Position numbers and translations under genes: made by a program. Under the pieces are notes generated by a model. It was not told the DNA's origin, made no database searches, and was given only the letters and a program-made list of their open reading frames with translations. Source: Botryllus schlosseri (lineage: Eukaryota). Taken from it: DNA of 64,000 bases. Location: NCBI GenBank assembly GCA_051294905.1, contig CM119371.1, positions 39,620,001 through 39,684,000 of the forward strand, written 5' to 3'. Positions 1 to 64,000 of the stretch are shown in pieces; position 1 is the first letter of the stretch, and each line of letters starts with the position of its first letter.

Positions 1-1437
1 AAAAGATGATACACGGCTAACGCGACGCTGTATGGACAGGAAATACGGGTGGCAACATTATTGGGTAACGGAATCCGTTTCAACTTGTCCCTGATATTGC
101 AAATTGATTATGATTGACATGAAGAATTGAGTGGTAATTGTAATTGAAGTCGTATAGCGAGAGATGAGATTTGAGAGAACTGAATTATCAAGTCATAGTG
201 TTTTGACTCGAGCGCGAATCCACCTTTTTCAACTACGACCGAGTGATATAGAATAGTTTGCACTCATAATTTCGTAATCTTCTTCAGTCCTAACAGTTTC
301 TGGTCTTATTTTCCGAGTATCAGGACTGATAGACGAAATGCCAATCATGCAAGGGAATTCTTCGAAGTTACAATGAAATGTCTGTCTCATCTGTCCTAGT
401 CTCGAGTCATATGACTTGGTTCGAGTCATATGGCATAGGCATTGACTCGAGTCTAGTAATCAAAAAATCGTGATTGCGCTGATTTCTGGCAATCCAAAAG
501 CTAGCCTATCGTTCAGAGCGCAGAATTTGTCGAGTCTTGTCTTGATCGAAACCTACTGTCGCACTAATTCCGAAAAAATAAATCAAAATATGAATTCCGG
601 ATTTCATCCATTCACTGATTAAATTGTCAGGTTACCCTGAAAATTGCTACACACAAATGTTGGCTCAATTCCAACCAATAGAAGTGAAGTTATAGCAGTG
701 GAGAATTTTGAATTAATATTAATATGAAAATTTACAGTGAAATTTCAAATTTTTTCTGTCTACCCTATAAACATGTTAGGTTATCAGTAGAGATGATGCA
801 AACCAGATTTGGCTCAATTTAAACCACTAGAAGCGAAGTTATTGCTGTAGAAAAATTTGGATTTGAATAAAATAGTATTTACGGTGACTAACTCTTTAAA
901 TCAGTGATTCCAAACCGCGGCCCCCAGCTGGCCTTCTTGCGATCCCCAAAAAATATTGAGAAATCGTGTTATGACAAAAAATAAAATTTATATTTATAAA
1001 ACACTCTTGCTTGGCTTGGAGTCTGAAGTTTATCATTGGGATCGCAGGAAAGTCGTGAGTAGACTGCTATCGTTTCGTCACTGCTGTTTCGATGCAATGT
1101 GTCATAACTAGGGCAAGTTTTTGCTGCAGTTACATCCGCGGAAAGTTGCATTTATTTATTTATTTTTGACAAAAGTTGCGAAAGTTGCACTAAAAGACCA
1201 CATTTTGCTCGGTTGACTAAAAAAAGGTCAATTTACCGGCTCAGCTCCCGAAATGCCCGTACTTCGGTGCTGATTTACGGTGTTTCAGTCGAATTTGGCC
1301 GTTTATTTCACCAAAACAGAAAATACTTCCATGAAAAGTCGAAAAAGTTGCAAAATGTTGCATAGAGTAGCATGAAAAAAATGGACAAAAGTTACACTAT
1401 AAGATTCCTTCAAACAGCATTCTACATATCTTACGAG

Positions 1438-1616
1438 CAATGTTCCCTCTAAGCTGCGCGCGTGCGCAAATGCGCAGTACTGAAACGGTTTCCGCGCACA
1501 GAAAATCTTGGCTGCGCACAAAAAATCCGAAGTGATGACTTTTTTTAATCGTTGCGCACTGTTGTCCAAGGCACCGCGCAGGCGCTCAGACTCGAGAAAA
1601 ATGAGAGGAAACATTG
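1438..1616. mobile_element. Short hAT-type MITE-like unit with TGCGCA-rich interior
   Basis: CAATGTTCCCTCTAA ... TGAGAGGAAACATTG. Homologous segments at about 34100-34274 and 48860-48936. Confidence 0.6.
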
Positions 1617-1831
1617 CCAGGGGTAAATAGTGCTATCGCTGAAGTCTGAAACCGAGGTAAGCCTGCAGCCCGCAAAGGGAAATATTGCGCTCTGCGAAGC
1701 AATGAGAATTTGCAATCGTGTGCACCTCACGAAACAGATTTTTTTTTAGAATGATATCGTACGCGTGAGCGATACTGATATCATTTCAATAGCGCATTCC
1801 TTGTGGGAATGGCGATATAAAATGGTGTAAC

Positions 1832-4006
1832 CATAGTGTCCTATATGGTGTCGACACAAGCAAATCGCACGGTTCAATGAAATTGTATCACGTCACAGTT
1901 TCCATTTGGCTACAGGCAATTTGACGGTGATTTTTGACCGGCTTGCCGAGCATTAAATTTGATGAATCGGGTATCAATCGAAAGCTGACTCTGCATTGAT
2001 TACGAAAATATAAATTTTATTCCGCTCGCGGCCCTGGAACCCCCACAATCAGCCCCCAATTATTCATTGTCGAGTAGATTGGCAGTGTGACGCAACAAAG
2101 CTGTCTGGCGAAACGTGAGACTAGCTCAAGAGCAAGGATGCGGCCGAGCGGCGAGAGTGGGATCAGCTGACGTGACGGCAATAGCGATGTGCAAACGCGC
2201 CACAGAGAAACGCTGCGCTGTTGATACTTTTTCTATGCGTTTCGGTACAGCCGAGCACACACCAGCCTTTCCTTGACTTGTAAGGGTAGAACTGGGTCCA
2301 CAGAATGTATTAGGGCCCTACCAATTTTCGCGCAATATCCTTCAGCTGATAAAGATATGTAGGCTACATCTAAGTAGTCTACATTGGATATGTCAGATTA
2401 TTATGATATCGATTGCCTTAGCCCGCTTGTTGCGTAGGGCTCCAGAGACACGACGCGCTGTTGATGGCGGGTGTCGATATTTTCTATAGTCGCTTTTATG
2501 GTTAAGTGTGAGCAAGGATCATTGACCATGAGCATACATTGCAAGCTTTTATTTGATCCGTATGGGTAGGACTTGGTCCGCGAATGCAGCAGGTAAAATG
2601 TTGATTGTTGAATAAAGTTTAACAGCAGGAGTGTCGAATTAAACTGGTATCGCTGTCGCGATTCAATCCGTTACTAGAAAGCTTGCGGGCCATACCTGCC
2701 AAATGATTCCAAAATGTTACCACCAAATTCATACCTTTGTTTTTCACTGGAATATATCTGATATCACTATAAACGTTGACGTTGGAATTTGGTTTAGCAT
2801 TTTTCAATCACCAAATAGCGTTTTTGAATGCCGGGGACCTTTTGCGTCAAAAGTAATACAGTGGTATCGCAGATATTTGAATTATATTCATCCTGTAGCC
2901 TGTATATATATTCCTAATGTAACTTACGTAAAACGGATTTGCAGTATTTTTTTCGCATCTGTGAATAACTGAATTTCCATTGTCCATTCGGCCCAACAGA
3001 GTTTGCACTTTTTCGCCTTCTCGGAATTTGGCAAGGTCACCGACGTGGTGCTTATGGGGACTAGAGTGAAAACTCAACACTGTAGTTGTATTACTACAAT
3101 ATGACGCGAAACAATAACTTCATATTGTTAATTTATTCGCTAAAAGCTTTTCGACTAACTCTCATCAGTAGCAATAATAACTACAATATGATATATTTAC
3201 ATTATCTAAATTTGCTGTCTTGAGTGAATCTTATTACTTGAAAGTATATTTTTCTTACTAGAAATATCTCTAACAGCTGAAGGATTGAGCAAAAATTGCG
3301 CGCAAATACATTCTGTGGACCCAGTTCTACCATTACAAGTCAAGGAAAGGCTGGTTTGTGCTCGCTTTTAGCGAAGCGCATAGAAAAAGTATCAACAGCC
3401 CTACGCAACAAGCGGGCTAAGGCAATCGATATCATAATAATCTGACATATCCAATGTAGACTACTTAGATGTAGCCTACATATCTTTATCAGCTGAAGGA
3501 TATTGCGCGAAAATTGGTAGGGCCCTAATACATTCTGTGGACCCAGTTCTACCCTTACAAGTCAAGGAAAGGCTGGTGTGTGCTCGGCTGTACCGAAACG
3601 CATAGAAAAAGTATCAACAGCGCAGCGTTTCTCTGTGGCGCGTTTGCACATCGCTATTGCCGTCACGTCAGCTGATCCCACTCTCGCCGCTCGGCCGCAT
3701 CCTTGCTCTTGAGCTAGTCTCACGTTTCGCCAGACAGCTTTGTTGCGTCACACTGCCAATCTACTCGACAATGAATAATTGGGGGCTGATTGTGGGGGTT
3801 CCAGGGCCGCGAGCGGAATAAAATTTATATTTTCGTAATCAATGCAGAGTCAGCTTTCGATTGATACCCGATTCATCAAATTTAATGCTCGGAAAGCCGG
3901 TCAAAAATCACCGTCAAATTGCCTGTAGCCAAATGGAAACTGTGACGTGATACAATTTCATTGAACCGTGCGATTTGCTTGTGTCGACACCATATAGGAC
4001 ACTATG
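1832..4006. mobile_element. P-element-like non-autonomous element with 610-bp inverted arms
   Basis: Arms 1832-2441 and 3397-4006 are reverse complements (one mismatch noticed). Ends CATAG...CTATG; 7-bp direct repeat GTGTAAC at 1825-1831 and 4007-4013; THAP-like relic in the spacer. Confidence 0.7.
2780..3123 (-). pseudogene. Degenerate THAP zinc-finger coding relic
   Basis: Minus strand reads SYCFASYCSNTTTVLSFHSSP (THAP N-terminus CxxxxC...SFHxFP), with later NIC and LKNAKP (AVP-box-like) fragments in other frames. Confidence 0.55.
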
Positions 4007-4769
4007 GTGTAACGAAGTTGTAAATAACAATGGGCTCTAGCTCGAAGTTAAACTACGAGAAACTAACGAATAGTCTTGTCCGCGTGGCATGATTGTTATG
4101 TAATATTTACTTTACAATTGCATGTCGCGAATTTTTGAAGTCATCACTTCCATCAGGCAAATCTGATCACGTATGGTGATATAGGGTAATATGCAGAATA
4201 TGCAAGTACAAGCACTAATATTGTTGAAAAAATCCATCCCTTTGCAAACGTTGATCAGGAAATGCAGCAACTATATGCACTTTAAGGCGTTGCGTTGGAT
4301 CAGCTTCTCAGCAGCACAAATTTGTGATTTTATTCGATTGGTTTGAACGGGTATCTTCTGTAGATAAGGTCATACGGTGATCTTGTTCTTGCTTCAATCA
4401 GACTTGAATATTCGTATCATTATATCTGACTGTATGTCTTGAAAGTAATGAGTGCGTTGCCGGTATCAAGACGTCACATCAGTGTTTTAACGCGATAGGC
4501 CTACATCGATCGCATGTATTGATTTCGGGTGCGTTCTCGTGCGTGTATGTCTGTCTTCTAGTAATCCATAGTATATCAACATACGTACATTGATTAATTG
4601 TGACGTCACACGTAGTCGCACAGCATTACGATTCGCCGTATATAGTAATTGCGGTTACATGCGTCCATTTGTGTCGCTGTAAGTGTTTTAGCTAGCTGCT
4701 TGCCGGTGGGCCAACGTTGAGTGAATACTCACTAATTCTGCTTAGCACTGTTTCTACTGACCGCTTTTA

Positions 4770-6443
4770 ATGATGGCAAAACGAATGGGTGGTTTCTCAT
4801 CCCCCAACCAAGCCAAATTGACAAAGAGCTGTGATTCGTTTAAAATAGAATGGTTGTCGGAGCACGTGAAAACGGAAGACAAAACAATAAAATTAGGTGA
4901 GATTTTTTCTTTCTCGAGCGAGAAAGGTCTAATGTGCAAAATATGTCGAGAAGCCAAAATATCAAACGAGTTTTCGGATGGTAAAATGTGGAAAGCATGG
5001 AGGCTGGATTACCTTAAGCGTCACATTAAGCACAAAACCCACGTGAAAGCGGTCGGAATCGTAAGAAGGTGCAAGATGAGAATTGGAATCGGTACATTAC
5101 TGACTGAGAGCATCAACGATCGATAGAAGAGGAGCGAGCTGTCACTCGTGAAGAAATCCAACCCCGAGCAAGTTAAGGTTCTCGTCGACAATATTCTCCT
5201 AGCCATAAACATGAATACTTCTATGCTGTCAGTTCAACAAATTCACGATCACATGGCAAAGTACGTGAGTGTTCCAGAGAGCTGGCGAAGCAAAAATTAT
5301 GCCTTTGAGTTTGTGAATTCTATCAATCAAATAGTGCAGAATGAGACAATGTGCAAACTTAGAAATGCACATTGGCACACTCTGATCGTGGATGAGAGCA
5401 CAGACATAACAGTGCACAAAATGCTAGTGCTTTACATTAAATATAGAGAGGAAAATGAGGTCGACTACAAAACTGTGTTTGGAGGTATTTCCCAGCTGAC
5501 TGGATGCACCGCTCGGGATATTGTGCAGGCAATAACTCAGTTTTACGCCAAGCATAAATTAGACATGCAGAGAATGGTGATGCTGACCTCCGACGGTGCC
5601 TCAGTAATGTTGGGAAAGCACAACGGAGTTGCAGCGTTATTAAAGCAGCAAATACCACATCTAACAGAACAGCACTGTGTTGCCCATAGAGAAGACTTGG
5701 GCATTGTTGATGCATGGAAAGACGTCCCTGCGATGCGTGACGTGGAAACGTTTCTTAGAACGGTGTATTCCACTTTCTCTAGATCCACTGTAAAAAAGGG
5801 GAAATTGGAAGACCTATCGAATATTCTTGATGAGGATTCGCTGTCATTCAGACCTCTGAACGAAGTACGGTGGCTTTCGCGGCACCAAGCTGTGAAGGCT
5901 GTTCTGAGGAACTACACAGTTCTCGAAGAATACTGCAGGAGAGAATCATCCAGTAATTATAGAGATCCAGTGACAAAATACTGTTACAAAAAGCTGACGG
6001 ATTCAAAATTCAAGTTTATTCTTACTGCTCTGGGAGATGTTTTGGATGACCTGGCACAACTGTGTCTTTCTTTTCAAAAACGCAATCTGACTGTGATGGA
6101 GGGACACTGCCTTGCAAGAGCAAAGATTGAGAAGCTGCGTTCTCAGTATCTGAAAGAAGGAAAGGTTATCAAGTGGAGTGACCGCGTCAAAGAGGTGATG
6201 AGGGCTGGGTCAGCTGAAGTCATAGATACCGACGCGATTATTTGTTTTATTCGTAATCTTTGCGATCACTTGGATGCTCGATTTCCAGAGAATGAATTGA
6301 AGGAGTGGTCTGCATTGGACTGTGAGGCATTGAGTTCAGATATCAGTTCTGACTTCGAGTACGGAGCAGCAGACATTGCCATATTAACAAAGAAGTATGA
6401 GGACATTTTCCACCAGCCAAATTCTATGGAGGCCATTCACGAT
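4770..6443 (+). pseudogene. hAT transposase, ZNF862/Tip100-like, 5' part
   Basis: ORFs 4770-5126 and 5148-6470 are in the same frame, separated by one TAG. Zinc finger CKIC...LKRH...H, plus DESTD, SDGASVM, HCVAHR (CxxH) and VRW motifs. Interrupted after ...MEAIHD. Confidence 0.92.
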
Positions 6444-6740
6444 TGTAACGTACTTTTGATCGTAGCCTAGTTACGATAGTACGTTATATTTGGCTCGATT
6501 AGAGACTTGGCTGTATCAACTTAGACTGATCGAGTAGCTTGCTAACTCGATTCCAACCACTACCTAGTTTCTATGCGTCCTATTATCCGAGCCTACCCCT
6601 GAGACACGGTCAAAGTAATTCAAGCAATTACAGAAATAGGATCACAAATTTATCAAATGAAAGTCCACGTCAACTTCAAGGCAGCGGTTACAAATCGGTT
6701 AACAACAGTTAACTCTCTAGGCTAAACTTATAATCTAAAT

Positions 6741-9700
6741 CAGAGGTCTCAAACACGCGGCCCGCCAGATCATTTTGTGCGGCCCGCGTCGGCATGTTGG
6801 ATTTTTAGTATTCGACAGTATTCAACTGCAACACATCTTTTTTAAGATTTGAGAACTTGAAATTCGCTCTAAAACTTCTCCAAATTCCTGAAACTTTACT
6901 CATCAAACTTCACTATCATAGGCTTACCATATTTTGAAAATGTAAAAAGAGGAGACACTTTTTCAGAAATTTGCAAGATGCAAAACCGGAGTAGAATTCT
7001 CAAAAACCGGTGAATTTTTCCCACTTTGTGATCGGTTTGACTAAAAAAAAAAAAAAGGTCATCACTTCCGCTCAGAGCCCAAAATACCGTTTTTCTCTCC
7101 ACATTGCCGGGTGGAAGATTATACAAAAAAAAGGTCATCTTTTCGCTCAGAGCTAAATTCACCGTTTTTCACTCCGAAATATCCGCCGGACCGTCACTTC
7201 TCTGCTAATTTACGGCATATCACTCGCAATTTGCTCTAAATCTGACGTAAATTTTCAAAAAAGAGGTCAAAATCTCAAAAAAGAGGACAAAAGGGCGTCC
7301 TCCGAGGACACTTTAAAAAAAGTCAAAAAAGAGGACAAATCCTCTTAAAAGAGGACGTATGGTAAGCCTACACTGTCACATCACCTCCAAAAGTTACCAT
7401 GCGGTGGAAGATCACGTCACATTACTTGTTTAGGATGATAGGACTTGACCCATTGATAATTCGTGAATTTGTGATTTGTACTTGGGCGCGACATTTTGTA
7501 GAATTACTCGAACTCGTACTGAATGGGTGATAAAATAAGGATAACTCGAGTTGAGTCGGGTGAAACGTTACAATCAGAGAAGGACATGTGACTCGGAAAG
7601 CCGTGACTTGGTACAACCACAGACGCAACCAAATACCAAAATGTTATAGTAAATGAACTGAACAAACTGAAATAGTAATATATCAAAAGGTCGTCGCTTG
7701 CGCTGTGGAGCGTATTTAGCCATCAAAGTAGGCCGGTATGGCAACCATTGGCATTTCTGTCCCGCCTCCTTAATGTGAAGTTAGTTATTTCCTGCGTAAT
7801 GTTAGGTCTCTTGAACCATGGTAATATATTGCCTATTGAAGGTGGCGAGTATAAATTAGCGGTGTTTCGCCCCATTGCTGTAACACAGAGGTCTCAAACA
7901 CGCGGCCCGCGGGCCGCATGCGGCCCGCCAGATCATTTTGTGCGGCCCGCGTCGGCATGTTGGATTTTTAGTATTCGACAGTATTCAACTGCAACACATC
8001 TTTTTTAAGATTTGAGAACTTGAAATTCGCTCCAAAACTTCTCCAAATTCCTGAAACTTTACTCATCAAACTTCACTATCATAGGCTTACCATATTTTGA
8101 AAATGTAAAAAGAGGAGACACTTTTTCAGAAATTTGCAAGATGCAAAACCGGAGTAGAATTCTCAAAAACCGGTGAATTTTTCCCACTTTGTGATCGGTT
8201 TGACTAAAAAAAAAAAAAGGTCATCACTTCCGCTCAGAGCCCAAAATACCGTTTTTCTCTCCACATTGCCGGGTGGAAGATTATACAAAAAAAAGGTCAT
8301 CTTTTCGCTCAGAGCTAAATTCACCGTTTTTCACTCCGAAATATCCGCCGGACCGTCACTTCTGTGCTAATTTACGGCATATCACTCGCAATTTGCTCTA
8401 AATCTGACGTAAATTTTCAAAAAAGAGGTCAAAATCTCAAAAAAGAGGACAAAAGGGCGTCCTCCGAGGACACTTTAAAAAAAGTCAAAAAAGAGGACAA
8501 ATCCTCTTAAAAGAGGACGTATGGTAAGCCTACACTGTCACATCACCTCCAAAAGTTACCATGCGGTGGAAGATCACGTCACATTACTTGTTTAGGATGA
8601 TAGGACTTGACCCATTGATAATTCGTGAATTTGTGATTTGTACTTGGGCGCGACATTTTGTAGAAATACTCGAACTGGTACTGAATGGGTGATAAAATAA
8701 GGATGACTCGAGTTGAGTCGGGTGAAACGTTACAATCAGAGAAGGACATGTGACTCGGAAAGCCGTGACTTGGTACAACCACAGACGCAACCAAATACCA
8801 AAATGTTATAGTAAATGAACTGAACAAACTGAAATAGTAATATATCAAAAGGTCGTCGCTTGCGCTGTGGAGCGTATTTAGCCATCAAAGTAGGCCGGTA
8901 TGGCAACCATTGGCATTTCTGTCCCGCCTCCTTAATGTGAAGTTAGTTATTTCCTGCGTAATGTTAGGTCTCTTGAACCATGGTAATATATTGCCTATTG
9001 AAGGTGGCGAGTATAAATTAGCGGTGTTTCGCTCCATTGCTGTAACACAGAGGTCTCAAACACGCGGCACGCGGGCCGCATGCGGCCCGCCAGATCATTT
9101 TGTGCGGCCCGCGTCGGCATGTTGGATTTTTAGTATTCGACAGTATTCAACTGCAACACATCTTTTTTAAGATTTGAGAACTTGAAATTCGCTCTAAAAC
9201 TTCTCCAAATTCCTGAAACTTTACTCATCAAACTTCACTATCATAGGCTTACCATATTTTGAAAATGTAAAAAGAGGAGACACTTTTTCAGAAATTTGCA
9301 AGATGCAAAACCGGAGTAGAATTCTCAAAAACCGGTGAATTTTTCCCACTTTGTGATCGGTTTGACTAAAAAAAAAAAAAGGTCATCACTTCCGCTCAGA
9401 GCCCAAAATACCGTTTTTCTCTCCACATTGCCGGGTGGAAGATTATACAAAAAAAAGGTCATCTTTTCGCTCAGAGCTAAATTCACCGTTTTTCACTCCG
9501 AAATATCCGCCGGACCGTCACTTCTCTGCTAATTTACGGCATATCACTCGCAATTTGCTCTAAATCTGACGTAAATTTTCAAAAAAGAGGTCAAAATCTC
9601 AAAAAAGAGGACAAAAGGGCGTCCTCCGAGGACACTTTAAAAAAAGTCAAAAAAGAGGACAAATCCTCTTAAAAGAGGACGTATGGTAAGCCTACACTGT

Positions 9701-12533
9701 CACATCACCTCCAAAAGTTACCATGCGGTGGAAGATCACGTCACATTACTTGTTTAGGATGATAGGACTTGACCCATTGATAATTCGTGAATTTGTGATT
9801 TGTACTTGGGCGCGACATTTTGTAGAATTACTCGAACTCGTACTGAATGGGTGATAAAATAAGGATGACTCGAGTTGAGTCGGGTGAAACGTTACAATCA
9901 GAGAAGGACATGTGACTCGGAAAGCCGTGACTTGGTACAACCACAGACGCAACCAAATACCAAAATGTTATAGTAAATGAACTGAACAAACTGAAATAGT
10001 AATATATCAAAAGGTCGTCGCTTGCGCTGTGGAGCGTATTTAGCCATCAAAGTAGGCCGGTATGGCAACCATTGGCATTTCTGTCCCGCCTCCTTAATGT
10101 GAAGTTAGTTATTTCCTGCGTAATGTTAGGTCTCTTGAACCATGGTAATATATTGCCTATTGAAGGTGGCGAGTATAAATTAGCGGTGTTTCGCTCCATT
10201 GCTGTAACACAGAGGTCTCAAACACGCGGCCCGCGGGCCGCATGCGGCCCGCCAGATCATTTTGTGCGGCCCGCGTCGGCATGTTGGATTTTTAGTATTC
10301 GACAGTATTCAACTGCAACACATCTTTTTTAAGATTTGAGAACTTGAAATTCGCTCTAAAACTTCTCCAAATTCCTGAAACTTTACTCATCAAACTTCAC
10401 TATCATAGGCTTACCATATTTTGAAAATGTAAAAAGAGGAGACACTTTTTCAGAAATTTGCAAGATGCAAAACCGGAGTAGAATTCTCAAAAACCGGTGA
10501 ATTTTTCCCACTTTGTGATCGGTTTGACTAAAACAAAAAAAAGGTCATCACTTCCGCTCAGAGCCCAAAATACCGTTTTTCTCTCCACATTGCCGGGTGG
10601 AAGATTATACAAAAAAAAGGTCATCTTTTCGCTCAGAGCTAAATTCACCGTTTTTCACTCCGAAATATCCGCCGGACCGTCACTTCTGTGCTAATTTACG
10701 GCATATCACTCGCAATTTGCTCTAAATCGAACGTAAATTTTCAAAAAAGAGGTCAAAATCTCAAAAAAGAGGACAAAAGGGCGTCCTCCGAGGACACTTT
10801 AAAAAAAGTCAAAAAAGAGGACAAATCCTCTTAAAAGAGGACGTATGGTAAGCCTACACTGTCACATCACCTCCAAAAGTTACCATGCGGTGGAAGATCA
10901 CGTCACATTACTTGTTTAGGATGATAGGACTTGACCCATTGATAATTCGTGAATTTGTGATTTGTACTTGGGCGCGACATTTTGTAGAAATACTCGAACT
11001 CGTACTGAATGGGTGATAAAATAAGGATGACTCGAGTTGAGTCGGGTGAAACGTTACAATCAGAGAAGGACATGTGACTCGGAAAGCCGTGACTTGGTAC
11101 AACCACAGACGCAACCAAATACCAAAATGTTATAGTAAATGAACTGAACAAACTGAAATAGTAATATATCAAAAGGTCGTCGCTTGCGCTGTGGAGCGTA
11201 TTTAGCCATCAAAGTAGGCCGGTATGGCAACCATTGGCATTTCTGTCCCGCCTCCTTAATGTGAAGTTAGTTATTTCCTGCGTAATGTTAGGTCTCTTGA
11301 ACCATGGTAATATATTGCCTATTGAAGGTGGCGAGTATAAATTAGCGTTGTTTCGCTCCATTGCTGTAACACCAATGGATTCGTCGGCGACTAAAAACTT
11401 ATATTGCTATAACACATTAATCAGTCGACAGTTGTTATTGATCTGTAAATCTAACGCTGATTTGGTTTTACTTTGGTAATGATAAATAGTCAAGTTATCA
11501 GGAGTATGCCCGCAACCCAGATTAGGAAGTATCGCTCCAATGCTTCGATCAGATCAAAATATGTTAAACTTTTCTATAATCTACCAATAATTGCGACACG
11601 TCAAATGTCTGCTAGCTGCCAAATTATAACGCGACAGCTTTTACGATGTCATGAGATGCATTTGTACTCTCGCATGGTGACTACAACTAGATATTTTGAC
11701 AGACTATGCCAAGTACAACAACAATTTTATTCAAACATTTGAAAATGTGATATTTTTCGTACTAGGCGTGAATTCACGATAGTAAATCACATTTCGCGTT
11801 GCGTGCATTATGCCTGTTTTCAAAGGTCCCGTAAAATAAGGCCTATACAAGGAAATACATTGAAAACCCCTATTATTTTTGCTGCGGCCCGCGGCGCCAT
11901 TAAAAACTAGAAATTAGCCCGCGAACACATTTGAGTTTGAGACCTCTGCTGTAACACCAATGGATTCGTCGGCGACTAAAAACTTATATTGCTATAACAC
12001 ATTAATCAGTCGACAGTTGTTATTGATCTGTAAATCTAACGCTGATTTGGTTTTACTTTGGTAATGATAAATAGTCAAGTTATCAGGAGTATGCCCGCAA
12101 CCCAGATTAGGAAGTATCGCTCCAATGCTTCGATCAGATCAAAATATGTTAAACTTTTCTATAATCTACCAATAATTGCGACACGTCAAATGTCTGCTAG
12201 CTGCCAAATTATAACGCGACAGCTTTTACGATGTCATGAGATGCATTTGTACTCTCGCATGGTGACTACAACTAGATATTTTGACAGACTATGCCAAGTA
12301 CAACAACAATTTTATTCAAACATTTGAAAATGTGATATTTTTCGTACTAGGCGTGAATTCACGATAGTAAATCACATTTCGCGTTGCGTGCATTATGCCT
12401 GTTTTCAAAGGTCCCGTAAAATAAGGCCTATACAAGGAAATACATTGAAAACCCCTATTATTTTTGCTGCGGCCCGCGGCGCCATTAAAAACTAGAAATT
12501 GGCCCGCGAACACATTTGAGTTTGAGACCTCTG
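6741..12533 (+). mobile_element. Composite hAT (Buster/Charlie-like) MITE array: 4 left units of ~1162 bp plus 2 right units of 585 bp
   Basis: TIR CAGAGGTCTCAAAC at 6741, 7886, 9048 and 10210; GTTTGAGACCTCTG ending at 11948 and 12533. Outer TSD ATCTAAAT (6733-6740 / 12534-12541); inner TSD CTGTAACA. Confidence 0.93.
6919..7370. mobile_element. Nested hAT MITE, repeated in each left unit (about 8082-8532, 9244-9694, 10406-10856)
   Basis: TIR TAGGCTTACCATA...TATGGTAAGCCTA; TSD CACTATCA / CACTGTCA; AAAGAGGAC subterminal motifs. Confidence 0.88.
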
Positions 12534-14229
12534 ATCTAAATGAATAATCACAATTAAATGAATAATCACAATTATCTCAATGATGCACCAAACAATACAA
12601 TATTCGAATCCCATATACCCCTAATCTTGGCTAATTTGAATCACTGACAGAAACTTATTACCAGCACCAATCGACTAATCGGAACTCATGCACAATACGC
12701 CGTCATTTCCCGTACACAGGGAACACGAGTATAACAATGCGTCCCCTTGAGCAATAATGATTCCACATGAACAACCGTTTCTTTCATTATTTAAGCCGTT
12801 TCCATGTGCAGGTTTCGTTGGCAGAGTGACCATATATGGGCATAGCTTTCATGACTCAGCAAAATTACTCTGCCAAGTGGTTGCCCCGATCGGTCAGCGG
12901 TTGTCAGAGTAATTCACGGTCGGCAGAGTATCTTGCTCCGCTCTTCTTGGCTACGGTCGTCTGTTTACTATCGCAGTCACTGGGGCGTTTCTTGTGTATC
13001 GAGGATCAGCTAACTGCGGGAATAATTGAATTTGGACTTTACTATTGATAGACGTATTACTTTATTGTTACTTAACAAAACAGAATGATTTGAAAGCAGC
13101 CTGGAGTTGCCGGTGATGCATCAAGCGCAGCAGGATGCCATTTTTTTGGTGCAAGTGGACTGTGTTATCGAGTATAGGAAGGCGCGCCAGGAACGTCAAC
13201 TTCCATTATTGATATCCCATTCGTGGTAATTCTTCAGATTTTCTGTGTATGTGGTACCGGTATCGCGGTATGTAGGATGTATACTGTATAGCTTTTTACC
13301 AGTACTCATTTTTTATAATGCAGGTACGGTACTTCAAGGAACACCAAGAGAAGGAAATTGAAATCTGGAAGAATAATAAGGCTCTGAAAGTGATAAGCGA
13401 CGACCTCGACGAACAGCTCGAATTCTTGAAGGAGTGTGCGGAAAGACATTTGCAACAAATTGCCAGCATGTGGAATGTGGATGACGCAGCCCATGGACCG
13501 CCTTCTCGACTAGCTATCACCAATATTCTGACATCTATTTCCAATCAGAATATGTTCGAATAGATCAATGACTGATGCTTTGTTGAATTGATGGTTTCTT
13601 TTGAAACATGCAAACAGAGACGAATTTGTAGCCTATAAAATCATAGTCAGGATTGAAAGGATAGGCAGCAATGGTTCGGCGACCTTCGCTACATCGGCGG
13701 TATTTGGTAGGACGCATTAACAACAATCCTCGGCGGGATATCAACGTTGCTGATTTAAATACTGTCCTGATATTATCCATAGCTATACACTGTAGCACCC
13801 TACAGCAAAAGTTCCTTTTGGAAGATTTTCTCTGTATAGGCCTTGTTCACCACTCCGGGTATCTTGACAGAAACATCTCTAAAAGCTATAGAATTCCACA
13901 AACTATTTAGCTGGTACTTTATCGTCGATATCCTCCAACACGAACTTTTCACTACTAAGTACCGGTACCGATTGTCAATTTTTGTTCACCGACGTTTATC
14001 GGCCGCTGATCATGATCATGCACTGTACGAGTGTACGACTGTGCGTACACATGGAAACGCGGCCACCATTCCTTGGCTCAGCCAATGCGGGCTAAGCCAA
14101 GTGGTGGCCGCACATGGAAACGGCTTAAATGACTTTTTCCTTTGGCATTCTCTCGAATGTCCTACGAAAAAGTGCTGACTCAGCATATTTCTAGTAACGA
14201 GGTTTGAGTTTTTTCCGTCTACTCCCATT

Positions 14230-15170
14230 ATAGAGAATTTCGCACCCCGCCATAATGTGTCCTATTCTTGCTGTATAATATCGGCAGGTATTGGTCCTTT
14301 GCATAGTATCACTTCAGGGTTCTGTGATTGTAGCAGTATGAGCCCGCTGTTTCTGGCTTCTGCGGCATTCACGCGAAAAGCAACATTTCGCATTTTGGAT
14401 TTTTGCGTATTTGTCTTGCTCAGATGAATAAATTTCCAATGTATTCGTTCAATGCCCAATAATACGAGATGTTTTGAATTTGATTTGGTCGTCATGTGGT
14501 ACAATACGTCGTTGCCTCAGTACTCCTTATACGGGGGAGGTGTTCCTTTAGTGTGTCCGTGTGCGGTGGCCAGTCCCGCGTCCGAAACTATAGCCCTGTC
14601 GCACGGTTTCATGATGGTTTTAATTTCTTCAATACCCATCCGCATCGCCAGTTTTCTTTCGATTATTCGACAGGTCTCTTCCCAAGGGTGGTATCCGTCA
14701 ATTGAGTCATTGCAATGCTCGTGTCGACAGTGAAACATCAACGTTCGTTGTATTTTTTCTTCTCTGAGGATTGTCCGCGGATACGGAGGTTTTTCATGTT
14801 CCGAAATAAGGGCCCAAACGGGTGGATCGTCGTCCCCCGCGGTCATCTCCATCCAGTAGGATCGAGGAAATCCATCTGACGTAAATACTGCTAATGTGCT
14901 TAAGTGGACTACCTCCTTTATCTGGAATCCAAAGAGATGGTTGAGCCCTCTTTGAATAAGGAGACTTGGGCTCGGATTTTTCGCCGTGTCCGTCATCCTT
15001 TTAAGAATCTCGAACACCCCTGTGTTGTTAGTAATTATCGTAAAGGGTATGGCGCGCAGCATCGACTGCCATTTTTCCACCGAATCAGTAAAGGCTTTTA
15101 GTTATTTAGTGCATGGTTCATAGGCATTCGCCGCTAGAGTTAACAGATTTGGACTGTACTATCGAGTGCG
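14230..15170 (-). pseudogene. Gypsy-like RNase H C-terminus and integrase relic
   Basis: AYEPCTK*LKAFTDSVEKWQSMLRAIPFTIITNN resembles the RNase H motif ELLA...W..YL...FTI.TD. HPWEETCRIIERK...IKTIMKPCD resembles the integrase zinc-binding region. A decayed core follows. Confidence 0.65.
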
Positions 15171-15203
15171 ACTTGCGCTGTCTTGTAATCTTGCAATAAC
15201 TCT

Positions 15204-15470
15204 TCAGACACAAGTACTGGCGTCATTCATTTTCTGAGGAGCAACAAAAATAGCTAACTTCCATTCGACAAAACCTTGTTCGATGACGCCCAAATCCAGG
15301 AAGTTCTCTACCGCCTCTTTTAATGCTTTTGCCTGGCCCTCCCCCTTTAGATTATAAGGACCAGAAACAAAAGGCTTGGTTGAGGGATCCTTAAGCTCGA
15401 TGTCGCATGGATACTTCATAGTCTGTGGGGCGCCAAGGTGAGTAGTGTTATTATCGACCTTATAGACCGC
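15204..15470 (-). pseudogene. Gypsy-like reverse transcriptase N-terminus only
   Basis: CDIELKDPSTKPFVSGPYNL...LKEAVENFLDLGVIEQ...W..AIFVAPQK. The YxDD core is absent: only about 100 bp separate this from the RNase H relic. Confidence 0.75.
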
Positions 15471-17459
15471 CCCTCAGGCTATTTAGAATGTAAACACTCT
15501 CATAATATAATTTGCGTCGGACTATGCCCGGTTTATGATGTCATCACAGAGGAATTAGGCGACTGCAATGTTTTGTGAATTTCAATACCGATTTTCCATG
15601 TGTATTTAGCAATATGTATTGAATACCTATGCGATTTTGAGCGCTGCGACTTGATAATATCAATCCCTACGCTTCTGATGTATGATTTTTTGTGATAAGG
15701 GCCTTGATAACATTCAGAGTCTGCAACGATTGTTTGGATATACATTATAGCAATTCCCCACTAAACTATAGGCGGTTATATTACTCTATTGGTCAGAGAT
15801 AACTCATCCGTCCATATTTTTAAACTTGATTTTATGTCTACAAGTTACGGTCTCTGCAGGCTCCACATTTTACGACTTATTTTCATTAGACGCAGGCAAG
15901 CGATTCTCAAGTTCGGAGCTACGGAAACAAATCACTCGCATGTGCGCGTTCCGAAGTCGTAACAGCTGAGTAGCATATACGCGAATCCCAAGGCGAAAAT
16001 AATCGAACTAGAACAATAGCCGCAGGCGTGCGATTCGCAGGGCTTTATTTATACAAACACTTTCGATACCTGTACGCGAACCCCAGCGTCATAACGATAA
16101 GGTCTAATTAGCGCGTTCTGAAACCGTAAATTTAGTCAACATCATTGAGATAGCCCTGATTTAAAGATGATCATCGAGTGTGACGATAGCACTCGCCAAG
16201 GTTATACTATCTTAACCTTAAACTACTCTCTACTTCACAAAATATAAAGTTATAAAAGTAAATAATCCAGTGATCTATTTTCAATCACTATATTTTTCAT
16301 TAATCAAAACTAAGAACTGTTAGTAGGCAAACCCTAGGAAAGTATCCTCTGATAAAAGCAGGAGTAATTTGTTATCCGTGAAATAAATAGATGGTGCGCA
16401 ATATGAGCGGTGCTGCGATGACTGACAAATACTTTGAATTAACGTATAGAAGTAGCGATTTCGAACTACGTAAAAAGTTAGTCCAGCTCACGCATCTTCA
16501 TTTTCAAAAGTCAAAACACGACGTTTTTTGTAAAATGAATACTAATTTTATTAAAAATAGGAAAAAAAGAGCAAAAAATTACATTTTATCCCCGAACGCA
16601 ACAAGAAAAATCGTATGAATTTGTAAACGACTTATTCATGACATAATATTAATTCTACTTGTACACTTTTTCACATTTTATAACACTTTTAGTAGTACTT
16701 AACAGTTTCAGTTTTAAATAAAATTCAGAATATAAACTAATCGAAAAATTCGGTAACCAATTTCGCGTAGGCTATGCATACAAATGAGGAACGTTACATC
16801 AACGCGTGTTAACTAGTTGTATTATGTAGCTTGTAATTCATGCAAGTAAGTCGGACAAATTCGTCGCATGAACACGACTCTAATGGACATAAAGAAATGA
16901 AAATTTTGTAAAGTAGATATTTTCGGTATGCTAAATTCGTCTACGCGGTGCTAGTCTTCTTGACCGCATGAAATAGGATGTTTTAGCTTCAACCTCAACG
17001 CATTAGCACACCGAATTTAAATATAGGCGATAAATAATATACAGTAGCTCCAAATTTAATGAAAAAATAAAAATGCGCGAAAAATTGCATTTATCCTGGA
17101 ACGCACCAAGAAAAACCGTATGAATTTGTAAAGTAGTTAGAAAACACGCAAAAAGTCGGTATTGCTTTGTGATGGTTTTGATGTTGTTCCATACCGATTT
17201 GGAAGATAGTACACTTAATTACGTAACTAACTACTTCTATTAAACTTCTATACTGAATCTTGTAAAGTATAATGAAAAGTGAAACTAATCGAAAAATTCA
17301 CCTCGCTTCAATTTCGATGTACAAAAAAAAACCACAAACTAAGTTTGCTTTCAGAGTCGGAAATTAAATGCATAAAAAAAATTTAAGTAGGTTTTCCTCA
17401 CACGCAACAAATATACTCAAGTGTTTAATTGAATCCCAACTCGAAACTTGATACGTAGT

Positions 17460-18070
17460 TGTAGGACATTATGGCAATGCACCATGCTAAATTTCATCAC
17501 ACATCTAATTATGGAACACCTTTAAAACTAACGCAGTCGAATGCCGACTTTACGCATATCTGTTTTGCATAAACATAGCATATACCTATACATAGTCAAT
17601 TTTAATAACAGAATTAGCATGCTAAACTTACGCAGTTGTAAGACATTATGACAATGTACTATGTCAAATTTTGTTACGCATTTCATGATTGAACAACTTG
17701 AAAACTCGCGGTTGTAGGACATTATGAAAATACACCATACCAAACTTCGTCAGACATTTCCTGATGTAAAACCTTTAAAACTAACGCAGTTCGCTACAGA
17801 CTTTTGCGTAAATCTGTTTTTCGGTAGCGCAGCACGTACCTATGCATAGTCAACAGTAAAACGGAATTACCATGTTAATAATCGACTCCCCACCTTGAAA
17901 CTCGGTACACAGTTGTAAGACATTACGGCAATGTACCATGTCAAATTTTGTTACGCATTTCATGATTGAACAACTTAAAACTAACGCAGTTCTATACCGA
18001 CATCCGCGTGAATCTGTTTTGCGGGAGCGTAGCACATACTTATGCGTAGTCAACTTTAATGATGGAATTA
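17460..18070. repeat. Diverged copies of a ~200-bp tandem repeat
   Basis: Recurring GACATTATG.CAATG.ACCAT...AAATTT and TTTAAAACTAACGCAGT motifs; same family as 20530-21625. Confidence 0.8.
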
Positions 18071-19058
18071 CAGATGAAATTAAGTTTCAACACTTTTACA
18101 ACGATTCTTCTTGCTTCCTATAACATTCCACTCGAAGCCCTCGTTATTAGGCTATGATCTAAGCCTGAGCTATGTCTTGAAGCCTACGGGACTCTGTTAT
18201 TCGTAAATAGCTACTTCTACCTTAATTTAATGGATTTATCTGAGATCATTGCTTTACTTAATCCCTCCAAAATGTGCATTATACCAGTACGTCACCATCG
18301 AAGGACCTCTGGCTATAACTATCTAGCAGTATAATTGCAGCAAATACTCGGGTACTAATTTTAAAGTAGCTTAGGTATCTAAATGAGCTCTGAGTCGCTG
18401 TTATCTCGCATCTGACCATGGAGTTAACACCGCTATTACCTTTGCTCACTGATGAAAAAGATGAAAGTTATTAAAGAAAGCAGATTTGTATGAAAACTCG
18501 TTAAATAGAAGTAAAAGTAGCCTAGAAACATAACTACTTACTGAAAAATCGTTACGTAGAAGTGGGGTTAGTCTACGAACATAACCACTTACTTACTTTG
18601 AAATCTCAACTTGTACTTGTATTCGTACTTTACCTTTACACGTCGTTTTTGTATAATGGATACTAATTTTATTAAAAATAAACAAAAAGCGCGAAAAATT
18701 ACATTTTATCCCGGAACGTAGCAAGAAAAAGCGTATAAATTTTGTAAAGTAGATAGAAAACTACACTATTCCGATGCACTGAAGACTCTTACACTCTGGA
18801 TTTTGTGCAGTATATACTAATTTTACATTGCGGAGTATTCCATAAACGTTAATCCAGTGATCCTTCTTCTATTTTCAATCACGATCCGCTTATTATTCTA
18901 GGCTTCGAAGCCCACACCCAGTACGTTTTATGAGGATTAATATTTTTAGATTAAATATAGCGTATCGAGACTTCGTGAAAGTTACTTGGAAATAGTTATT
19001 TCTACCCTAATTTAATAGATTTCTCAGATATCGTAGCAACGGAACTGGGTTGAGGGGG

Positions 19059-19100
19059 GCGGTTAAGGCGTTGGACTTAAGTTTCAATGAACAAGTGTTC
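19059..19100 (+). pseudogene. tRNA-Leu(TAA) fragment (D arm to variable arm)
   Basis: GCGGTTAAGGCGTTGGACTTAAGTTTCAATGAACAAGTGTTC resembles the metazoan tRNA-Leu(UAA) core. Confidence 0.75.
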
Positions 19101-19265
19101 TAAATTACTCATGTTTTCAACATAAACTAAACGCAAAGTGCACGAATTTCCATATTGATCAAATACCACAAACTTTGCTTGCTTTCAGAGTTAGTAACTA
19201 AGCGCGTAACAGAATTTACCTAAAAAATGTCAGTACTCCGAAAATTTTGTAAAGTATAGCTTTTT

Positions 19266-19326
19266 GGCGTTGGACTTAAGTTCCAATGAACAAGTGTTCG
19301 CGTAGGTTCGAATCCCACACCCACTA
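19266..19326 (+). pseudogene. 5'-truncated tRNA-Leu(TAA)
   Basis: Anticodon stem TTGGA-CTTAAGT-TCCAA, variable arm GAACA-AG-TGTTC, B-box GGTTCGAATCC, followed by TTTT. Acceptor 5' strand and D arm are missing. Confidence 0.85.
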
Positions 19327-20529
19327 CGTTTTACGAGAATTAATATTTTTAGATTCAAATTTAGCGTATTGAGTACTTTTTCTGCCTTTTTCAGCGCATT
19401 AGAGACGTTTACACTATGGATTTCGTGAGCTTTACTTGAGTTTTATAAATTAACGTAAAAGTAGTCATTTCAGAGTAAGTAAAACGTTCGTATTGTAGGT
19501 TCATTTCTGCTTAATACTATAATTATCATGGAGTTGAAGCAGCCCAATATCAAAAACACTCGAAAGTATTTGTTGCATATAGCTAAAAACCTAATTGAGT
19601 ACTCTGAAGAAGTACAAGTAGCACAGTTTGTGGTATTTGTATGACATCGAAATTTAGCTAACCAGAACTTATACTTGAGTACTCCGAAATGTACAAGTAC
19701 TTTACCTTTACACGACGTTTCCGTAAAATGAATACTAATTTTATTAAAAAATAAAAAAGCACGAAAAATTACATTTTATCCCAAACCATCAGAATACTAA
19801 AGTATAGCTTCTCGCGTATATGTACCTAATACTAAAGTGTTTAAGATTTCAGTTTGCTTCAACTTCATGACATTTTCAGTATTAAACAGAAGTATAGACC
19901 TAGAATGCTAACTTTCTTCGTAAATAGCTACTCCTGCCCTAATTTAACGGATTTATCTGAGATCATTGCTTTACTTAATCTCTCCAAAATGTGCATTATG
20001 CAAGTACGTCACCATCGAATCCCTCTGGCTATAACTATCTGGTAGTATAATTGTGGCAAATACTCGAGTACTAATTTTAAAGTAGCTTAGGTATCTAAAT
20101 GAGCTCCGAGTCGCTGTTATCTCGCATCGAGCCATGGAGTTAACACCGGTATCACCTTCGCTCACTGATGAAAAAGATGAAATTATACTCAAGTATAGGT
20201 TTTGCTTTGGTATCACAGAATACTAAAGTAGCTTATTGCGTATATGTACCTAATACTAAAGTGTTTATCATTTCAGATCGCTTCAACTTCATGACATTTT
20301 CAGTATTACACAGAAGTATAGACCTAGAATGCTAACTTTCTTCGTAAATAGCTACTTCTAGCTTAATTTATTGGATTTTATCTTAGATCATTGCTTTACT
20401 TAATCTCTCCAAAATATGCATTATACAAGTACGTCACCATCGAATCCCTCAGGCTATAACTATCTGGCAGTATAATTGCTGCAAATACTCGAGTACTAAT
20501 TTTAAAGTAGCTTAGGTATCTAAATGATC

Positions 20530-21625
20530 TCTAGGACATTGTGATTATGCAGCATACAAAATTTCATCACACATTTCATGATGGAACACCTTTAAAACTA
20601 ACGCAGTCGAATACCGACTTTTACGCATATCTGTTTTGCGTGAACATAGCATATACCTATATACATAGTCAATTTTAATAGCAGAATTACCGTGTTAAAC
20701 ATTGAATTCCCACCTTGAAAGTTGGTACGCGGTTATAGGACATTATAACAATGCACCATACCAAATCCAATCACACATTTCATGATGGAACAACTTTAAA
20801 GCTAACGCGGCTCTACATCGACTTTTTGCGTACATCTGTTTTGCGGGAGCGTATAGCACGTACCCATACATAGCCAACTTTAATAACGGAATTACCATGC
20901 TTAACATTGAATCCCAACTCGAAACTTGATACGTAGTTGTAGTACATTATGGCAATGCACCATGCTAAATTTCATCACATATCTAATGGTGGAACACCTT
21001 TGAAACTATCGCAGTCGAATACCGACTTTTACGCATATCTGTTTTTCGTTAACATAGCATACCCATAGTCAATTTTAATAACAGAATTAGCATGCTAAAC
21101 ATTAAATTCTCACCTTGAACGTTGGTACGCAGTTGTAGGACATAATAACAATGCACCATACCAAATGTCGTCAGACATTTCATGATGTAACACCTTTAAA
21201 ACCAACGCAGTTCTATACAGACTTTTGGCTAAATCTGTTTTTCCGTAGCGTAGCACGTACCTATACATAGTCAACTTTAATAACGGAATTACCATGTTAA
21301 TAATCGACTCCCCATTTTGAAACTCGGTACGCAGTTGTAAGACATTATGACAATGCACCATGTCAAATTTTGTTACGCATTCCATGATTCAACAACTTTA
21401 AAACTAACGCAGTTCCATACCGACTTTTGCGGGAGCGTAGCACGTACCTATGCATACTCAACTTTAATAATGGAATTACCGAGCTAAACATTGAATGCGC
21501 AACTTGAAGATTGGTTCACAGGTATAGGACATTATGACAATGGAACATATCAAATTTTATCACACATTTCATGATGGAACACCTTTAAAACTAACGCAGT
21601 TCTATACCAACTTCGCGTGAATCTG
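20530..21625. repeat. ~200-bp satellite-like tandem array (about 5.5 units), possibly Helentron/HINE core repeats
   Basis: Unit starts near 20532, 20737, 20940, 21137, 21338 and 21525. Confidence 0.85.
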
Positions 21626-21630
21626 TTTGT

Positions 21631-21763
21631 GGGTATTCATTGAGTTGTATAAGCATAAAAAACATTCCCGCGCGCTCCTAAACCTAACACTTCCTACCCT
21701 ACCACCTAATACTAAGACGCGCGCGGGAATGTTTTTTATGCTTATACAACTCAATGAATACCC
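21631..21763. mobile_element. Small foldback element with telomere-like CCTAA loop
   Basis: ~45-bp inverted arms GGGTATTCATTGAGTTG...CAACTCAATGAATACCC around a CCTAAACCTAAC...CCTACC loop. Paralog at 23664-23788. Confidence 0.85.
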
Positions 21764-22033
21764 ATCGGCCTGCTTACTACATTTTAAAGATTCTCTCCAC
21801 TATCGTGTATACAAGAATATACTTGTAACATGATAAGTATATTATAATTAATCTTATCAGCGCGGCATAGTACATTCGAGTAAATTCATTTAATTAGCTT
21901 ATGTTTATGAAATTATTTGGTTTCCGAATTCTATCTAAAACTGAAACTGACGAGTATCGGTAAAAGCAGTCTTAAACCGTAGTCACTTATTACGTGGAGG
22001 GAGTCGATAGCGAAGTACTCGTGCATTTTGTAG

Positions 22034-22653
22034 TACTCAAGTATAGGTTTTATCTGCTTTCGAACTGTCCTAAACGCAGTCTCCAAACGTCTCCGCTATA
22101 GCGATGTCGAAGTCAATGAAAAATATAAAGAATATTTACCCGATGAGCGAATGTTCCTGATGATAGCTGATGAAATTTGCAAAGATACCAAAGAAAATTG
22201 GGGCAGGATTGTGACCCTTTTTGTGTTCGGTAGCATTCTTGCTCGCAAGAACGAGGATGAACATCATGGGGAGCATATAGAAGCTATCATACAGACAGTC
22301 GGAAATTACATTGCTAGCAGAAGACTGAAGTGGATAGTGCGAAATGGAGGATGGGTGGGTGATTTACATGCTTTGCTTAGGATTTATAAATTATCTTTTA
22401 GCATGAGATATATAGTGTATCCGCTCCCTCGGAGCCCATATCATCTCTCGATGATGAAACTCAGCTTTACCTTCCAATTCGGTTCCCGATACGATAACTT
22501 TCATCCGTATGATCATTAAGGCTTCTATTTTTGTTGTAGGATGGCTTTGTAGAATTCTTTGATAATACCGCTTTCGACTACAATAAAGTTTGGAAGGGAC
22601 TCGTGTTTGTCGGGATCGGACTGACATCTATTGCAATGGCATTATCAAGATAA
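22034..22653 (+). CDS. Bcl-2 family (Mcl-1-like) gene, two exons: 22034-22354 and 22540-22653; 5' end unresolved
   Basis: BH3-like KRLRYSDVEVNEKY, BH1 NWGRIVTLFVFG, and BH2 WIVRNGGW|DGFVEFF split by a 185-bp GT-AG phase-0 intron. C-terminal anchor GLVFVGIGLTSIAMALSR*; AATAAA at 22692. Confidence 0.88.
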
Positions 22654-24798
22654 CGGATGTTCGCGTGTTTTGTCTCATGTAATATTTTAAGAATAAAATT
22701 CTTCATCGTTTAATCGCATCCATTTTACTGTAGGACCTATACAGTTTCTTCTGAGAATACTCGAAGGATTGCACCCATATGGAAACCTTCTTTATACTTT
22801 TAATTTTTCTAATTTCTACAGCTACGTAAGGAAATTGTTAGGATTACCCAGAATACATTGCAGGTCAAATTTGATTCGATTACGAGCATTATAGCGACAG
22901 AGATTTACGATAGTGTAAAATGACCTACCTTACGATATCAAATTTCGTCTTCTCTCCAAGTGGAAATATCATGTTATATAATATTGTCCATACCGAACAA
23001 ATATAAATTTGCCCGTGCTGTTGCTTTGCAAGAATACTTCGCTCACATAGTAACCAATTTCTGGTGTATCCCGAATCGATATAGACAGAAGTGCGGAAAG
23101 TTACATTGACATGTCTTAACTTCTGCCATAGATGTTGCGTTTCTAACTACTTAAAAGTTGCTAGAGCTCACGCTGTTTTATCGTCGTATTGACGTTCGTT
23201 TTGAAAAGTATAGCATGCTCAATGGTTAATGTTCACATTATTCAGTTAATTAGGTTTTGCGCAAAGAAAAATAAAATTCACGCAAAAGTCGCTATTGCTC
23301 CGCGATGATTTTGATGTTGTTCCATACCGATTTAGGAGGTAGTACACTTTGTATTAACTTCTGCCATAGAAGTTGCGTTTCTGGCTACTTAAAAGTTGCT
23401 AGAGCTCACGCTGTTTTATCGTCGTATTGACGTTCGTTTTGAAAAGTATAGCATGCTCAATGGTTCATGTTCACATTATTCAGTTTAATTAGGTTTTGCG
23501 CAAAGAAAAATAAAATTCACGCAAAAGTCGCTATTGCTCCGCGATGATTTTGATGTTGTTCCATACCGATTTGGGAGGTAGTACACTTAATTTCGTAAAG
23601 TACGCATATTCGCGGCGTGTTCAATTAACTCATGTGGCTCTAAAATGTAGTAAGCAGGGTGATGGGTATTCGTTGAGTTGAATAACCATAAAAAATATTC
23701 CCGCGCCCTCCTAAACCCAACTATTCCTAACCCCTACAACCTAGGGCGCGGGAATATTTTTTATGGTTATTCAACTCAACGAATACCCATCACCCTGCTT
23801 ACTACATTTTAGAGCCACATGAGTTAATTGAACACGCCGCGAATATGCGTACTTTACGAAATTAAGTGTACTACCTCCCAAATCGGTATGGAACAACATC
23901 AAAATCATCGCGGAGCAATAGCGACTTTTGCGTGAATTTTATTTTTCTTTGCGCAAAACCTAATTAAACTGAATAATGTGAACATGAACCATTGAGCATG
24001 CTATACTTTTCAAAACGAACGTCAATACGACGATAAAACAGCGTGAGCTCTAGCAACTTTTAAGTAGCCAGAAACGCAACTTCTATGGCAGAAGTTAATA
24101 CAAAGTGTACTACCTCCCAAATCGGTATGGAACAACATCAAAATCATCGCGGAGCAATAGCGACTTTTGCGTGAATTTTATTTTTCTTTGCGCAAAACCT
24201 AATTAACTGAATAATGTGAACATTAACCATTGAGCATGCTATACTTTTCAAAACGAACGTCAATACGACGATAAAACAGCGTGAGCTCTAGCAACTTTTA
24301 AGTAGTTAGAAACGCAACATCTATGGCAGAAGTTAAGACATGTCAATGTAACTTTCCGCACTTCTGTCTATATCGATTCGGGATCCACCAGAAATTGGTT
24401 ACTATGTGAGCGAAGTATTCTTGCAAAGCAACAGCACGGGCAAATTTATATTTGTTCGGTATGGACAATATTATATAACATGATATTTCCACTTGGAGAG
24501 AAGACGAAATTTGATATCGTAAGGTAGGTCATTTTACACTATCGTAAATCTCTGTCGCTATAATGCTCGTAATCGAATCAAATTTGACCTGCAATGTATT
24601 CTGGGTAATCCTAACAATTTCCTTACGTAGCTGTAGAAATTAGAAAAATTAAAAGTATAAAGAAGGTTTCCATATGGGTGCAATCCTTCGAGTATTCTCA
24701 GAAGAAACTGTATAGGTCCTACAGTAAAATGGATGCGATTAAACGATGAAGAATTTTATTCTTAAAATATTACATGAGACAAAACACGCGAACATCCG

Positions 24799-25418
24799 TT
24801 ATCTTGATAATGCCATTGCAATAGATGTCAGTCCGATCCCGACAAACACGAGTCCCTTCCAAACTTTATTGTAGTCGAAAGCGGTATTATCAAAGAATTC
24901 TACAAAGCCATCCTACAACAAAAATAGAAGCCTTAATGATCATACGGATGAAAGTTATCGTATCGGGAACCGAATTGGAAGGTAAAGCTGAGTTTCATCA
25001 TCGAGAGATGATATGGGCTCCGAGGGAGCGGATACACTATATATCTCATGCTAAAAGATAATTTATAAATCCTAAGCAAAGCATGTAAATCACCCACCCA
25101 TCCTCCATTTCGCACTATCCACTTCAGTCTTCTGCTAGCAATGTAATTTCCGACTGTCTGTATGATAGCTTCTATATGCTCCTCATGATGTTCATCCTCG
25201 TTCTTGCGAGCAAGAATGCTACCGAACACAAAAAGGGTCACAATCCTGCCCCAATTTTCTTTGGTATCTTTGCAAATTTCATCAGCTATCATCAGGAACA
25301 TTCGCTCATCGGGTAAATATTCTTTATATTTTTCATTGACTTCGACATCGCTATAGCGGAGACGTTTGGAGACTGCGTTTAGGACAGTTCGAAAGCAGAT
25401 AAAACCTATACTTGAGTA
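24799..25418 (-). CDS. Second, mirror-image copy of the Mcl-1/Bcl-2-like gene (exons 25418-25098 and 24912-24799)
   Basis: Reverse complement of 22034-22653, with one amino-acid difference (HHEEH vs HHGEH). Confidence 0.88.
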
Positions 25419-25846
25419 CTACAAAATGCACGAGTACTTCGCTATCGACTCCCTCCACGTAATAAGTGACTACGGTTTAAGACTGCTTTTACCGATACTC
25501 GTCAGTTTCAGTTTTAGATAGAATTCGGAAACCAAATAATTTCATAAACATAAGCTAATTAAATGAATTTACTCGAATGTACTATGCCGCGCTGATAAGA
25601 TTAATTATAATATACTTATCATGTTACAAACGGTGATGATGTGGCAATGGATGATGTGGCACTATAGGCGTGGCACTTGATGATGTTGCGCAGGTGATGT
25701 GGCAATGGGCGTCATATAGGTGCAGCAATGGGCGGATGATGTGGCAAGGGGTGTCCCATAGGTGCGGCAATGGGCGGATGATGTGGCAATGTAGGCGTGG
25801 CAATTAAGGCGACGTGGCCTTCTGTAATTGGCGGGGCACAATTTGA

Positions 25847-26695
25847 TCAACCCTCACTACTAAGGTGGCCCCGTAGGTCTTCGAGTTCCGACGCAAAAGG
25901 CATGTAGACGGCTTTCCAGACATCATCAGGAATAATGGTGTTTTCTGGAGTCGTCAAGTCAGGAGGTTTGTACGGGAGTTTAGCCAGCGCTACTGCTTGT
26001 GCACACAGGTTATCGAGTTCCGTCTTTACGTTCGGATTGGTGTCTTTTTGTAGAATGTATGTGGTAACTGGGCCAGCCATGGGATGACACGACTTTCGTG
26101 ATGTTCGGGGTTTTGGTGTAGGTGGAGAGAGGGCGAGGTCCTTCGTTGTCAGCGGGGATTCCCTACCTATCCAATCTGACCTCTGAGCTCGGTGCGCGCC
26201 CGCACTTACCGTCACGCCGACGGACTCAATCTCCGCCGGGGGCCCTGATTCTGGGGAGACGTGCATCCTAAAATCCCCAGACTCCTCGTCGGTCATATCC
26301 AGACACGTGTCTGGTTGAACGACAATAGCTGCTTCGTTAATACCTTTTGGGAAAGTAGTTAAAACAGGTGCTGTCGTAATGCTACTATGGGCCGAACAGT
26401 TACATTTGTCCGGACAAGTGCATCTACGAGAGCTTTCTGGACCAACTCTCTCGCGTGGGTCCTCATTTGCGCCAGCGGGGATTCCACACTCGACGTCTTC
26501 AAGAATAGTGCCAGCAGGGATTCCTGACTCGACACTTGGAATTTCCCATAGGTTTTGTGTGACGTTAGTTGCGCTTTTCAACTCGTCGTTCGCGCCAGTG
26601 GTGATTACCATCTCGACACTTGCGCCAGCGGCGACGGCTGGCAACGATGGCCAGCGCGCCGATTCGACGCTTATCTGATTTGCAGCTTCCATCAA
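25847..26695 (-). pseudogene. Low-complexity linker ORF downstream of the protease in the Gypsy-like polyprotein
   Basis: 282-codon open frame rich in Pro/Thr/Ser/Ala, collinear with the protease relic; no recognised domain. Confidence 0.5.
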
Positions 26696-26773
26696 CCCAT
26701 CGTCGGTCGCAGTTTTGCAAAGACTGCTTCCGACTTTGGTTCCATCCCGTTGATCACACGAGATATCGTCGCA

Positions 26774-27085
26774 TCAAGTTAATAAAGACAACTCTTCATT
26801 TGCGTTAGACGGAGTTTTGAACTCAGTTGCTATGTTTGGTAATTGCTGTACTTGATCAATCCATTTCAATCCCACAATATTGAGTGGGACTCCTTTTCCG
26901 ATCGCAAATGGAACCGACAGACCGTCAAAATCAATCACTACCAAGGAATCAACGGGGGATGAGCCACCTATACCACGCAATTTCATGTCTAAGGGTTGGC
27001 GCTCATCCCAAATTCGTGGGTATTTAGTATTCGTGACATTTTTCATTATCAAATTGGGGATGCTTCCCGTATCAGCCAGGAATTT
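26774..27085 (-). pseudogene. Retropepsin (aspartic protease) relic
   Basis: TKFLADTGSIPNLI...LRGIGGS...NIVGLKWI: DTG active site, GIGG flap and ILG-like motif. Confidence 0.85.
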
Positions 27086-27601
27086 TGTACTAGTTTTTTA
27101 TCAAATAAATACAAGAGTTGGCCGCCGAACAGTTCCGTAAAATCCGGCTGCAAATGGTCATCCGGTGTATCAAGAAACGTAAATAGGGGTAGGGAATCAT
27201 TATGTACAGTTTTTGTGTGTTGGGGTAGTATATTATCTGGGAACTGATTTACCGGATCAATCAGCACCCCGAAGCGATTTTTGAGAGTCGAATACCTTGA
27301 TTCAGTTCATCATCCGTCCAATATAAAGCGTCATATCGACGTGGACGATTATGATATTGAGGTTCCGTCCAGGCCACCTGGCTATTACCCCGGGTTGGGT
27401 GTGCAGACGGTCCTTGAGGACCCCATTGATCCCTATCATGCCAGTGGGTTCTATCTTGATTTTGTGGCCTAGTATCATAATAGGTTACACACAAAGCTGT
27501 CCCTTGTGTAAATGAGGTGGGAAGATATTGGTCAAGCCCGTCCAATTGTTAGTATGTTATTTCTTGTAAAGAAAGGTTTCCAATTACGTCCTGCTGATTC
27601 T

Positions 27602-28569
27602 TTAACATTTGAGGGCACTGGACGTGCTCGCTACGTACTTTCCCCCCAGGGCAAGAACCTGATTGTTTAGCCAAAGTATTAATTTAGCCACACAACTACG
27701 GGACTGGTGTCCCGGGGCCTTACAGTAATAACACACCGAGAGTGACTGGCCTTGAGAGGGATTCAAATACAAGCCTAAAGGTGCGAAAATATTAGGGTTT
27801 CCAAGAAAATTGTACCTTTCACCTTGGCTCTCCGCAATGTTGCGGGCTTCCCGGCTGCTAGATGGAGTAATCTGTGATCCGTCCCCACCCACCACGGAGT
27901 CCTGCGTATCTGCCATTCGAGGGCTTCGGTTCGAGTTTCCCGGTCCCTGGCTAAAACGCGGAGGCCCCGTAGTTCTTGTCGATTGCACCTCAGGTCTCGT
28001 CGGTGCGGTACGCCCAGTCTGGGGTCGTACTAGTATAGGCCTCGGGCCCTGTCCTCGCCTACCAGGTCCATTCCCATTCATGACGTTGGTAGGAGGTCAT
28101 GACGTTGGTAGGTTCGAGCTATACGAGAAGGATCGCGGCGTAGTGGTGGAGCCTGGCCTGCGTTGACAAGTTGACGCGGTGAGATCTTTCTAAGCGGCCC
28201 AGGAGGTGTTGCTCTCCCAAAGGAGGCAGTGATCGAAGTGTTCGTCTTCAGACTCTCCCCCGTCCACTGAAATTGCCAGGAAATGACACACCGCACCGGA
28301 AGTCCGTCAGTTGGTGCCTCCATTTGTTTATAGTGTAGCTTCATGGCGCTTGTCATGCAAGTATAGTCTACACTTGGTTCGATTTTCTTCACAGTGCTGA
28401 AGCCCATCTCCTGGCTTTTCCACAATCTTCGACATGCACAGCCAGAACTTGACGACGTTGATTGAAGCATTGGCTGCAGCTTGATCGAACGAAGCAGTGA
28501 CCTTGAAGGTCCAGAGGCCTCAAGACTAGTCATAACATAGCCAAAGCTTAATACAACCAAATACTCCAA
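27602..28569 (-). pseudogene. Gag relic with CCHC zinc knuckle
   Basis: CYYCKAPGHQSRSC (CX2CX4HX4C) after an Arg/Pro/Gly-rich segment; frameshifted ORFs; upstream of the protease. Confidence 0.8.
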
Positions 28570-31069
28570 TAATTATCAACCAATTATGGACACAAAATAG
28601 GGTGCTTCTATAAACATCGTCCCGTACGGGTCTATCCGAATACGAATAAAAGCTAGGCCTATAAATATGTCATGCATGATTGATAACTTTTCAATACTCC
28701 AAGGTTAGTTTACACATATAAATGTGAAGGCCTTTCCTGCCTCAAAACACAAGCACATATAATATTCAAGAAACATGCCAATAGATGCCACAAAAAAGAA
28801 CACTCAGCGTTCAAGTTGACCAATTTGCAGACCATCGTATTTTATAAGAGTTTCCCAGTCTTCCAGCTGTAGCTATCGAACCGAAGTCAATCCAGAAACC
28901 GACCCCTTGTTTGAGTACTTTACATCTTATGATCATCAAGTACTTTTCGTGTCGATTCGGGAATCAGGCGCTCCAACAGAACACGGGGTTTGTTGAGGGT
29001 TCGTCGTAGGTAGAGATTCCAAATGCAATATCTCTACGCCCTTGGCTCTTCTCGTCTTCAGTTCATCGGCTTCATGGAGCTATTGCAGCATATTTCATTG
29101 GGCTTCTCCATTTCTGTATTCTTTGCAACTTCGGCTAGCAGTCGATCCTATTTTATCGCACTGCTTTAGTTCTGTATACGTTGCAACTGTGGCAAGCAGC
29201 CGATCCAATCATTATAAGGCTAAGAGCTTCCAGGGGGACATGTGAACATCACCCTTCAACGCCAAAAGACTTCAGAACATCCCGCAATAAATCGTCAATG
29301 TCCTGTTTTGTGGATATAGTCTGATAATGAATGCTTCGTTTTGGGCCGTGTTTCGAGAGTGCTAGTGGCTTTACACTGGTAGAGCCACAAATTTGCCAAA
29401 ACTAGAGGACACATTCATTCTGTCTACATAAGTAGCCATTGGATATTACAACTGGATGTACAATTCATGTGGGCACCATACATGGCATGGATATGCAATA
29501 GGCATACATACATATATCATATATACTTCAGCTCACTGCGAAAGTTCGCATACATGAAGAAATGGTGGCGCCATTTTCGGTAAAACAACCTGATGGTATA
29601 GCTAACTACTGACATACATACGACAATTCCAGATAAGCACAAAGTGCTGTCAACACAACGGCCAAATCCACAAAGCATATTCGACTGTTCATTCATTAAC
29701 CCATGCGCAAATTCGAAATACAAAATGGCGGCATTTTTGTTAACTCAGCACGATAGTGAGTATCGGCAATAGAGTTCGAACACATTCTGCAAATTTAGCG
29801 TTGACGCAATCGATCTCATGAAACGAAAGCGTGAACCCTTGGACTCAATTTTCGACACATCAATTTCGCAAAAATTGATGTGTGTACTTTTCTGTTGTAT
29901 ATAAGAATTTTTACTTTTATTTTATTGAGAGTTATTTAGGGTCATTATATCTGTTGCTTACGCAACAGCAATTCATCTTACTAAATGCTCTTTTATGTGC
30001 AGCCTATTTTTTAGGTACTAGTCTTGTTCATAATCTCACACTAAAATACCTTACCTTAACAATTTGGAGGGGCAGTGTAGGCATTCTCTGAAATATAAGA
30101 TTTGCAGTGCCTGGGTCAGAGCTTAAATCCACGACCTTTTACGGTGTTTAGCTGCAATCCATGAAGTGCGGATTTATGCATTTGAAAACGAGTGACACTG
30201 CGATTCGCCTATGGAAAGGCACGAACTAACACTGGCGTTTCTACGCTACGACGTGAAATTCATCACAATATAAGCTCAGTAATACATGGTAGCACAAAAT
30301 GGACACATTTGTGTGACACAATATTCAACGAATGGCCTCGGCGCTCGGCGAGCACTTGGACACATTACGATTATCGCAATACAGACCAACTGCTCGGCTG
30401 CATTGCCATCCAGTTTAGAATTGTATTAACCTTCACCGAAATAGTATAGCCTAGAGCGGCGACGGGGTTCAGATATAGGTTTGAATATATTTTCAGTTCG
30501 AGTCGCCATTTCGGCTTTGTCCTTGCGACAAGCTGCCTCATTTCTGAAGCTAATATTTTGGATTAGTGCGTTTCGTTTCACTGAAGCTAATTTAATTGTC
30601 CTTACAAGCACTATACATGAATGATTTTAAATAAAGGCACTACTATGGAATATCTAGGTATCAACATATCACGCGCAACTCATGCAACGCAACGCAGATA
30701 TAGCAACAGGCACGTACTCATTTATGCTCAGTGATGCCATTTATTTACTTTACGCTGCTATGAGCTATTTCTCGACCCTATTAATTGTTTTCAATTATAA
30801 CGCATTCATGCTAACATGATGAAAGCTAGTAGCTGTTGACAAAATCAGATTTTTTGTAATACTAGGGCGAGATAAAGACAGGCCAAAATGAACGCGAAAG
30901 TCTGTTATAGCGACTATTGCTTGTGTGAACGTAACACACAATATTAACACAATTCAGATATTGCGAGTTATCGTCGCGAAGAGCGCTCGCTCATTGCAAT
31001 ATATTTGTTACCGACTGGTTGACACAATCCCAGCAAACACTAGATGTCTTTTGAACCTGTCAGGATATC

Positions 31070-31750
31070 TTTTTCTTGTCCAGCCAGGTTCAAATCATAT
31101 CTTGTGCATGCTTTGTGCTGAAGCACGACTTAAATATATCTTTTTCATGTCCAGTCATGTTCAAATCATATCTTTGTGCAAACCTTGTGCTGAAGCACGA
31201 CTTAAATATATCTTGTTCTTGTCCAGTCAAGTCCAAATCGTATCTTGTTCATACCTTGTGCTGAAGCACGAATTAAATATATTTTTTTCTTGTCCAGTCA
31301 AGTCCAAATCATATCTCGTCCATACCTTGTGCTGAAGCACAACACAAATATATCTTGTTCTTGTCCTGTCAAGTCCAAATCATGTCTTGTCCATACATTG
31401 TGCTGAAGCACGACTTAAATATATCTTGTTCTTGTCCAGTCGAGTCCAAATCGTATCTTGTTCATACCTTGTGCTGAAGCACGAATTAAATATATCTTGT
31501 TCTTGTCCTGTCAAGTCCAAATCATGTCTTGTCCATACATTGTGCTGAAGCACGACTTAAATATATCTTGTTCTTGTCCAGTCGAGTCCAAATCGTATCT
31601 TGTTCATACCTTGTGCTGAAGCACGAATCAATTTTTTTTTGTCCAGTCAAGTCCAAATCATATCTTGTCCATACCTTGTGCTGAAGCACGACACAAATAT
31701 ATCTTGTTCTTGTCCAGTCAAGTCCAAATCATGTCTTGTCCATACCCTGT
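31070..31750. repeat. 71-bp subterminal tandem repeat, about 9.5 copies
   Basis: TGTGCTGAAGCACGA recurs at 31114, 31186, 31257, 31328 and onward. Confidence 0.95.
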
Positions 31751-32978
31751 GATGGCCTCCGCTGCTTTCGGTGGTTGATGGGTATTATAGAGTGTATAAT
31801 TGGAATTGGTCGGCTCCGAAATTTTGGAAGGCAATTTGAAAGTCAGCAAAATCCGGCTGGAGAATTTCCGGTTCTGCGTCCCAAAAACTTCTACCAAAAT
31901 CATGATATCGTATTTAAGATTATAATTAAGAATGTTGCTAAAATCCAACTGTCGAAATAAATTCAGAATCCGCATCCAGTCCGGCTGAAATCGCTGAAAT
32001 CCTGCTACGACTCCGGCTTCTGATCCGGAGTGTAAACGAGAGGCCGTTTCTCCCTTGCGAGTTCACATAAGTTTTGGCGCGGAATACTGGCAGACAAAGC
32101 GCTCTCGTAATGGCGGCTTACAGCTATACAGTCGTATGTTAGGTTTAGTTGCGTTCTGGAATTAATCGTGGTAAATTGAGGCTCAACCAACCATATTCCT
32201 TCAGAGGATTACTGAAAACTTAACTGTAGATGGTAATTTATATATGCTTCATACGAAACATAGGTATATGATGTATGGTATAAATGTCACAAAGTATATA
32301 TAGAACTTGGTTTGCACTTTTGCGAATATCATAAGCTATTGTGACAGTGCTGGATTATATATAATATCATCAGATGGTGGTCGTTGAAATCATTCATTGT
32401 GATCGAATGTTTTTGTACTTTTGTCTATAATAGTGTAGTGGGGGCTCATGAATTCAATAACGAGATTAATTAGGCCACAGAGTTGAACGCCTTATGAAAT
32501 CTTAATTAGGGATTGCACCGTGTGTTGATTGATCAGGGAGAAAAAACATGGCGGCGCCTGCATGACAATGTTATTTTCAAATTCACATTGTCCTCAGCAT
32601 TATCGGTGGGAAATGGATTTGAAGTGACATTGCTGTCGTTGTAATACATTCATTAAATACGATTTATTCATTGTATATGTGGATAAATGGGCGAATAATG
32701 TATCGATTCAGCAATCCGGCCTATATCCGGCCCGCCGACTGGAGAAGTTGCCCACCCCTGATCTAACCTCTCGTCAAGATCAACGTTCCATCAAGTTATT
32801 TGATGTCTATGCAGGCGCGTAGCCAGAGGGGGGGTTTCGAGGGTATAGTCGTCATTTACGCATGTACTTAACCATAATGAATTGATGCTATATTAGTGAA
32901 TTCGAAAAATATCGAAACCCTGCCATATTATTTTAAAAAACCCTACTTATTTTTTGCCATTTGTATTTTGTACTACAG

Positions 32979-35008
32979 GTATCTGCTTTGAAAGGACTTC
33001 ACGGTGAACAATTGGCCTCAACGGTCAGAAATATCATGACAAGCATAGCTGTAAAAGATGTGTGGCAATTGTTCAGCCTAAAAGGTCAAAGAAGCAAAAA
33101 TGGACAAAAAAGAAGTTTTCAAAATTTTACTCTTTACAAGACTATAAAACGTAAGTTGTTACTGATATTACAATCGCGATTTCAAAACCCATGATAACGA
33201 TGTCTTCGAGAGCATTTTTACAGAGTTAGGGTATTTTGCTTTCCCTTCTTGTGAAAGATCATCGCAGCTAAATTGCAAATCGTTGCTGACCACACACCCT
33301 TATAAGCCCTCGTTTGAAGTCATCTTCTACTGACATTGCCGACATGGCGAAATCACAAGCAAGTGCGTTGATTGCGCAACTCCATGTTGAGTCTGGAATG
33401 TTTTGAAATACCAATTTTGACACCATGGGGTGATCACATTCGAGAGAGATTGTTACCGCTGGCGGAGATTCCGATTTGCCGCATTGTTTTGTAATGCCGC
33501 CCCTGATCTACTTATATTCTCTTTGAAGGAGCATGTAAAGTGGCTCATCCTACGGCCGACAGTACAACAATTACAACTAAAGTGGGACGATTTCTAACTG
33601 TTATTGGAGCTTGCAAGGTAATTTTGTTTATGAATCTGACGTCTGTGTGACAGCTGCGTTCTTTATCCGTAAGTGAATCGTTGCTACCTCCAGGGCCACT
33701 ACCATTCATCTTCAGAACACTATACCAGTGGTTTCCAAACTTTGACGTGATGTAATTTAAAAAAAATTATAGTTATTTAATTTCTCGGATTATCCTTGAT
33801 TGGTGGATAATCCGCGATTTATCAACGAAAAACTCACATAAACCCGCTTCTACTGGTCGGAATTGACTCAAATTTGTTTTGCAACGTCTTTGAAGACAGC
33901 TCAACAATTTCATGGGGTTGGCAGGAAAATTGGGAAATTTTTTTTTTAATTTTCAATAATAAATTAAAAATTTTAATTGGATCTGCGGAGTCCTATACTT
34001 GTTAGAATCGAACCAAATTTGGTGTGCAGCGTTTTTAGGGTAACCTGACAATTAAATCAGTGAATGGCTGGAATCCGAGGAAAAAAGTTATTTTTGAACA
34101 GCCCTACTGCACACGTGAGCAATTACGCAGTGCTTAGTTGGTCTCAGCGCAGAAAAAGCGCAGAAAAAATCTGAAGTGATGTCATTTTTTTAGTCGTTAC
34201 GTACTACTGTCGAAGGGACCGCGCAGTGAGTTGGTGAGTGTGTGCAGACTCTTCAAAAATTAGAGGGAACATTGGGCCGGCTGTTTCGGTGGCGAACAAG
34301 ATGCATGGCAAATATGGCTCAATTCCAACGTGTAGAAGTCAAATCATTGAGATACAAAATTAGGGATTGGAAACTTCGCTGGTATATATATTAGGTACAT
34401 TTTACAGCTAGCTATACTATCCCATTCACCAAAGAAATGTTTGAAGCTGGCCCAGAACGATAACGATGAGTTATACGATCTTCCAGGGCCGTAACTGTCA
34501 CACTCCAAACACCCAATTAGGATAGCTCGACTGGACCCAAAATTACTTTGTTGGTCGTTTGTTGAAGTAGATGTAATCAAATTGAATATTTTTGTCGTGC
34601 TTAGCGCGATTTCTTGTCCCTGTAGGTCTACATTTAAATATGATTAGTAAGATAAAAAGGTGCTTATGTTAGAGAAATATGCAAATCGGTGGTGGCGATT
34701 ACCACACATTGAAAAGGACTACGACTCTACTCTGTGCTAAGAGATGGGCCTCAAGAACATTTTCAAACAACACACACCACCAAGGTCGTCGTGACTTCCT
34801 AAAGGCGATTCGGAATCCTTGGATGAATGTGACTTGCCATGACCGTCCCATTGTACTCGCAACCAAACACATATAATGACTTTTGCTCTACTGCTAATCA
34901 ATCGAAGTAATCAATTCATTTATGTTTTAGGATGACGATAAAGGAGAAAACAGGAGCAAGACTGTTATCGAGGAGGCTGAAGATTCCGATACCGATAACA
35001 TAGACTAA
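32979..35008 (+). pseudogene. Spliced DUF4806-like accessory gene fragment (exons 32979-33150, 33529-33617, 34931-35008)
   Basis: Phase-compatible GT-AG introns give VSALKGLHGEQLASTVRNIMTS...FSLKG...KRSF...LYKTIK|RACKVAHPTADSTTITTKVGRFL...|DDDKGE...NID*. No upstream exon found. Confidence 0.65.
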
Positions 35009-35460
35009 TGCTAATGCAGAAATATTTGCTGAAGTGATTGCACAGTTCTGTATCAAGGCCCAATTCTTGCTAACGTATTTTCTTCATCCATGTTTTTTTT
35101 GGCGTGTTTTGTTCTGATTTCATACAGAACAGAAAGCCATAAACATGATTTTTAAAATTGGCGATTAGTTTTAATTCTGAATCAAGGCCTACCTCTTGCT
35201 GCCTACTTCTTGCTAACGTATGTTGTGTCACGGACTGTTATTTTACCTTGATTCTTCATCTATTTTTATTCCAATTTTCCGTCGAGGTCTAGTCCAGTTC
35301 ATTTTTTTTTTTGAACTGGTATAATACAGAACAAAAAGCCATACATGATTTGTAAATCTGGCGATTCGTATTCGTTCATATGTGAAGTCCAGCAAATAGC
35401 AGGTTTAGCCAACCAGGGTTCAGGGTCACACAGGGTCGAGTTATACAAAAAATCTCTTCT

Positions 35461-35660
35461 AGGATATGTTTAAGGATGTTAGTCAGGATATCTTTGAGGA
35501 TGTTTATCAGGATATCTTTGAGGATGTTTCTCAGGATATCTTTGAGGATGTTTATCAGGATATCTTTGAGGATGTCCATCAGAATGTCTTTGAGGATGTT
35601 TATCAGGATATCTTTGAGGATGTCCATCAGAATGTCTTTGAGGATGTCCTACAGGACATC
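35461..35660. repeat. 24-bp (12-bp dimer) subterminal tandem repeat
   Basis: (AGGATATCTTTGAGGATGTTTATC)n. Confidence 0.95.
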
Positions 35661-37549
35661 TTATATATATCCATTTCTGTCGACAAATGTATATATTTTG
35701 CAGTTCAGTGAAGGACATCTTTTGAACTCATGGAAGATGTTTAAAAAATATCTTTAATAAGTTTTGTGTTTGCTGGGATTCGATGCACCGCCATCGATGA
35801 CCATGGCTAATAGTTGCGATATGACAATCAGCTGGGTTTGCAACTCCGAAGATAACTAAATTTATCCCGCAATTTAATAATCATTCAGTTCGTTCAGTTT
35901 TTAGTGATATTAAGAGTTTGGTAATCATACCTTTACAAAGTAATTAATTATTATCAATGCAAAATAATCGATCAATATCACGACTGTTGTAAATCGAAGT
36001 CTTCGTCGTAATCAATTACGGAAAAATCACAGCTTTATGATATGTGTCCATTCGATGGTCCTGAAAAAACGAATTGTCCAATTTATATTGCTAAATTAAT
36101 TTAAATTCAAGTCACTTTTTTAAACAATCCGGGAATATAGGACTAGTTCCGAATTATCTCAAGTTATAGCTAAGGGCATTTCTATATCTAAAAATGGCGG
36201 AATGAAGTATATCTCAAACTATCGACCAAATCTATCTCGATACTATAGACCACCGCATCCATCCTCCTCGCCACCTCATCCGCGTCAGCGGTGTCTTATA
36301 AAAGCCTAGAGGTGGGCCGTGCTATAAGTCGGCAGTGACGGAAAATAAGAAGAATATCGGCCTGGTGTAAATGACCATAGTAGTCGACAAACACCATGAA
36401 TACCCCAAAACAAAACAGAAACCACCGCATCCACTTCTTATTCAATTCTAAGGATTTGTCATATCAACTCATCTGGAGTATGTTTCGGCCGGCCACAATC
36501 TTCTCTCTGCAATCTTGCATGATGAGAATATGGCGGTCAATTCAGTGCCAAAACTAGAAGCTGCAGGAATCATACACGTTTACGATTGTTAAAATTGCAC
36601 ATGCACATGTAATACCAACAGTCAGCAAAACGTGACTCCGCGCCATATCTTCTGAGTGGAAAACAATTGTGATGTTATACCCGCACTAATCAAACACGTA
36701 GAATCGGACCCCTTGTCGTCGCAACAACATGCCACTACCCGACTATAGCCAATACATTTTCCATTAAACAAAACAATATTGATCACCACTCAATTATTCG
36801 GGGCAAGGTGACTTTGAGAAGCCAGTATCTGGACAATCCGACCAATTCATCGGTATTAAAAAAAGTGGAATGTAAATTTCTATGGCGTCCGTCCGCTACC
36901 CAGCGTCTAGTTTGCTGCGGTAGTACATCGTAATTTTAATGCCATAATGAATATACTTGACTTCTCAGTAAGCCAGCAACTATTCTGGACAATTCTTTAG
37001 CAGTAACCCAATTGCCTAACATATATGGTCGTCAAGGTATAGCCAGGTCATAGACAGAACTCGCCGCGAATACAGCAGGTCTTGCGGTGACGGGTTGCGT
37101 ACCGTATACGGCCAAATGTAATCGGGTAGTCATGACGTATACCGTATTGCACATTGCAGAGTCAGAACACCCCACATCAATGCGATTGGGAAGTCGATGA
37201 ACCTTTCACAATCCTGCTCGAAGAATTGTTAAAATTTGTAGGCCATATCAGTGAGTGAACAATGAACTTGAACATGCTATTATAGCGTTCTCTGTCGTTG
37301 GCGCGCGTTCTTCTTGTTCCGCGGTTCGGTGTATATAACGTTGACACGTTAGCGCAAGTCTTTTATTAAAACAAACTAAAACAACGGCAATGTTCTTCCG
37401 GCGGTAACTAAAAGCGACTGCACCACATAGGTTCGCAAACACAACAAGACGTAGCGTCCCACATATAGAAATACAACCAAGAGGTCAAGGCACATTATCA
37501 TATATATGTATAAAACATGCGTGTAAGTAGGACAGCTTAAAAAAATATT

Positions 37550-37830
37550 AAGTTCTTACCCGAGTCCATCCCAGAAAGATTTACTCATATTACCAAAAGG
37601 CGTACTGATCAGGTTTTTACCTGAGTCGACCCCGAAGGATGACTAACTCTTAGTTCTTAACTAAGTCGAACCCTAAGGATGACTAACTGACTGACCCTAA
37701 CCCTAACCTGAGTCCTCCCATATGAATGACTCATTAAGTCCTCACCTGAGTCCACCCCAAAGGATGACTCACTAAGTCCTCACCTGAGTCCACCCCAAAG
37801 GATGACTAACTATCTGCGACAACTCCTGAG
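37550..37830. repeat. ~36-bp degenerate minisatellite
   Basis: CCTGAGTCCACCCCAAAGGATGACT repeated, with a short CCCTAA tract. Confidence 0.8.
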
Positions 37831-37979
37831 ACTATATATACCCTTCCCTTACCAAACCAATTACCTATGTTAAAAAAGGCATTTCTTGTCATGACGGGAG
37901 TCCAAGTTTTGAATACGAGTACATTCTCCTTATGCATCAATGGCGTTCAATTTCTATACCTTCTCGTGAAACAACTGCA

Positions 37980-38288
37980 CTGTAATTTTACAGCGCCCCG
38001 CGCAACACCGGCGGTGCAATTCCACAGCGTTTCGTGTAAAATTCCACTATTACTCAATGACGCTATAATTCCACAGCACCCAGTGCACCAATGGCTCTGT
38101 AATTTTACAGCGCCCCGTGCAACACTGGCGCTGTAAGTTCACAGCGTTTCGTGTAAAATTCCACTATTACTCAATGACGCCATAATTCCACAGCACCCAG
38201 TGCACCAATGGCTCTGTAATTTCACAGCGCCTCGCGCAACACTGGCGCTGTATGTTCACAGCGTTTCGTGTAAAATTCCACTATTACT
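37980..38288. repeat. 118-bp tandem repeat, about 2.6 copies
   Basis: CTGTAATTTTACAGCGCC recurs near 37980, 38098 and 38216. Confidence 0.9.
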
Positions 38289-40813
38289 TGATCAAAATTC
38301 ACACGGACCCATACCTCATCATTTTGCACCATTGTTTGCACCATAATTTGCCTGCAAACTTATGCAAAAATGGCGTATTTCGCAACCCTCTTTTATTTAA
38401 ATTACATAAGGGACACTTCTACTAGTTACATCAGTCGTAATTTTGATAGTTACGCAATTCGCATATTTCCCTTCTGTTCACACAATTTTTCTCTTGATCG
38501 CGAGTTACTTGACAACGAAAATTCTCACACGCCAGCACAACTGTCGCAAACCATAGGCCAGTGCTTTTTCAAACTGTATGACGGCTCACACCTGTGCGGG
38601 TGAAAAAAATCAGTGCGAATGATGAAATTGGTGCAAATGATGCGAATGAAGATCGTGAATAACTGGTAATTTTTCTCATGTGAAACGATTCAAACAAACC
38701 TAATAGGAAATTCAAGGGCAGTACAACTTCTGTAGTTGAGACACAATTGTAAAAACTTATTCAATTTAGGACGCACGACTGATCGTAGCTCTCACAAGCC
38801 GCAGCGAATTATTATATTCGTGCTATAATAACTACGTATCCAAAAACCTGGTTTAGCAACTGACGCAACGGCCGACATCAGTATGTCAGCCCGTCTGAGC
38901 TTGCGACAGGCTGGAAAATGACGTCAAATTGACTTTCTGCTCTCTTTTGCTAAGCATTCATCATATGTTCGTAAGAAATGTTCCATTAGTGAGAGGCACA
39001 AGGGCAACAGAAACTATCGTCATCATAGACTCACATTTGCAAGGTGCTGTTAGGCCAACAAACCTCGGATAAAATGCGGAGTCAAAAACATACGCGGCGG
39101 CCAGACTTTGGCCAGAAAAATGACCGATGCTGAATAGTTAACCCTTCAATATGCACATAATCCGCTGTCGGCACGGAATAGTCCCGTTACTTACTGCAAT
39201 CTGAGTACGCAGTAATTATAGTCGTACAACGGCGACACATACAGAAACTAAAATCACTCCAATTTGAGTTCGCGTGCGTCATACATGTTTTGTGGGCCTG
39301 CGTTGGGTAGAATTGTGATGTGCTCACTCCATATCTCTTACATGGCCGTGAAACCGTAGCAAAATACTGCCACATTCTGGTAGCGAGCTCCATTGCGCCT
39401 ATTCTCCTTAAAAGTTCTGGACTTTACTTTTGAAATCGAAACGAGCCCATACAAAAAAATCCTTTGATACGAGGTAGGCTACGTGATAGCTTAAGCTTCA
39501 TAGTATAGTCAATTTGTTGTACATCCACGAAACCCCGTCAAGCATCTTCGTCTCCCCTTGCAGAATAATCTTTGGTCAGCATGTGCGAATGAAATTAACT
39601 TAACAAAACAAGCGCGAATGGAGCCCTAAGTCCAAAAGCCCTGCACACGGCACCACCCACCGCGCAACTCCATCAAGTATACTCAACACGATAGTATCCC
39701 CGATCATCACAATTCAGTGCGCCCCCAACAGGCGCAATCAGGGCCGAATTAAAAAAACCACTCAATTTTTAACCTAGGTGTCACTTGTCGGTGTTTGATG
39801 TGTTATTAATACTGCGCATTGTACAGTGCACGACGTGTAATTTCGTTGTCAAATATTGATGCAACACGAGCTTCTCGGGGGCGAAATTTCTGAATTCATT
39901 CGATTAGTTTGAACGGGAACCTTCTATGTTCCAATGAACTTCATTGCTGGACGAATAATGTCAAGCGCAACCACATCACGGATCGAATTTCAAACCTTTG
40001 GGATATGTATTTTCATTGACAAGATCGCGGCATGCTTCCATATTGCTCTTACTGCAATAACACAAGGATAATCAAAAGCGCACCATTTTACGATCAAATT
40101 CTACTGGCTGATCCGGGCCTACGTAGGCCGTAAGTCCCGGGATGACATTAACCAGCGCGTTATCGGCATTAAAATCCCTGGCGCGCAGCCGGGGAGTTTC
40201 TCCTCTAGAACTAGAAAACCCGCTCCCTCGAAACGCCAATTCGTTAATTCGCGCCATCGATGCCGCGTACCGCAAACTAGCGACAATCATTTGTATGCGA
40301 AATCGGTCATCGATATCTCATGTGCACTATCGGCGGTGGTTTGATTTAGCGCGTTCGCATGTAGCCTTGCTACCATCCGCAGATACACTTTCACTAAACA
40401 TTAACAATCTCTGAGTGTAATAATATTTGTGTTTATGTAACTTTTTGATTGAAACTTATGCCCGCGTCTGAAAAATTGTGTTCGTTGCCTTTGCCGCACC
40501 CGGTTATTTAGGTAAGACTAACACACCATGTAATTGTAATTATTGCCGGTTTGCGACATGCATGCAATTTCGTCATCAGCGCAACCATGCCGGCCGATTG
40601 CACACATGCACAGTCGAATAAAATTGATCACTACTCCGTATTTCGCACAACGTACTCAGGCTGACTTCAGCAAACTAACGATCCTTATTAGATGTACAGA
40701 TTCAACCTCATCATTGGAAACGTAGATTCGAAACACTATCACGATTTGACGACCAAATATACATTCTAGTTGTACAAATCAAGGTGCATTATTTGCATTG
40801 ATGAGGGCCGCAA

Positions 40814-40962
40814 GCCTAGGCCAAGGTGGGTTTCTGATTCCATAGACAAATCCAAGTCGCTTCGACATCTTCCTGTCTATTCATTGTATCGCATTTTTTG
40901 TGGTGTATTGAACCGATAAAATTGCTAATAAACCAATGATGATGATGATGATGATGATGATT
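40814..40962 (+). mobile_element. 3' tail fragment of the LINE family at 50074-52766
   Basis: Near-identical to 52629-52755; ends in (GAT)n. Confidence 0.9.
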
Positions 40963-43283
40963 GTGAATCATTTTCGTGATAAATATTCTCGGAGCGCAAA
41001 GTTAAACATTATTTAATTGCGTGCGCCTACTAGTTGGAAGTCATTCCAGTGCCCATAATATTAATCCAATTATGCTTTGTCAACGTAAATCGGGAAATGC
41101 AGCGATGCACTCAAAATCGATGTTTTATAGCAACCAATTGTCGCGATGTGAGCTACTCAATATTAAGCAAAGACACATTGTGTTAGCGATAAGCGGTAAT
41201 TACTGATTGGCCGCGCGCGTTTGTAATCATAATTCTTGTTTATGTATCGCTGCTCAATCCAGCGACGAATGCCGAGCGCGCGGCAATCAATGACATAATC
41301 TCGCAAATCGGTCGCGGCTCGCGCAACGCCGACAACACGACTCGTCGACTGTAACTGAATATTAGCATAAGAATGGTGATTTCAAAAGGACGGGGTCTCG
41401 CGTTTCAAAAGGAGGGGGTCTAGACACCCCTGGCCAAAATGAGTGAGTCTCGACACCCCCATGGCCACGCGCCTGCCGCCACTCCATGCTAAAATAAAAG
41501 TCGGCGCCTATTACCGTAACTATAATATTACCGAGTCTTTCCTAGTGCTTGGTATTCGTCTAATTTTCCTCGGATCATTTAGTTTAGTTGCGTGATATGC
41601 GCAATCCAAATTTGAGTTAGGGTCGACATAACGCGGGTTATTCCTGGTATAGTTCTATTAAAACCCCAACATCGATGGCTTGAGGGTCTAAGTTCGTCCA
41701 AGGTTGACTTCAGAATTCCTAAGCCGTGTTGGTTTATCTAGGCTCCCCCGTGGCACATCATATGCGCAAGAGGTGTCTTACAAAAAGAATCCCGAAGTGG
41801 GCAGTGCCATAAGTCGGTAGTTACGGAATGAAAATGAAGAATATCGGCCTGGTGTAAATAGTTATAGTGGTCGGCGAACACCACGAATACCACAAAATCA
41901 ATAATAACCATTCTAAACTCTTTCATGGCAGTTCAACAGTACTTCCATTCATCACCGCTTGCATGGCAAATGCGATTTCCGGTGTCTTTACAGAAAGCTG
42001 GCACTGCGTTCGCCTGTACTTTAAAGTCAGAAATCAGCTACCGAGAATTTCGCATTGCGGAGAACGCTCGAGGTGTTCTGGGCCACAACTCATTTCTTGG
42101 GACATGCCTTGCATATAAAACGTTTTAATTGTAGTAGCAGAACATCCCCGTAGGCGGAATATCTATGCACCAAAATAGCGAGTATAAATCCATGAAAAAA
42201 ATGACGCTTGTAAAATTTATTTCGTCGATAATATTGGTCGTGTTATATATTACTGTCAATTATTTATGCATTTGAGCCTACGTTATCAGATTAAACGATA
42301 GAGCTGATGGTCTTAGAAAATTTTGCGCACAAGTTTATAATGATGTATCCTCAGGTTTCTAGTATGCACTTTGTTGTTATTTGTGACCCCTTATTAATAT
42401 TGTAATCATAGTCGAAATATACATTGGAATCGGCAAACGTAACAACAAAACCTTCGTTCGTGAGGCACTCACTTCTGTAGGGGGTGGATCATTTTCCTCT
42501 GCGGATCACATTTATACGGCGGGACTCAGATTACACTACCATATTAAAAACGAAAATTCCAAGCCACCCTGAATCGTGCGAAGCGCGAAAAAATGTTAAG
42601 TTTAAAATCTCCTAATGAATATTCGTTAATCCAAATGACATATTGACGGTGCCAACACATGCCGCATAATTATTGTTCAACGGGTGCATGCGACCGTACG
42701 TCTGCAGGTTGGCCATCTTTGGTCCGCTGAAATGAGGATAAACAAGGCTGCAACTTATTTACAATGCTTAATACTAATTAGGGCTAGAGGTTACGGACCA
42801 CCTTCCAGTACAGTGGTTTTCAAATGCCACTCCCTGCGACACTCTGTCTACGATCCTGTAATGATGTACCCTACGCTTATTTATAAGCACCTCGCAGATA
42901 GAACCAATTCACTATCTCTGAGCTCTCTCTGTGCATGGTTTCCTCAAGAATCATTATAGGACAGATATTGCATGCGGAACATATGTCAATTTCATCCTGT
43001 TCTAATCCAGAAGGAGCCAATTAGTCCGCAACCAACGTTTAAATATGGGGGAGAAACTCAAAAACATTTGGTTATGATATCACAAAAAGAATGTAACTTA
43101 CAAGCTATGGACAGCTGATATGAACATTGTATCATATTGCACACCCGGCCAACATGTCTGAAGCATAAAGTTGCCTGAATGTTGTGATAGCTAGTCATCG
43201 GTCTAATTTAATTCGGATCTGGTACACCCCTGTACACCCCATCTGAGTGGTACACCCTTTCAAACTTTTGGTACACCCTAGGG

Positions 43284-44373
43284 CAGGGGTGGGCAAACTT
43301 TTGAGCTCGTGGGCCGCATTCAACATCTGAATCCATTCGCGGGCCGCAGTATATAAAATCGGGATTATAAACCAAAACGCAATATTGGTATTTGATTATA
43401 TAGTGAGACATGGAGATAATATATATGCTTATTTGAAGCAAACCAAACATTGCTTCGATGATTGATATCGTACACGCGTCAGAAACGGTGGCAAGACTTC
43501 ATAGGCTGGTCGACCTCAATAACCGATTTGTCAAAAATTTGTCCAGGACACACAATGCTGACAGCATAATAACCATATTAGATTCAAACACGCTTCTACT
43601 ATGTGCAGATGAAATATAAATAAAATACCCTAATTCTACGCATACAGAGAACGAATCTACCTAAGACACGCGCGAATCGTTTTTTATAAGCACATCACCG
43701 AAATGATTAAAACCGGAGTGGCCAATCTGAAATCACACTAGTGATCCGAATTATGTCAATCTCGTTTAGGATTTCTGTGATGTTTAGCAGTTGAAACCTT
43801 TCAAACTTCGTGGGCTTTGAGAACGGGCTGTCGCGCCAGAAATTAAACGTAAAGATAATATATAGGAAGTAGTCCTATTTACCTTAGAACAGTGGTTCTC
43901 AAACTTTTAAGACACGCTTCCCCTTTATGATGGTAAAAGAGTTCGCGCCCCCCTCCCCCTATCGTCATATCACAAAACGCAACCAGGATGCTAGTAAACT
44001 TACCGGATAGGTAAATGGCAGTGAAGGTTACGACTGTGGATGAGAGATTTTGAAATGTGAAAATCAGACTGAATACATAGCAATGAAAATGAATGGCATG
44101 TAGATCGCGCGGAGCGCGAAAAAAGTTTTCAGTTGAGCTCGGTTTCGCGCTCCCCATTAGTTGCTTTCACGCGTCCGCAGTTTGAGAACCACTGCCTTAG
44201 AATTATCATGGTGAAATATACTAAGAAAAAGTGTAATCAAGTCCCAGCATTAATTTGATTTTTAGTACGCATTTTATCAATATTTTGAATAAGTTTCTTT
44301 AGGCTCTTGCGGGCCGCACAGAACGGTGTGGAGGGCCGCATGCGGCCCGCGGGCCGTAGTTTGCCCACCCCTG
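43284..44373. mobile_element. hAT MITE
   Basis: TIR CAGGGGTGGGCAAACT...AGTTTGCCCACCCCTG; TSD CCCTAGGG / CCATAGGG. Confidence 0.88.
43890..44194. mobile_element. Nested hAT MITE
   Basis: TIR CAGTGGTTCTCAAACT...AGTTTGAGAACCACTG; perfect TSD CCTTAGAA. Confidence 0.93.
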
Positions 44374-44747
44374 CCATAGGGTGTATGGAACACACGGTTG
44401 AAGATCACTGTGCTAAATCCGTAATAAAACAGCTAACATATTATTCGTGCACACAGCCAGCCTTGATTCACTTTTAATTTCTTATTAGGAATTCAGGCTT
44501 CCATCAAACTAAATCGGCAGTCTGTTTTAGTACATGTCCCTTTATTTTATTCTATTTATTGTTTTTAAACGCTCTACTATTTGACCAGAAGGAACCATTC
44601 AATCATAGCAATCTTAAGTCCTACGATACCAGTTTTTCTTGCTGGTATTTATGCAATTAAATTAAATTACACATACATACATACTGCACGCCTTGCAGCG
44701 TGCATACTGTTCATACAATTCACACAAACACATCCTTTTGTCATTAC

Positions 44748-47283
44748 CTACTTGGATTTTTCCTGTAACGTAATAGCTGTTGTACTTGTACAAGCTTTCT
44801 GGTTATTTCGTGTAGTAATTTTTCGAAGATACCTTTTATTCTTGCTCTTACAGTACCTCTTATAAGCCGTATATGTCAATAATGTAATGACGGACATACT
44901 TATTACGAAAATTATAGAATAACTATTCAGCGGGTCTTTCAACCCTTCTTCATTGTGTGCCTAAACAAAAGTTTTTCTCACCGTGTAACTAAGGTTCAAT
45001 CCTTCTTAGATTATGTAATTCTTCGCAAAAATCAAATTCACTTTGGGTCAACTCGATATTCTCAGCGTTACGTGATGTGCTGTGTTCGTTGAGGATAGTC
45101 ATTCTCGCTTCTGTGGTTTCTCATCTGTACCTTTACGTACCAATTTATCGCCTTACTACCGTAAGCATCGAATTTTGCGAGTTGATGAACTATATCGCTT
45201 CGAAGTATCAAAAGTTGTTCACAAATATTTTTCCAATAGTCTGCCTCCTGTGTTTGATGACTTTTTCATACCTGCTAAACATGTCCATTCCCATTACACG
45301 AGATCCTCGTCTAAAGGAAACATCTACTTACCCCCACCCAATAGCAACCTAACTAAGAGATCTATCGACTACTCGGGACCTATCATCTGGAATGCATTAC
45401 CACCACATATCCGTGAATTGCCTTATAATAGATTCAAAAAAGCCCTACTTGATCACCTCTTGTCGTTACACTAACACTGTTGCCCTACCTCGCCCAGACA
45501 TTGCTTCATTGATCATTTGCCACCGTTGTTTAATTTTTTTTCTATTTTCCTTTAACTAAACATTTCTTTACAGCCAGACTGTTCAGAGTCAAGTGTACCT
45601 GTTTGATGCTGGTGTGATCAGACTAGATGACCTTCACGGTCTTATCGATCATTCCTATCTAATACCGAATACTGTGCACGCATATTTTCTGTACCACCAT
45701 CACTGCCGCTTGTTATGTATTTTGGTTCGATGAAAATAAAGACTCTCTCTCTCTCTCTCTCTCTTTCTGATCTGATCGTTGAAAATATTCTGTTCGCAGT
45801 TAGCGTCCAGATTTTCGTGTCATCCTTATGGCCCTTTATTGTCGGTTCGTTTTTGCCATCTCCTGACGAAATTAACGTTGTCAATTTGGTATTTACCTTT
45901 CGACCCTGCTCTAGGGTATGGTAGTCTGCCCCGGTGTTGAAGTAATTCTCGTTTGTGACGTATTATTGGTTTGTTGCGTTTCTTCTTGCCACCTGTGTTG
46001 TGTCAGGCACCTCATTGCGGCGTGGTATCGTTTTCAGGAGCTGATCAATTACACGAATCGGTCGCGCATAGGGCTCATTTATCCGAGTGATTTCGAACAT
46101 TTTTCGTTCCCGCAATTTTGACACCGGGTTTGACATTCCACTTATTGCAGGAAATTGTGGATGAGTCGTTGTAACTGATCTCAACAGCAAACTTGTGGTA
46201 TTTTCTGTGGGTATAAGCGTTGTTTACTCGTTCTCAGGAATTGTGTCATCTGTCGTTGTGACTATGATGGTGTTAACGGAGTCGATTATCGTTTGTTGGT
46301 CGAATATTGTTGTTTCCTGAGGGATCCACGCCCTTGTTGTGTTCAAAGTGGTCCCATTACGGCCGGTTGTCCATCCATCAGCAGTCCCTGTTCTTCCCGT
46401 TAATTTAAATAGGTCGGGTTGTTTTGGTCTGGCCATCGTTATGCTAGTGGGTATGACTGGCTTAATTTTTTCGGAACTGGCCGGTTCAGGTAGAGGACCC
46501 AGGGTTGTAGTAATGGTCGTTGCAACCCTACTGACCCTTACAGGTACTGTTACCCTAGTTATAAGTCGTTGGTCCGGGACTTTCCGCCCGCAGTATAGTT
46601 CCTGTCCTCACAGTTTTCTCTCTCGAAATTTGACGCACAGGTAACGAAGTCGCGGCAGATATGCAGTCGTCGCCAATTTAGGTTGGCCTATTGACCGTCC
46701 CCACTCAAGAGTATACCTCTACGTCCTTGATCGAGAGACGCAGTCGCGGGTTCAGTGGTAATATTCGTGGTTACGGGTGCAGTGGGCGACTGGTATGTTA
46801 TTACCCCAGATCTCGTCAGTAACCCTGCAGGCTTTTCAGCCGGTGCTGATGAACTTGAGCCGACTCTGCTGGTCATGGTGCTCTTGGGCGTCATGGTGTT
46901 ATACCGTTCCTGCAAGTTAGTTATTCTCACGGATCTGTAACCTGGCGTTTGGTATATTTTGTTCAGGTGTCTCATCGGAAATGCTTGTGGTATTTATTCG
47001 TGCGACATTTGTGTACTGCCCCTGACGGTACCAAGCGCAATAGATTGTATGTCCTTAATTGACGGCCTGCGTCAGTCAAATGGTACGGTATGTGCAGGTT
47101 GTCGGGTATCTGCCGTCTTTTGTGAGGAAATGCCGTTTTTTCTTGACAGCGCGTCACTAGACGGTTCTCTCCTATATGTCTCCGTGCGATGGATAGGCAT
47201 GGTGGATATTTCACCTGCTCCATATGAGATCTAGTGAATTTAAAACCCTTATTTTCAATGTTCATGTACAGCACACATCTCAT
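44748..47283 (-). pseudogene. Decayed Thr-rich, single-pass membrane glycoprotein-like ORF (env/mucin-like)
   Basis: Series of Thr/Pro/Ser-rich ORF pieces. The frame is continuous across the LINE insertion (STIRSE|TTEARM). Ends in SIIFVISMSVITLLTYTAY followed by basic KRYCKSKNKR. Confidence 0.6.
45128..45763 (+). mobile_element. 5'-truncated CR1/L2-like LINE fragment with (CT)n tail
   Basis: ORF2 C-terminus HSHYTRSS...YSGPIIWNALPPHIR...FKKAL; AATAAA then (CT)n; flanking repeat TTTCTCATCTG / TTTCTGATCTG. Confidence 0.85.
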
Positions 47284-47489
47284 TAAAGTGAAACGTTAAC
47301 GCTCTTACCACACACCCACAATTCAGTGTTTGACACTGGGGCCGTCTATATTTACGGCGCTTAGTTCACTTGAACCGACTAATCTTCAACAAGTGTCTAT
47401 AAAGACACGAGGGGGAACATCTCCCCAGAGAGGGCACTAGTGAGCTGTGAGGCTCACAATCAATTGACAATTTCTCGTGTTACAACGAT

Positions 47490-47831
47490 GAATATCCTGA
47501 TTTCAAATATGTTATGAAGCAAAAATTGAAACAAGGATCGATCGGAACATTTTCCGATATGGTGGCTGCGACACCAAAATGCGAGGAGCTGAAGCACGTC
47601 TCACAGCTTGTGGATATTTGTGCTACATTTCAAGCATCCAGTGCGGATTGCGAAAGAGGCTTTAGTTTAATGAATCGGATCAAAACAGCATCGAGAAATC
47701 GTCTTCAAGTGGCTCATTTGGACCAGCTGATGCGCATAAAGTCAAAACTGAATACAGACGATGCCATTGACCTGGACAATGTATACAACCATTGGAGAGC
47801 TAAAAAGGACAGACGGGAAAATAAGGATTAA
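47490..47831 (+). pseudogene. hAT transposase 3' part (C-terminal dimerisation region)
   Basis: EYPDFKYVMKQ...SSADCERGFSLMNRIKTASRNRL...LMRI. Joins in frame to 6443 once the insertion and one ACGAT copy are removed. Confidence 0.92.
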
Positions 47832-49035
47832 ATGTAAAGGGAGATTGCGATCTAGATACGACGGGGTCTTAAATTTGAGATAAATTTGTGAACAATTTTG
47901 GAAGCACTCATTTTTTTCAGAAAGGCACCGCACTCGAACTGAAGCCAAAACACCCTCAAAATACGCGCCACAGCACACGTGCGATATCCATGATGTCTAG
48001 ATTTATCGTTATTGCGCATGAATGCGTCTTAGCCCTTTGCGATCCCACAGATTCGCACGTGTGCTATGGTGCATATCCCGAAAATATTTCAGTTACAGCC
48101 CAAACGCGGTGGCTTTCTGAAAAAAAATGCCCTCAATGGCCGAGCGTCAAGTCAAAACCACATCATGTTCAGAGCGCAGTTCCCCTTCTTCACTCATAAT
48201 GAGATTATTTGGTGCCATGCAATAGAACTAAATGTAAATGTTGTACTGTGATTCTATCAATAAATCATGTGACTTGAATGGATACACGCACGTCTGGTTT
48301 TAAGCACAGGACCGTAACTGCCGCACCCAGACCCCCCGAGCTCGAAGGGGCCGCAAATTATTGAAATCAAATCGTGAATTAACATAAATCATGGAGTATG
48401 TTTTTGGAAATTTATGCAACTTCTTCAAAGAAGAAATACCAATTTGAAATGGTGTACGTCTTTTAGTTTAGTACGTTTGGGCGATTTCAATATCTTTTGA
48501 CATAGCAGATTGGAGGTCACGAAATAGCATCAAGTAAGTAAGTCATTATACCAACGGGTAGGCCTACGCCCGAAGATATTCAATTATTATTTAGGGGTCC
48601 TACCTTTTCCAACACATCTCACTCAATCAGGTTAACCGGTAAATCTGATTACGTGAGCAGAGACAGGATAAAAATTGATAGCAATATATACGCAAATTCC
48701 CGATGATATTGACCGATTTGATCATGAATTATAGATAAAATTTCGCGCGTTTAGCCGGAACGCCCACTAAACGAAGACCGAACATAGATGACTAGTAGCA
48801 GCGAAAAGCGTGTAGGCCGAGGGGGGGTCTGGGGTTTATCACCCTATAGGGGGCCTGGTTGCGCACTGCTGTCCAAGGGCCTGCGCAGTGAGTTGGCGTA
48901 TTTGCGCAGACTCGTGAAAAATTAGAGGGAACATTGCTCAAGAGCATCACTAACGCACTGATCAGCACTCCTTGGCGTTGACTTTCAACTTGTTTAATGG
49001 TCTCTCGTTTAAATAATATGGAAAAGCACCATAAT

Positions 49036-49531
49036 TAGGGCTGGGCAAAATCGTGTACCTGAGACCTGAGTGTTTCGATTCTGAATCACGTATTATGCTT
49101 CGAGTCGAGTCGAGTATTCGAGTATCCCTCATTATGACGTCACAACATAATGTTCTATGTCAAAGTTCAAATATCTACCTATCATTTTAGATAAATTAGA
49201 TAACCTTAGTTATCTTTACTTTTATGGCACCACAAAGAACATAATGCCTGTTATCCATCACATTAAGGATACTTTGGTATTTTTTTGACCATACCGATTT
49301 CATTGGACTTCTTGGCATTATTGTCGGATATGATCATGAATTCGGAAATGTGTTATTTCCATTAACGTTCGTAGCTTTGTACTACGTCTCGTATGCTGCA
49401 ACACGGCCAATCTAGGTTTCAATGATTACTCAGTGGAAAATAGTACCTTTCAGTTGCCAGGAGCGTATAATTCTATTCCTCGAAAAAAATCACTTTTTAC
49501 TGCTCGACTCGAATCATTGTGCCCAGCCCTA
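49036..49531. mobile_element. hAT MITE with TCGAGT subterminal motifs
   Basis: TIR TAGGGCTGGGCA...TGCCCAGCCCTA; flanks ACCATAAT / ACTAGAAT; inverted paralog at 55302-55799. Confidence 0.82.
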
Positions 49532-50073
49532 ACTAGAATCACCTTAAAGTTGTTTTTCACAATTCTTCAATTGAAATCAAATTTACTTGAACATACCATG
49601 GCTTCACAAGAAACAACTATCAGGTTCAGTTTATAATGGCTTAGTGGTTCTGGATGATTGATTCCGTCAATTAAATTGAAGAAAATGTAATTGTAAATAC
49701 AATGTTATGCAAAAATTGCTGCTTGTTGTTGGGCTTGTCTCAGCTGAAAATTCGCTTTATTTGGGCTTGTTTTTCAGATTTTTTTGCTTGTTGTTGTAAA
49801 ATAACCTGGCAACACTGCAGTGCTGAAGGAGTGGAAGTGTAAGGAGGAGTTGAATAGGTTCGCGTTTCGTTGTAACTGTTTTGGAATTTTGGATTTAATC
49901 TACAGGGTTGGTGCGATGACATGCAAAATAAGGTCAAAAACATGCAAAATAAGGTCAGACGATTCTTACGATTACGGGGTGAGTCGCATGTAGAATATTA
50001 AGAGTCCGCGTATAAATCCAAATATTTACTTCAAATCCTACTTTTTTCTTATGCCACTGACATTATTCTGCAA

Positions 50074-52766
50074 AAAGATGTGTTTCATTGCGGGAGATAT
50101 TAACATAAACCTTCTAAAACACAAAGGCAACGCATACTCCAACGCCGTCAAATCCGCCGGTCTCTACCAAATGATCACCGAGCCTACACGCATAACCGAT
50201 AAGTCAAAGACTTTGATCGACCACATATATACCAACTCGCGCGACATGGAAATCATTCCATTTGTCATTTCGGCAAAAATCAGTGACCACAACCATATTG
50301 GTTTTCTGTCACAAGAACAACAAAGGACACCCCCCGAAACAAATCACCTCTGCAGACGACGAGAGTTAGTGGACGAAGAAGCGCTCGATGATGCCGCATT
50401 CAATCAATTTAAAACATCAGCCATCCCCCACATCTCGATAAACAACTTTGACGAAAAATTTGTAGAGGTCTGCTATCAAATCACTGCTGGAACAATTTGC
50501 ACCTCTACAGTGCCTTTCGAGAAGTCAAAGAAAATTGAAGCGAAATCCATGGATGGCCACAAAGCTGATTCAACTTATCCGTAAACGTAACCGGTGGCAT
50601 AACCGAATAGACACGAAGAACTGCCCAGAAGATGAACGAGAAAGATTTCGACGTTTCAGGAATCGCACCGTGCATCTCATTTCCAAGGTAAAAGCAAAGT
50701 ACAATGAGAGATTTTTCAACAGAAACAAAAAGGACACTCGAAAAACATGGTCAGGACTTAACTCTCTCCTACATCGGAAAAAAGGCCATAAGTCTGTTTC
50801 GGAAATTGTGAATTCGGATACCGGAAACAAACTTTCAGACCCGACGGCCATCGCGAATCACTTCAATGAATATTTTTGTAGGCGTAGGCCCTAATATTGC
50901 TTTTTCTATTACAAAACCTGTGTCGGCCAGGTCAGAGGTGAGATCGATATCCCAGTCAATTGTGCTTGAACCTACGACCAAATACGAAGTAGAAGTAGCC
51001 ATCCACAAACTGAAATCGCACAAGGCCGTCGGCTATGACCAAATCCCATCATGGTTTTTAAAAATGATAAGCCTGCATATCGGTCAATATATGGCCCATT
51101 TTTTCAACTTCATGATCGAAAATGGAGTCTACCCAAGCTATCTAAAAAAAGCCAGAGTAGTGCCTGTACACAAAGCTGGGGATAGAACTAATGTCACCAA
51201 CTACCGTCCGATATCCGTTCTCCCATGCATCGGGGTTGTATTCGAAAAGTTGCTCCTCTCCCGCCTGTCCTTATTCCTCGCCAAAATGTTTATCATTTCC
51301 CCTCAACAATTTGGCTTCCGAAACAAACACCAAACCGCACATGCCCTCCTAACAGTGGCCGAGCAGTATTATGATATCTCAGAGAAGCGAAATGTGGGAT
51401 GTAGCATTTTTCTCGATCTAAAAAAAGCGTTTGACTGCGTGGATCATAAAATTCTCATCTCGAAATTGGCGCGTTACGGACTTCGGGGCCCACAACTTGA
51501 GCTCATGAAAAGTTACCTCACTGGACGCCAACAAATGGTTGCGATCTCAAACACCTTGTCCTCTCCTCACCTGGTGACCTGTGGTGTGCCCCAAGGCTCA
51601 GTACTTGGACCGGTCCTCTTCACCTTATATGTCAACGACATTTTTGAAACCTCCTCCTTGAACACCACACTGTTCGCTGATGATACTCACCTCCTCTCTT
51701 CCGCATCTTCTACGGCAGAGCTGGATGCCCTGACTGGTGACCAAATGCCTAAAGTCCATGAGTGGACGGCCCAGAACAACCTTTTCATAAACGCCTCGAA
51801 AACCCAATTGCTGACAGTAAATTCAAAAAATAACCTAACCGTTAATATCGCTGGTCAGCCCGTTTCCAACACAGATAATGCCAAATATCTCGGGGTTTTA
51901 CTGGACTCGAACATGTCCTGGAAGAGTCATATTCAGTCCCTAGAAACTAAATTATCACCGAAGTGCGGCCTGTTCTACAGCCTTGGGCGCTTCATGCCAG
52001 CATGGATTCTTCTGATACTCTTTAAATCCTTAATCCAATCGAAGGTACATTATGGCATCCTCTGTTGGGGGGCTGCCAGTAAAACTGCACTCAAGCCACT
52101 GCAGAAACTTCAGCATAAAGTACTCCTAATCATAGCTAGGGTCCCAAAGGGGCCTGGCTGCCCATCCAATAAGTCGCTGCTGAAGAGATTCGGCGTCCTA
52201 AACATAGAAGATATGCGGAAACTAGAAATCGCCAAGTTTATGTATCAGTTTCACTGCGGTCGTTGCCCCGAATACTTCAATGACTTCTTTACCTCTGAAT
52301 CAAAAGCGCACAGGTACAACACACGCGCGTCCACGTCGTCCAAATATCATATGATCGACCGAAAAGATCATCGCTTTATCAAATATGCCAGACCTGATGT
52401 GTGGAACAGTATCCCGCCGGCCATCCGGCAGTCGACGAGCATGTCCACATTCAAGTCGAAATACAAGCAATTACTACTAAATAAATACAGTCCATCCTCA
52501 AGATTACCGGACCACGACTGACCTATCGATCTCGCTTCCCATGACATGCCGCCCTATTTCTTGTCGCTTCCTTTTTTCTATACTATCTTCTTTACTTTCA
52601 TTCAGTGTGCATGCCTCCTCTTTACATCGCCTAGGCCAAGATGGGTGTCCGATTCCATAGACAACTCCTAGTCGCTTCGACATCTTCCTTTCTTTTCATT
52701 GTATCGCATTTTTTGTGGTGTATTGAACTGATAAAATTGCTAATAAACCAATGATTGATTGATTGA
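50074..52766 (+). mobile_element. 5'-truncated CR1/L2-clade LINE; ORF2 (APE endonuclease C-terminal part + RT) with two frameshifts
   Basis: GDININL, PTRIT...IDHIY, SDH; NYRPIS, QFGFR, FLDLKKAFD, GVPQGSVLGP, LFADDT; (GATT)n tail. Confidence 0.95.
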
Positions 52767-53000
52767 TCTGCATGTCGCGACTGACCCTATTTCGCATGCC
52801 ACTGACCTTATTTTGCATGAGACTGACCTTATTTCTCATGTCGCGACTGACCTTATTTTGCATGCGGCTGACCTTATTTTGCATGTGACTGACCTTATTT
52901 TGCTTGTCGCTACTGACCTTATTTTGCATGTGACTGACCTTATTTTGCATGTCGCGGCTGACCTTATTTTGCATGTGTCTGACCTTATTTTGCATGAGAC
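52767..53000 (-). repeat. 21/26-bp minisatellite
   Basis: (GACTGACCTTATTTTGCATGT)n with TCGCG variants. Confidence 0.95.
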
Positions 53001-53003
53001 AGA

Positions 53004-53608
53004 CATCATCATCGGTTTAGTAGCAATTTTATCAGTTCAATACACCACAAAAAGGCGATACTATGAAAAGACAGGAAGATGTCGAAGCGACTTGGAGTAG
53101 TCTATGGAATCAGACACCCACCTTGGCCTAGGCGATGTTAAAAATAAGGCATGCACACTGAATGAAAGTAGAAAAGATAGTATAGAAAAGGAAAGCGACA
53201 AGAAACAAGGCGGCATGTCATGGAAATCGAGATCGATAGGTCAGTTGTGGTCCGGTAATCTTGAGGATGGTCTGTATTTATTTAGTAATTGCTTGTATTT
53301 CGACTTGAATGTGAACATGCTCGTCGACTGTCGGATGGCCGGCGGAATACTGTTCCACACATCAGGTCCGGCATATTTGATAGAGCGATGATCTTTTCGG
53401 TCGATTATATGATATTTGGACGCGCGTGTGTTGTACTTGTGCGCTTTTGAATCCGAGGTAAAGAAGTCATTGAAATATTCGGGGCAACGACCGCAGTGGA
53501 ACTGATACGTAAACGTGGCGATTTATAGTTTCCGAATATCTTCTATGTTTAGGACACCGAATCTCTTCAGCAGAGACTTGATGGATGGGCAGCCAGGCCC
53601 CTTGATGA
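53004..53608 (-). mobile_element. Inverted, diverged 3' fragment of the same LINE family
   Basis: Reverse complement of about 52147-52755 (KGPGCPSIKSLLKRFGVLNIED through the 3' UTR and (GAT)n), with multiple substitutions. Confidence 0.93.
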
Positions 53609-53610
53609 TA

Positions 53611-54330
53611 TGCAAAATAAGGTCGCAATAAGTCGCTACACGCAGAATAAGGACAGTCACATGCAAAATAAGGTCAGTCGCATGCAAAAATAAGGTCGAT
53701 CGCGACATGCAGATTAAGGTCAGTTACATGCAAAATAAGGTCAGTCGCATGCAAAATAAGGTCAGTCGCGACATGCAGAATAAGGTCAGTCACATGCAAA
53801 ATAAGGTCAGTCGCGACATGCAGAATAAGATCAGTCACATGCAAAATATAAGGTCAGTCACATGCAAAATAAGGTCAGTCGCATGCAAAACAAGGTCAGT
53901 CGCGACATGCAGAATAAGATCAGCCACATGCAAAATAAGGTCAGTCGCATGCAAAACAAGGTCAGTCGCGACATGCAAAATAAGGTCAGTCACATGCAAA
54001 ATAAGGTCAGTCGCATGCAAAATAAGGTCAGTCGCGACATGCAGAATAAGATCAGTCACATGCAAAATAAGGTCAGTCGCATGCAAAATAAGGTCAGTCG
54101 CCGCGACATGCAGAATAAGATCAGTCACATGCAAAATAAGGTCAGTCGCATGCAAAATAAGGTCAGTCGCGACATGCAAAATAAGGTCAGTCACATACAA
54201 AATAAGGTCAGTCGCATGCAAAATAAGGTCAGTCGCGACATGAAGAATAAGATCAGTCACATGCAAAATAAGGTCAGTCGCATGCGAAATACGGTCAGTC
54301 GCCAGATGCAGATTGCAGAATAAGGTCAGT
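53611..54330 (+). repeat. 21/26-bp minisatellite, opposite orientation
   Basis: (CATGCAAAATAAGGTCAGTCA / ...GTCG / ...GTCGCGA)n in a recurring three-unit pattern. Confidence 0.96.
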
Positions 54331-55301
54331 GGCATAAGAAAACAGTAGGATTTTAAGTAAACATTTGGATTTATACGCGGACTCTTTATATTCTACATGC
54401 GACTCACCTCTCGTAATTGTAATAATCGTCTGATTACATTTTGTTGAAACATCTTCAGATTTAGGATATAGGCCCTTTTCATACCGGATTTACGAAACTC
54501 TTTCGGGAACACGTTCCGAAACAGGCGATGTTCACATAGAGAAAAAATTACCGAAACAGTTCCGGGAAAAGAGCGCGTTCATACCTATTTAGAGTTACCG
54601 CGAACTTTTGTTCATACAGGTCGTTTTTTCGGTAAATTCGCGGGAAATTATGGCCAGTATGAACGCGATTCTCCGTAAGTGTTGATAGTTACGAAACCAT
54701 GTCTGTGGGGTGTTCCAGTTGTAATATGCTTGTGGAAAACGATGAGGGATAGGCATATTCGTGAGATGGGGAGAAGTTGGCTCCAACTTTTAGCTATGGG
54801 ATGTTGCGGATATGCCTTCTCGATGTGTATGGGGCTCTATACTCAATATACCAGTATCAGTAATAGAGCCCGAGCATGTTTCTGGCTTGTATATTATCAA
54901 CCGAAGCTGAGAGCAGAAACTGAAAGCCAGCAAAGAGGATAGAGTCCTGGAATGAAAAGAACCACCGATCACATCTGCGTACAACAAAGTCAGTTTATCT
55001 TGGTGATTGCTGTATAATGGTTTGGGTAAATCTAATCGTATGTACACTGTACAGAGAAACCAGGGAATTCGAGAAATCCGTGAGAGAAACATTTGGTATA
55101 CTCTGCGACGAGCTTCGAGACCATAACGAAAAGCAGCCAGCAAATTATACGAACTCAATTTCTCTTGCTTGCTGAGTAGCTGTCGCTCTTTGGAGGCTAG
55201 CCAATGAAGCCAATCGTTTATAAATCCAGGTAAACATCAGATGTATTTTAAGAAGGTAACTGTCACAAGCTGATTTTAATAAAAATAATTCTGGTGCCTA
55301 G

Positions 55302-55799
55302 TAGGGCTAGCCACAATGATTCGAGTACTCGAATCTGAATCGAGGATTAACTTTATTGATTCGAGTCGAGTAGTAAAATACTACTTTTCGAGTACTGAAA
55401 TTATACTGAAAGTTGGTTTACTAACGAGAATTATACTGTAGTTTTGATACTATTTTCAACTGAGTAAGCCTTGAAACCTTGATTGGCCGTGTCGCAACAT
55501 ACGAGATATAGTACAAAGCTACGAACGTTGCTGGAAATAACACATTTCCGAAGTCATGACCATCACATTACACTGTCAAGCAGTGCAATGAAAACGGTAT
55601 GGTCGAAAAAACATTAAAGTATCTTTAATGTGACGGACAATAAGCGTTATGTTCTTTATGGTGGCATAAAATGTAGCCTACACATTTGAATTTTGGCATG
55701 GTACATTGTGTTGTGATGTCATCATGATGATACTCGACTCGAAGCGTAATAAGTGATTCAGAATCGAATCACTCAGGTACTCAATTTTGCCCAGCCCTA
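55302..55799. mobile_element. hAT MITE (paralog of 49036-49531)
   Basis: TAGGGCT...AGCCCTA; TSD GTGCCTAG / GTGCATAG. Confidence 0.85.
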
Positions 55800-56170
55800 G
55801 TGCATAGTAATATTTCTATATTTGTCATGGCGGAATGTCAGCCAGTTTTTGCGTAGCATACCACTACAAAAAGGTCAGACAAATTTGGTCTTGAATCATT
55901 ATGTTAGAAAAAGAAGTCTGAAAGACCAATTGTTCTTGCCAAGTAGGCTACTTTCTGTCTCAAAAGTAAGACCCAAATAGATGGAAAATATACTTAAACT
56001 GGAAACTGAGCAGTCAAGACAACGACTTGGACTCGAGTCATAAAACCATGACTCGAACTCGACGCTCTGCTCGATGAGTTGGTAAATTGAAATGACTCGA
56101 CTTGAATCTAGTCAAAACTATTGAAGTGGGATGGACTTGTGACTTGGTTACAACCCTGCTCACTTATTAA

Positions 56171-56660
56171 AGGGGCACTGCGCTCTAAAAATGATGTGGT
56201 CTCAAATTGAAGGTAAAAACGAACAAAAATTTTTGGCCGCAGCCATTTCCTTCAGAACGCCACCGTAATGGAGCTGCAATTTATTGAAATTTCTACAAGA
56301 CCAGCTGCCGCGGCTGCTTAACCCGTTACATGGCACGATATCTTCACCGTCGCACTTGCTCGACGCGATTAGGCAGTCACGCAGAGAACTAATTTTAGAT
56401 AGTTGTCAGCCGATGTTATGAAGGAAATGTGTCTAAGTTTCGTTCTCTGCGTGAATGCCTTATCGCGTTGAGCAAGTGCGACGATGAAGACATCGTGCCA
56501 TGTAACGGGTTAAGCAGCCGCGGCAGCTGGTCTTGTAGAAATTTCAATAAATTGCAGCTCCATTACGGTGGCATTCTGAAGGAAATGGCTGCGGCCAAAA
56601 AAATTTGTTCGTTTTTACCTTCAATTTGAGACCACATCATTTTTAGAGCGCAGTGCCCCT
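56171..56660. mobile_element. Palindromic Kolobok-like MITE
   Basis: TTAA TSD; ends AGGGGCACTG...CAGTGCCCCT; about 230-bp near-perfect inverted arms. Confidence 0.82.
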
Positions 56661-56872
56661 TTAAGACTGAAATTACTGAAAATGAGACCAAATTTGTATA
56701 TTTTTGTAGTGTAGTCAGACATGTACATCAACCTACTCATTTAGTTACTAGAACTAAGTAGTTCTAGTTGTGGATTTGAAGAAGTGAATAGTTTCTGGTT
56801 CTAGTTGCGGATATTTGAAAGTGAGTAGTTCTAGTTCTAATTGCAGATTTTGAAAAGTTGATAGTTCTAGTT

Positions 56873-57521
56873 CAGGGCCGGCCAACCCGTGGCCCGCGAG
56901 TTAATTTCCTAAATTAGTAGTATTATCAAAAATGGATTGCACAGATTGTGAACTTGCAAAGCCAATCAAAAATTTGATTAGTGTGGCCGCAACACTTGAG
57001 ATGTGATGACTGAAATATCAGTTCCGACGCATTGGTAGATCTATGAGCCAGTCACATTTTGGTAGATCTTTGTACACCACAATAAAGCAGAATACTTTGT
57101 GATAGATTTATCAAGAGTAAAAATTTTCTACACGCCTAGCGCAACATCTTGTCACTCGATTTCTTGCTTTTAATATTGTTACCCCTTTGTGAAAATGAAA
57201 GAACACCTAATCTATCAGATTGAGTCTAACTATATATATATTCGCGACCTCCCGTTTGCGCTCGCAGAAAGACCGTCGACTATGAAACCTAGGCACAAAA
57301 TGATTGCCGCATGTTGGACGAAGCTTTCGATATCGATATGTCCAGGTGCCGAATAGTCCAGTCCTTGCAAACTGAGGCCAGCGATATACAGCAGGCTTGC
57401 AATATAGTCAAGTGACAATATTATTAATTTATCAACTTGAAAAAATTTGCGCGGCTAGTGGCCCGCAGAATAGTTCGTCAATCGAATGTGGTGATTTTGC
57501 TGAAAAGGTTGGCCACCCCTG
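56873..57521. mobile_element. hAT MITE nested in an AGTTCT-rich MITE (about 56716-57601)
   Basis: CAGGGCCGGCCAACC...GGTTGGCCACCCCTG; perfect TSD TTCTAGTT. Confidence 0.88.
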
Positions 57522-60500
57522 TTCTAGTTGCTAGTTTGAAATTTTTTGTAGTTCTAGTTAAAGTTGCGCATTTTGAAATTCCAGTATTTTGTACAAGTCC
57601 GAGTATTGTGGGTGGATAAAAAATTACCACAGCAACATTTGTACCAAACATGCATTTGCCGCATTCAAGTTTTTCAGGATGACTTCATGATTGGGAGCCT
57701 GAGGGTTCCGTACTAGCATACATAACTGATGACGCAGCCTATCCCTTTCAGCCCTGGCTCATGAACCCTTTTACCTGAAACACAAACAGAGTATAAGCTA
57801 AAGCTAATTTCAAATATGTAATATAAATTTCCTTTCTGCTGCCCTTAAATTTCACAATTGCTTTTTCAGAAACTTAGCAAAGCACACATGAAGGTTGAAA
57901 GATTTTGGTCGACTGAAGGTGCGGTGTTCGGCTTTTCTCAGAAACTGCAATCCGCTAAGGCCAGAATGATACAGAGGATGGTATACGCAATGAAGACAAG
58001 ACCTGGTGGTGATCCAAGTATCGCTGGCCCAGACGTCGGAAATGCCCTGTGTGACTTTCTCAATAAACAATGCTCTTGCTTAACCAGATGTGTTTGTGCT
58101 GTTTCATTTTATTCATGAGAGAACTATAACTTAATGCACACTTGCACAGTTCCACCTTTTTCATCAGTATCCTCCATCTAGACCTGTGAAAAGATCAGAT
58201 TAAGTTACACTTGCCTAACATTCCATAACAAAGGAATGACTTGGTTGTAACAAGAAAATGAAGGCATAGGTGAAAACCAAATTATGGCTTGGATGATGTA
58301 CGATGGCTTACCAGCCCGTTGGTACAATTTGAATTTTGGTTAGTGAGTCAGAACTTTGGTTAGTGAGTCAGAGCTAAGGACACCATTCTCTGCTGTGCTG
58401 CCACTATCAAAGCAGATGTTACTAAATCCCCTTTACAGTAGGAGTATATACGACGGTGACTGACCTACGCACAGCATATCCGTGGTTAGAAACTTGCCTT
58501 TGATATAACAAATTTGGTAAGGGTAGAGATCACCTACCAAATTAGTGTTGAAGTCTTAAAGTTTTCAGGCAACTCACCCAATGCTGCATCATTTGGAGAT
58601 GGTGTTGTACCTTTTTAGCTGTGCTCTGTTTAAAAAACCCAGGGATATCTAGAAAATCTAGATATCCCTGACAAAACCACAGAAAAAAGATGCTGACTAG
58701 TAGTCAGTGACTACGTATTGTGAGCATACAGAATATATATCCAAGAATAATGCATTCCCAACACCATTACACAAGAAGATCAAAATGCCGCAGGTAGCTG
58801 ACCTCGAAATACAAGCAGCCTGAATGAACAGCGCGTTACCGTAACTAAAAGTTTGATTGACAGCGTTCCGGGAACCCAGCTGCGCCATTCGTGTTCACAC
58901 TCAGTCGGTCCCGTAAAAATCTCCGAAAATAAGCGCGTTCATACCGCCCTGAAAAACCAGTGTTATGTTCACATAGAGGGGTTCCGGTAAACATTTTCGA
59001 GAAATGTTATTCCCGGAACCCCGGTATGAAAAGGGCCATAGATGGGGAATGTCAATCGTGAAATTACTATATAGGAAAGATATTTTGAATTTATTTTTCA
59101 TAAGAACAAGAGTTGGATTTGTAATTGAAGTATGGATTTGGATTTATGCGCGGACCGATAATAATATTCTACATGCGACTGACTTCGTGATCAAGATAAT
59201 CATGATTATATTTTGATTGAAAAATCTTAAGATTTGGAATATAGATAAGGAATTTCAATATTGAAACTAGGCTACTATACAGGAAAGATAATTTGAATTT
59301 ATTTTTCATCAGAAAAAAGTTGGATTTGTAATTGGAGTATAGATTTGGATTTATGTGCGGACTGACCTTATTTTGCATGTCGCGACTGACCTTATTTTGC
59401 ATGTGACTGACCTTATTTTGCATGTCGCGACTGACCTTATTTTGCATGTTTTTGACCTCATTTTGCATGTCATCGCACCAACCTTCCTCACTGTATCGCC
59501 AATAAGGCGTAATTTTAATGATATTCATGCATTTAATATAATTATATGACTCCAGAAAATTACTTGTATATGTCGTATGTATATTCTTATTTGATTGCTG
59601 ACGCAGAGTCCAAGTCCTCACTGGGGATACTTTCTCACAAAATGGAGTTATCACATTGTTGAACGTCATCAGGATATATATTTCGTTATGATCATGAACG
59701 GCTGGAAGACTTATAGTAGCTGAAGAAAAAGCGCCGCTGTATAGTGCTGATTGAAAGGGTATCATGCAACTACTGTGGTAGCATCAAAGTCAGTCATGCA
59801 ACAAAGTGTGCAAAGAGGGATTTGACTTGTTGACTGCCACAACAACAACTTTGATGATTATGGAGATTGTAGGCCCATGCCCTATTATGACATTCGTCAG
59901 CTATGGCTTTAAAAACTACATGTCAAGCTGGAGAACAAATGCAGTTCTGCGACTGATATTGAAACAATACCTTCAATTTTGTGAACTTCAGACACAGATC
60001 CGCAAGAATACCTTACTTGAGGAGAGCTCACGTCTAATCATAATATATTTTATCAGTTCTCATATCATATATCGTTAGTTCAGACTGACAAGTATGGCAT
60101 AGGCTACTTGATATGTTTTAGCAAATGAATGTGATAACGTGGCTGACCTTTGAGTATTGTCTACTCTTGAATGGTAGTGGGATAGTTGATTTATATTTTC
60201 TTGGATTCTTGACCAGCATTTTAGACTGCTACTATTCATAACTAAAGGTGTCAGCTGTCTGTATTTGATTATCAATTTGAAGACTTTGTTCTATTGGCCT
60301 GTAATCAAATCTTACATCTAGTTACAACTATCCGCATCAAAAGTTACAGTTATCTGAAAATATTTGAAAAAAATCGGTCGTCATATTCGAATCCTATATC
60401 CGACTGCCACAAATGTCTAATATCCCTCACCAACCCTAATATTCCTCTTCCCCAACCTTGGGATACACTTACCCCAATCGTAACCCTAACCCCCCTTCAA

Positions 60501-61000
60501 ACCCTGATCTCCATCATTTATTGGAGCCATAGAGGAACACTGGGCTGTTATGATACAGCTGATATCTAAGTGATACAGATGATGCTTGATTGATACCTGA
60601 CTATTTCGCATCCAGGACGTAGTCTGCTTATTATGCGGAGAGATACCTGGGTGATACAGCTGATACCGAAGAGTATCCACAGGGCCTATTTTCTGTAGCA
60701 CCATCATTGCCATCTGTTAATGTACTTTGGTCGGATGAAAAGATGAAGACTCTTCTCTCTCTAATAACATACACTGATTGAGTCTCCTCACATCCCGACA
60801 ATGCAACGGAAATGTCAAGATCAAATGACTAATTATTGTTTATTCACACCAATTCTACACATAACATAACATGAAAATGCACTACATGAGGAATATACAA
60901 TCAGCAATAATTCAGTCACTTCACGCCAAACCTAAGGTGAAAGTACTTGGGAATCATTCATCAAACCCTGGGTTGTTGATATTATCAGTGTTGTCTCACA

Positions 61001-61264
61001 TAGGGTTACCATACGTGTCCTCCGAGGGCTCCTAAATATCTGGATAAACATATGTTAAAAATTAACTGAAATATATAAGATAAAAAGTGATTGAAACAGG
61101 AGTCGAATCGACCTGGTGACCTTTTTTTTTAGTCAACCAACGACAAACTAGAAATAAATTTACCACTTTTTCCGGATTTTTCTCCCATATTGTAAGTACC
61201 GGCACTGTATGTGAATTTTTACAAAAGTCTCCTCTTTTCAGATTCCCAAAATATGGTAACCGTA
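61001..61264. mobile_element. Decayed hAT MITE related to 6919-7370
   Basis: TAGGGTTACCATA...TATGGTAACCGTA; no clear TSD. Confidence 0.6.
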
Positions 61265-63419
61265 TTTCGTATCAATCACAAAATGTGTAATAATCGTCAA
61301 CAACAACAAATTATAGAATGTCAAGCAGTGAATCATAATAATTCTGTTAGAAGTGAATAATGAATCATATTTTAATAGTATATTCCTGTTGAGATGAACC
61401 CGAATACTTTCGGCTGACACTCGTCAGGGGTGATCGTCAGCAACTAGTACAGAATTGGAAAGAATAAACATACTATTTAATTGTATCTTGAAATTCTGTA
61501 CCTCCAGGAAGCTCTTTGAATCACATTTATACGGTTTTCAGAAAATCCGATTAATATACATTTAGAAAACGTCTGATTATCGATCAACTTGAGTATGTTA
61601 GTTGAACCGGGTCACTAAGGGGGCTAAGCCAATGATATTTTGGTGCAGGCATTTAGAATGACCAAGGTAGCAGAAAACGGGAACATCGATATGGAAGCAG
61701 GAAAAATCATTAGCTTGAAATGCAGCGACCGTCATTATACAACAAAATACTATCAAGGTTTCTGATGAAAATTCGCCATGAAATATCTTGGCAATGGGAA
61801 TTATAAACTCGGTTAATATAATATTCAATTTTTGTCCTGACGTCAACTACACTAAACACATGGAAAGTGATCACTAGATGATGACGGAATATATATAAGA
61901 TACTACGTACTTGATATTACATTGGGATTCATACACTACTAGAGACGTCTATGTTCAACAACAGTTTTTTTTTGTTCATTTTTTCTTAGTTATTCATTTT
62001 TTATTAATTTTTTTTTATCATAATCAACCATTAAAAATATCAACACACTATACACGATACATGTGGGATTGGTAGTATTTTTTTTATTCATTTTCCATGT
62101 TTTTTTTTTTTGTACATCATATTCAATTATTTAACACCATAAGACCACCTGATCACTAACACATATTGAGATTTTAGTCTTTTATATATACATAACTACC
62201 TTCTACAATCATCGTGAAAGTTTGCATGAAATGTATATTGGCCTAGAAAAAGTAAGATCACGAATATACATGATAACGAGTGTAACAGTAGGCTAATAAT
62301 ATTGATTAGAGTTGGACAACGATTGCTGATTTGACAAATAAAATCGAGCATAATTATTCTTTGACATTCTAAGACATGATGATTTAGAAAGAGAACATTG
62401 GTTGCTACAACGAAATACACAATATGACAATAATTCACCATAGAAGACAGAAGATATCTATTTTGAAATGAACCTATTCCATTGTAAACTTGCGTATCAA
62501 TCACGATAAAAGCAAAAAAATCCTATATAATGACGGCTTCAAGTCTGCTCTAGTGGAAAAACTTTTCTGTTCAAATCCATTACATCAGTAATTACCGCCT
62601 TAAAACAACCATCTGATGAAAAAGCGAGAATCGAAACGATATTTGCGGCTAGGAATGTTGTTTTTGTGTTGTTAAAATTGCACAACTTTTTCCGGTTACG
62701 TAACTGTGAAATGCACAATATAAACCGCATCATTACATTGTAACGTGTCAATTGTATCAATCGACTGCGAAATCGTCAGCTTGAATTCTGAAACGCAACG
62801 CAGTCATTCGGCTCGAAAATCTCCATTTTGTTGATGAAGAATTGTTGGCTTCTGTACATGATTAACTTTGTTGGTTCTGCCGCCTTTTCTCACGCTCACT
62901 GAAAAAACAAGTACCTCTGAATAAATCCATATCCTAGTGAATCAAACAAGTTTGCCAACTATTCGGATTATCAGACGGAGATGCACCGTTCGCTCGTTTA
63001 CGTCATTACAGCGGGTAAAATAGAGTTGGACTTTTTCTAAACGAGCTGGGCTCATAGTCGGATGCATTATAGGCAGGCCGTGTTATTTTTGGCATATGCC
63101 AAAACTGCCAAAAATAACTTATTTTTGGCATTTTTCGATTTTTATTTTTGGCAGTTTTGGCATCGTCCTCTAAATAGATAGTTTCAGCCTCGAATTAGTC
63201 ACAAAAACGCCAAAGACACCACAAAATGTGCAGCATCCACGTGTAATCAGTGCCAACAAACAATAAGAAGAAAAAACCTAACAATTTCATAGGTTAATAA
63301 TATCAAACGAACCCACAAAATGTGCAGTATCCATTGGAATCGGTGCCAATAAGCAAAAAAAGAAAGAAAAGCCTAACAAACACGCTCAACAGCTGATTGT
63401 TACAGCTGTTGAATAGACC

Positions 63420-63940
63420 TAACTCGTTTGCACTGTAACAATGCTTCCAAACTCAGGTCAGCTAAGTTTCTCCTAAATTCATTTCTCGCCCAGCGAATCT
63501 GGGAAATATCGGCTTCAACATTAGCCGTTGAGGGAAAGAATGTTGCCAGTCATCCACAAAAGGTTTTCAGAGCTTCAAAATCTTTGGACGGCCGAACCGG
63601 CTTCCATGCATCATGAAAAGAGATCACTATACGCCAGTGCCATGGATCTCATCGCGGAAAGAATTTTCTTCCCGATCTTTTTCCAGGAGTTTCCTGTGTT
63701 GTCTCTCAACACATTCTATTTAGTAGCCCGACTATCATTTCTCCTTCAGTCTACCGATATATTTTTGGAGGACTTTTGTCACTTCAGGTGGCTTTAATAT
63801 TACCAACTCGCATGGAAGAGTCCTGGGAAAGTTGGCTTGTTTAAAAACATCGACGCAACAAGACTGTCTGGGAAACGAGACTATGTAGCTCAGAAATAGC
63901 CAGACAGATTGTTGCGTCATAATGTTCAACTCGATCACAA
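63420..63940 (-). pseudogene. C-terminal relic of a hAT-like transposase
   Basis: FPRTLPCELVILK...SFHDAWK...FEALKTFCG*LATFFPSTANVEADISQIRWARNEFRRNLADLSLEALLQCK; probable element end near 63073. Confidence 0.65.
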
Positions 63941-64000
63941 TGCAAAAATCGTGGTTGATTTTGGGGGTTCCAGTTCCATGAGCAGAATATAATTTATATT

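What the first reader, a model, noticed from the sequence alone, without database searches (positions are those of the whole stretch)
21823..25629. Large palindrome seeded exactly at a small hairpin element
Seen: the symmetry axis is the 33-bp CCTAA-rich loop of a 125-bp foldback element (23664-23788) whose unexpanded paralog sits at 21631-21763. The right arm abuts Gypsy linker sequence directly with no TSD, and both arms end in TGTAACA/TGTTACA. Established: short inverted repeats next to a break can prime foldback synthesis of long palindromes. Inference: this hairpin family generates inverted gene duplications. Three arm mismatches argue against a pure read artefact.
Basis: partly seen in the sequence, partly recalled or inferred. 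Interest (0 to 1): 0.7.

Follow-up and report, generated by a model that had tools for sequence, protein, structure and literature searches.

The report
Palindromic core of hybrid Polinton satellite
This 3.8-kb DNA palindrome, with a truncated cell-death (Bcl-2) gene in each arm, lies inside a 10.4-kb insertion with Polinton/Maverick-type ends and a 6-base target duplication; it is likely the core of a helper-dependent satellite of a virus-like transposon whose arms are probably copied from each other around an inherited hairpin, rather than a host gene duplication seeded by a small hairpin.

Summary
The palindrome is in the sequence: 1887-bp arms, 33-nt loop, 3 mismatches. The right arm abuts not Gypsy DNA but the 232-bp right end of a 10,421-bp insertion (15441-25861) with AGTAGT...ACTACT ends and a 6-bp duplication AAGGTG that splits a retrotransposon pol frame. 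These are Polinton/Maverick hallmarks; core genes are absent. Both arms carry the same 5'-truncated Bcl-2 gene, while another run holds a 99% copy continuing upstream, so one arm was probably copied from the other. The 'unexpanded paralog' looks like a second axis whose left arm was deleted (4-bp microhomology), not a MITE. The element's two ends share only 7 bp: likely a hybrid of two subfamilies. The scan already noted giant palindromic Polinton satellites, some with Bcl-2, on other DNA of this genome; my sequence look-ups did not link this copy to them. The axis and right junction were not checked in reads. New variant of a known kind; interest 0.5.

The parts
15435..15440 (.). left copy of 6-bp target-site duplication AAGGTG
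   Evidence: the only pair of 114 AGTAGT...ACTACT pairs in the window with 5 or more of 6 flank bases alike; 0.034 expected for 6 of 6
15441..25861 (.). whole insertion, 10,421 bp, Polinton/Maverick-type ends AGTAGTG...CACTACT, no core genes
15441..21629 (.). left part (35% G+C): left end, modular repeats, about 200-bp satellite arrays at 17426-18074 and 20532-21628; shares modules with the palindrome arms
21630..21764 (.). hairpin H1, 46-bp perfect stem, 41-nt loop with 1 G; read as the axis of a second subfamily whose inner left arm was deleted (TGGG microhomology 21630-21633); 6256 bp from the left end
   Evidence: (X2 loose end and X4 joint at 21633)
21765..22059 (.). module M1 right of H1; first 25 bp shared with the arm next to the main axis; runs unbroken across the palindrome's left boundary in other runs
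   Evidence: X2 record 10 (21767-22003), X4 record 17 (21767-22059)
21823..23709 (+). left arm of the palindrome, 1887 bp
22060..22653 (+). 5'-truncated Bcl-2-family gene: BH1-BH2 exon part 22060-22354, GT-AG intron 22355-22539, last exon 22540-22653 with hydrophobic tail and stop; break at 22059|22060
   Evidence: PF00452 E 1.4e-18, profile 30-100 of 100; 78% to P0152; splice sites and upstream in-frame stop
23112..23588 (.). 238-bp unit x2 (97%), mirrored at 23864-24340; 63-75% like the satellite of the left part in reverse orientation
23663..23789 (.). hairpin H2, the axis; differs from H1 at 5 of 46 stem positions, each change mirrored in both arms
23710..23742 (.). 33-nt loop without G, CCTAA-rich
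23743..25629 (-). right arm of the palindrome, with the mirror Bcl-2 copy at 24799-25392 and the same break at 25392|25393
25630..25861 (.). right end of the insertion, 232 bp, 54% G+C, short repeats with 7 TGGCA; unlike the left end beyond 7 bp
25862..25867 (.). right copy of the target-site duplication AAGGTG
25862..27097 (-). host retrotransposon pol frame, upstream part (Gypsy-like label rests on a CCHC knuckle at 27605-28096 and recalled motifs)
   Evidence: P0157 residues 7-102 and 208-289; PF00098; no Pfam or PDB hit for the pol pieces
15222..15440 (-). host retrotransposon pol frame, downstream part
   Evidence: P0157 residues 287-359, 70% identity

Best explanation
The palindrome lies inside a 10,421-bp insertion with Polinton/Maverick-type ends and a 6-bp target duplication, and is likely the inherited mirror-image core of a helper-dependent Polinton satellite whose arms are probably kept alike by copying around the central hairpin. 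Shown: the insertion, its ends, the duplication, the split host frame, the absence of core genes, one break shared by both arms, and mirrored stem changes between the two hairpins. Inferred steps: (1) the family is palindromic by descent, with an H-type hairpin at its axis; (2) a deletion removed the 5' part of the cargo Bcl-2 gene; (3) strand-displacement copying of the element, turning at the hairpin (snap-back), or repair on the folded-back strand, wrote the deleted arm onto the other arm; (4) recombination between two subfamilies, probably in the shared module M1 or after nesting, joined the left end, left part and axis remnant H1 of one to the palindromic core and right end of the other; (5) a Polinton integrase supplied in trans inserted this hybrid as one unit into a retrotransposon pol frame. 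The three arm mismatches arose afterwards.
For: Ends and duplication match the vertebrate Maverick motif 5'-(AGT)2//(ACT)2-3' with 6-bp TSD (PMC8097293, passages); 1 of 114 end pairs, 0.034 expected. An independent homolog, P0157, aligns on both sides with residues 287-288 on each. Arm modules match the left part (21 hits for 22060-23662, best 87% over 89 bp; 3 for M1 against 0.05 per shuffle) and nothing outside the element at E 1e-4. In one search the left boundary is bridged by X2 record 10 and X4 record 17, so it is native element sequence. X2 record 11 matches the Bcl-2 exon with 2 differences in 312 and continues upstream of 22060 in frame, with residues like P0152; X4 continues module M1 differently after 22059: both sides of the shared break have other native neighbours. 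The right arm carries the common base at 23067 (X1 7981 of 8032, X2 21.4 of 28.5, X4 6.0 of 6.0 depth) and at 23334 (as in the second tandem unit and 17189-17213), while the left arm carries the Gly codon shared with P0152 at 22269: each arm has its own derived change. 5 of 5 stem differences between H1 and H2 are mirrored. Bcl2 homologs are reported in adintoviruses (PMC8502044, passage).
Against: The two ends agree for only 7 bp, so the long terminal inverted repeat of Polintons (100-1500 bp, PMC10748475) is not met. No autonomous helper was seen and no genome was available. Look-ups of the arm DNA and the Bcl-2 protein in earlier findings were blank, so kinship with the satellites noted elsewhere in this genome is not shown. 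Position 21824 has other neighbours in X1 (23 contigs), X2 and X4, which a separate TGT-ended element could also explain. Mirrored stem changes also occur in ordinary MITE subfamilies (recalled).
Confidence: 0.6

Rival explanations
1. Same parts, but the hybrid formed in place: one satellite inserted here and made the duplication, a second nested inside it, and a deletion between the two elements' identical 7-bp right ends (or gene conversion of the end) left the inner element's end next to the outer element's duplication. No hybrid ever moved.
For: The ends share exactly 7 bp, a usable microhomology; the element already shows a 4-bp microhomology junction at 21630-21633; earlier notes report nesting in this family (unchecked).
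Against: It needs a deletion landing exactly on both termini among many possible microhomologies; no inner target duplication or remnant of the outer right arm is left (no match of 25630-25861 within 15441-23709).
Confidence: 0.2
2. One reading: a small mobile hairpin next to a chromosome break primed foldback synthesis and duplicated neighbouring host DNA at this site.
For: The axis is a perfect hairpin with a paralog; foldback priming at inverted repeats is established in yeast (PMC10622511, abstract and introduction); the shared break shows recent arm-to-arm copying.
Against: No target duplication at H1, H1 plus tail, or H2; homology continues past the hairpin; the duplicated DNA is element DNA; the right arm leads into the element's own end and duplication, not into a healed chromosome break; depth over H1 is not above the arm in X2 or X4 (depth is not a copy number).
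Confidence: 0.08
3. 21824-25628 is itself a foldback DNA transposon with TGTAACA ends (Ginger-like ends, recalled) that captured the Bcl-2 arm and sits inside the Polinton-ended element.
For: Both arms end on TGTAACA; 23 X1 contigs have other letters before 21824, and X2 and X4 show another continuation after 21824.
Against: No target duplication of 3-10 bp; the left junction is shared with copies that lack the Bcl-2 fusion (X4 record 17); M1 is built of modules found elsewhere in the element.
Confidence: 0.07
4. Assembly or read artefact: a foldback chimera created the second arm.
For: Foldback artefacts occur in about 0.55-0.6% of ONT genomic reads (PMC12870357, passages); the axis and right junction were not read-checked.
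Against: Each arm has its own derived base, and the right arm holds the population base at 23067; the mirror stops and passes into a proper element end whose duplication completes the split frame; the same paper found virtually none in PacBio HiFi.
Confidence: 0.05

Closest known systems
Polinton/Maverick elements (PMC8097293, PMC10748475; passages read)
   Same: (AGT)2//(ACT)2 ends, perfect 6-bp target duplication
   Different: 10.4 kb, no polymerase, integrase or capsid genes, ends alike for only 7 bp, internal 3.8-kb palindrome
Giant palindromic Polinton satellites noted by this scan in the same genome (e1-7804823, e1-7803354, e1-7803439; unchecked notes)
   Same: Polinton-type ends, mirror architecture, a Bcl-2-type gene in each arm; left end to H1 is 6256 bp, like the 6.2-6.3-kb arms in e1-7883813
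   Different: this copy is only partly palindromic, has two axes and two unlike ends, and its Bcl-2 gene is truncated; sequence kinship not shown (blank)
AAV snapback genomes (PMC8235507, abstract and section 3.1 read)
   Same: self-complementary, helper-dependent sub-genomes of a linear DNA virus that keep the terminal origin
   Different: single-stranded parvovirus products made anew in each infection; here an integrated, inherited element with a conserved axis hairpin and a host-type intron-bearing cargo gene
Foldback inversions at double-strand breaks (PMC10622511, abstract and introduction read)
   Same: inverted duplication centred on a short inverted repeat, with a hairpin-capped intermediate
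   Different: confined to a mobile element and bounded by that element's end, not a chromosome-arm duplication resolved through a dicentric
Adintovirus Bcl2 homologs (PMC8502044, one passage; supplementary figures S1-S2 not seen)
   Same: anti-apoptotic-type cargo on Polinton-related elements
   Different: here an intron-containing, 5'-truncated copy whose best named relative is a Styela clava protein (49-50%)

Membership tests
Polinton/Maverick (autonomous) | (AGT)2//(ACT)2 or (AG)3//(CT)3 end motifs | tested here: met
   15441 AGTAGT, 25861 ACTACT; motif from PMC8097293
Polinton/Maverick (autonomous) | 6-bp (5-8) target-site duplication | tested here: met
   AAGGTG on both sides; homolog aligns across it
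Polinton/Maverick (autonomous) | terminal inverted repeats of 100-1500 bp | tested here: not met
   ends alike for 7 bp; best further local alignment 11 of 12 bases; no BLAST match
Polinton/Maverick (autonomous) | pPolB, integrase, protease, ATPase and capsid genes | tested here: not met
   only 3 stop-free frames of 100 aa or more: the two Bcl-2 frames and a 101-aa frame; 0 of 13 short frames given to Pfam hit (13 picked from the 38)
Non-autonomous Polinton derivative (satellite) | ends shared with an autonomous Polinton of the same genome | not testable with these tools
   no genome held; both end motifs absent from viral contigs
Non-autonomous Polinton derivative (satellite) | several related copies in the genome | tested here: inconclusive
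   X2 and X4 hold arm variants at about 99%, 94-96% and 85-87%, but contig depth is not a copy number; look-ups in earlier findings blank
MITE (for the 125-bp hairpin) | own target-site duplication at defined ends | tested here: not met
   none of 3-10 bp within 3 bases of the ends of H1, H1 plus tail, or H2
MITE (for the 125-bp hairpin) | high copy number with unrelated flanks | tested here: inconclusive
   H1 and H2 share their right flank; depth over H1 not above the arm in X2 and X4; no genome-wide count
Break-induced foldback inversion | pre-existing short inverted repeat at the axis | tested here: met
Break-induced foldback inversion | duplicates host chromosome DNA next to a break | tested here: not met
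   arms lie within, and share modules only with, the insertion
Bcl-2 family gene | BH1 and BH2 motifs, C-terminal hydrophobic tail | tested here: met
   PF00452 67.7 bits against cut-off 31.4; last exon 51% to P0001
Bcl-2 family gene | complete N-terminal part (BH3 region, start) | tested here: not met
   profile positions 1-29 missing; in-frame stop 10 codons upstream

The most novel reading that the evidence does not exclude
Polinton satellites replicate as half-length linear molecules, protein-primed at one end and covalently closed by a conserved hairpin with a G-free, telomere-like loop at the other. The chromosomal palindrome is the opened-out dimer, so any lesion in one arm is written onto both. 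The helper integrase reads only the last few bases, so hybrids with unlike ends are mobile and shuffle cargo such as Bcl-2 between subfamilies.
Probability: 0.3. Interest if true: 0.75.

Novelty: new variant of a known kind. Interest (0 to 1): 0.5.

Why it matters
Polinton replication and integration are inferred largely from gene content. A natural element with a perfect target duplication but unlike ends would define how little of the end the integrase needs. A break copied onto both arms around a conserved hairpin would be a direct trace of a snap-back intermediate. Both points can be tested with long reads and a genome-wide count. It also warns that large gene-bearing palindromes in this genome are more likely mobile-element cargo than host gene duplications.

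Tried and rejected
No whole genome is held, so no genome-wide count of hairpins or ends was possible. Hairpin and end motifs: 0 matches in metagenome contigs and viral contigs. Bcl-2 piece: no homolog; no locus in viral contigs; 1 weak, unrelated-looking locus L001 in metagenomes (23 residues, not pursued). Frame 14520-15101: no homolog. Pfam and PDB gave nothing for the host pol pieces or P0157; the Atlas gave no answer for P0157. Rfam: 0 matches in 15400-25900. RNA run X22 laid 0 reads: no test of expression; no listed holder was on record as RNA. Earlier findings: nothing near, nothing by arm DNA or protein, one irrelevant bacterial hit. Rejected: M1 as the LTR of the neighbouring retrotransposon (no match in 25630-36000); H as a MITE. 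Paper searches (listings only; 65 swamped by Toll-like receptor papers) showed no description of palindromic Polinton satellites. The library lacks most subscription journals and Repbase, and non-autonomous Polinton derivatives are recalled from Repbase and nematode work that I could not check.

Full report
Observation. The palindrome is present as described: arms 21823-23709 and 23743-25629 (1887 nt), a 33-nt loop and three mismatches. The axis hairpin (H2, 23663-23789) has a paralog (H1, 21630-21764); they align over 162 columns at 82%. Of 46 stem positions, 5 differ between H1 and H2 and all 5 changes are present in both arms of each hairpin; one more position at the loop edge is unpaired in H1. 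The loops are C- and A-rich (0 G in 33; 1 G in 41) and both begin CCTAAACC. Their other strand resembles degenerate telomere repeats; that likeness is recalled and untested.

Cargo. Each arm holds a Bcl-2-family gene piece pointing at the axis: PF00452, 67.7 bits, profile positions 30-100 of 100, a GT-AG intron at 22355-22539 after the GGW motif, and a last exon ending in a hydrophobic tail and stop. The best relatives are P0152 (78%, unnamed) and a Styela clava bcl-2-like protein (49-50%), so the host is probably an ascidian (inference). Homology starts at 22061; an in-frame stop lies 10 codons upstream. The gene is 5'-truncated in both arms at the same base.

The real unit. Prompted by earlier notes on this genome, I looked for Polinton ends. 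AGTAGT at 15441 and ACTACT at 25861 are flanked by the same six bases, AAGGTG. This is the only one of 114 such pairs in the window with 5 or more of 6 flank bases alike; 0.034 perfect matches are expected by chance. An independent protein, P0157, aligns to the minus strand at 27097-26810 (residues 7-102), 26104-25859 (208-289) and 15440-15222 (287-359), with residues 287-288 on both sides. So a retrotransposon pol frame is interrupted by a 10,421-bp insertion with a 6-bp duplication. The Gypsy-like label rests on a CCHC knuckle upstream and on recalled motifs; Pfam and PDB gave no hit for the pol pieces. The end motif and duplication are those given for vertebrate Mavericks (PMC8097293, passages). 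The element has no core genes and its two ends agree for only 7 bp, so it is not an autonomous Polinton and fails the long-TIR feature (PMC10748475, passages).

The arms are element DNA. They share modules with the element's left part: 21 alignments for 22060-23662 (best 87% over 89 bp; the 238-bp unit is 63-75% like the satellite in reverse orientation) and 3 for module M1, against 0.05 per shuffle of M1. The element has no match outside itself in the window at E 1e-4.

Reads. I laid 4 of the 24 listed runs on 21440-23349. X1, X2 and X4 (three studies; X1 may be the source) cover 30 of 30 bins; the RNA run X22 laid nothing, which is no test. The output showed 24 of 11,935 pieces, 18 of 301 loose ends and 40 of 128 variant rows, so missing rows prove nothing. 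(a) X2 record 10 (21767-22003) and X4 record 17 (21767-22059) run across 21822|21823: the palindrome's left edge is native sequence, not a fresh break. (b) X2 record 11 matches 22060-22371 with 2 differences and continues upstream in frame with residues like those of P0152; X4 continues M1 differently after 22059. Both sides of 22059|22060 thus have other native neighbours, and no shown piece bridges it. A junction of this kind in both arms implies copying from arm to arm after it formed (inference). (c) The satellite continues normally after 21633 in X2 and X4, and H1 begins at 21630: a 4-bp microhomology junction. H1's apparent 125-135-bp size is therefore probably what a deletion left of a longer arm; its homology to H2 runs about 25 bp further on the right, and it has no target duplication. 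(d) At 23067 the right arm's base is the common one (X1 7981 of 8032 depth, X2 21.4 of 28.5, X4 6.0 of 6.0). At 23334 the right arm agrees with the two other copies of that module. At 22269 the left arm keeps the Gly of P0152. Each arm has a derived change, which a read chimera would not give. (e) Against a simple picture: 23 X1 contigs have other letters before 21824, and X2 and X4 show another continuation after it, so TGTAACA marks a variable join.

Mechanism. Most likely (0.6) the palindrome is the inherited core of a helper-dependent Polinton satellite. A deletion cut the cargo gene; copying that turns at the hairpin wrote it onto both arms, as in snapback genomes of AAV (PMC8235507, abstract and section 3.1; an analogy, not membership). 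Recombination then joined the left end and axis remnant of one subfamily to the core and right end of another, and an integrase in trans inserted the hybrid. All of these steps are inferred. The main rival (0.2) is that the hybrid formed in place by a deletion between two 7-bp ends. A separate TGT-ended foldback element (0.07) and an artefact (0.05; PMC12870357, passages) remain possible.

Known and new. Earlier scan notes describe many 11-16-kb palindromic Polinton satellites on other DNA of this genome, three with Bcl-2. These are unchecked notes, and my look-ups by arm DNA and by protein were blank, so kinship rests on shared architecture only. Bcl2 homologs occur in adintoviruses (PMC8502044, one passage; its supplementary figures were not seen). 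Passages of PMC11414722, PMC6431247 and PMC5499653 and the listings of searches showed no description of palindromic Polinton satellites; Repbase and most subscription journals are outside the library. What this copy adds is a perfect duplication around unlike ends, a second axis remnant with mirrored changes, and a break shared by both arms. Verdict: new variant of a known kind, interest 0.5.

Noticed in passing
window 1832-4006: Foldback element with about 610-bp arms, CATAG ends and a 7-bp direct repeat GTGTAAC on both sides; resembles Galileo/P-type foldbacks (recalled).
   Followed up: partly
window 56167-56664: Foldback of 233-bp arms, 95% complementary, 32-nt loop, ends TTAAAGGGG; Kolobok-like ends (recalled).
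   Followed up: no
window 52147-53603: Foldback with about 610-bp arms at 91% overlapping the end of a reverse-transcriptase frame (50812-52521, PF00078), next to inverted 21/45/66-bp minisatellite arrays.
   Followed up: no
window 6754-12539: Four tandem 1162-bp units at 99% and two 585-bp units, beside a hAT-like frame at 4761-6470.
   Followed up: no
window 25630-25861: Seven TGGCA in 232 bp against 0.23 expected from the window's average; like NFI half-sites of adenovirus origins (recalled).
   Followed up: partly
window 21811-21824 and 23028-23048: Similar short module AAGAATA(TA)CTT at both places; X1 and X2 hold a form that skips the 1223 bp between, Bcl-2 piece included.
   Followed up: partly
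window 14517-15222: The host pol frame stops soon after the reverse-transcriptase start and passes to a further frame without Pfam hit: the host element is broken in other places too.
   Followed up: no

Follow-up and report, generated by a model that had tools for sequence, protein, structure and literature searches.

Homologs of Bcl-2 occur in adintoviruses and Polinton/Maverick elements of animals, which are virus-like integrating DNA elements with polymerase, integrase and capsid genes (PMC8502044); in the listed part of one supplement file of that study, the names Styela, Ciona, Phallusia and Botryll- do not appear. Another described case is vNr-13 of the herpesvirus of turkeys, a Bcl-2 homolog of host origin whose two exons are separated by a single intron (PMC7199394). 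Among the open-access papers listed in our searches, there was no description of a gene-poor, palindromic family of elements that carries a Bcl-2 homolog. Here, we describe a locus in a 64-kb stretch of the Botryllus schlosseri genome (the window, whose positions are counted from its first letter), where two copies of a spliced Bcl-2-like gene lie in mirror image. Judged from its sequence, we consider this locus to be, quite probably, a damaged and non-functional remnant of a palindromic, multi-copy mobile element with an Mcl-1-like gene as its cargo.

The left copy, on the forward strand, comprises a 5'-truncated large exon (22061..22354) that runs from just after BH3 into the first half of BH2 and holds the BH1 motif NWGR, a 185-nt GT-AG intron that splits BH2 (22355..22539), and a last exon (22540..22653) with the second half of BH2, a predicted membrane anchor and the stop codon. 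It is followed by a poly(A) signal, with AATAAA at 22692, and an approximate cleavage site (22692..22713). On the reverse strand, the right copy mirrors this arrangement, with a 5'-truncated large exon at 25098..25391, an intron at 24913..25097 (joint in the RNA reads 24911-25097, CT..AC, cut +1) and a last exon at 24799..24912. Searched against PF00452, the open reading frame (ORF) at 22034-22516 gave an E-value of 4.7e-18 and 66 bits, above the curated cut-off of 31.4, with the match restricted to model positions 30-100 of 100; membership in the Bcl-2 family, as proposed in the first-pass annotation of this DNA, is thereby confirmed. The 185-nt intron starts directly 3' of the TGG codon in the GGW of BH2, where nearly all animal bcl-2 homologs are described as having one (PMC7527217), and the window copy combines this intron with the BH1 (NWGR) and BH2 motifs that mark the family. 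Its last exon encodes DGFVEFF and a hydrophobic tail, which is 51% identical to residues 204-240 of bcl-2-like protein 2 of Styela clava (XP_039252627) and which, from this alignment, is predicted to be a C-terminal membrane anchor. The intron, the tail alignment, and the AATAAA together with poly(T)-bearing RNA reads all agree with the earlier proposal of a GT-AG intron within BH2, a C-terminal exon and a poly(A) signal, and the retained intron supports the origin at the DNA rather than the RNA level that had been suggested alongside it. The reading frame is open from 22061 to the stop, the splice sites and the poly(A) signal are intact, and in-frame ATGs at 22151 and 22160 would give products of 105 and 102 aa; the intact frame and these two ATGs are observations that speak against non-function. 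An AlphaFold model of the unspliced ORF, built on a 12-row alignment, had a mean pLDDT of 65, with 84-88 for the core helices and 47-64 for the first 30 residues, and was uninformative for the reading of the locus.

Sequence comparison indicates that the gene is cut inside its large exon at 22061, just after BH3, so that BH4/alpha1 and BH3/alpha2 are removed. Two public proteins, P0152 (93% over 100 aa) and P0154 (82% over 98 aa), match the exon from base 22061 and extend upstream in one open frame through the stretch TLRRVGDE, which in P0152 aligns with the same motif in Mcl-1 structures when compared with PDB sequences. We take this stretch to be BH3/alpha2, with the helix labels borrowed from what is known of Mcl-1. 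The window copy starts immediately downstream of this stretch, at a point equivalent to residue 105 of the 241-aa Styela clava protein, which itself covers PF00452 model positions 1-100 completely. The gene had been described as lacking its first exon; instead, the break lies inside the large exon, across which (at 22061) P0152 and P0154 are continuous. In the listed ORF, positions 22034-22060 belong to repeat DNA and not to the gene, and 22013-22049 matches module DNA at 19666-19702, which shows module DNA joined to mid-exon, identically in both arms. In the set X15, two contigs diverge from the window at the mirror of this cut: one follows it to 25391 (mirror of 22061) with 26 differences over 222 nt, the other to 25392 (mirror of 22060) with 2 over 119 nt, and beyond these points they carry 89 and 88 nt, respectively, of other sequence.

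The part of the gene upstream of 22061 was untraced in the 64-kb window, where tblastn gave only poor matches elsewhere (best E 0.028-0.11), and BH3/alpha2 and BH4/alpha1 are absent both from the window copy and from the whole window. A gene that is simply interrupted, its 5' part lying close by, was rejected on this search of the 64 kb. Nor is there support for an upstream exon that would join at the AG of 22033, given that 22034-22060 is module DNA and that P0152 and P0154 show no break there. The BH3-binding groove of Bcl-2 proteins is made of alpha2-alpha5 and alpha8 (PMC8998228); since alpha1 and alpha2 are missing, the truncated product would be without a complete groove. By this reasoning from sequence, the window copy would not work as a normal survival protein, and it is likely a pseudogene.

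The two gene copies probably do not stem from an ordinary gene duplication but represent the paired arms of a single mirror-image unit. The surviving palindrome consists of a left arm (21823..23709, forward strand) and a right arm (23743..25629, reverse strand), each of 1887 nt, separated by a 33-nt spacer. Aligned with each other, the arms are 99.84% identical, with three substitutions (22269/25183, 23067/24385 and 23334/24118) and no indels, and only the pair 22269/25183 changes a residue. The inverted duplication with a one-residue difference that had been reported is thus borne out, with 3 of 1887 nt differing and one difference nonsynonymous. Of the limits given to it, 22034..25418, the inverted pair is real, but the palindrome extends about 210 nt further on each side, ending sharply at 21823 and at 25629, where the right arm stops abruptly against retroelement DNA (25629/25630). 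At 23334, the letter of the left arm is found neither in the right arm nor in the left arm's own tandem partner. The identical 5' cut in the two arms, together with their three differences in 1887 nt, favors a palindromic carrier.

At the centre of the palindrome lies a discrete and very stable hairpin unit of about 175 nt (23638..23814) with a 33-nt C-rich loop. A second copy of this unit, located 1.85 kb from the central one at 21630..21789, is 82% identical to it, lacks its left end, and has 46-nt perfect arms in which changes are mirrored on both sides. The presence of this copy at 21630 is as expected of a small element that moves freely, and in that respect it speaks against a palindromic carrier.

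For the gene segment 22061-23111, the window offers no further match, and its surroundings are made of related modules. Hits within 16.2-25.6 kb cover 71% of 16235-21629, 24% of 21790-22060 and 93% of 23112-23637, whereas hits from outside that interval cover 0% of these flanks. AT-rich modular repeat DNA of the arm-flank family occupies 16235..21629, includes a 204-nt array at 20532-21613 and holds no ORF longer than 101 aa; we infer that it is the unpaired rest of the carrier. Two tandem modules of 238/239 nt (23112..23588, forward strand), mirrored at 23864-24340, are related to 17145-17226. As a whole, the modular AT-rich unit with its hairpin centre spans about 9.4 kb (16235-25629). That the gene occurs in many variants, and that its flanks of module DNA are related to 16235-21629 but to no other part of the window, are further observations in favor of a palindromic carrier. 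As to the Polinton/Maverick core genes (polymerase, integrase, capsid and ATPase), 15300-22060 contains no ORF longer than 101 aa except the Bcl-2 ORF. Elements of this class carry (AGT)2 or (AG)3 motifs at both termini (PMC8097293). No outward-facing motif of this kind was found at the limits of the unit, an observation that tells against a palindromic carrier; a single 3'-type motif at 16222-16234 faces the other way, and it was rejected as the left end of the unit because it is wrongly oriented, single and found after the fact. The ends of the element were presumably lost. A 6-bp target-site duplication is a further mark of this class; the right limit of the unit looks like a rearrangement junction.

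In raw RNA reads aligned to the right copy, the 185-nt BH2 intron is skipped exactly by two reads in run X24 and four in run X22, with two start places per run; about 6% of X24 and about 3% of X22 was read, and both runs probably come from other individuals. The check for RNA reads across the BH2 intron that the first-pass annotation had called for therefore came out positive, with six reads in two runs, though from other copies of the gene. Three X22 reads have a loose poly(T) end at 24739, the mirror of 22713, which puts the tail 16 nt past AATAAA. The region 24350-26400 collected 137 raw reads (72 from X24 and 65 from X22), some of them on its repeat or retroelement parts. By identity to the stretch, one of these reached at least 99%, 41 fell at 95-99%, 57 at 90-95% and 38 lower. 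At position 24838, the letter differs from that of the window copy in 11/11 X24 and 21/21 X22 reads, at 25226 it differs in 16/16 X24 reads, and the X22 reads divide into two 3'-UTR types (10 and 4 of 14). Matching contigs numbered 152 in X15 and 80 in X17; we guess both sets to be RNA, and since they cover the intron and flanks, they were used for sequence variants and not for expression. One X15 contig has an intron shorter by 127 nt, in agreement with the short intron that the end of P0152 suggests, and three distinct related proteins are present in public assemblies.

Together, the differing reads, contigs and UTR types indicate that the gene exists in several versions and that the observed transcripts come from other copies. 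The window copy itself is likely silent, as seen in reads from 3-6% of runs that are probably of other individuals and whose differences may be alleles. Among the 40 of 130 difference rows listed, the large exon shows ten differences, of which six are silent and four change an amino acid, a set too small and too selected for a dN/dS ratio. Searches for relatives in other collections gave no confirmed members: a scan of JGI metagenomes with P0152 produced 364 pattern matches, none of them confirmed; a scan of viral contigs produced seven, again with none confirmed; the hairpin pattern had no match in the JGI metagenomes; and a search for longer proteins returned 25 candidates, none of which was scored.

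The affinity to Mcl-1 that had been read from the BH2 sequence is supported, in that all 40 of 40 PDB sequences matching P0152 at E <= 1e-9 are Mcl-1; the truncated exon alone has BCL2-like 10 as its best PDB match. In an IQ-TREE reconstruction of 46 rows chosen out of 138, the window copy, P0001, P0152 and P0154 grouped at 100/99 on a stem of 0.53, inside a seven-row clade with the Styela protein (99/97) that was sister to coelacanth and Denticeps Mcl-1 at 96/88. FastTree, run on the 138 rows, placed the same clade beside a group containing Bcl-2-named proteins (0.805). Within these relatives, P0001 has one derived residue in common with the window copy and an internal-Met start, and it groups with the window copy at 93/58. 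A published tree treats Bcl-B, Mcl-1 and Bfl-1 as a single, less supported clade (PMC10959488). As far as these sequences go, "Mcl-1-like" is a fair label for the gene; orthology to Mcl-1 is a further matter, on which the trees disagree.

The unit lies among the remains of retroelements. To its right, on the reverse strand, a broken LTR-type retroelement (25630..28572) holds a gag zinc knuckle (zf-CCHC, E 2.3e-4), a protease-like motif recognized by sight and a long linker ending in a minisatellite; the frame of the protease and linker has no Pfam match. To its left, also on the reverse strand, a broken remnant at 14301..15473 contains an RT-start-like part recognized by sight and an RNase H-like part (RT_RNaseH E 0.017, below the cut-off), with most of the RT missing. 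The two remnants share their strand and follow the order gag-protease-RT-RNase H, which fits one element, and 6.3 kb of other DNA lies between the RT/RNase H-like remnant (from 15473) and the left arm. Relatives of the retroelement continue beyond the minisatellite in sequence that is absent from the window, and a 509-nt X17 contig matches 25470-25628 before passing into 350 nt of other sequence. Because this contig and the retroelement relatives both continue in other sequence, 25629/25630 resembles a deletion scar, and from the sequence it looks as though DNA of both partners was removed there; none among the 16 of 237 contig and read pieces listed bridges it. The gene had been placed inside the pol region of the retroelement. 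By position this stands, with remnants flanking the unit, but a linkage to that gene is not supported, given the scar-like junction and a search that found no LTR pair (28300-36000 and 6000-15500 being without similarity).

On these grounds, we propose that the Mcl-1-like gene of the host would have entered an ancestor of the carrier as genomic DNA, together with its intron. The carrier would copy itself by way of its central hairpin, so that both arms derive from one strand, with changes mirrored between them. In the lineage of the window copy, module DNA may then have been joined to mid-exon, with the loss of BH4/alpha1 and BH3/alpha2 and with the cut mirrored; the unit would subsequently have come to lie among LTR-retroelement remains, where a deletion may have taken away the greater part of the right arm along with some retroelement DNA, and probably both ends as well, and the three substitutions between the arms would have arisen afterwards. 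A more specific version holds that a gene-poor, mirror-image satellite of Polinton/Maverick elements captured the host Mcl-1-like gene as DNA and spread it in a tunicate-type genome, its intact members being spliced, polyadenylated and selected for the survival of the carrier cell; we offer this tentatively, at rather less than even likelihood. Under it, the window locus could be a decay product that exposes the mechanism through a single cut mirrored into both arms, a suggestion we hold with the same reserve. An extreme form of this idea, in which the version without BH4 and BH3, common to the window copy and P0001, would be a subfamily of its own that spreads and encodes a core-plus-anchor protein, seems to us very improbable. 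The alternatives posed at the outset, a captured fragment or a transposon-borne anti-apoptotic gene, divide between locus and family: for the window copy, the captured-fragment reading is supported, and the transposon-borne reading probably fits not this copy but the family, of which intact, spliced and polyadenylated relatives exist.

Several other histories could be imagined for the locus. A stray DNA-level fragment of a host paralog might have landed in repeats, where a one-off fold-back at a small hairpin element mirrored 1.9 kb that was then rejoined into the retroelement, with no family of elements behind it. The discrete hairpin unit of about 175 nt at the centre, its second copy 1.85 kb away, the sharp palindrome ends at 21823 and 25629 and the want of any element ends would all suit such an accident, which is nevertheless unlikely in view of the many variant copies and the single family of modules that runs across 16235-25629. 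An error of assembly, by which a read folded back at the central hairpin turned one real truncated copy into a mirror image, would draw on the great stability of that hairpin, the 99.84% identity of the arms and the unbridged junction at 25629/25630 (none of the 16/237 pieces listed); set against three clean substitutions without indels, and a letter at 23334 that sets the left arm apart from the right arm and from its own tandem partner alike, we give it little credence.

The preferred reading, a decayed palindromic carrier, also has to be weighed against uses of the gene as it stands. The truncated form might serve as a 105-aa protein from the ATG at 22151, extending from alpha4 to the membrane anchor, or the right copy might be expressed as a chimeric transcript with the retroelement. 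An open frame, intact splice sites and a poly(A) signal would permit this, as would the right copy's place on the strand of the retroelement and downstream of it; P0001 offers a parallel in its shared derived residue, internal Met start and 93/58 grouping. Only 1 of the 137 raw RNA reads is at least 99% like the stretch, however, no read carries the window copy's own letter at three diagnostic places, no joint from retroelement to gene is among those listed, and the groove helices alpha1 and alpha2 are missing, all of which make such use distinctly improbable. It is hardly credible that the gene is cargo in the pol region of the LTR retrotransposon: retroelement remains do flank the unit on one strand and in gag-protease-RT-RNase H order, but passage through RNA would hardly leave a sense, spliceable intron and a 3.8-kb palindrome in place, the search for an LTR pair found none, and the relatives that continue past the minisatellite in sequence absent here have loose ends that suggest insert-free copies.

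The window copy, as a probable pseudogene, is of little consequence in itself, and the interest lies with the family. What the locus contributes is proof from raw reads of the splicing of the family's intron, support from trees for an affinity to Mcl-1, and a mirrored internal cut; tallying such copies as genes would inflate the Bcl-2 gene number of Botryllus schlosseri. The closest named protein, Styela clava bcl-2-like protein 2, is 50.8% identical over 130 aa of the spliced model and shares BH1, BH2 and the C-terminal tail with the window copy, which differs from it in sitting on a long branch (0.53) and within a palindrome of repeat DNA. Compared with vertebrate Mcl-1, the window copy is missing BH4 and BH3. 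Unlike the adintoviruses, the unit has no ORF longer than 101 aa in 15300-22060 besides the Bcl-2 ORF, is built as a mirror image, and carries a gene that keeps its host intron. The likeness to vNr-13 is that it, too, is present in two opposite copies, in that case because the gene lies in inverted repeats; yet vNr-13 is complete (BH4, BH3, BH1, BH2 and TM) and belongs to an autonomous virus, whereas the window copy is truncated and chromosomal (PMC7199394). If the proposed origin is true, the known capture of Bcl-2 by viruses would extend to a dependent satellite, a palindromic, non-autonomous element by which a spliced apoptosis regulator is spread in a chordate genome, and its family would test whether selfish DNA gains by protecting the cells that carry it.

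Among the relatives of the Mcl-1-like gene carried in both palindrome arms, the unnamed protein P0001 comes from a contig of 4016 nt. It has a single derived residue in common with the window copy and, unlike P0152 and P0154, the longer relatives running upstream through BH3, is called from an internal Met. Other individuals may thus carry damaged copies of the subtype represented by the window copy and P0001.

A minus-strand stretch weakly resembling the Tpt1/KptA RNA 2'-phosphotransferase family (14301-14517) directly follows the RNase H remnant of the broken LTR-type retroelement. Its match to PF01885 is weak (E 1.3e-4; 22.5 bits, under the cut-off of 26), and the stretch may be an additional domain of this retroelement's family; a literature search combining Tpt1, KptA and retrotransposon returned nothing evidently related among the matches listed.

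Several further repeats were recovered in the window. At 6754-10829 a 1162-nt unit occurs four times in tandem, with 99-100% identity among the copies, and a second inverted repeat, at 1830-4008, has 612-nt arms, reported as 100% complementary, separated by 955 nt. A 498-nt hairpin element (56167-56664; arms of 233 nt, 95% complementary), with a distant relative at 47835-48187, is unrelated to the hairpin at the centre of the Bcl-2 palindrome.

Two ORFs lie at 4761-6470 and 50812-52521: one matches zf-C17orf113 and, weakly, DUF4371, and is hAT-like; the reverse transcriptase ORF of the pair encodes 569 aa (RVT_1, E 2.1e-34). A Maverick-like 3' end motif at 16222-16234, oriented away from the Bcl-2 unit, coincides with a step in GC from 0.43 to 0.31; the segment 15480-16234 has no second match anywhere within the 64-kb window, and the motif may mark where a distinct Polinton-type remnant terminates on its right-hand side.
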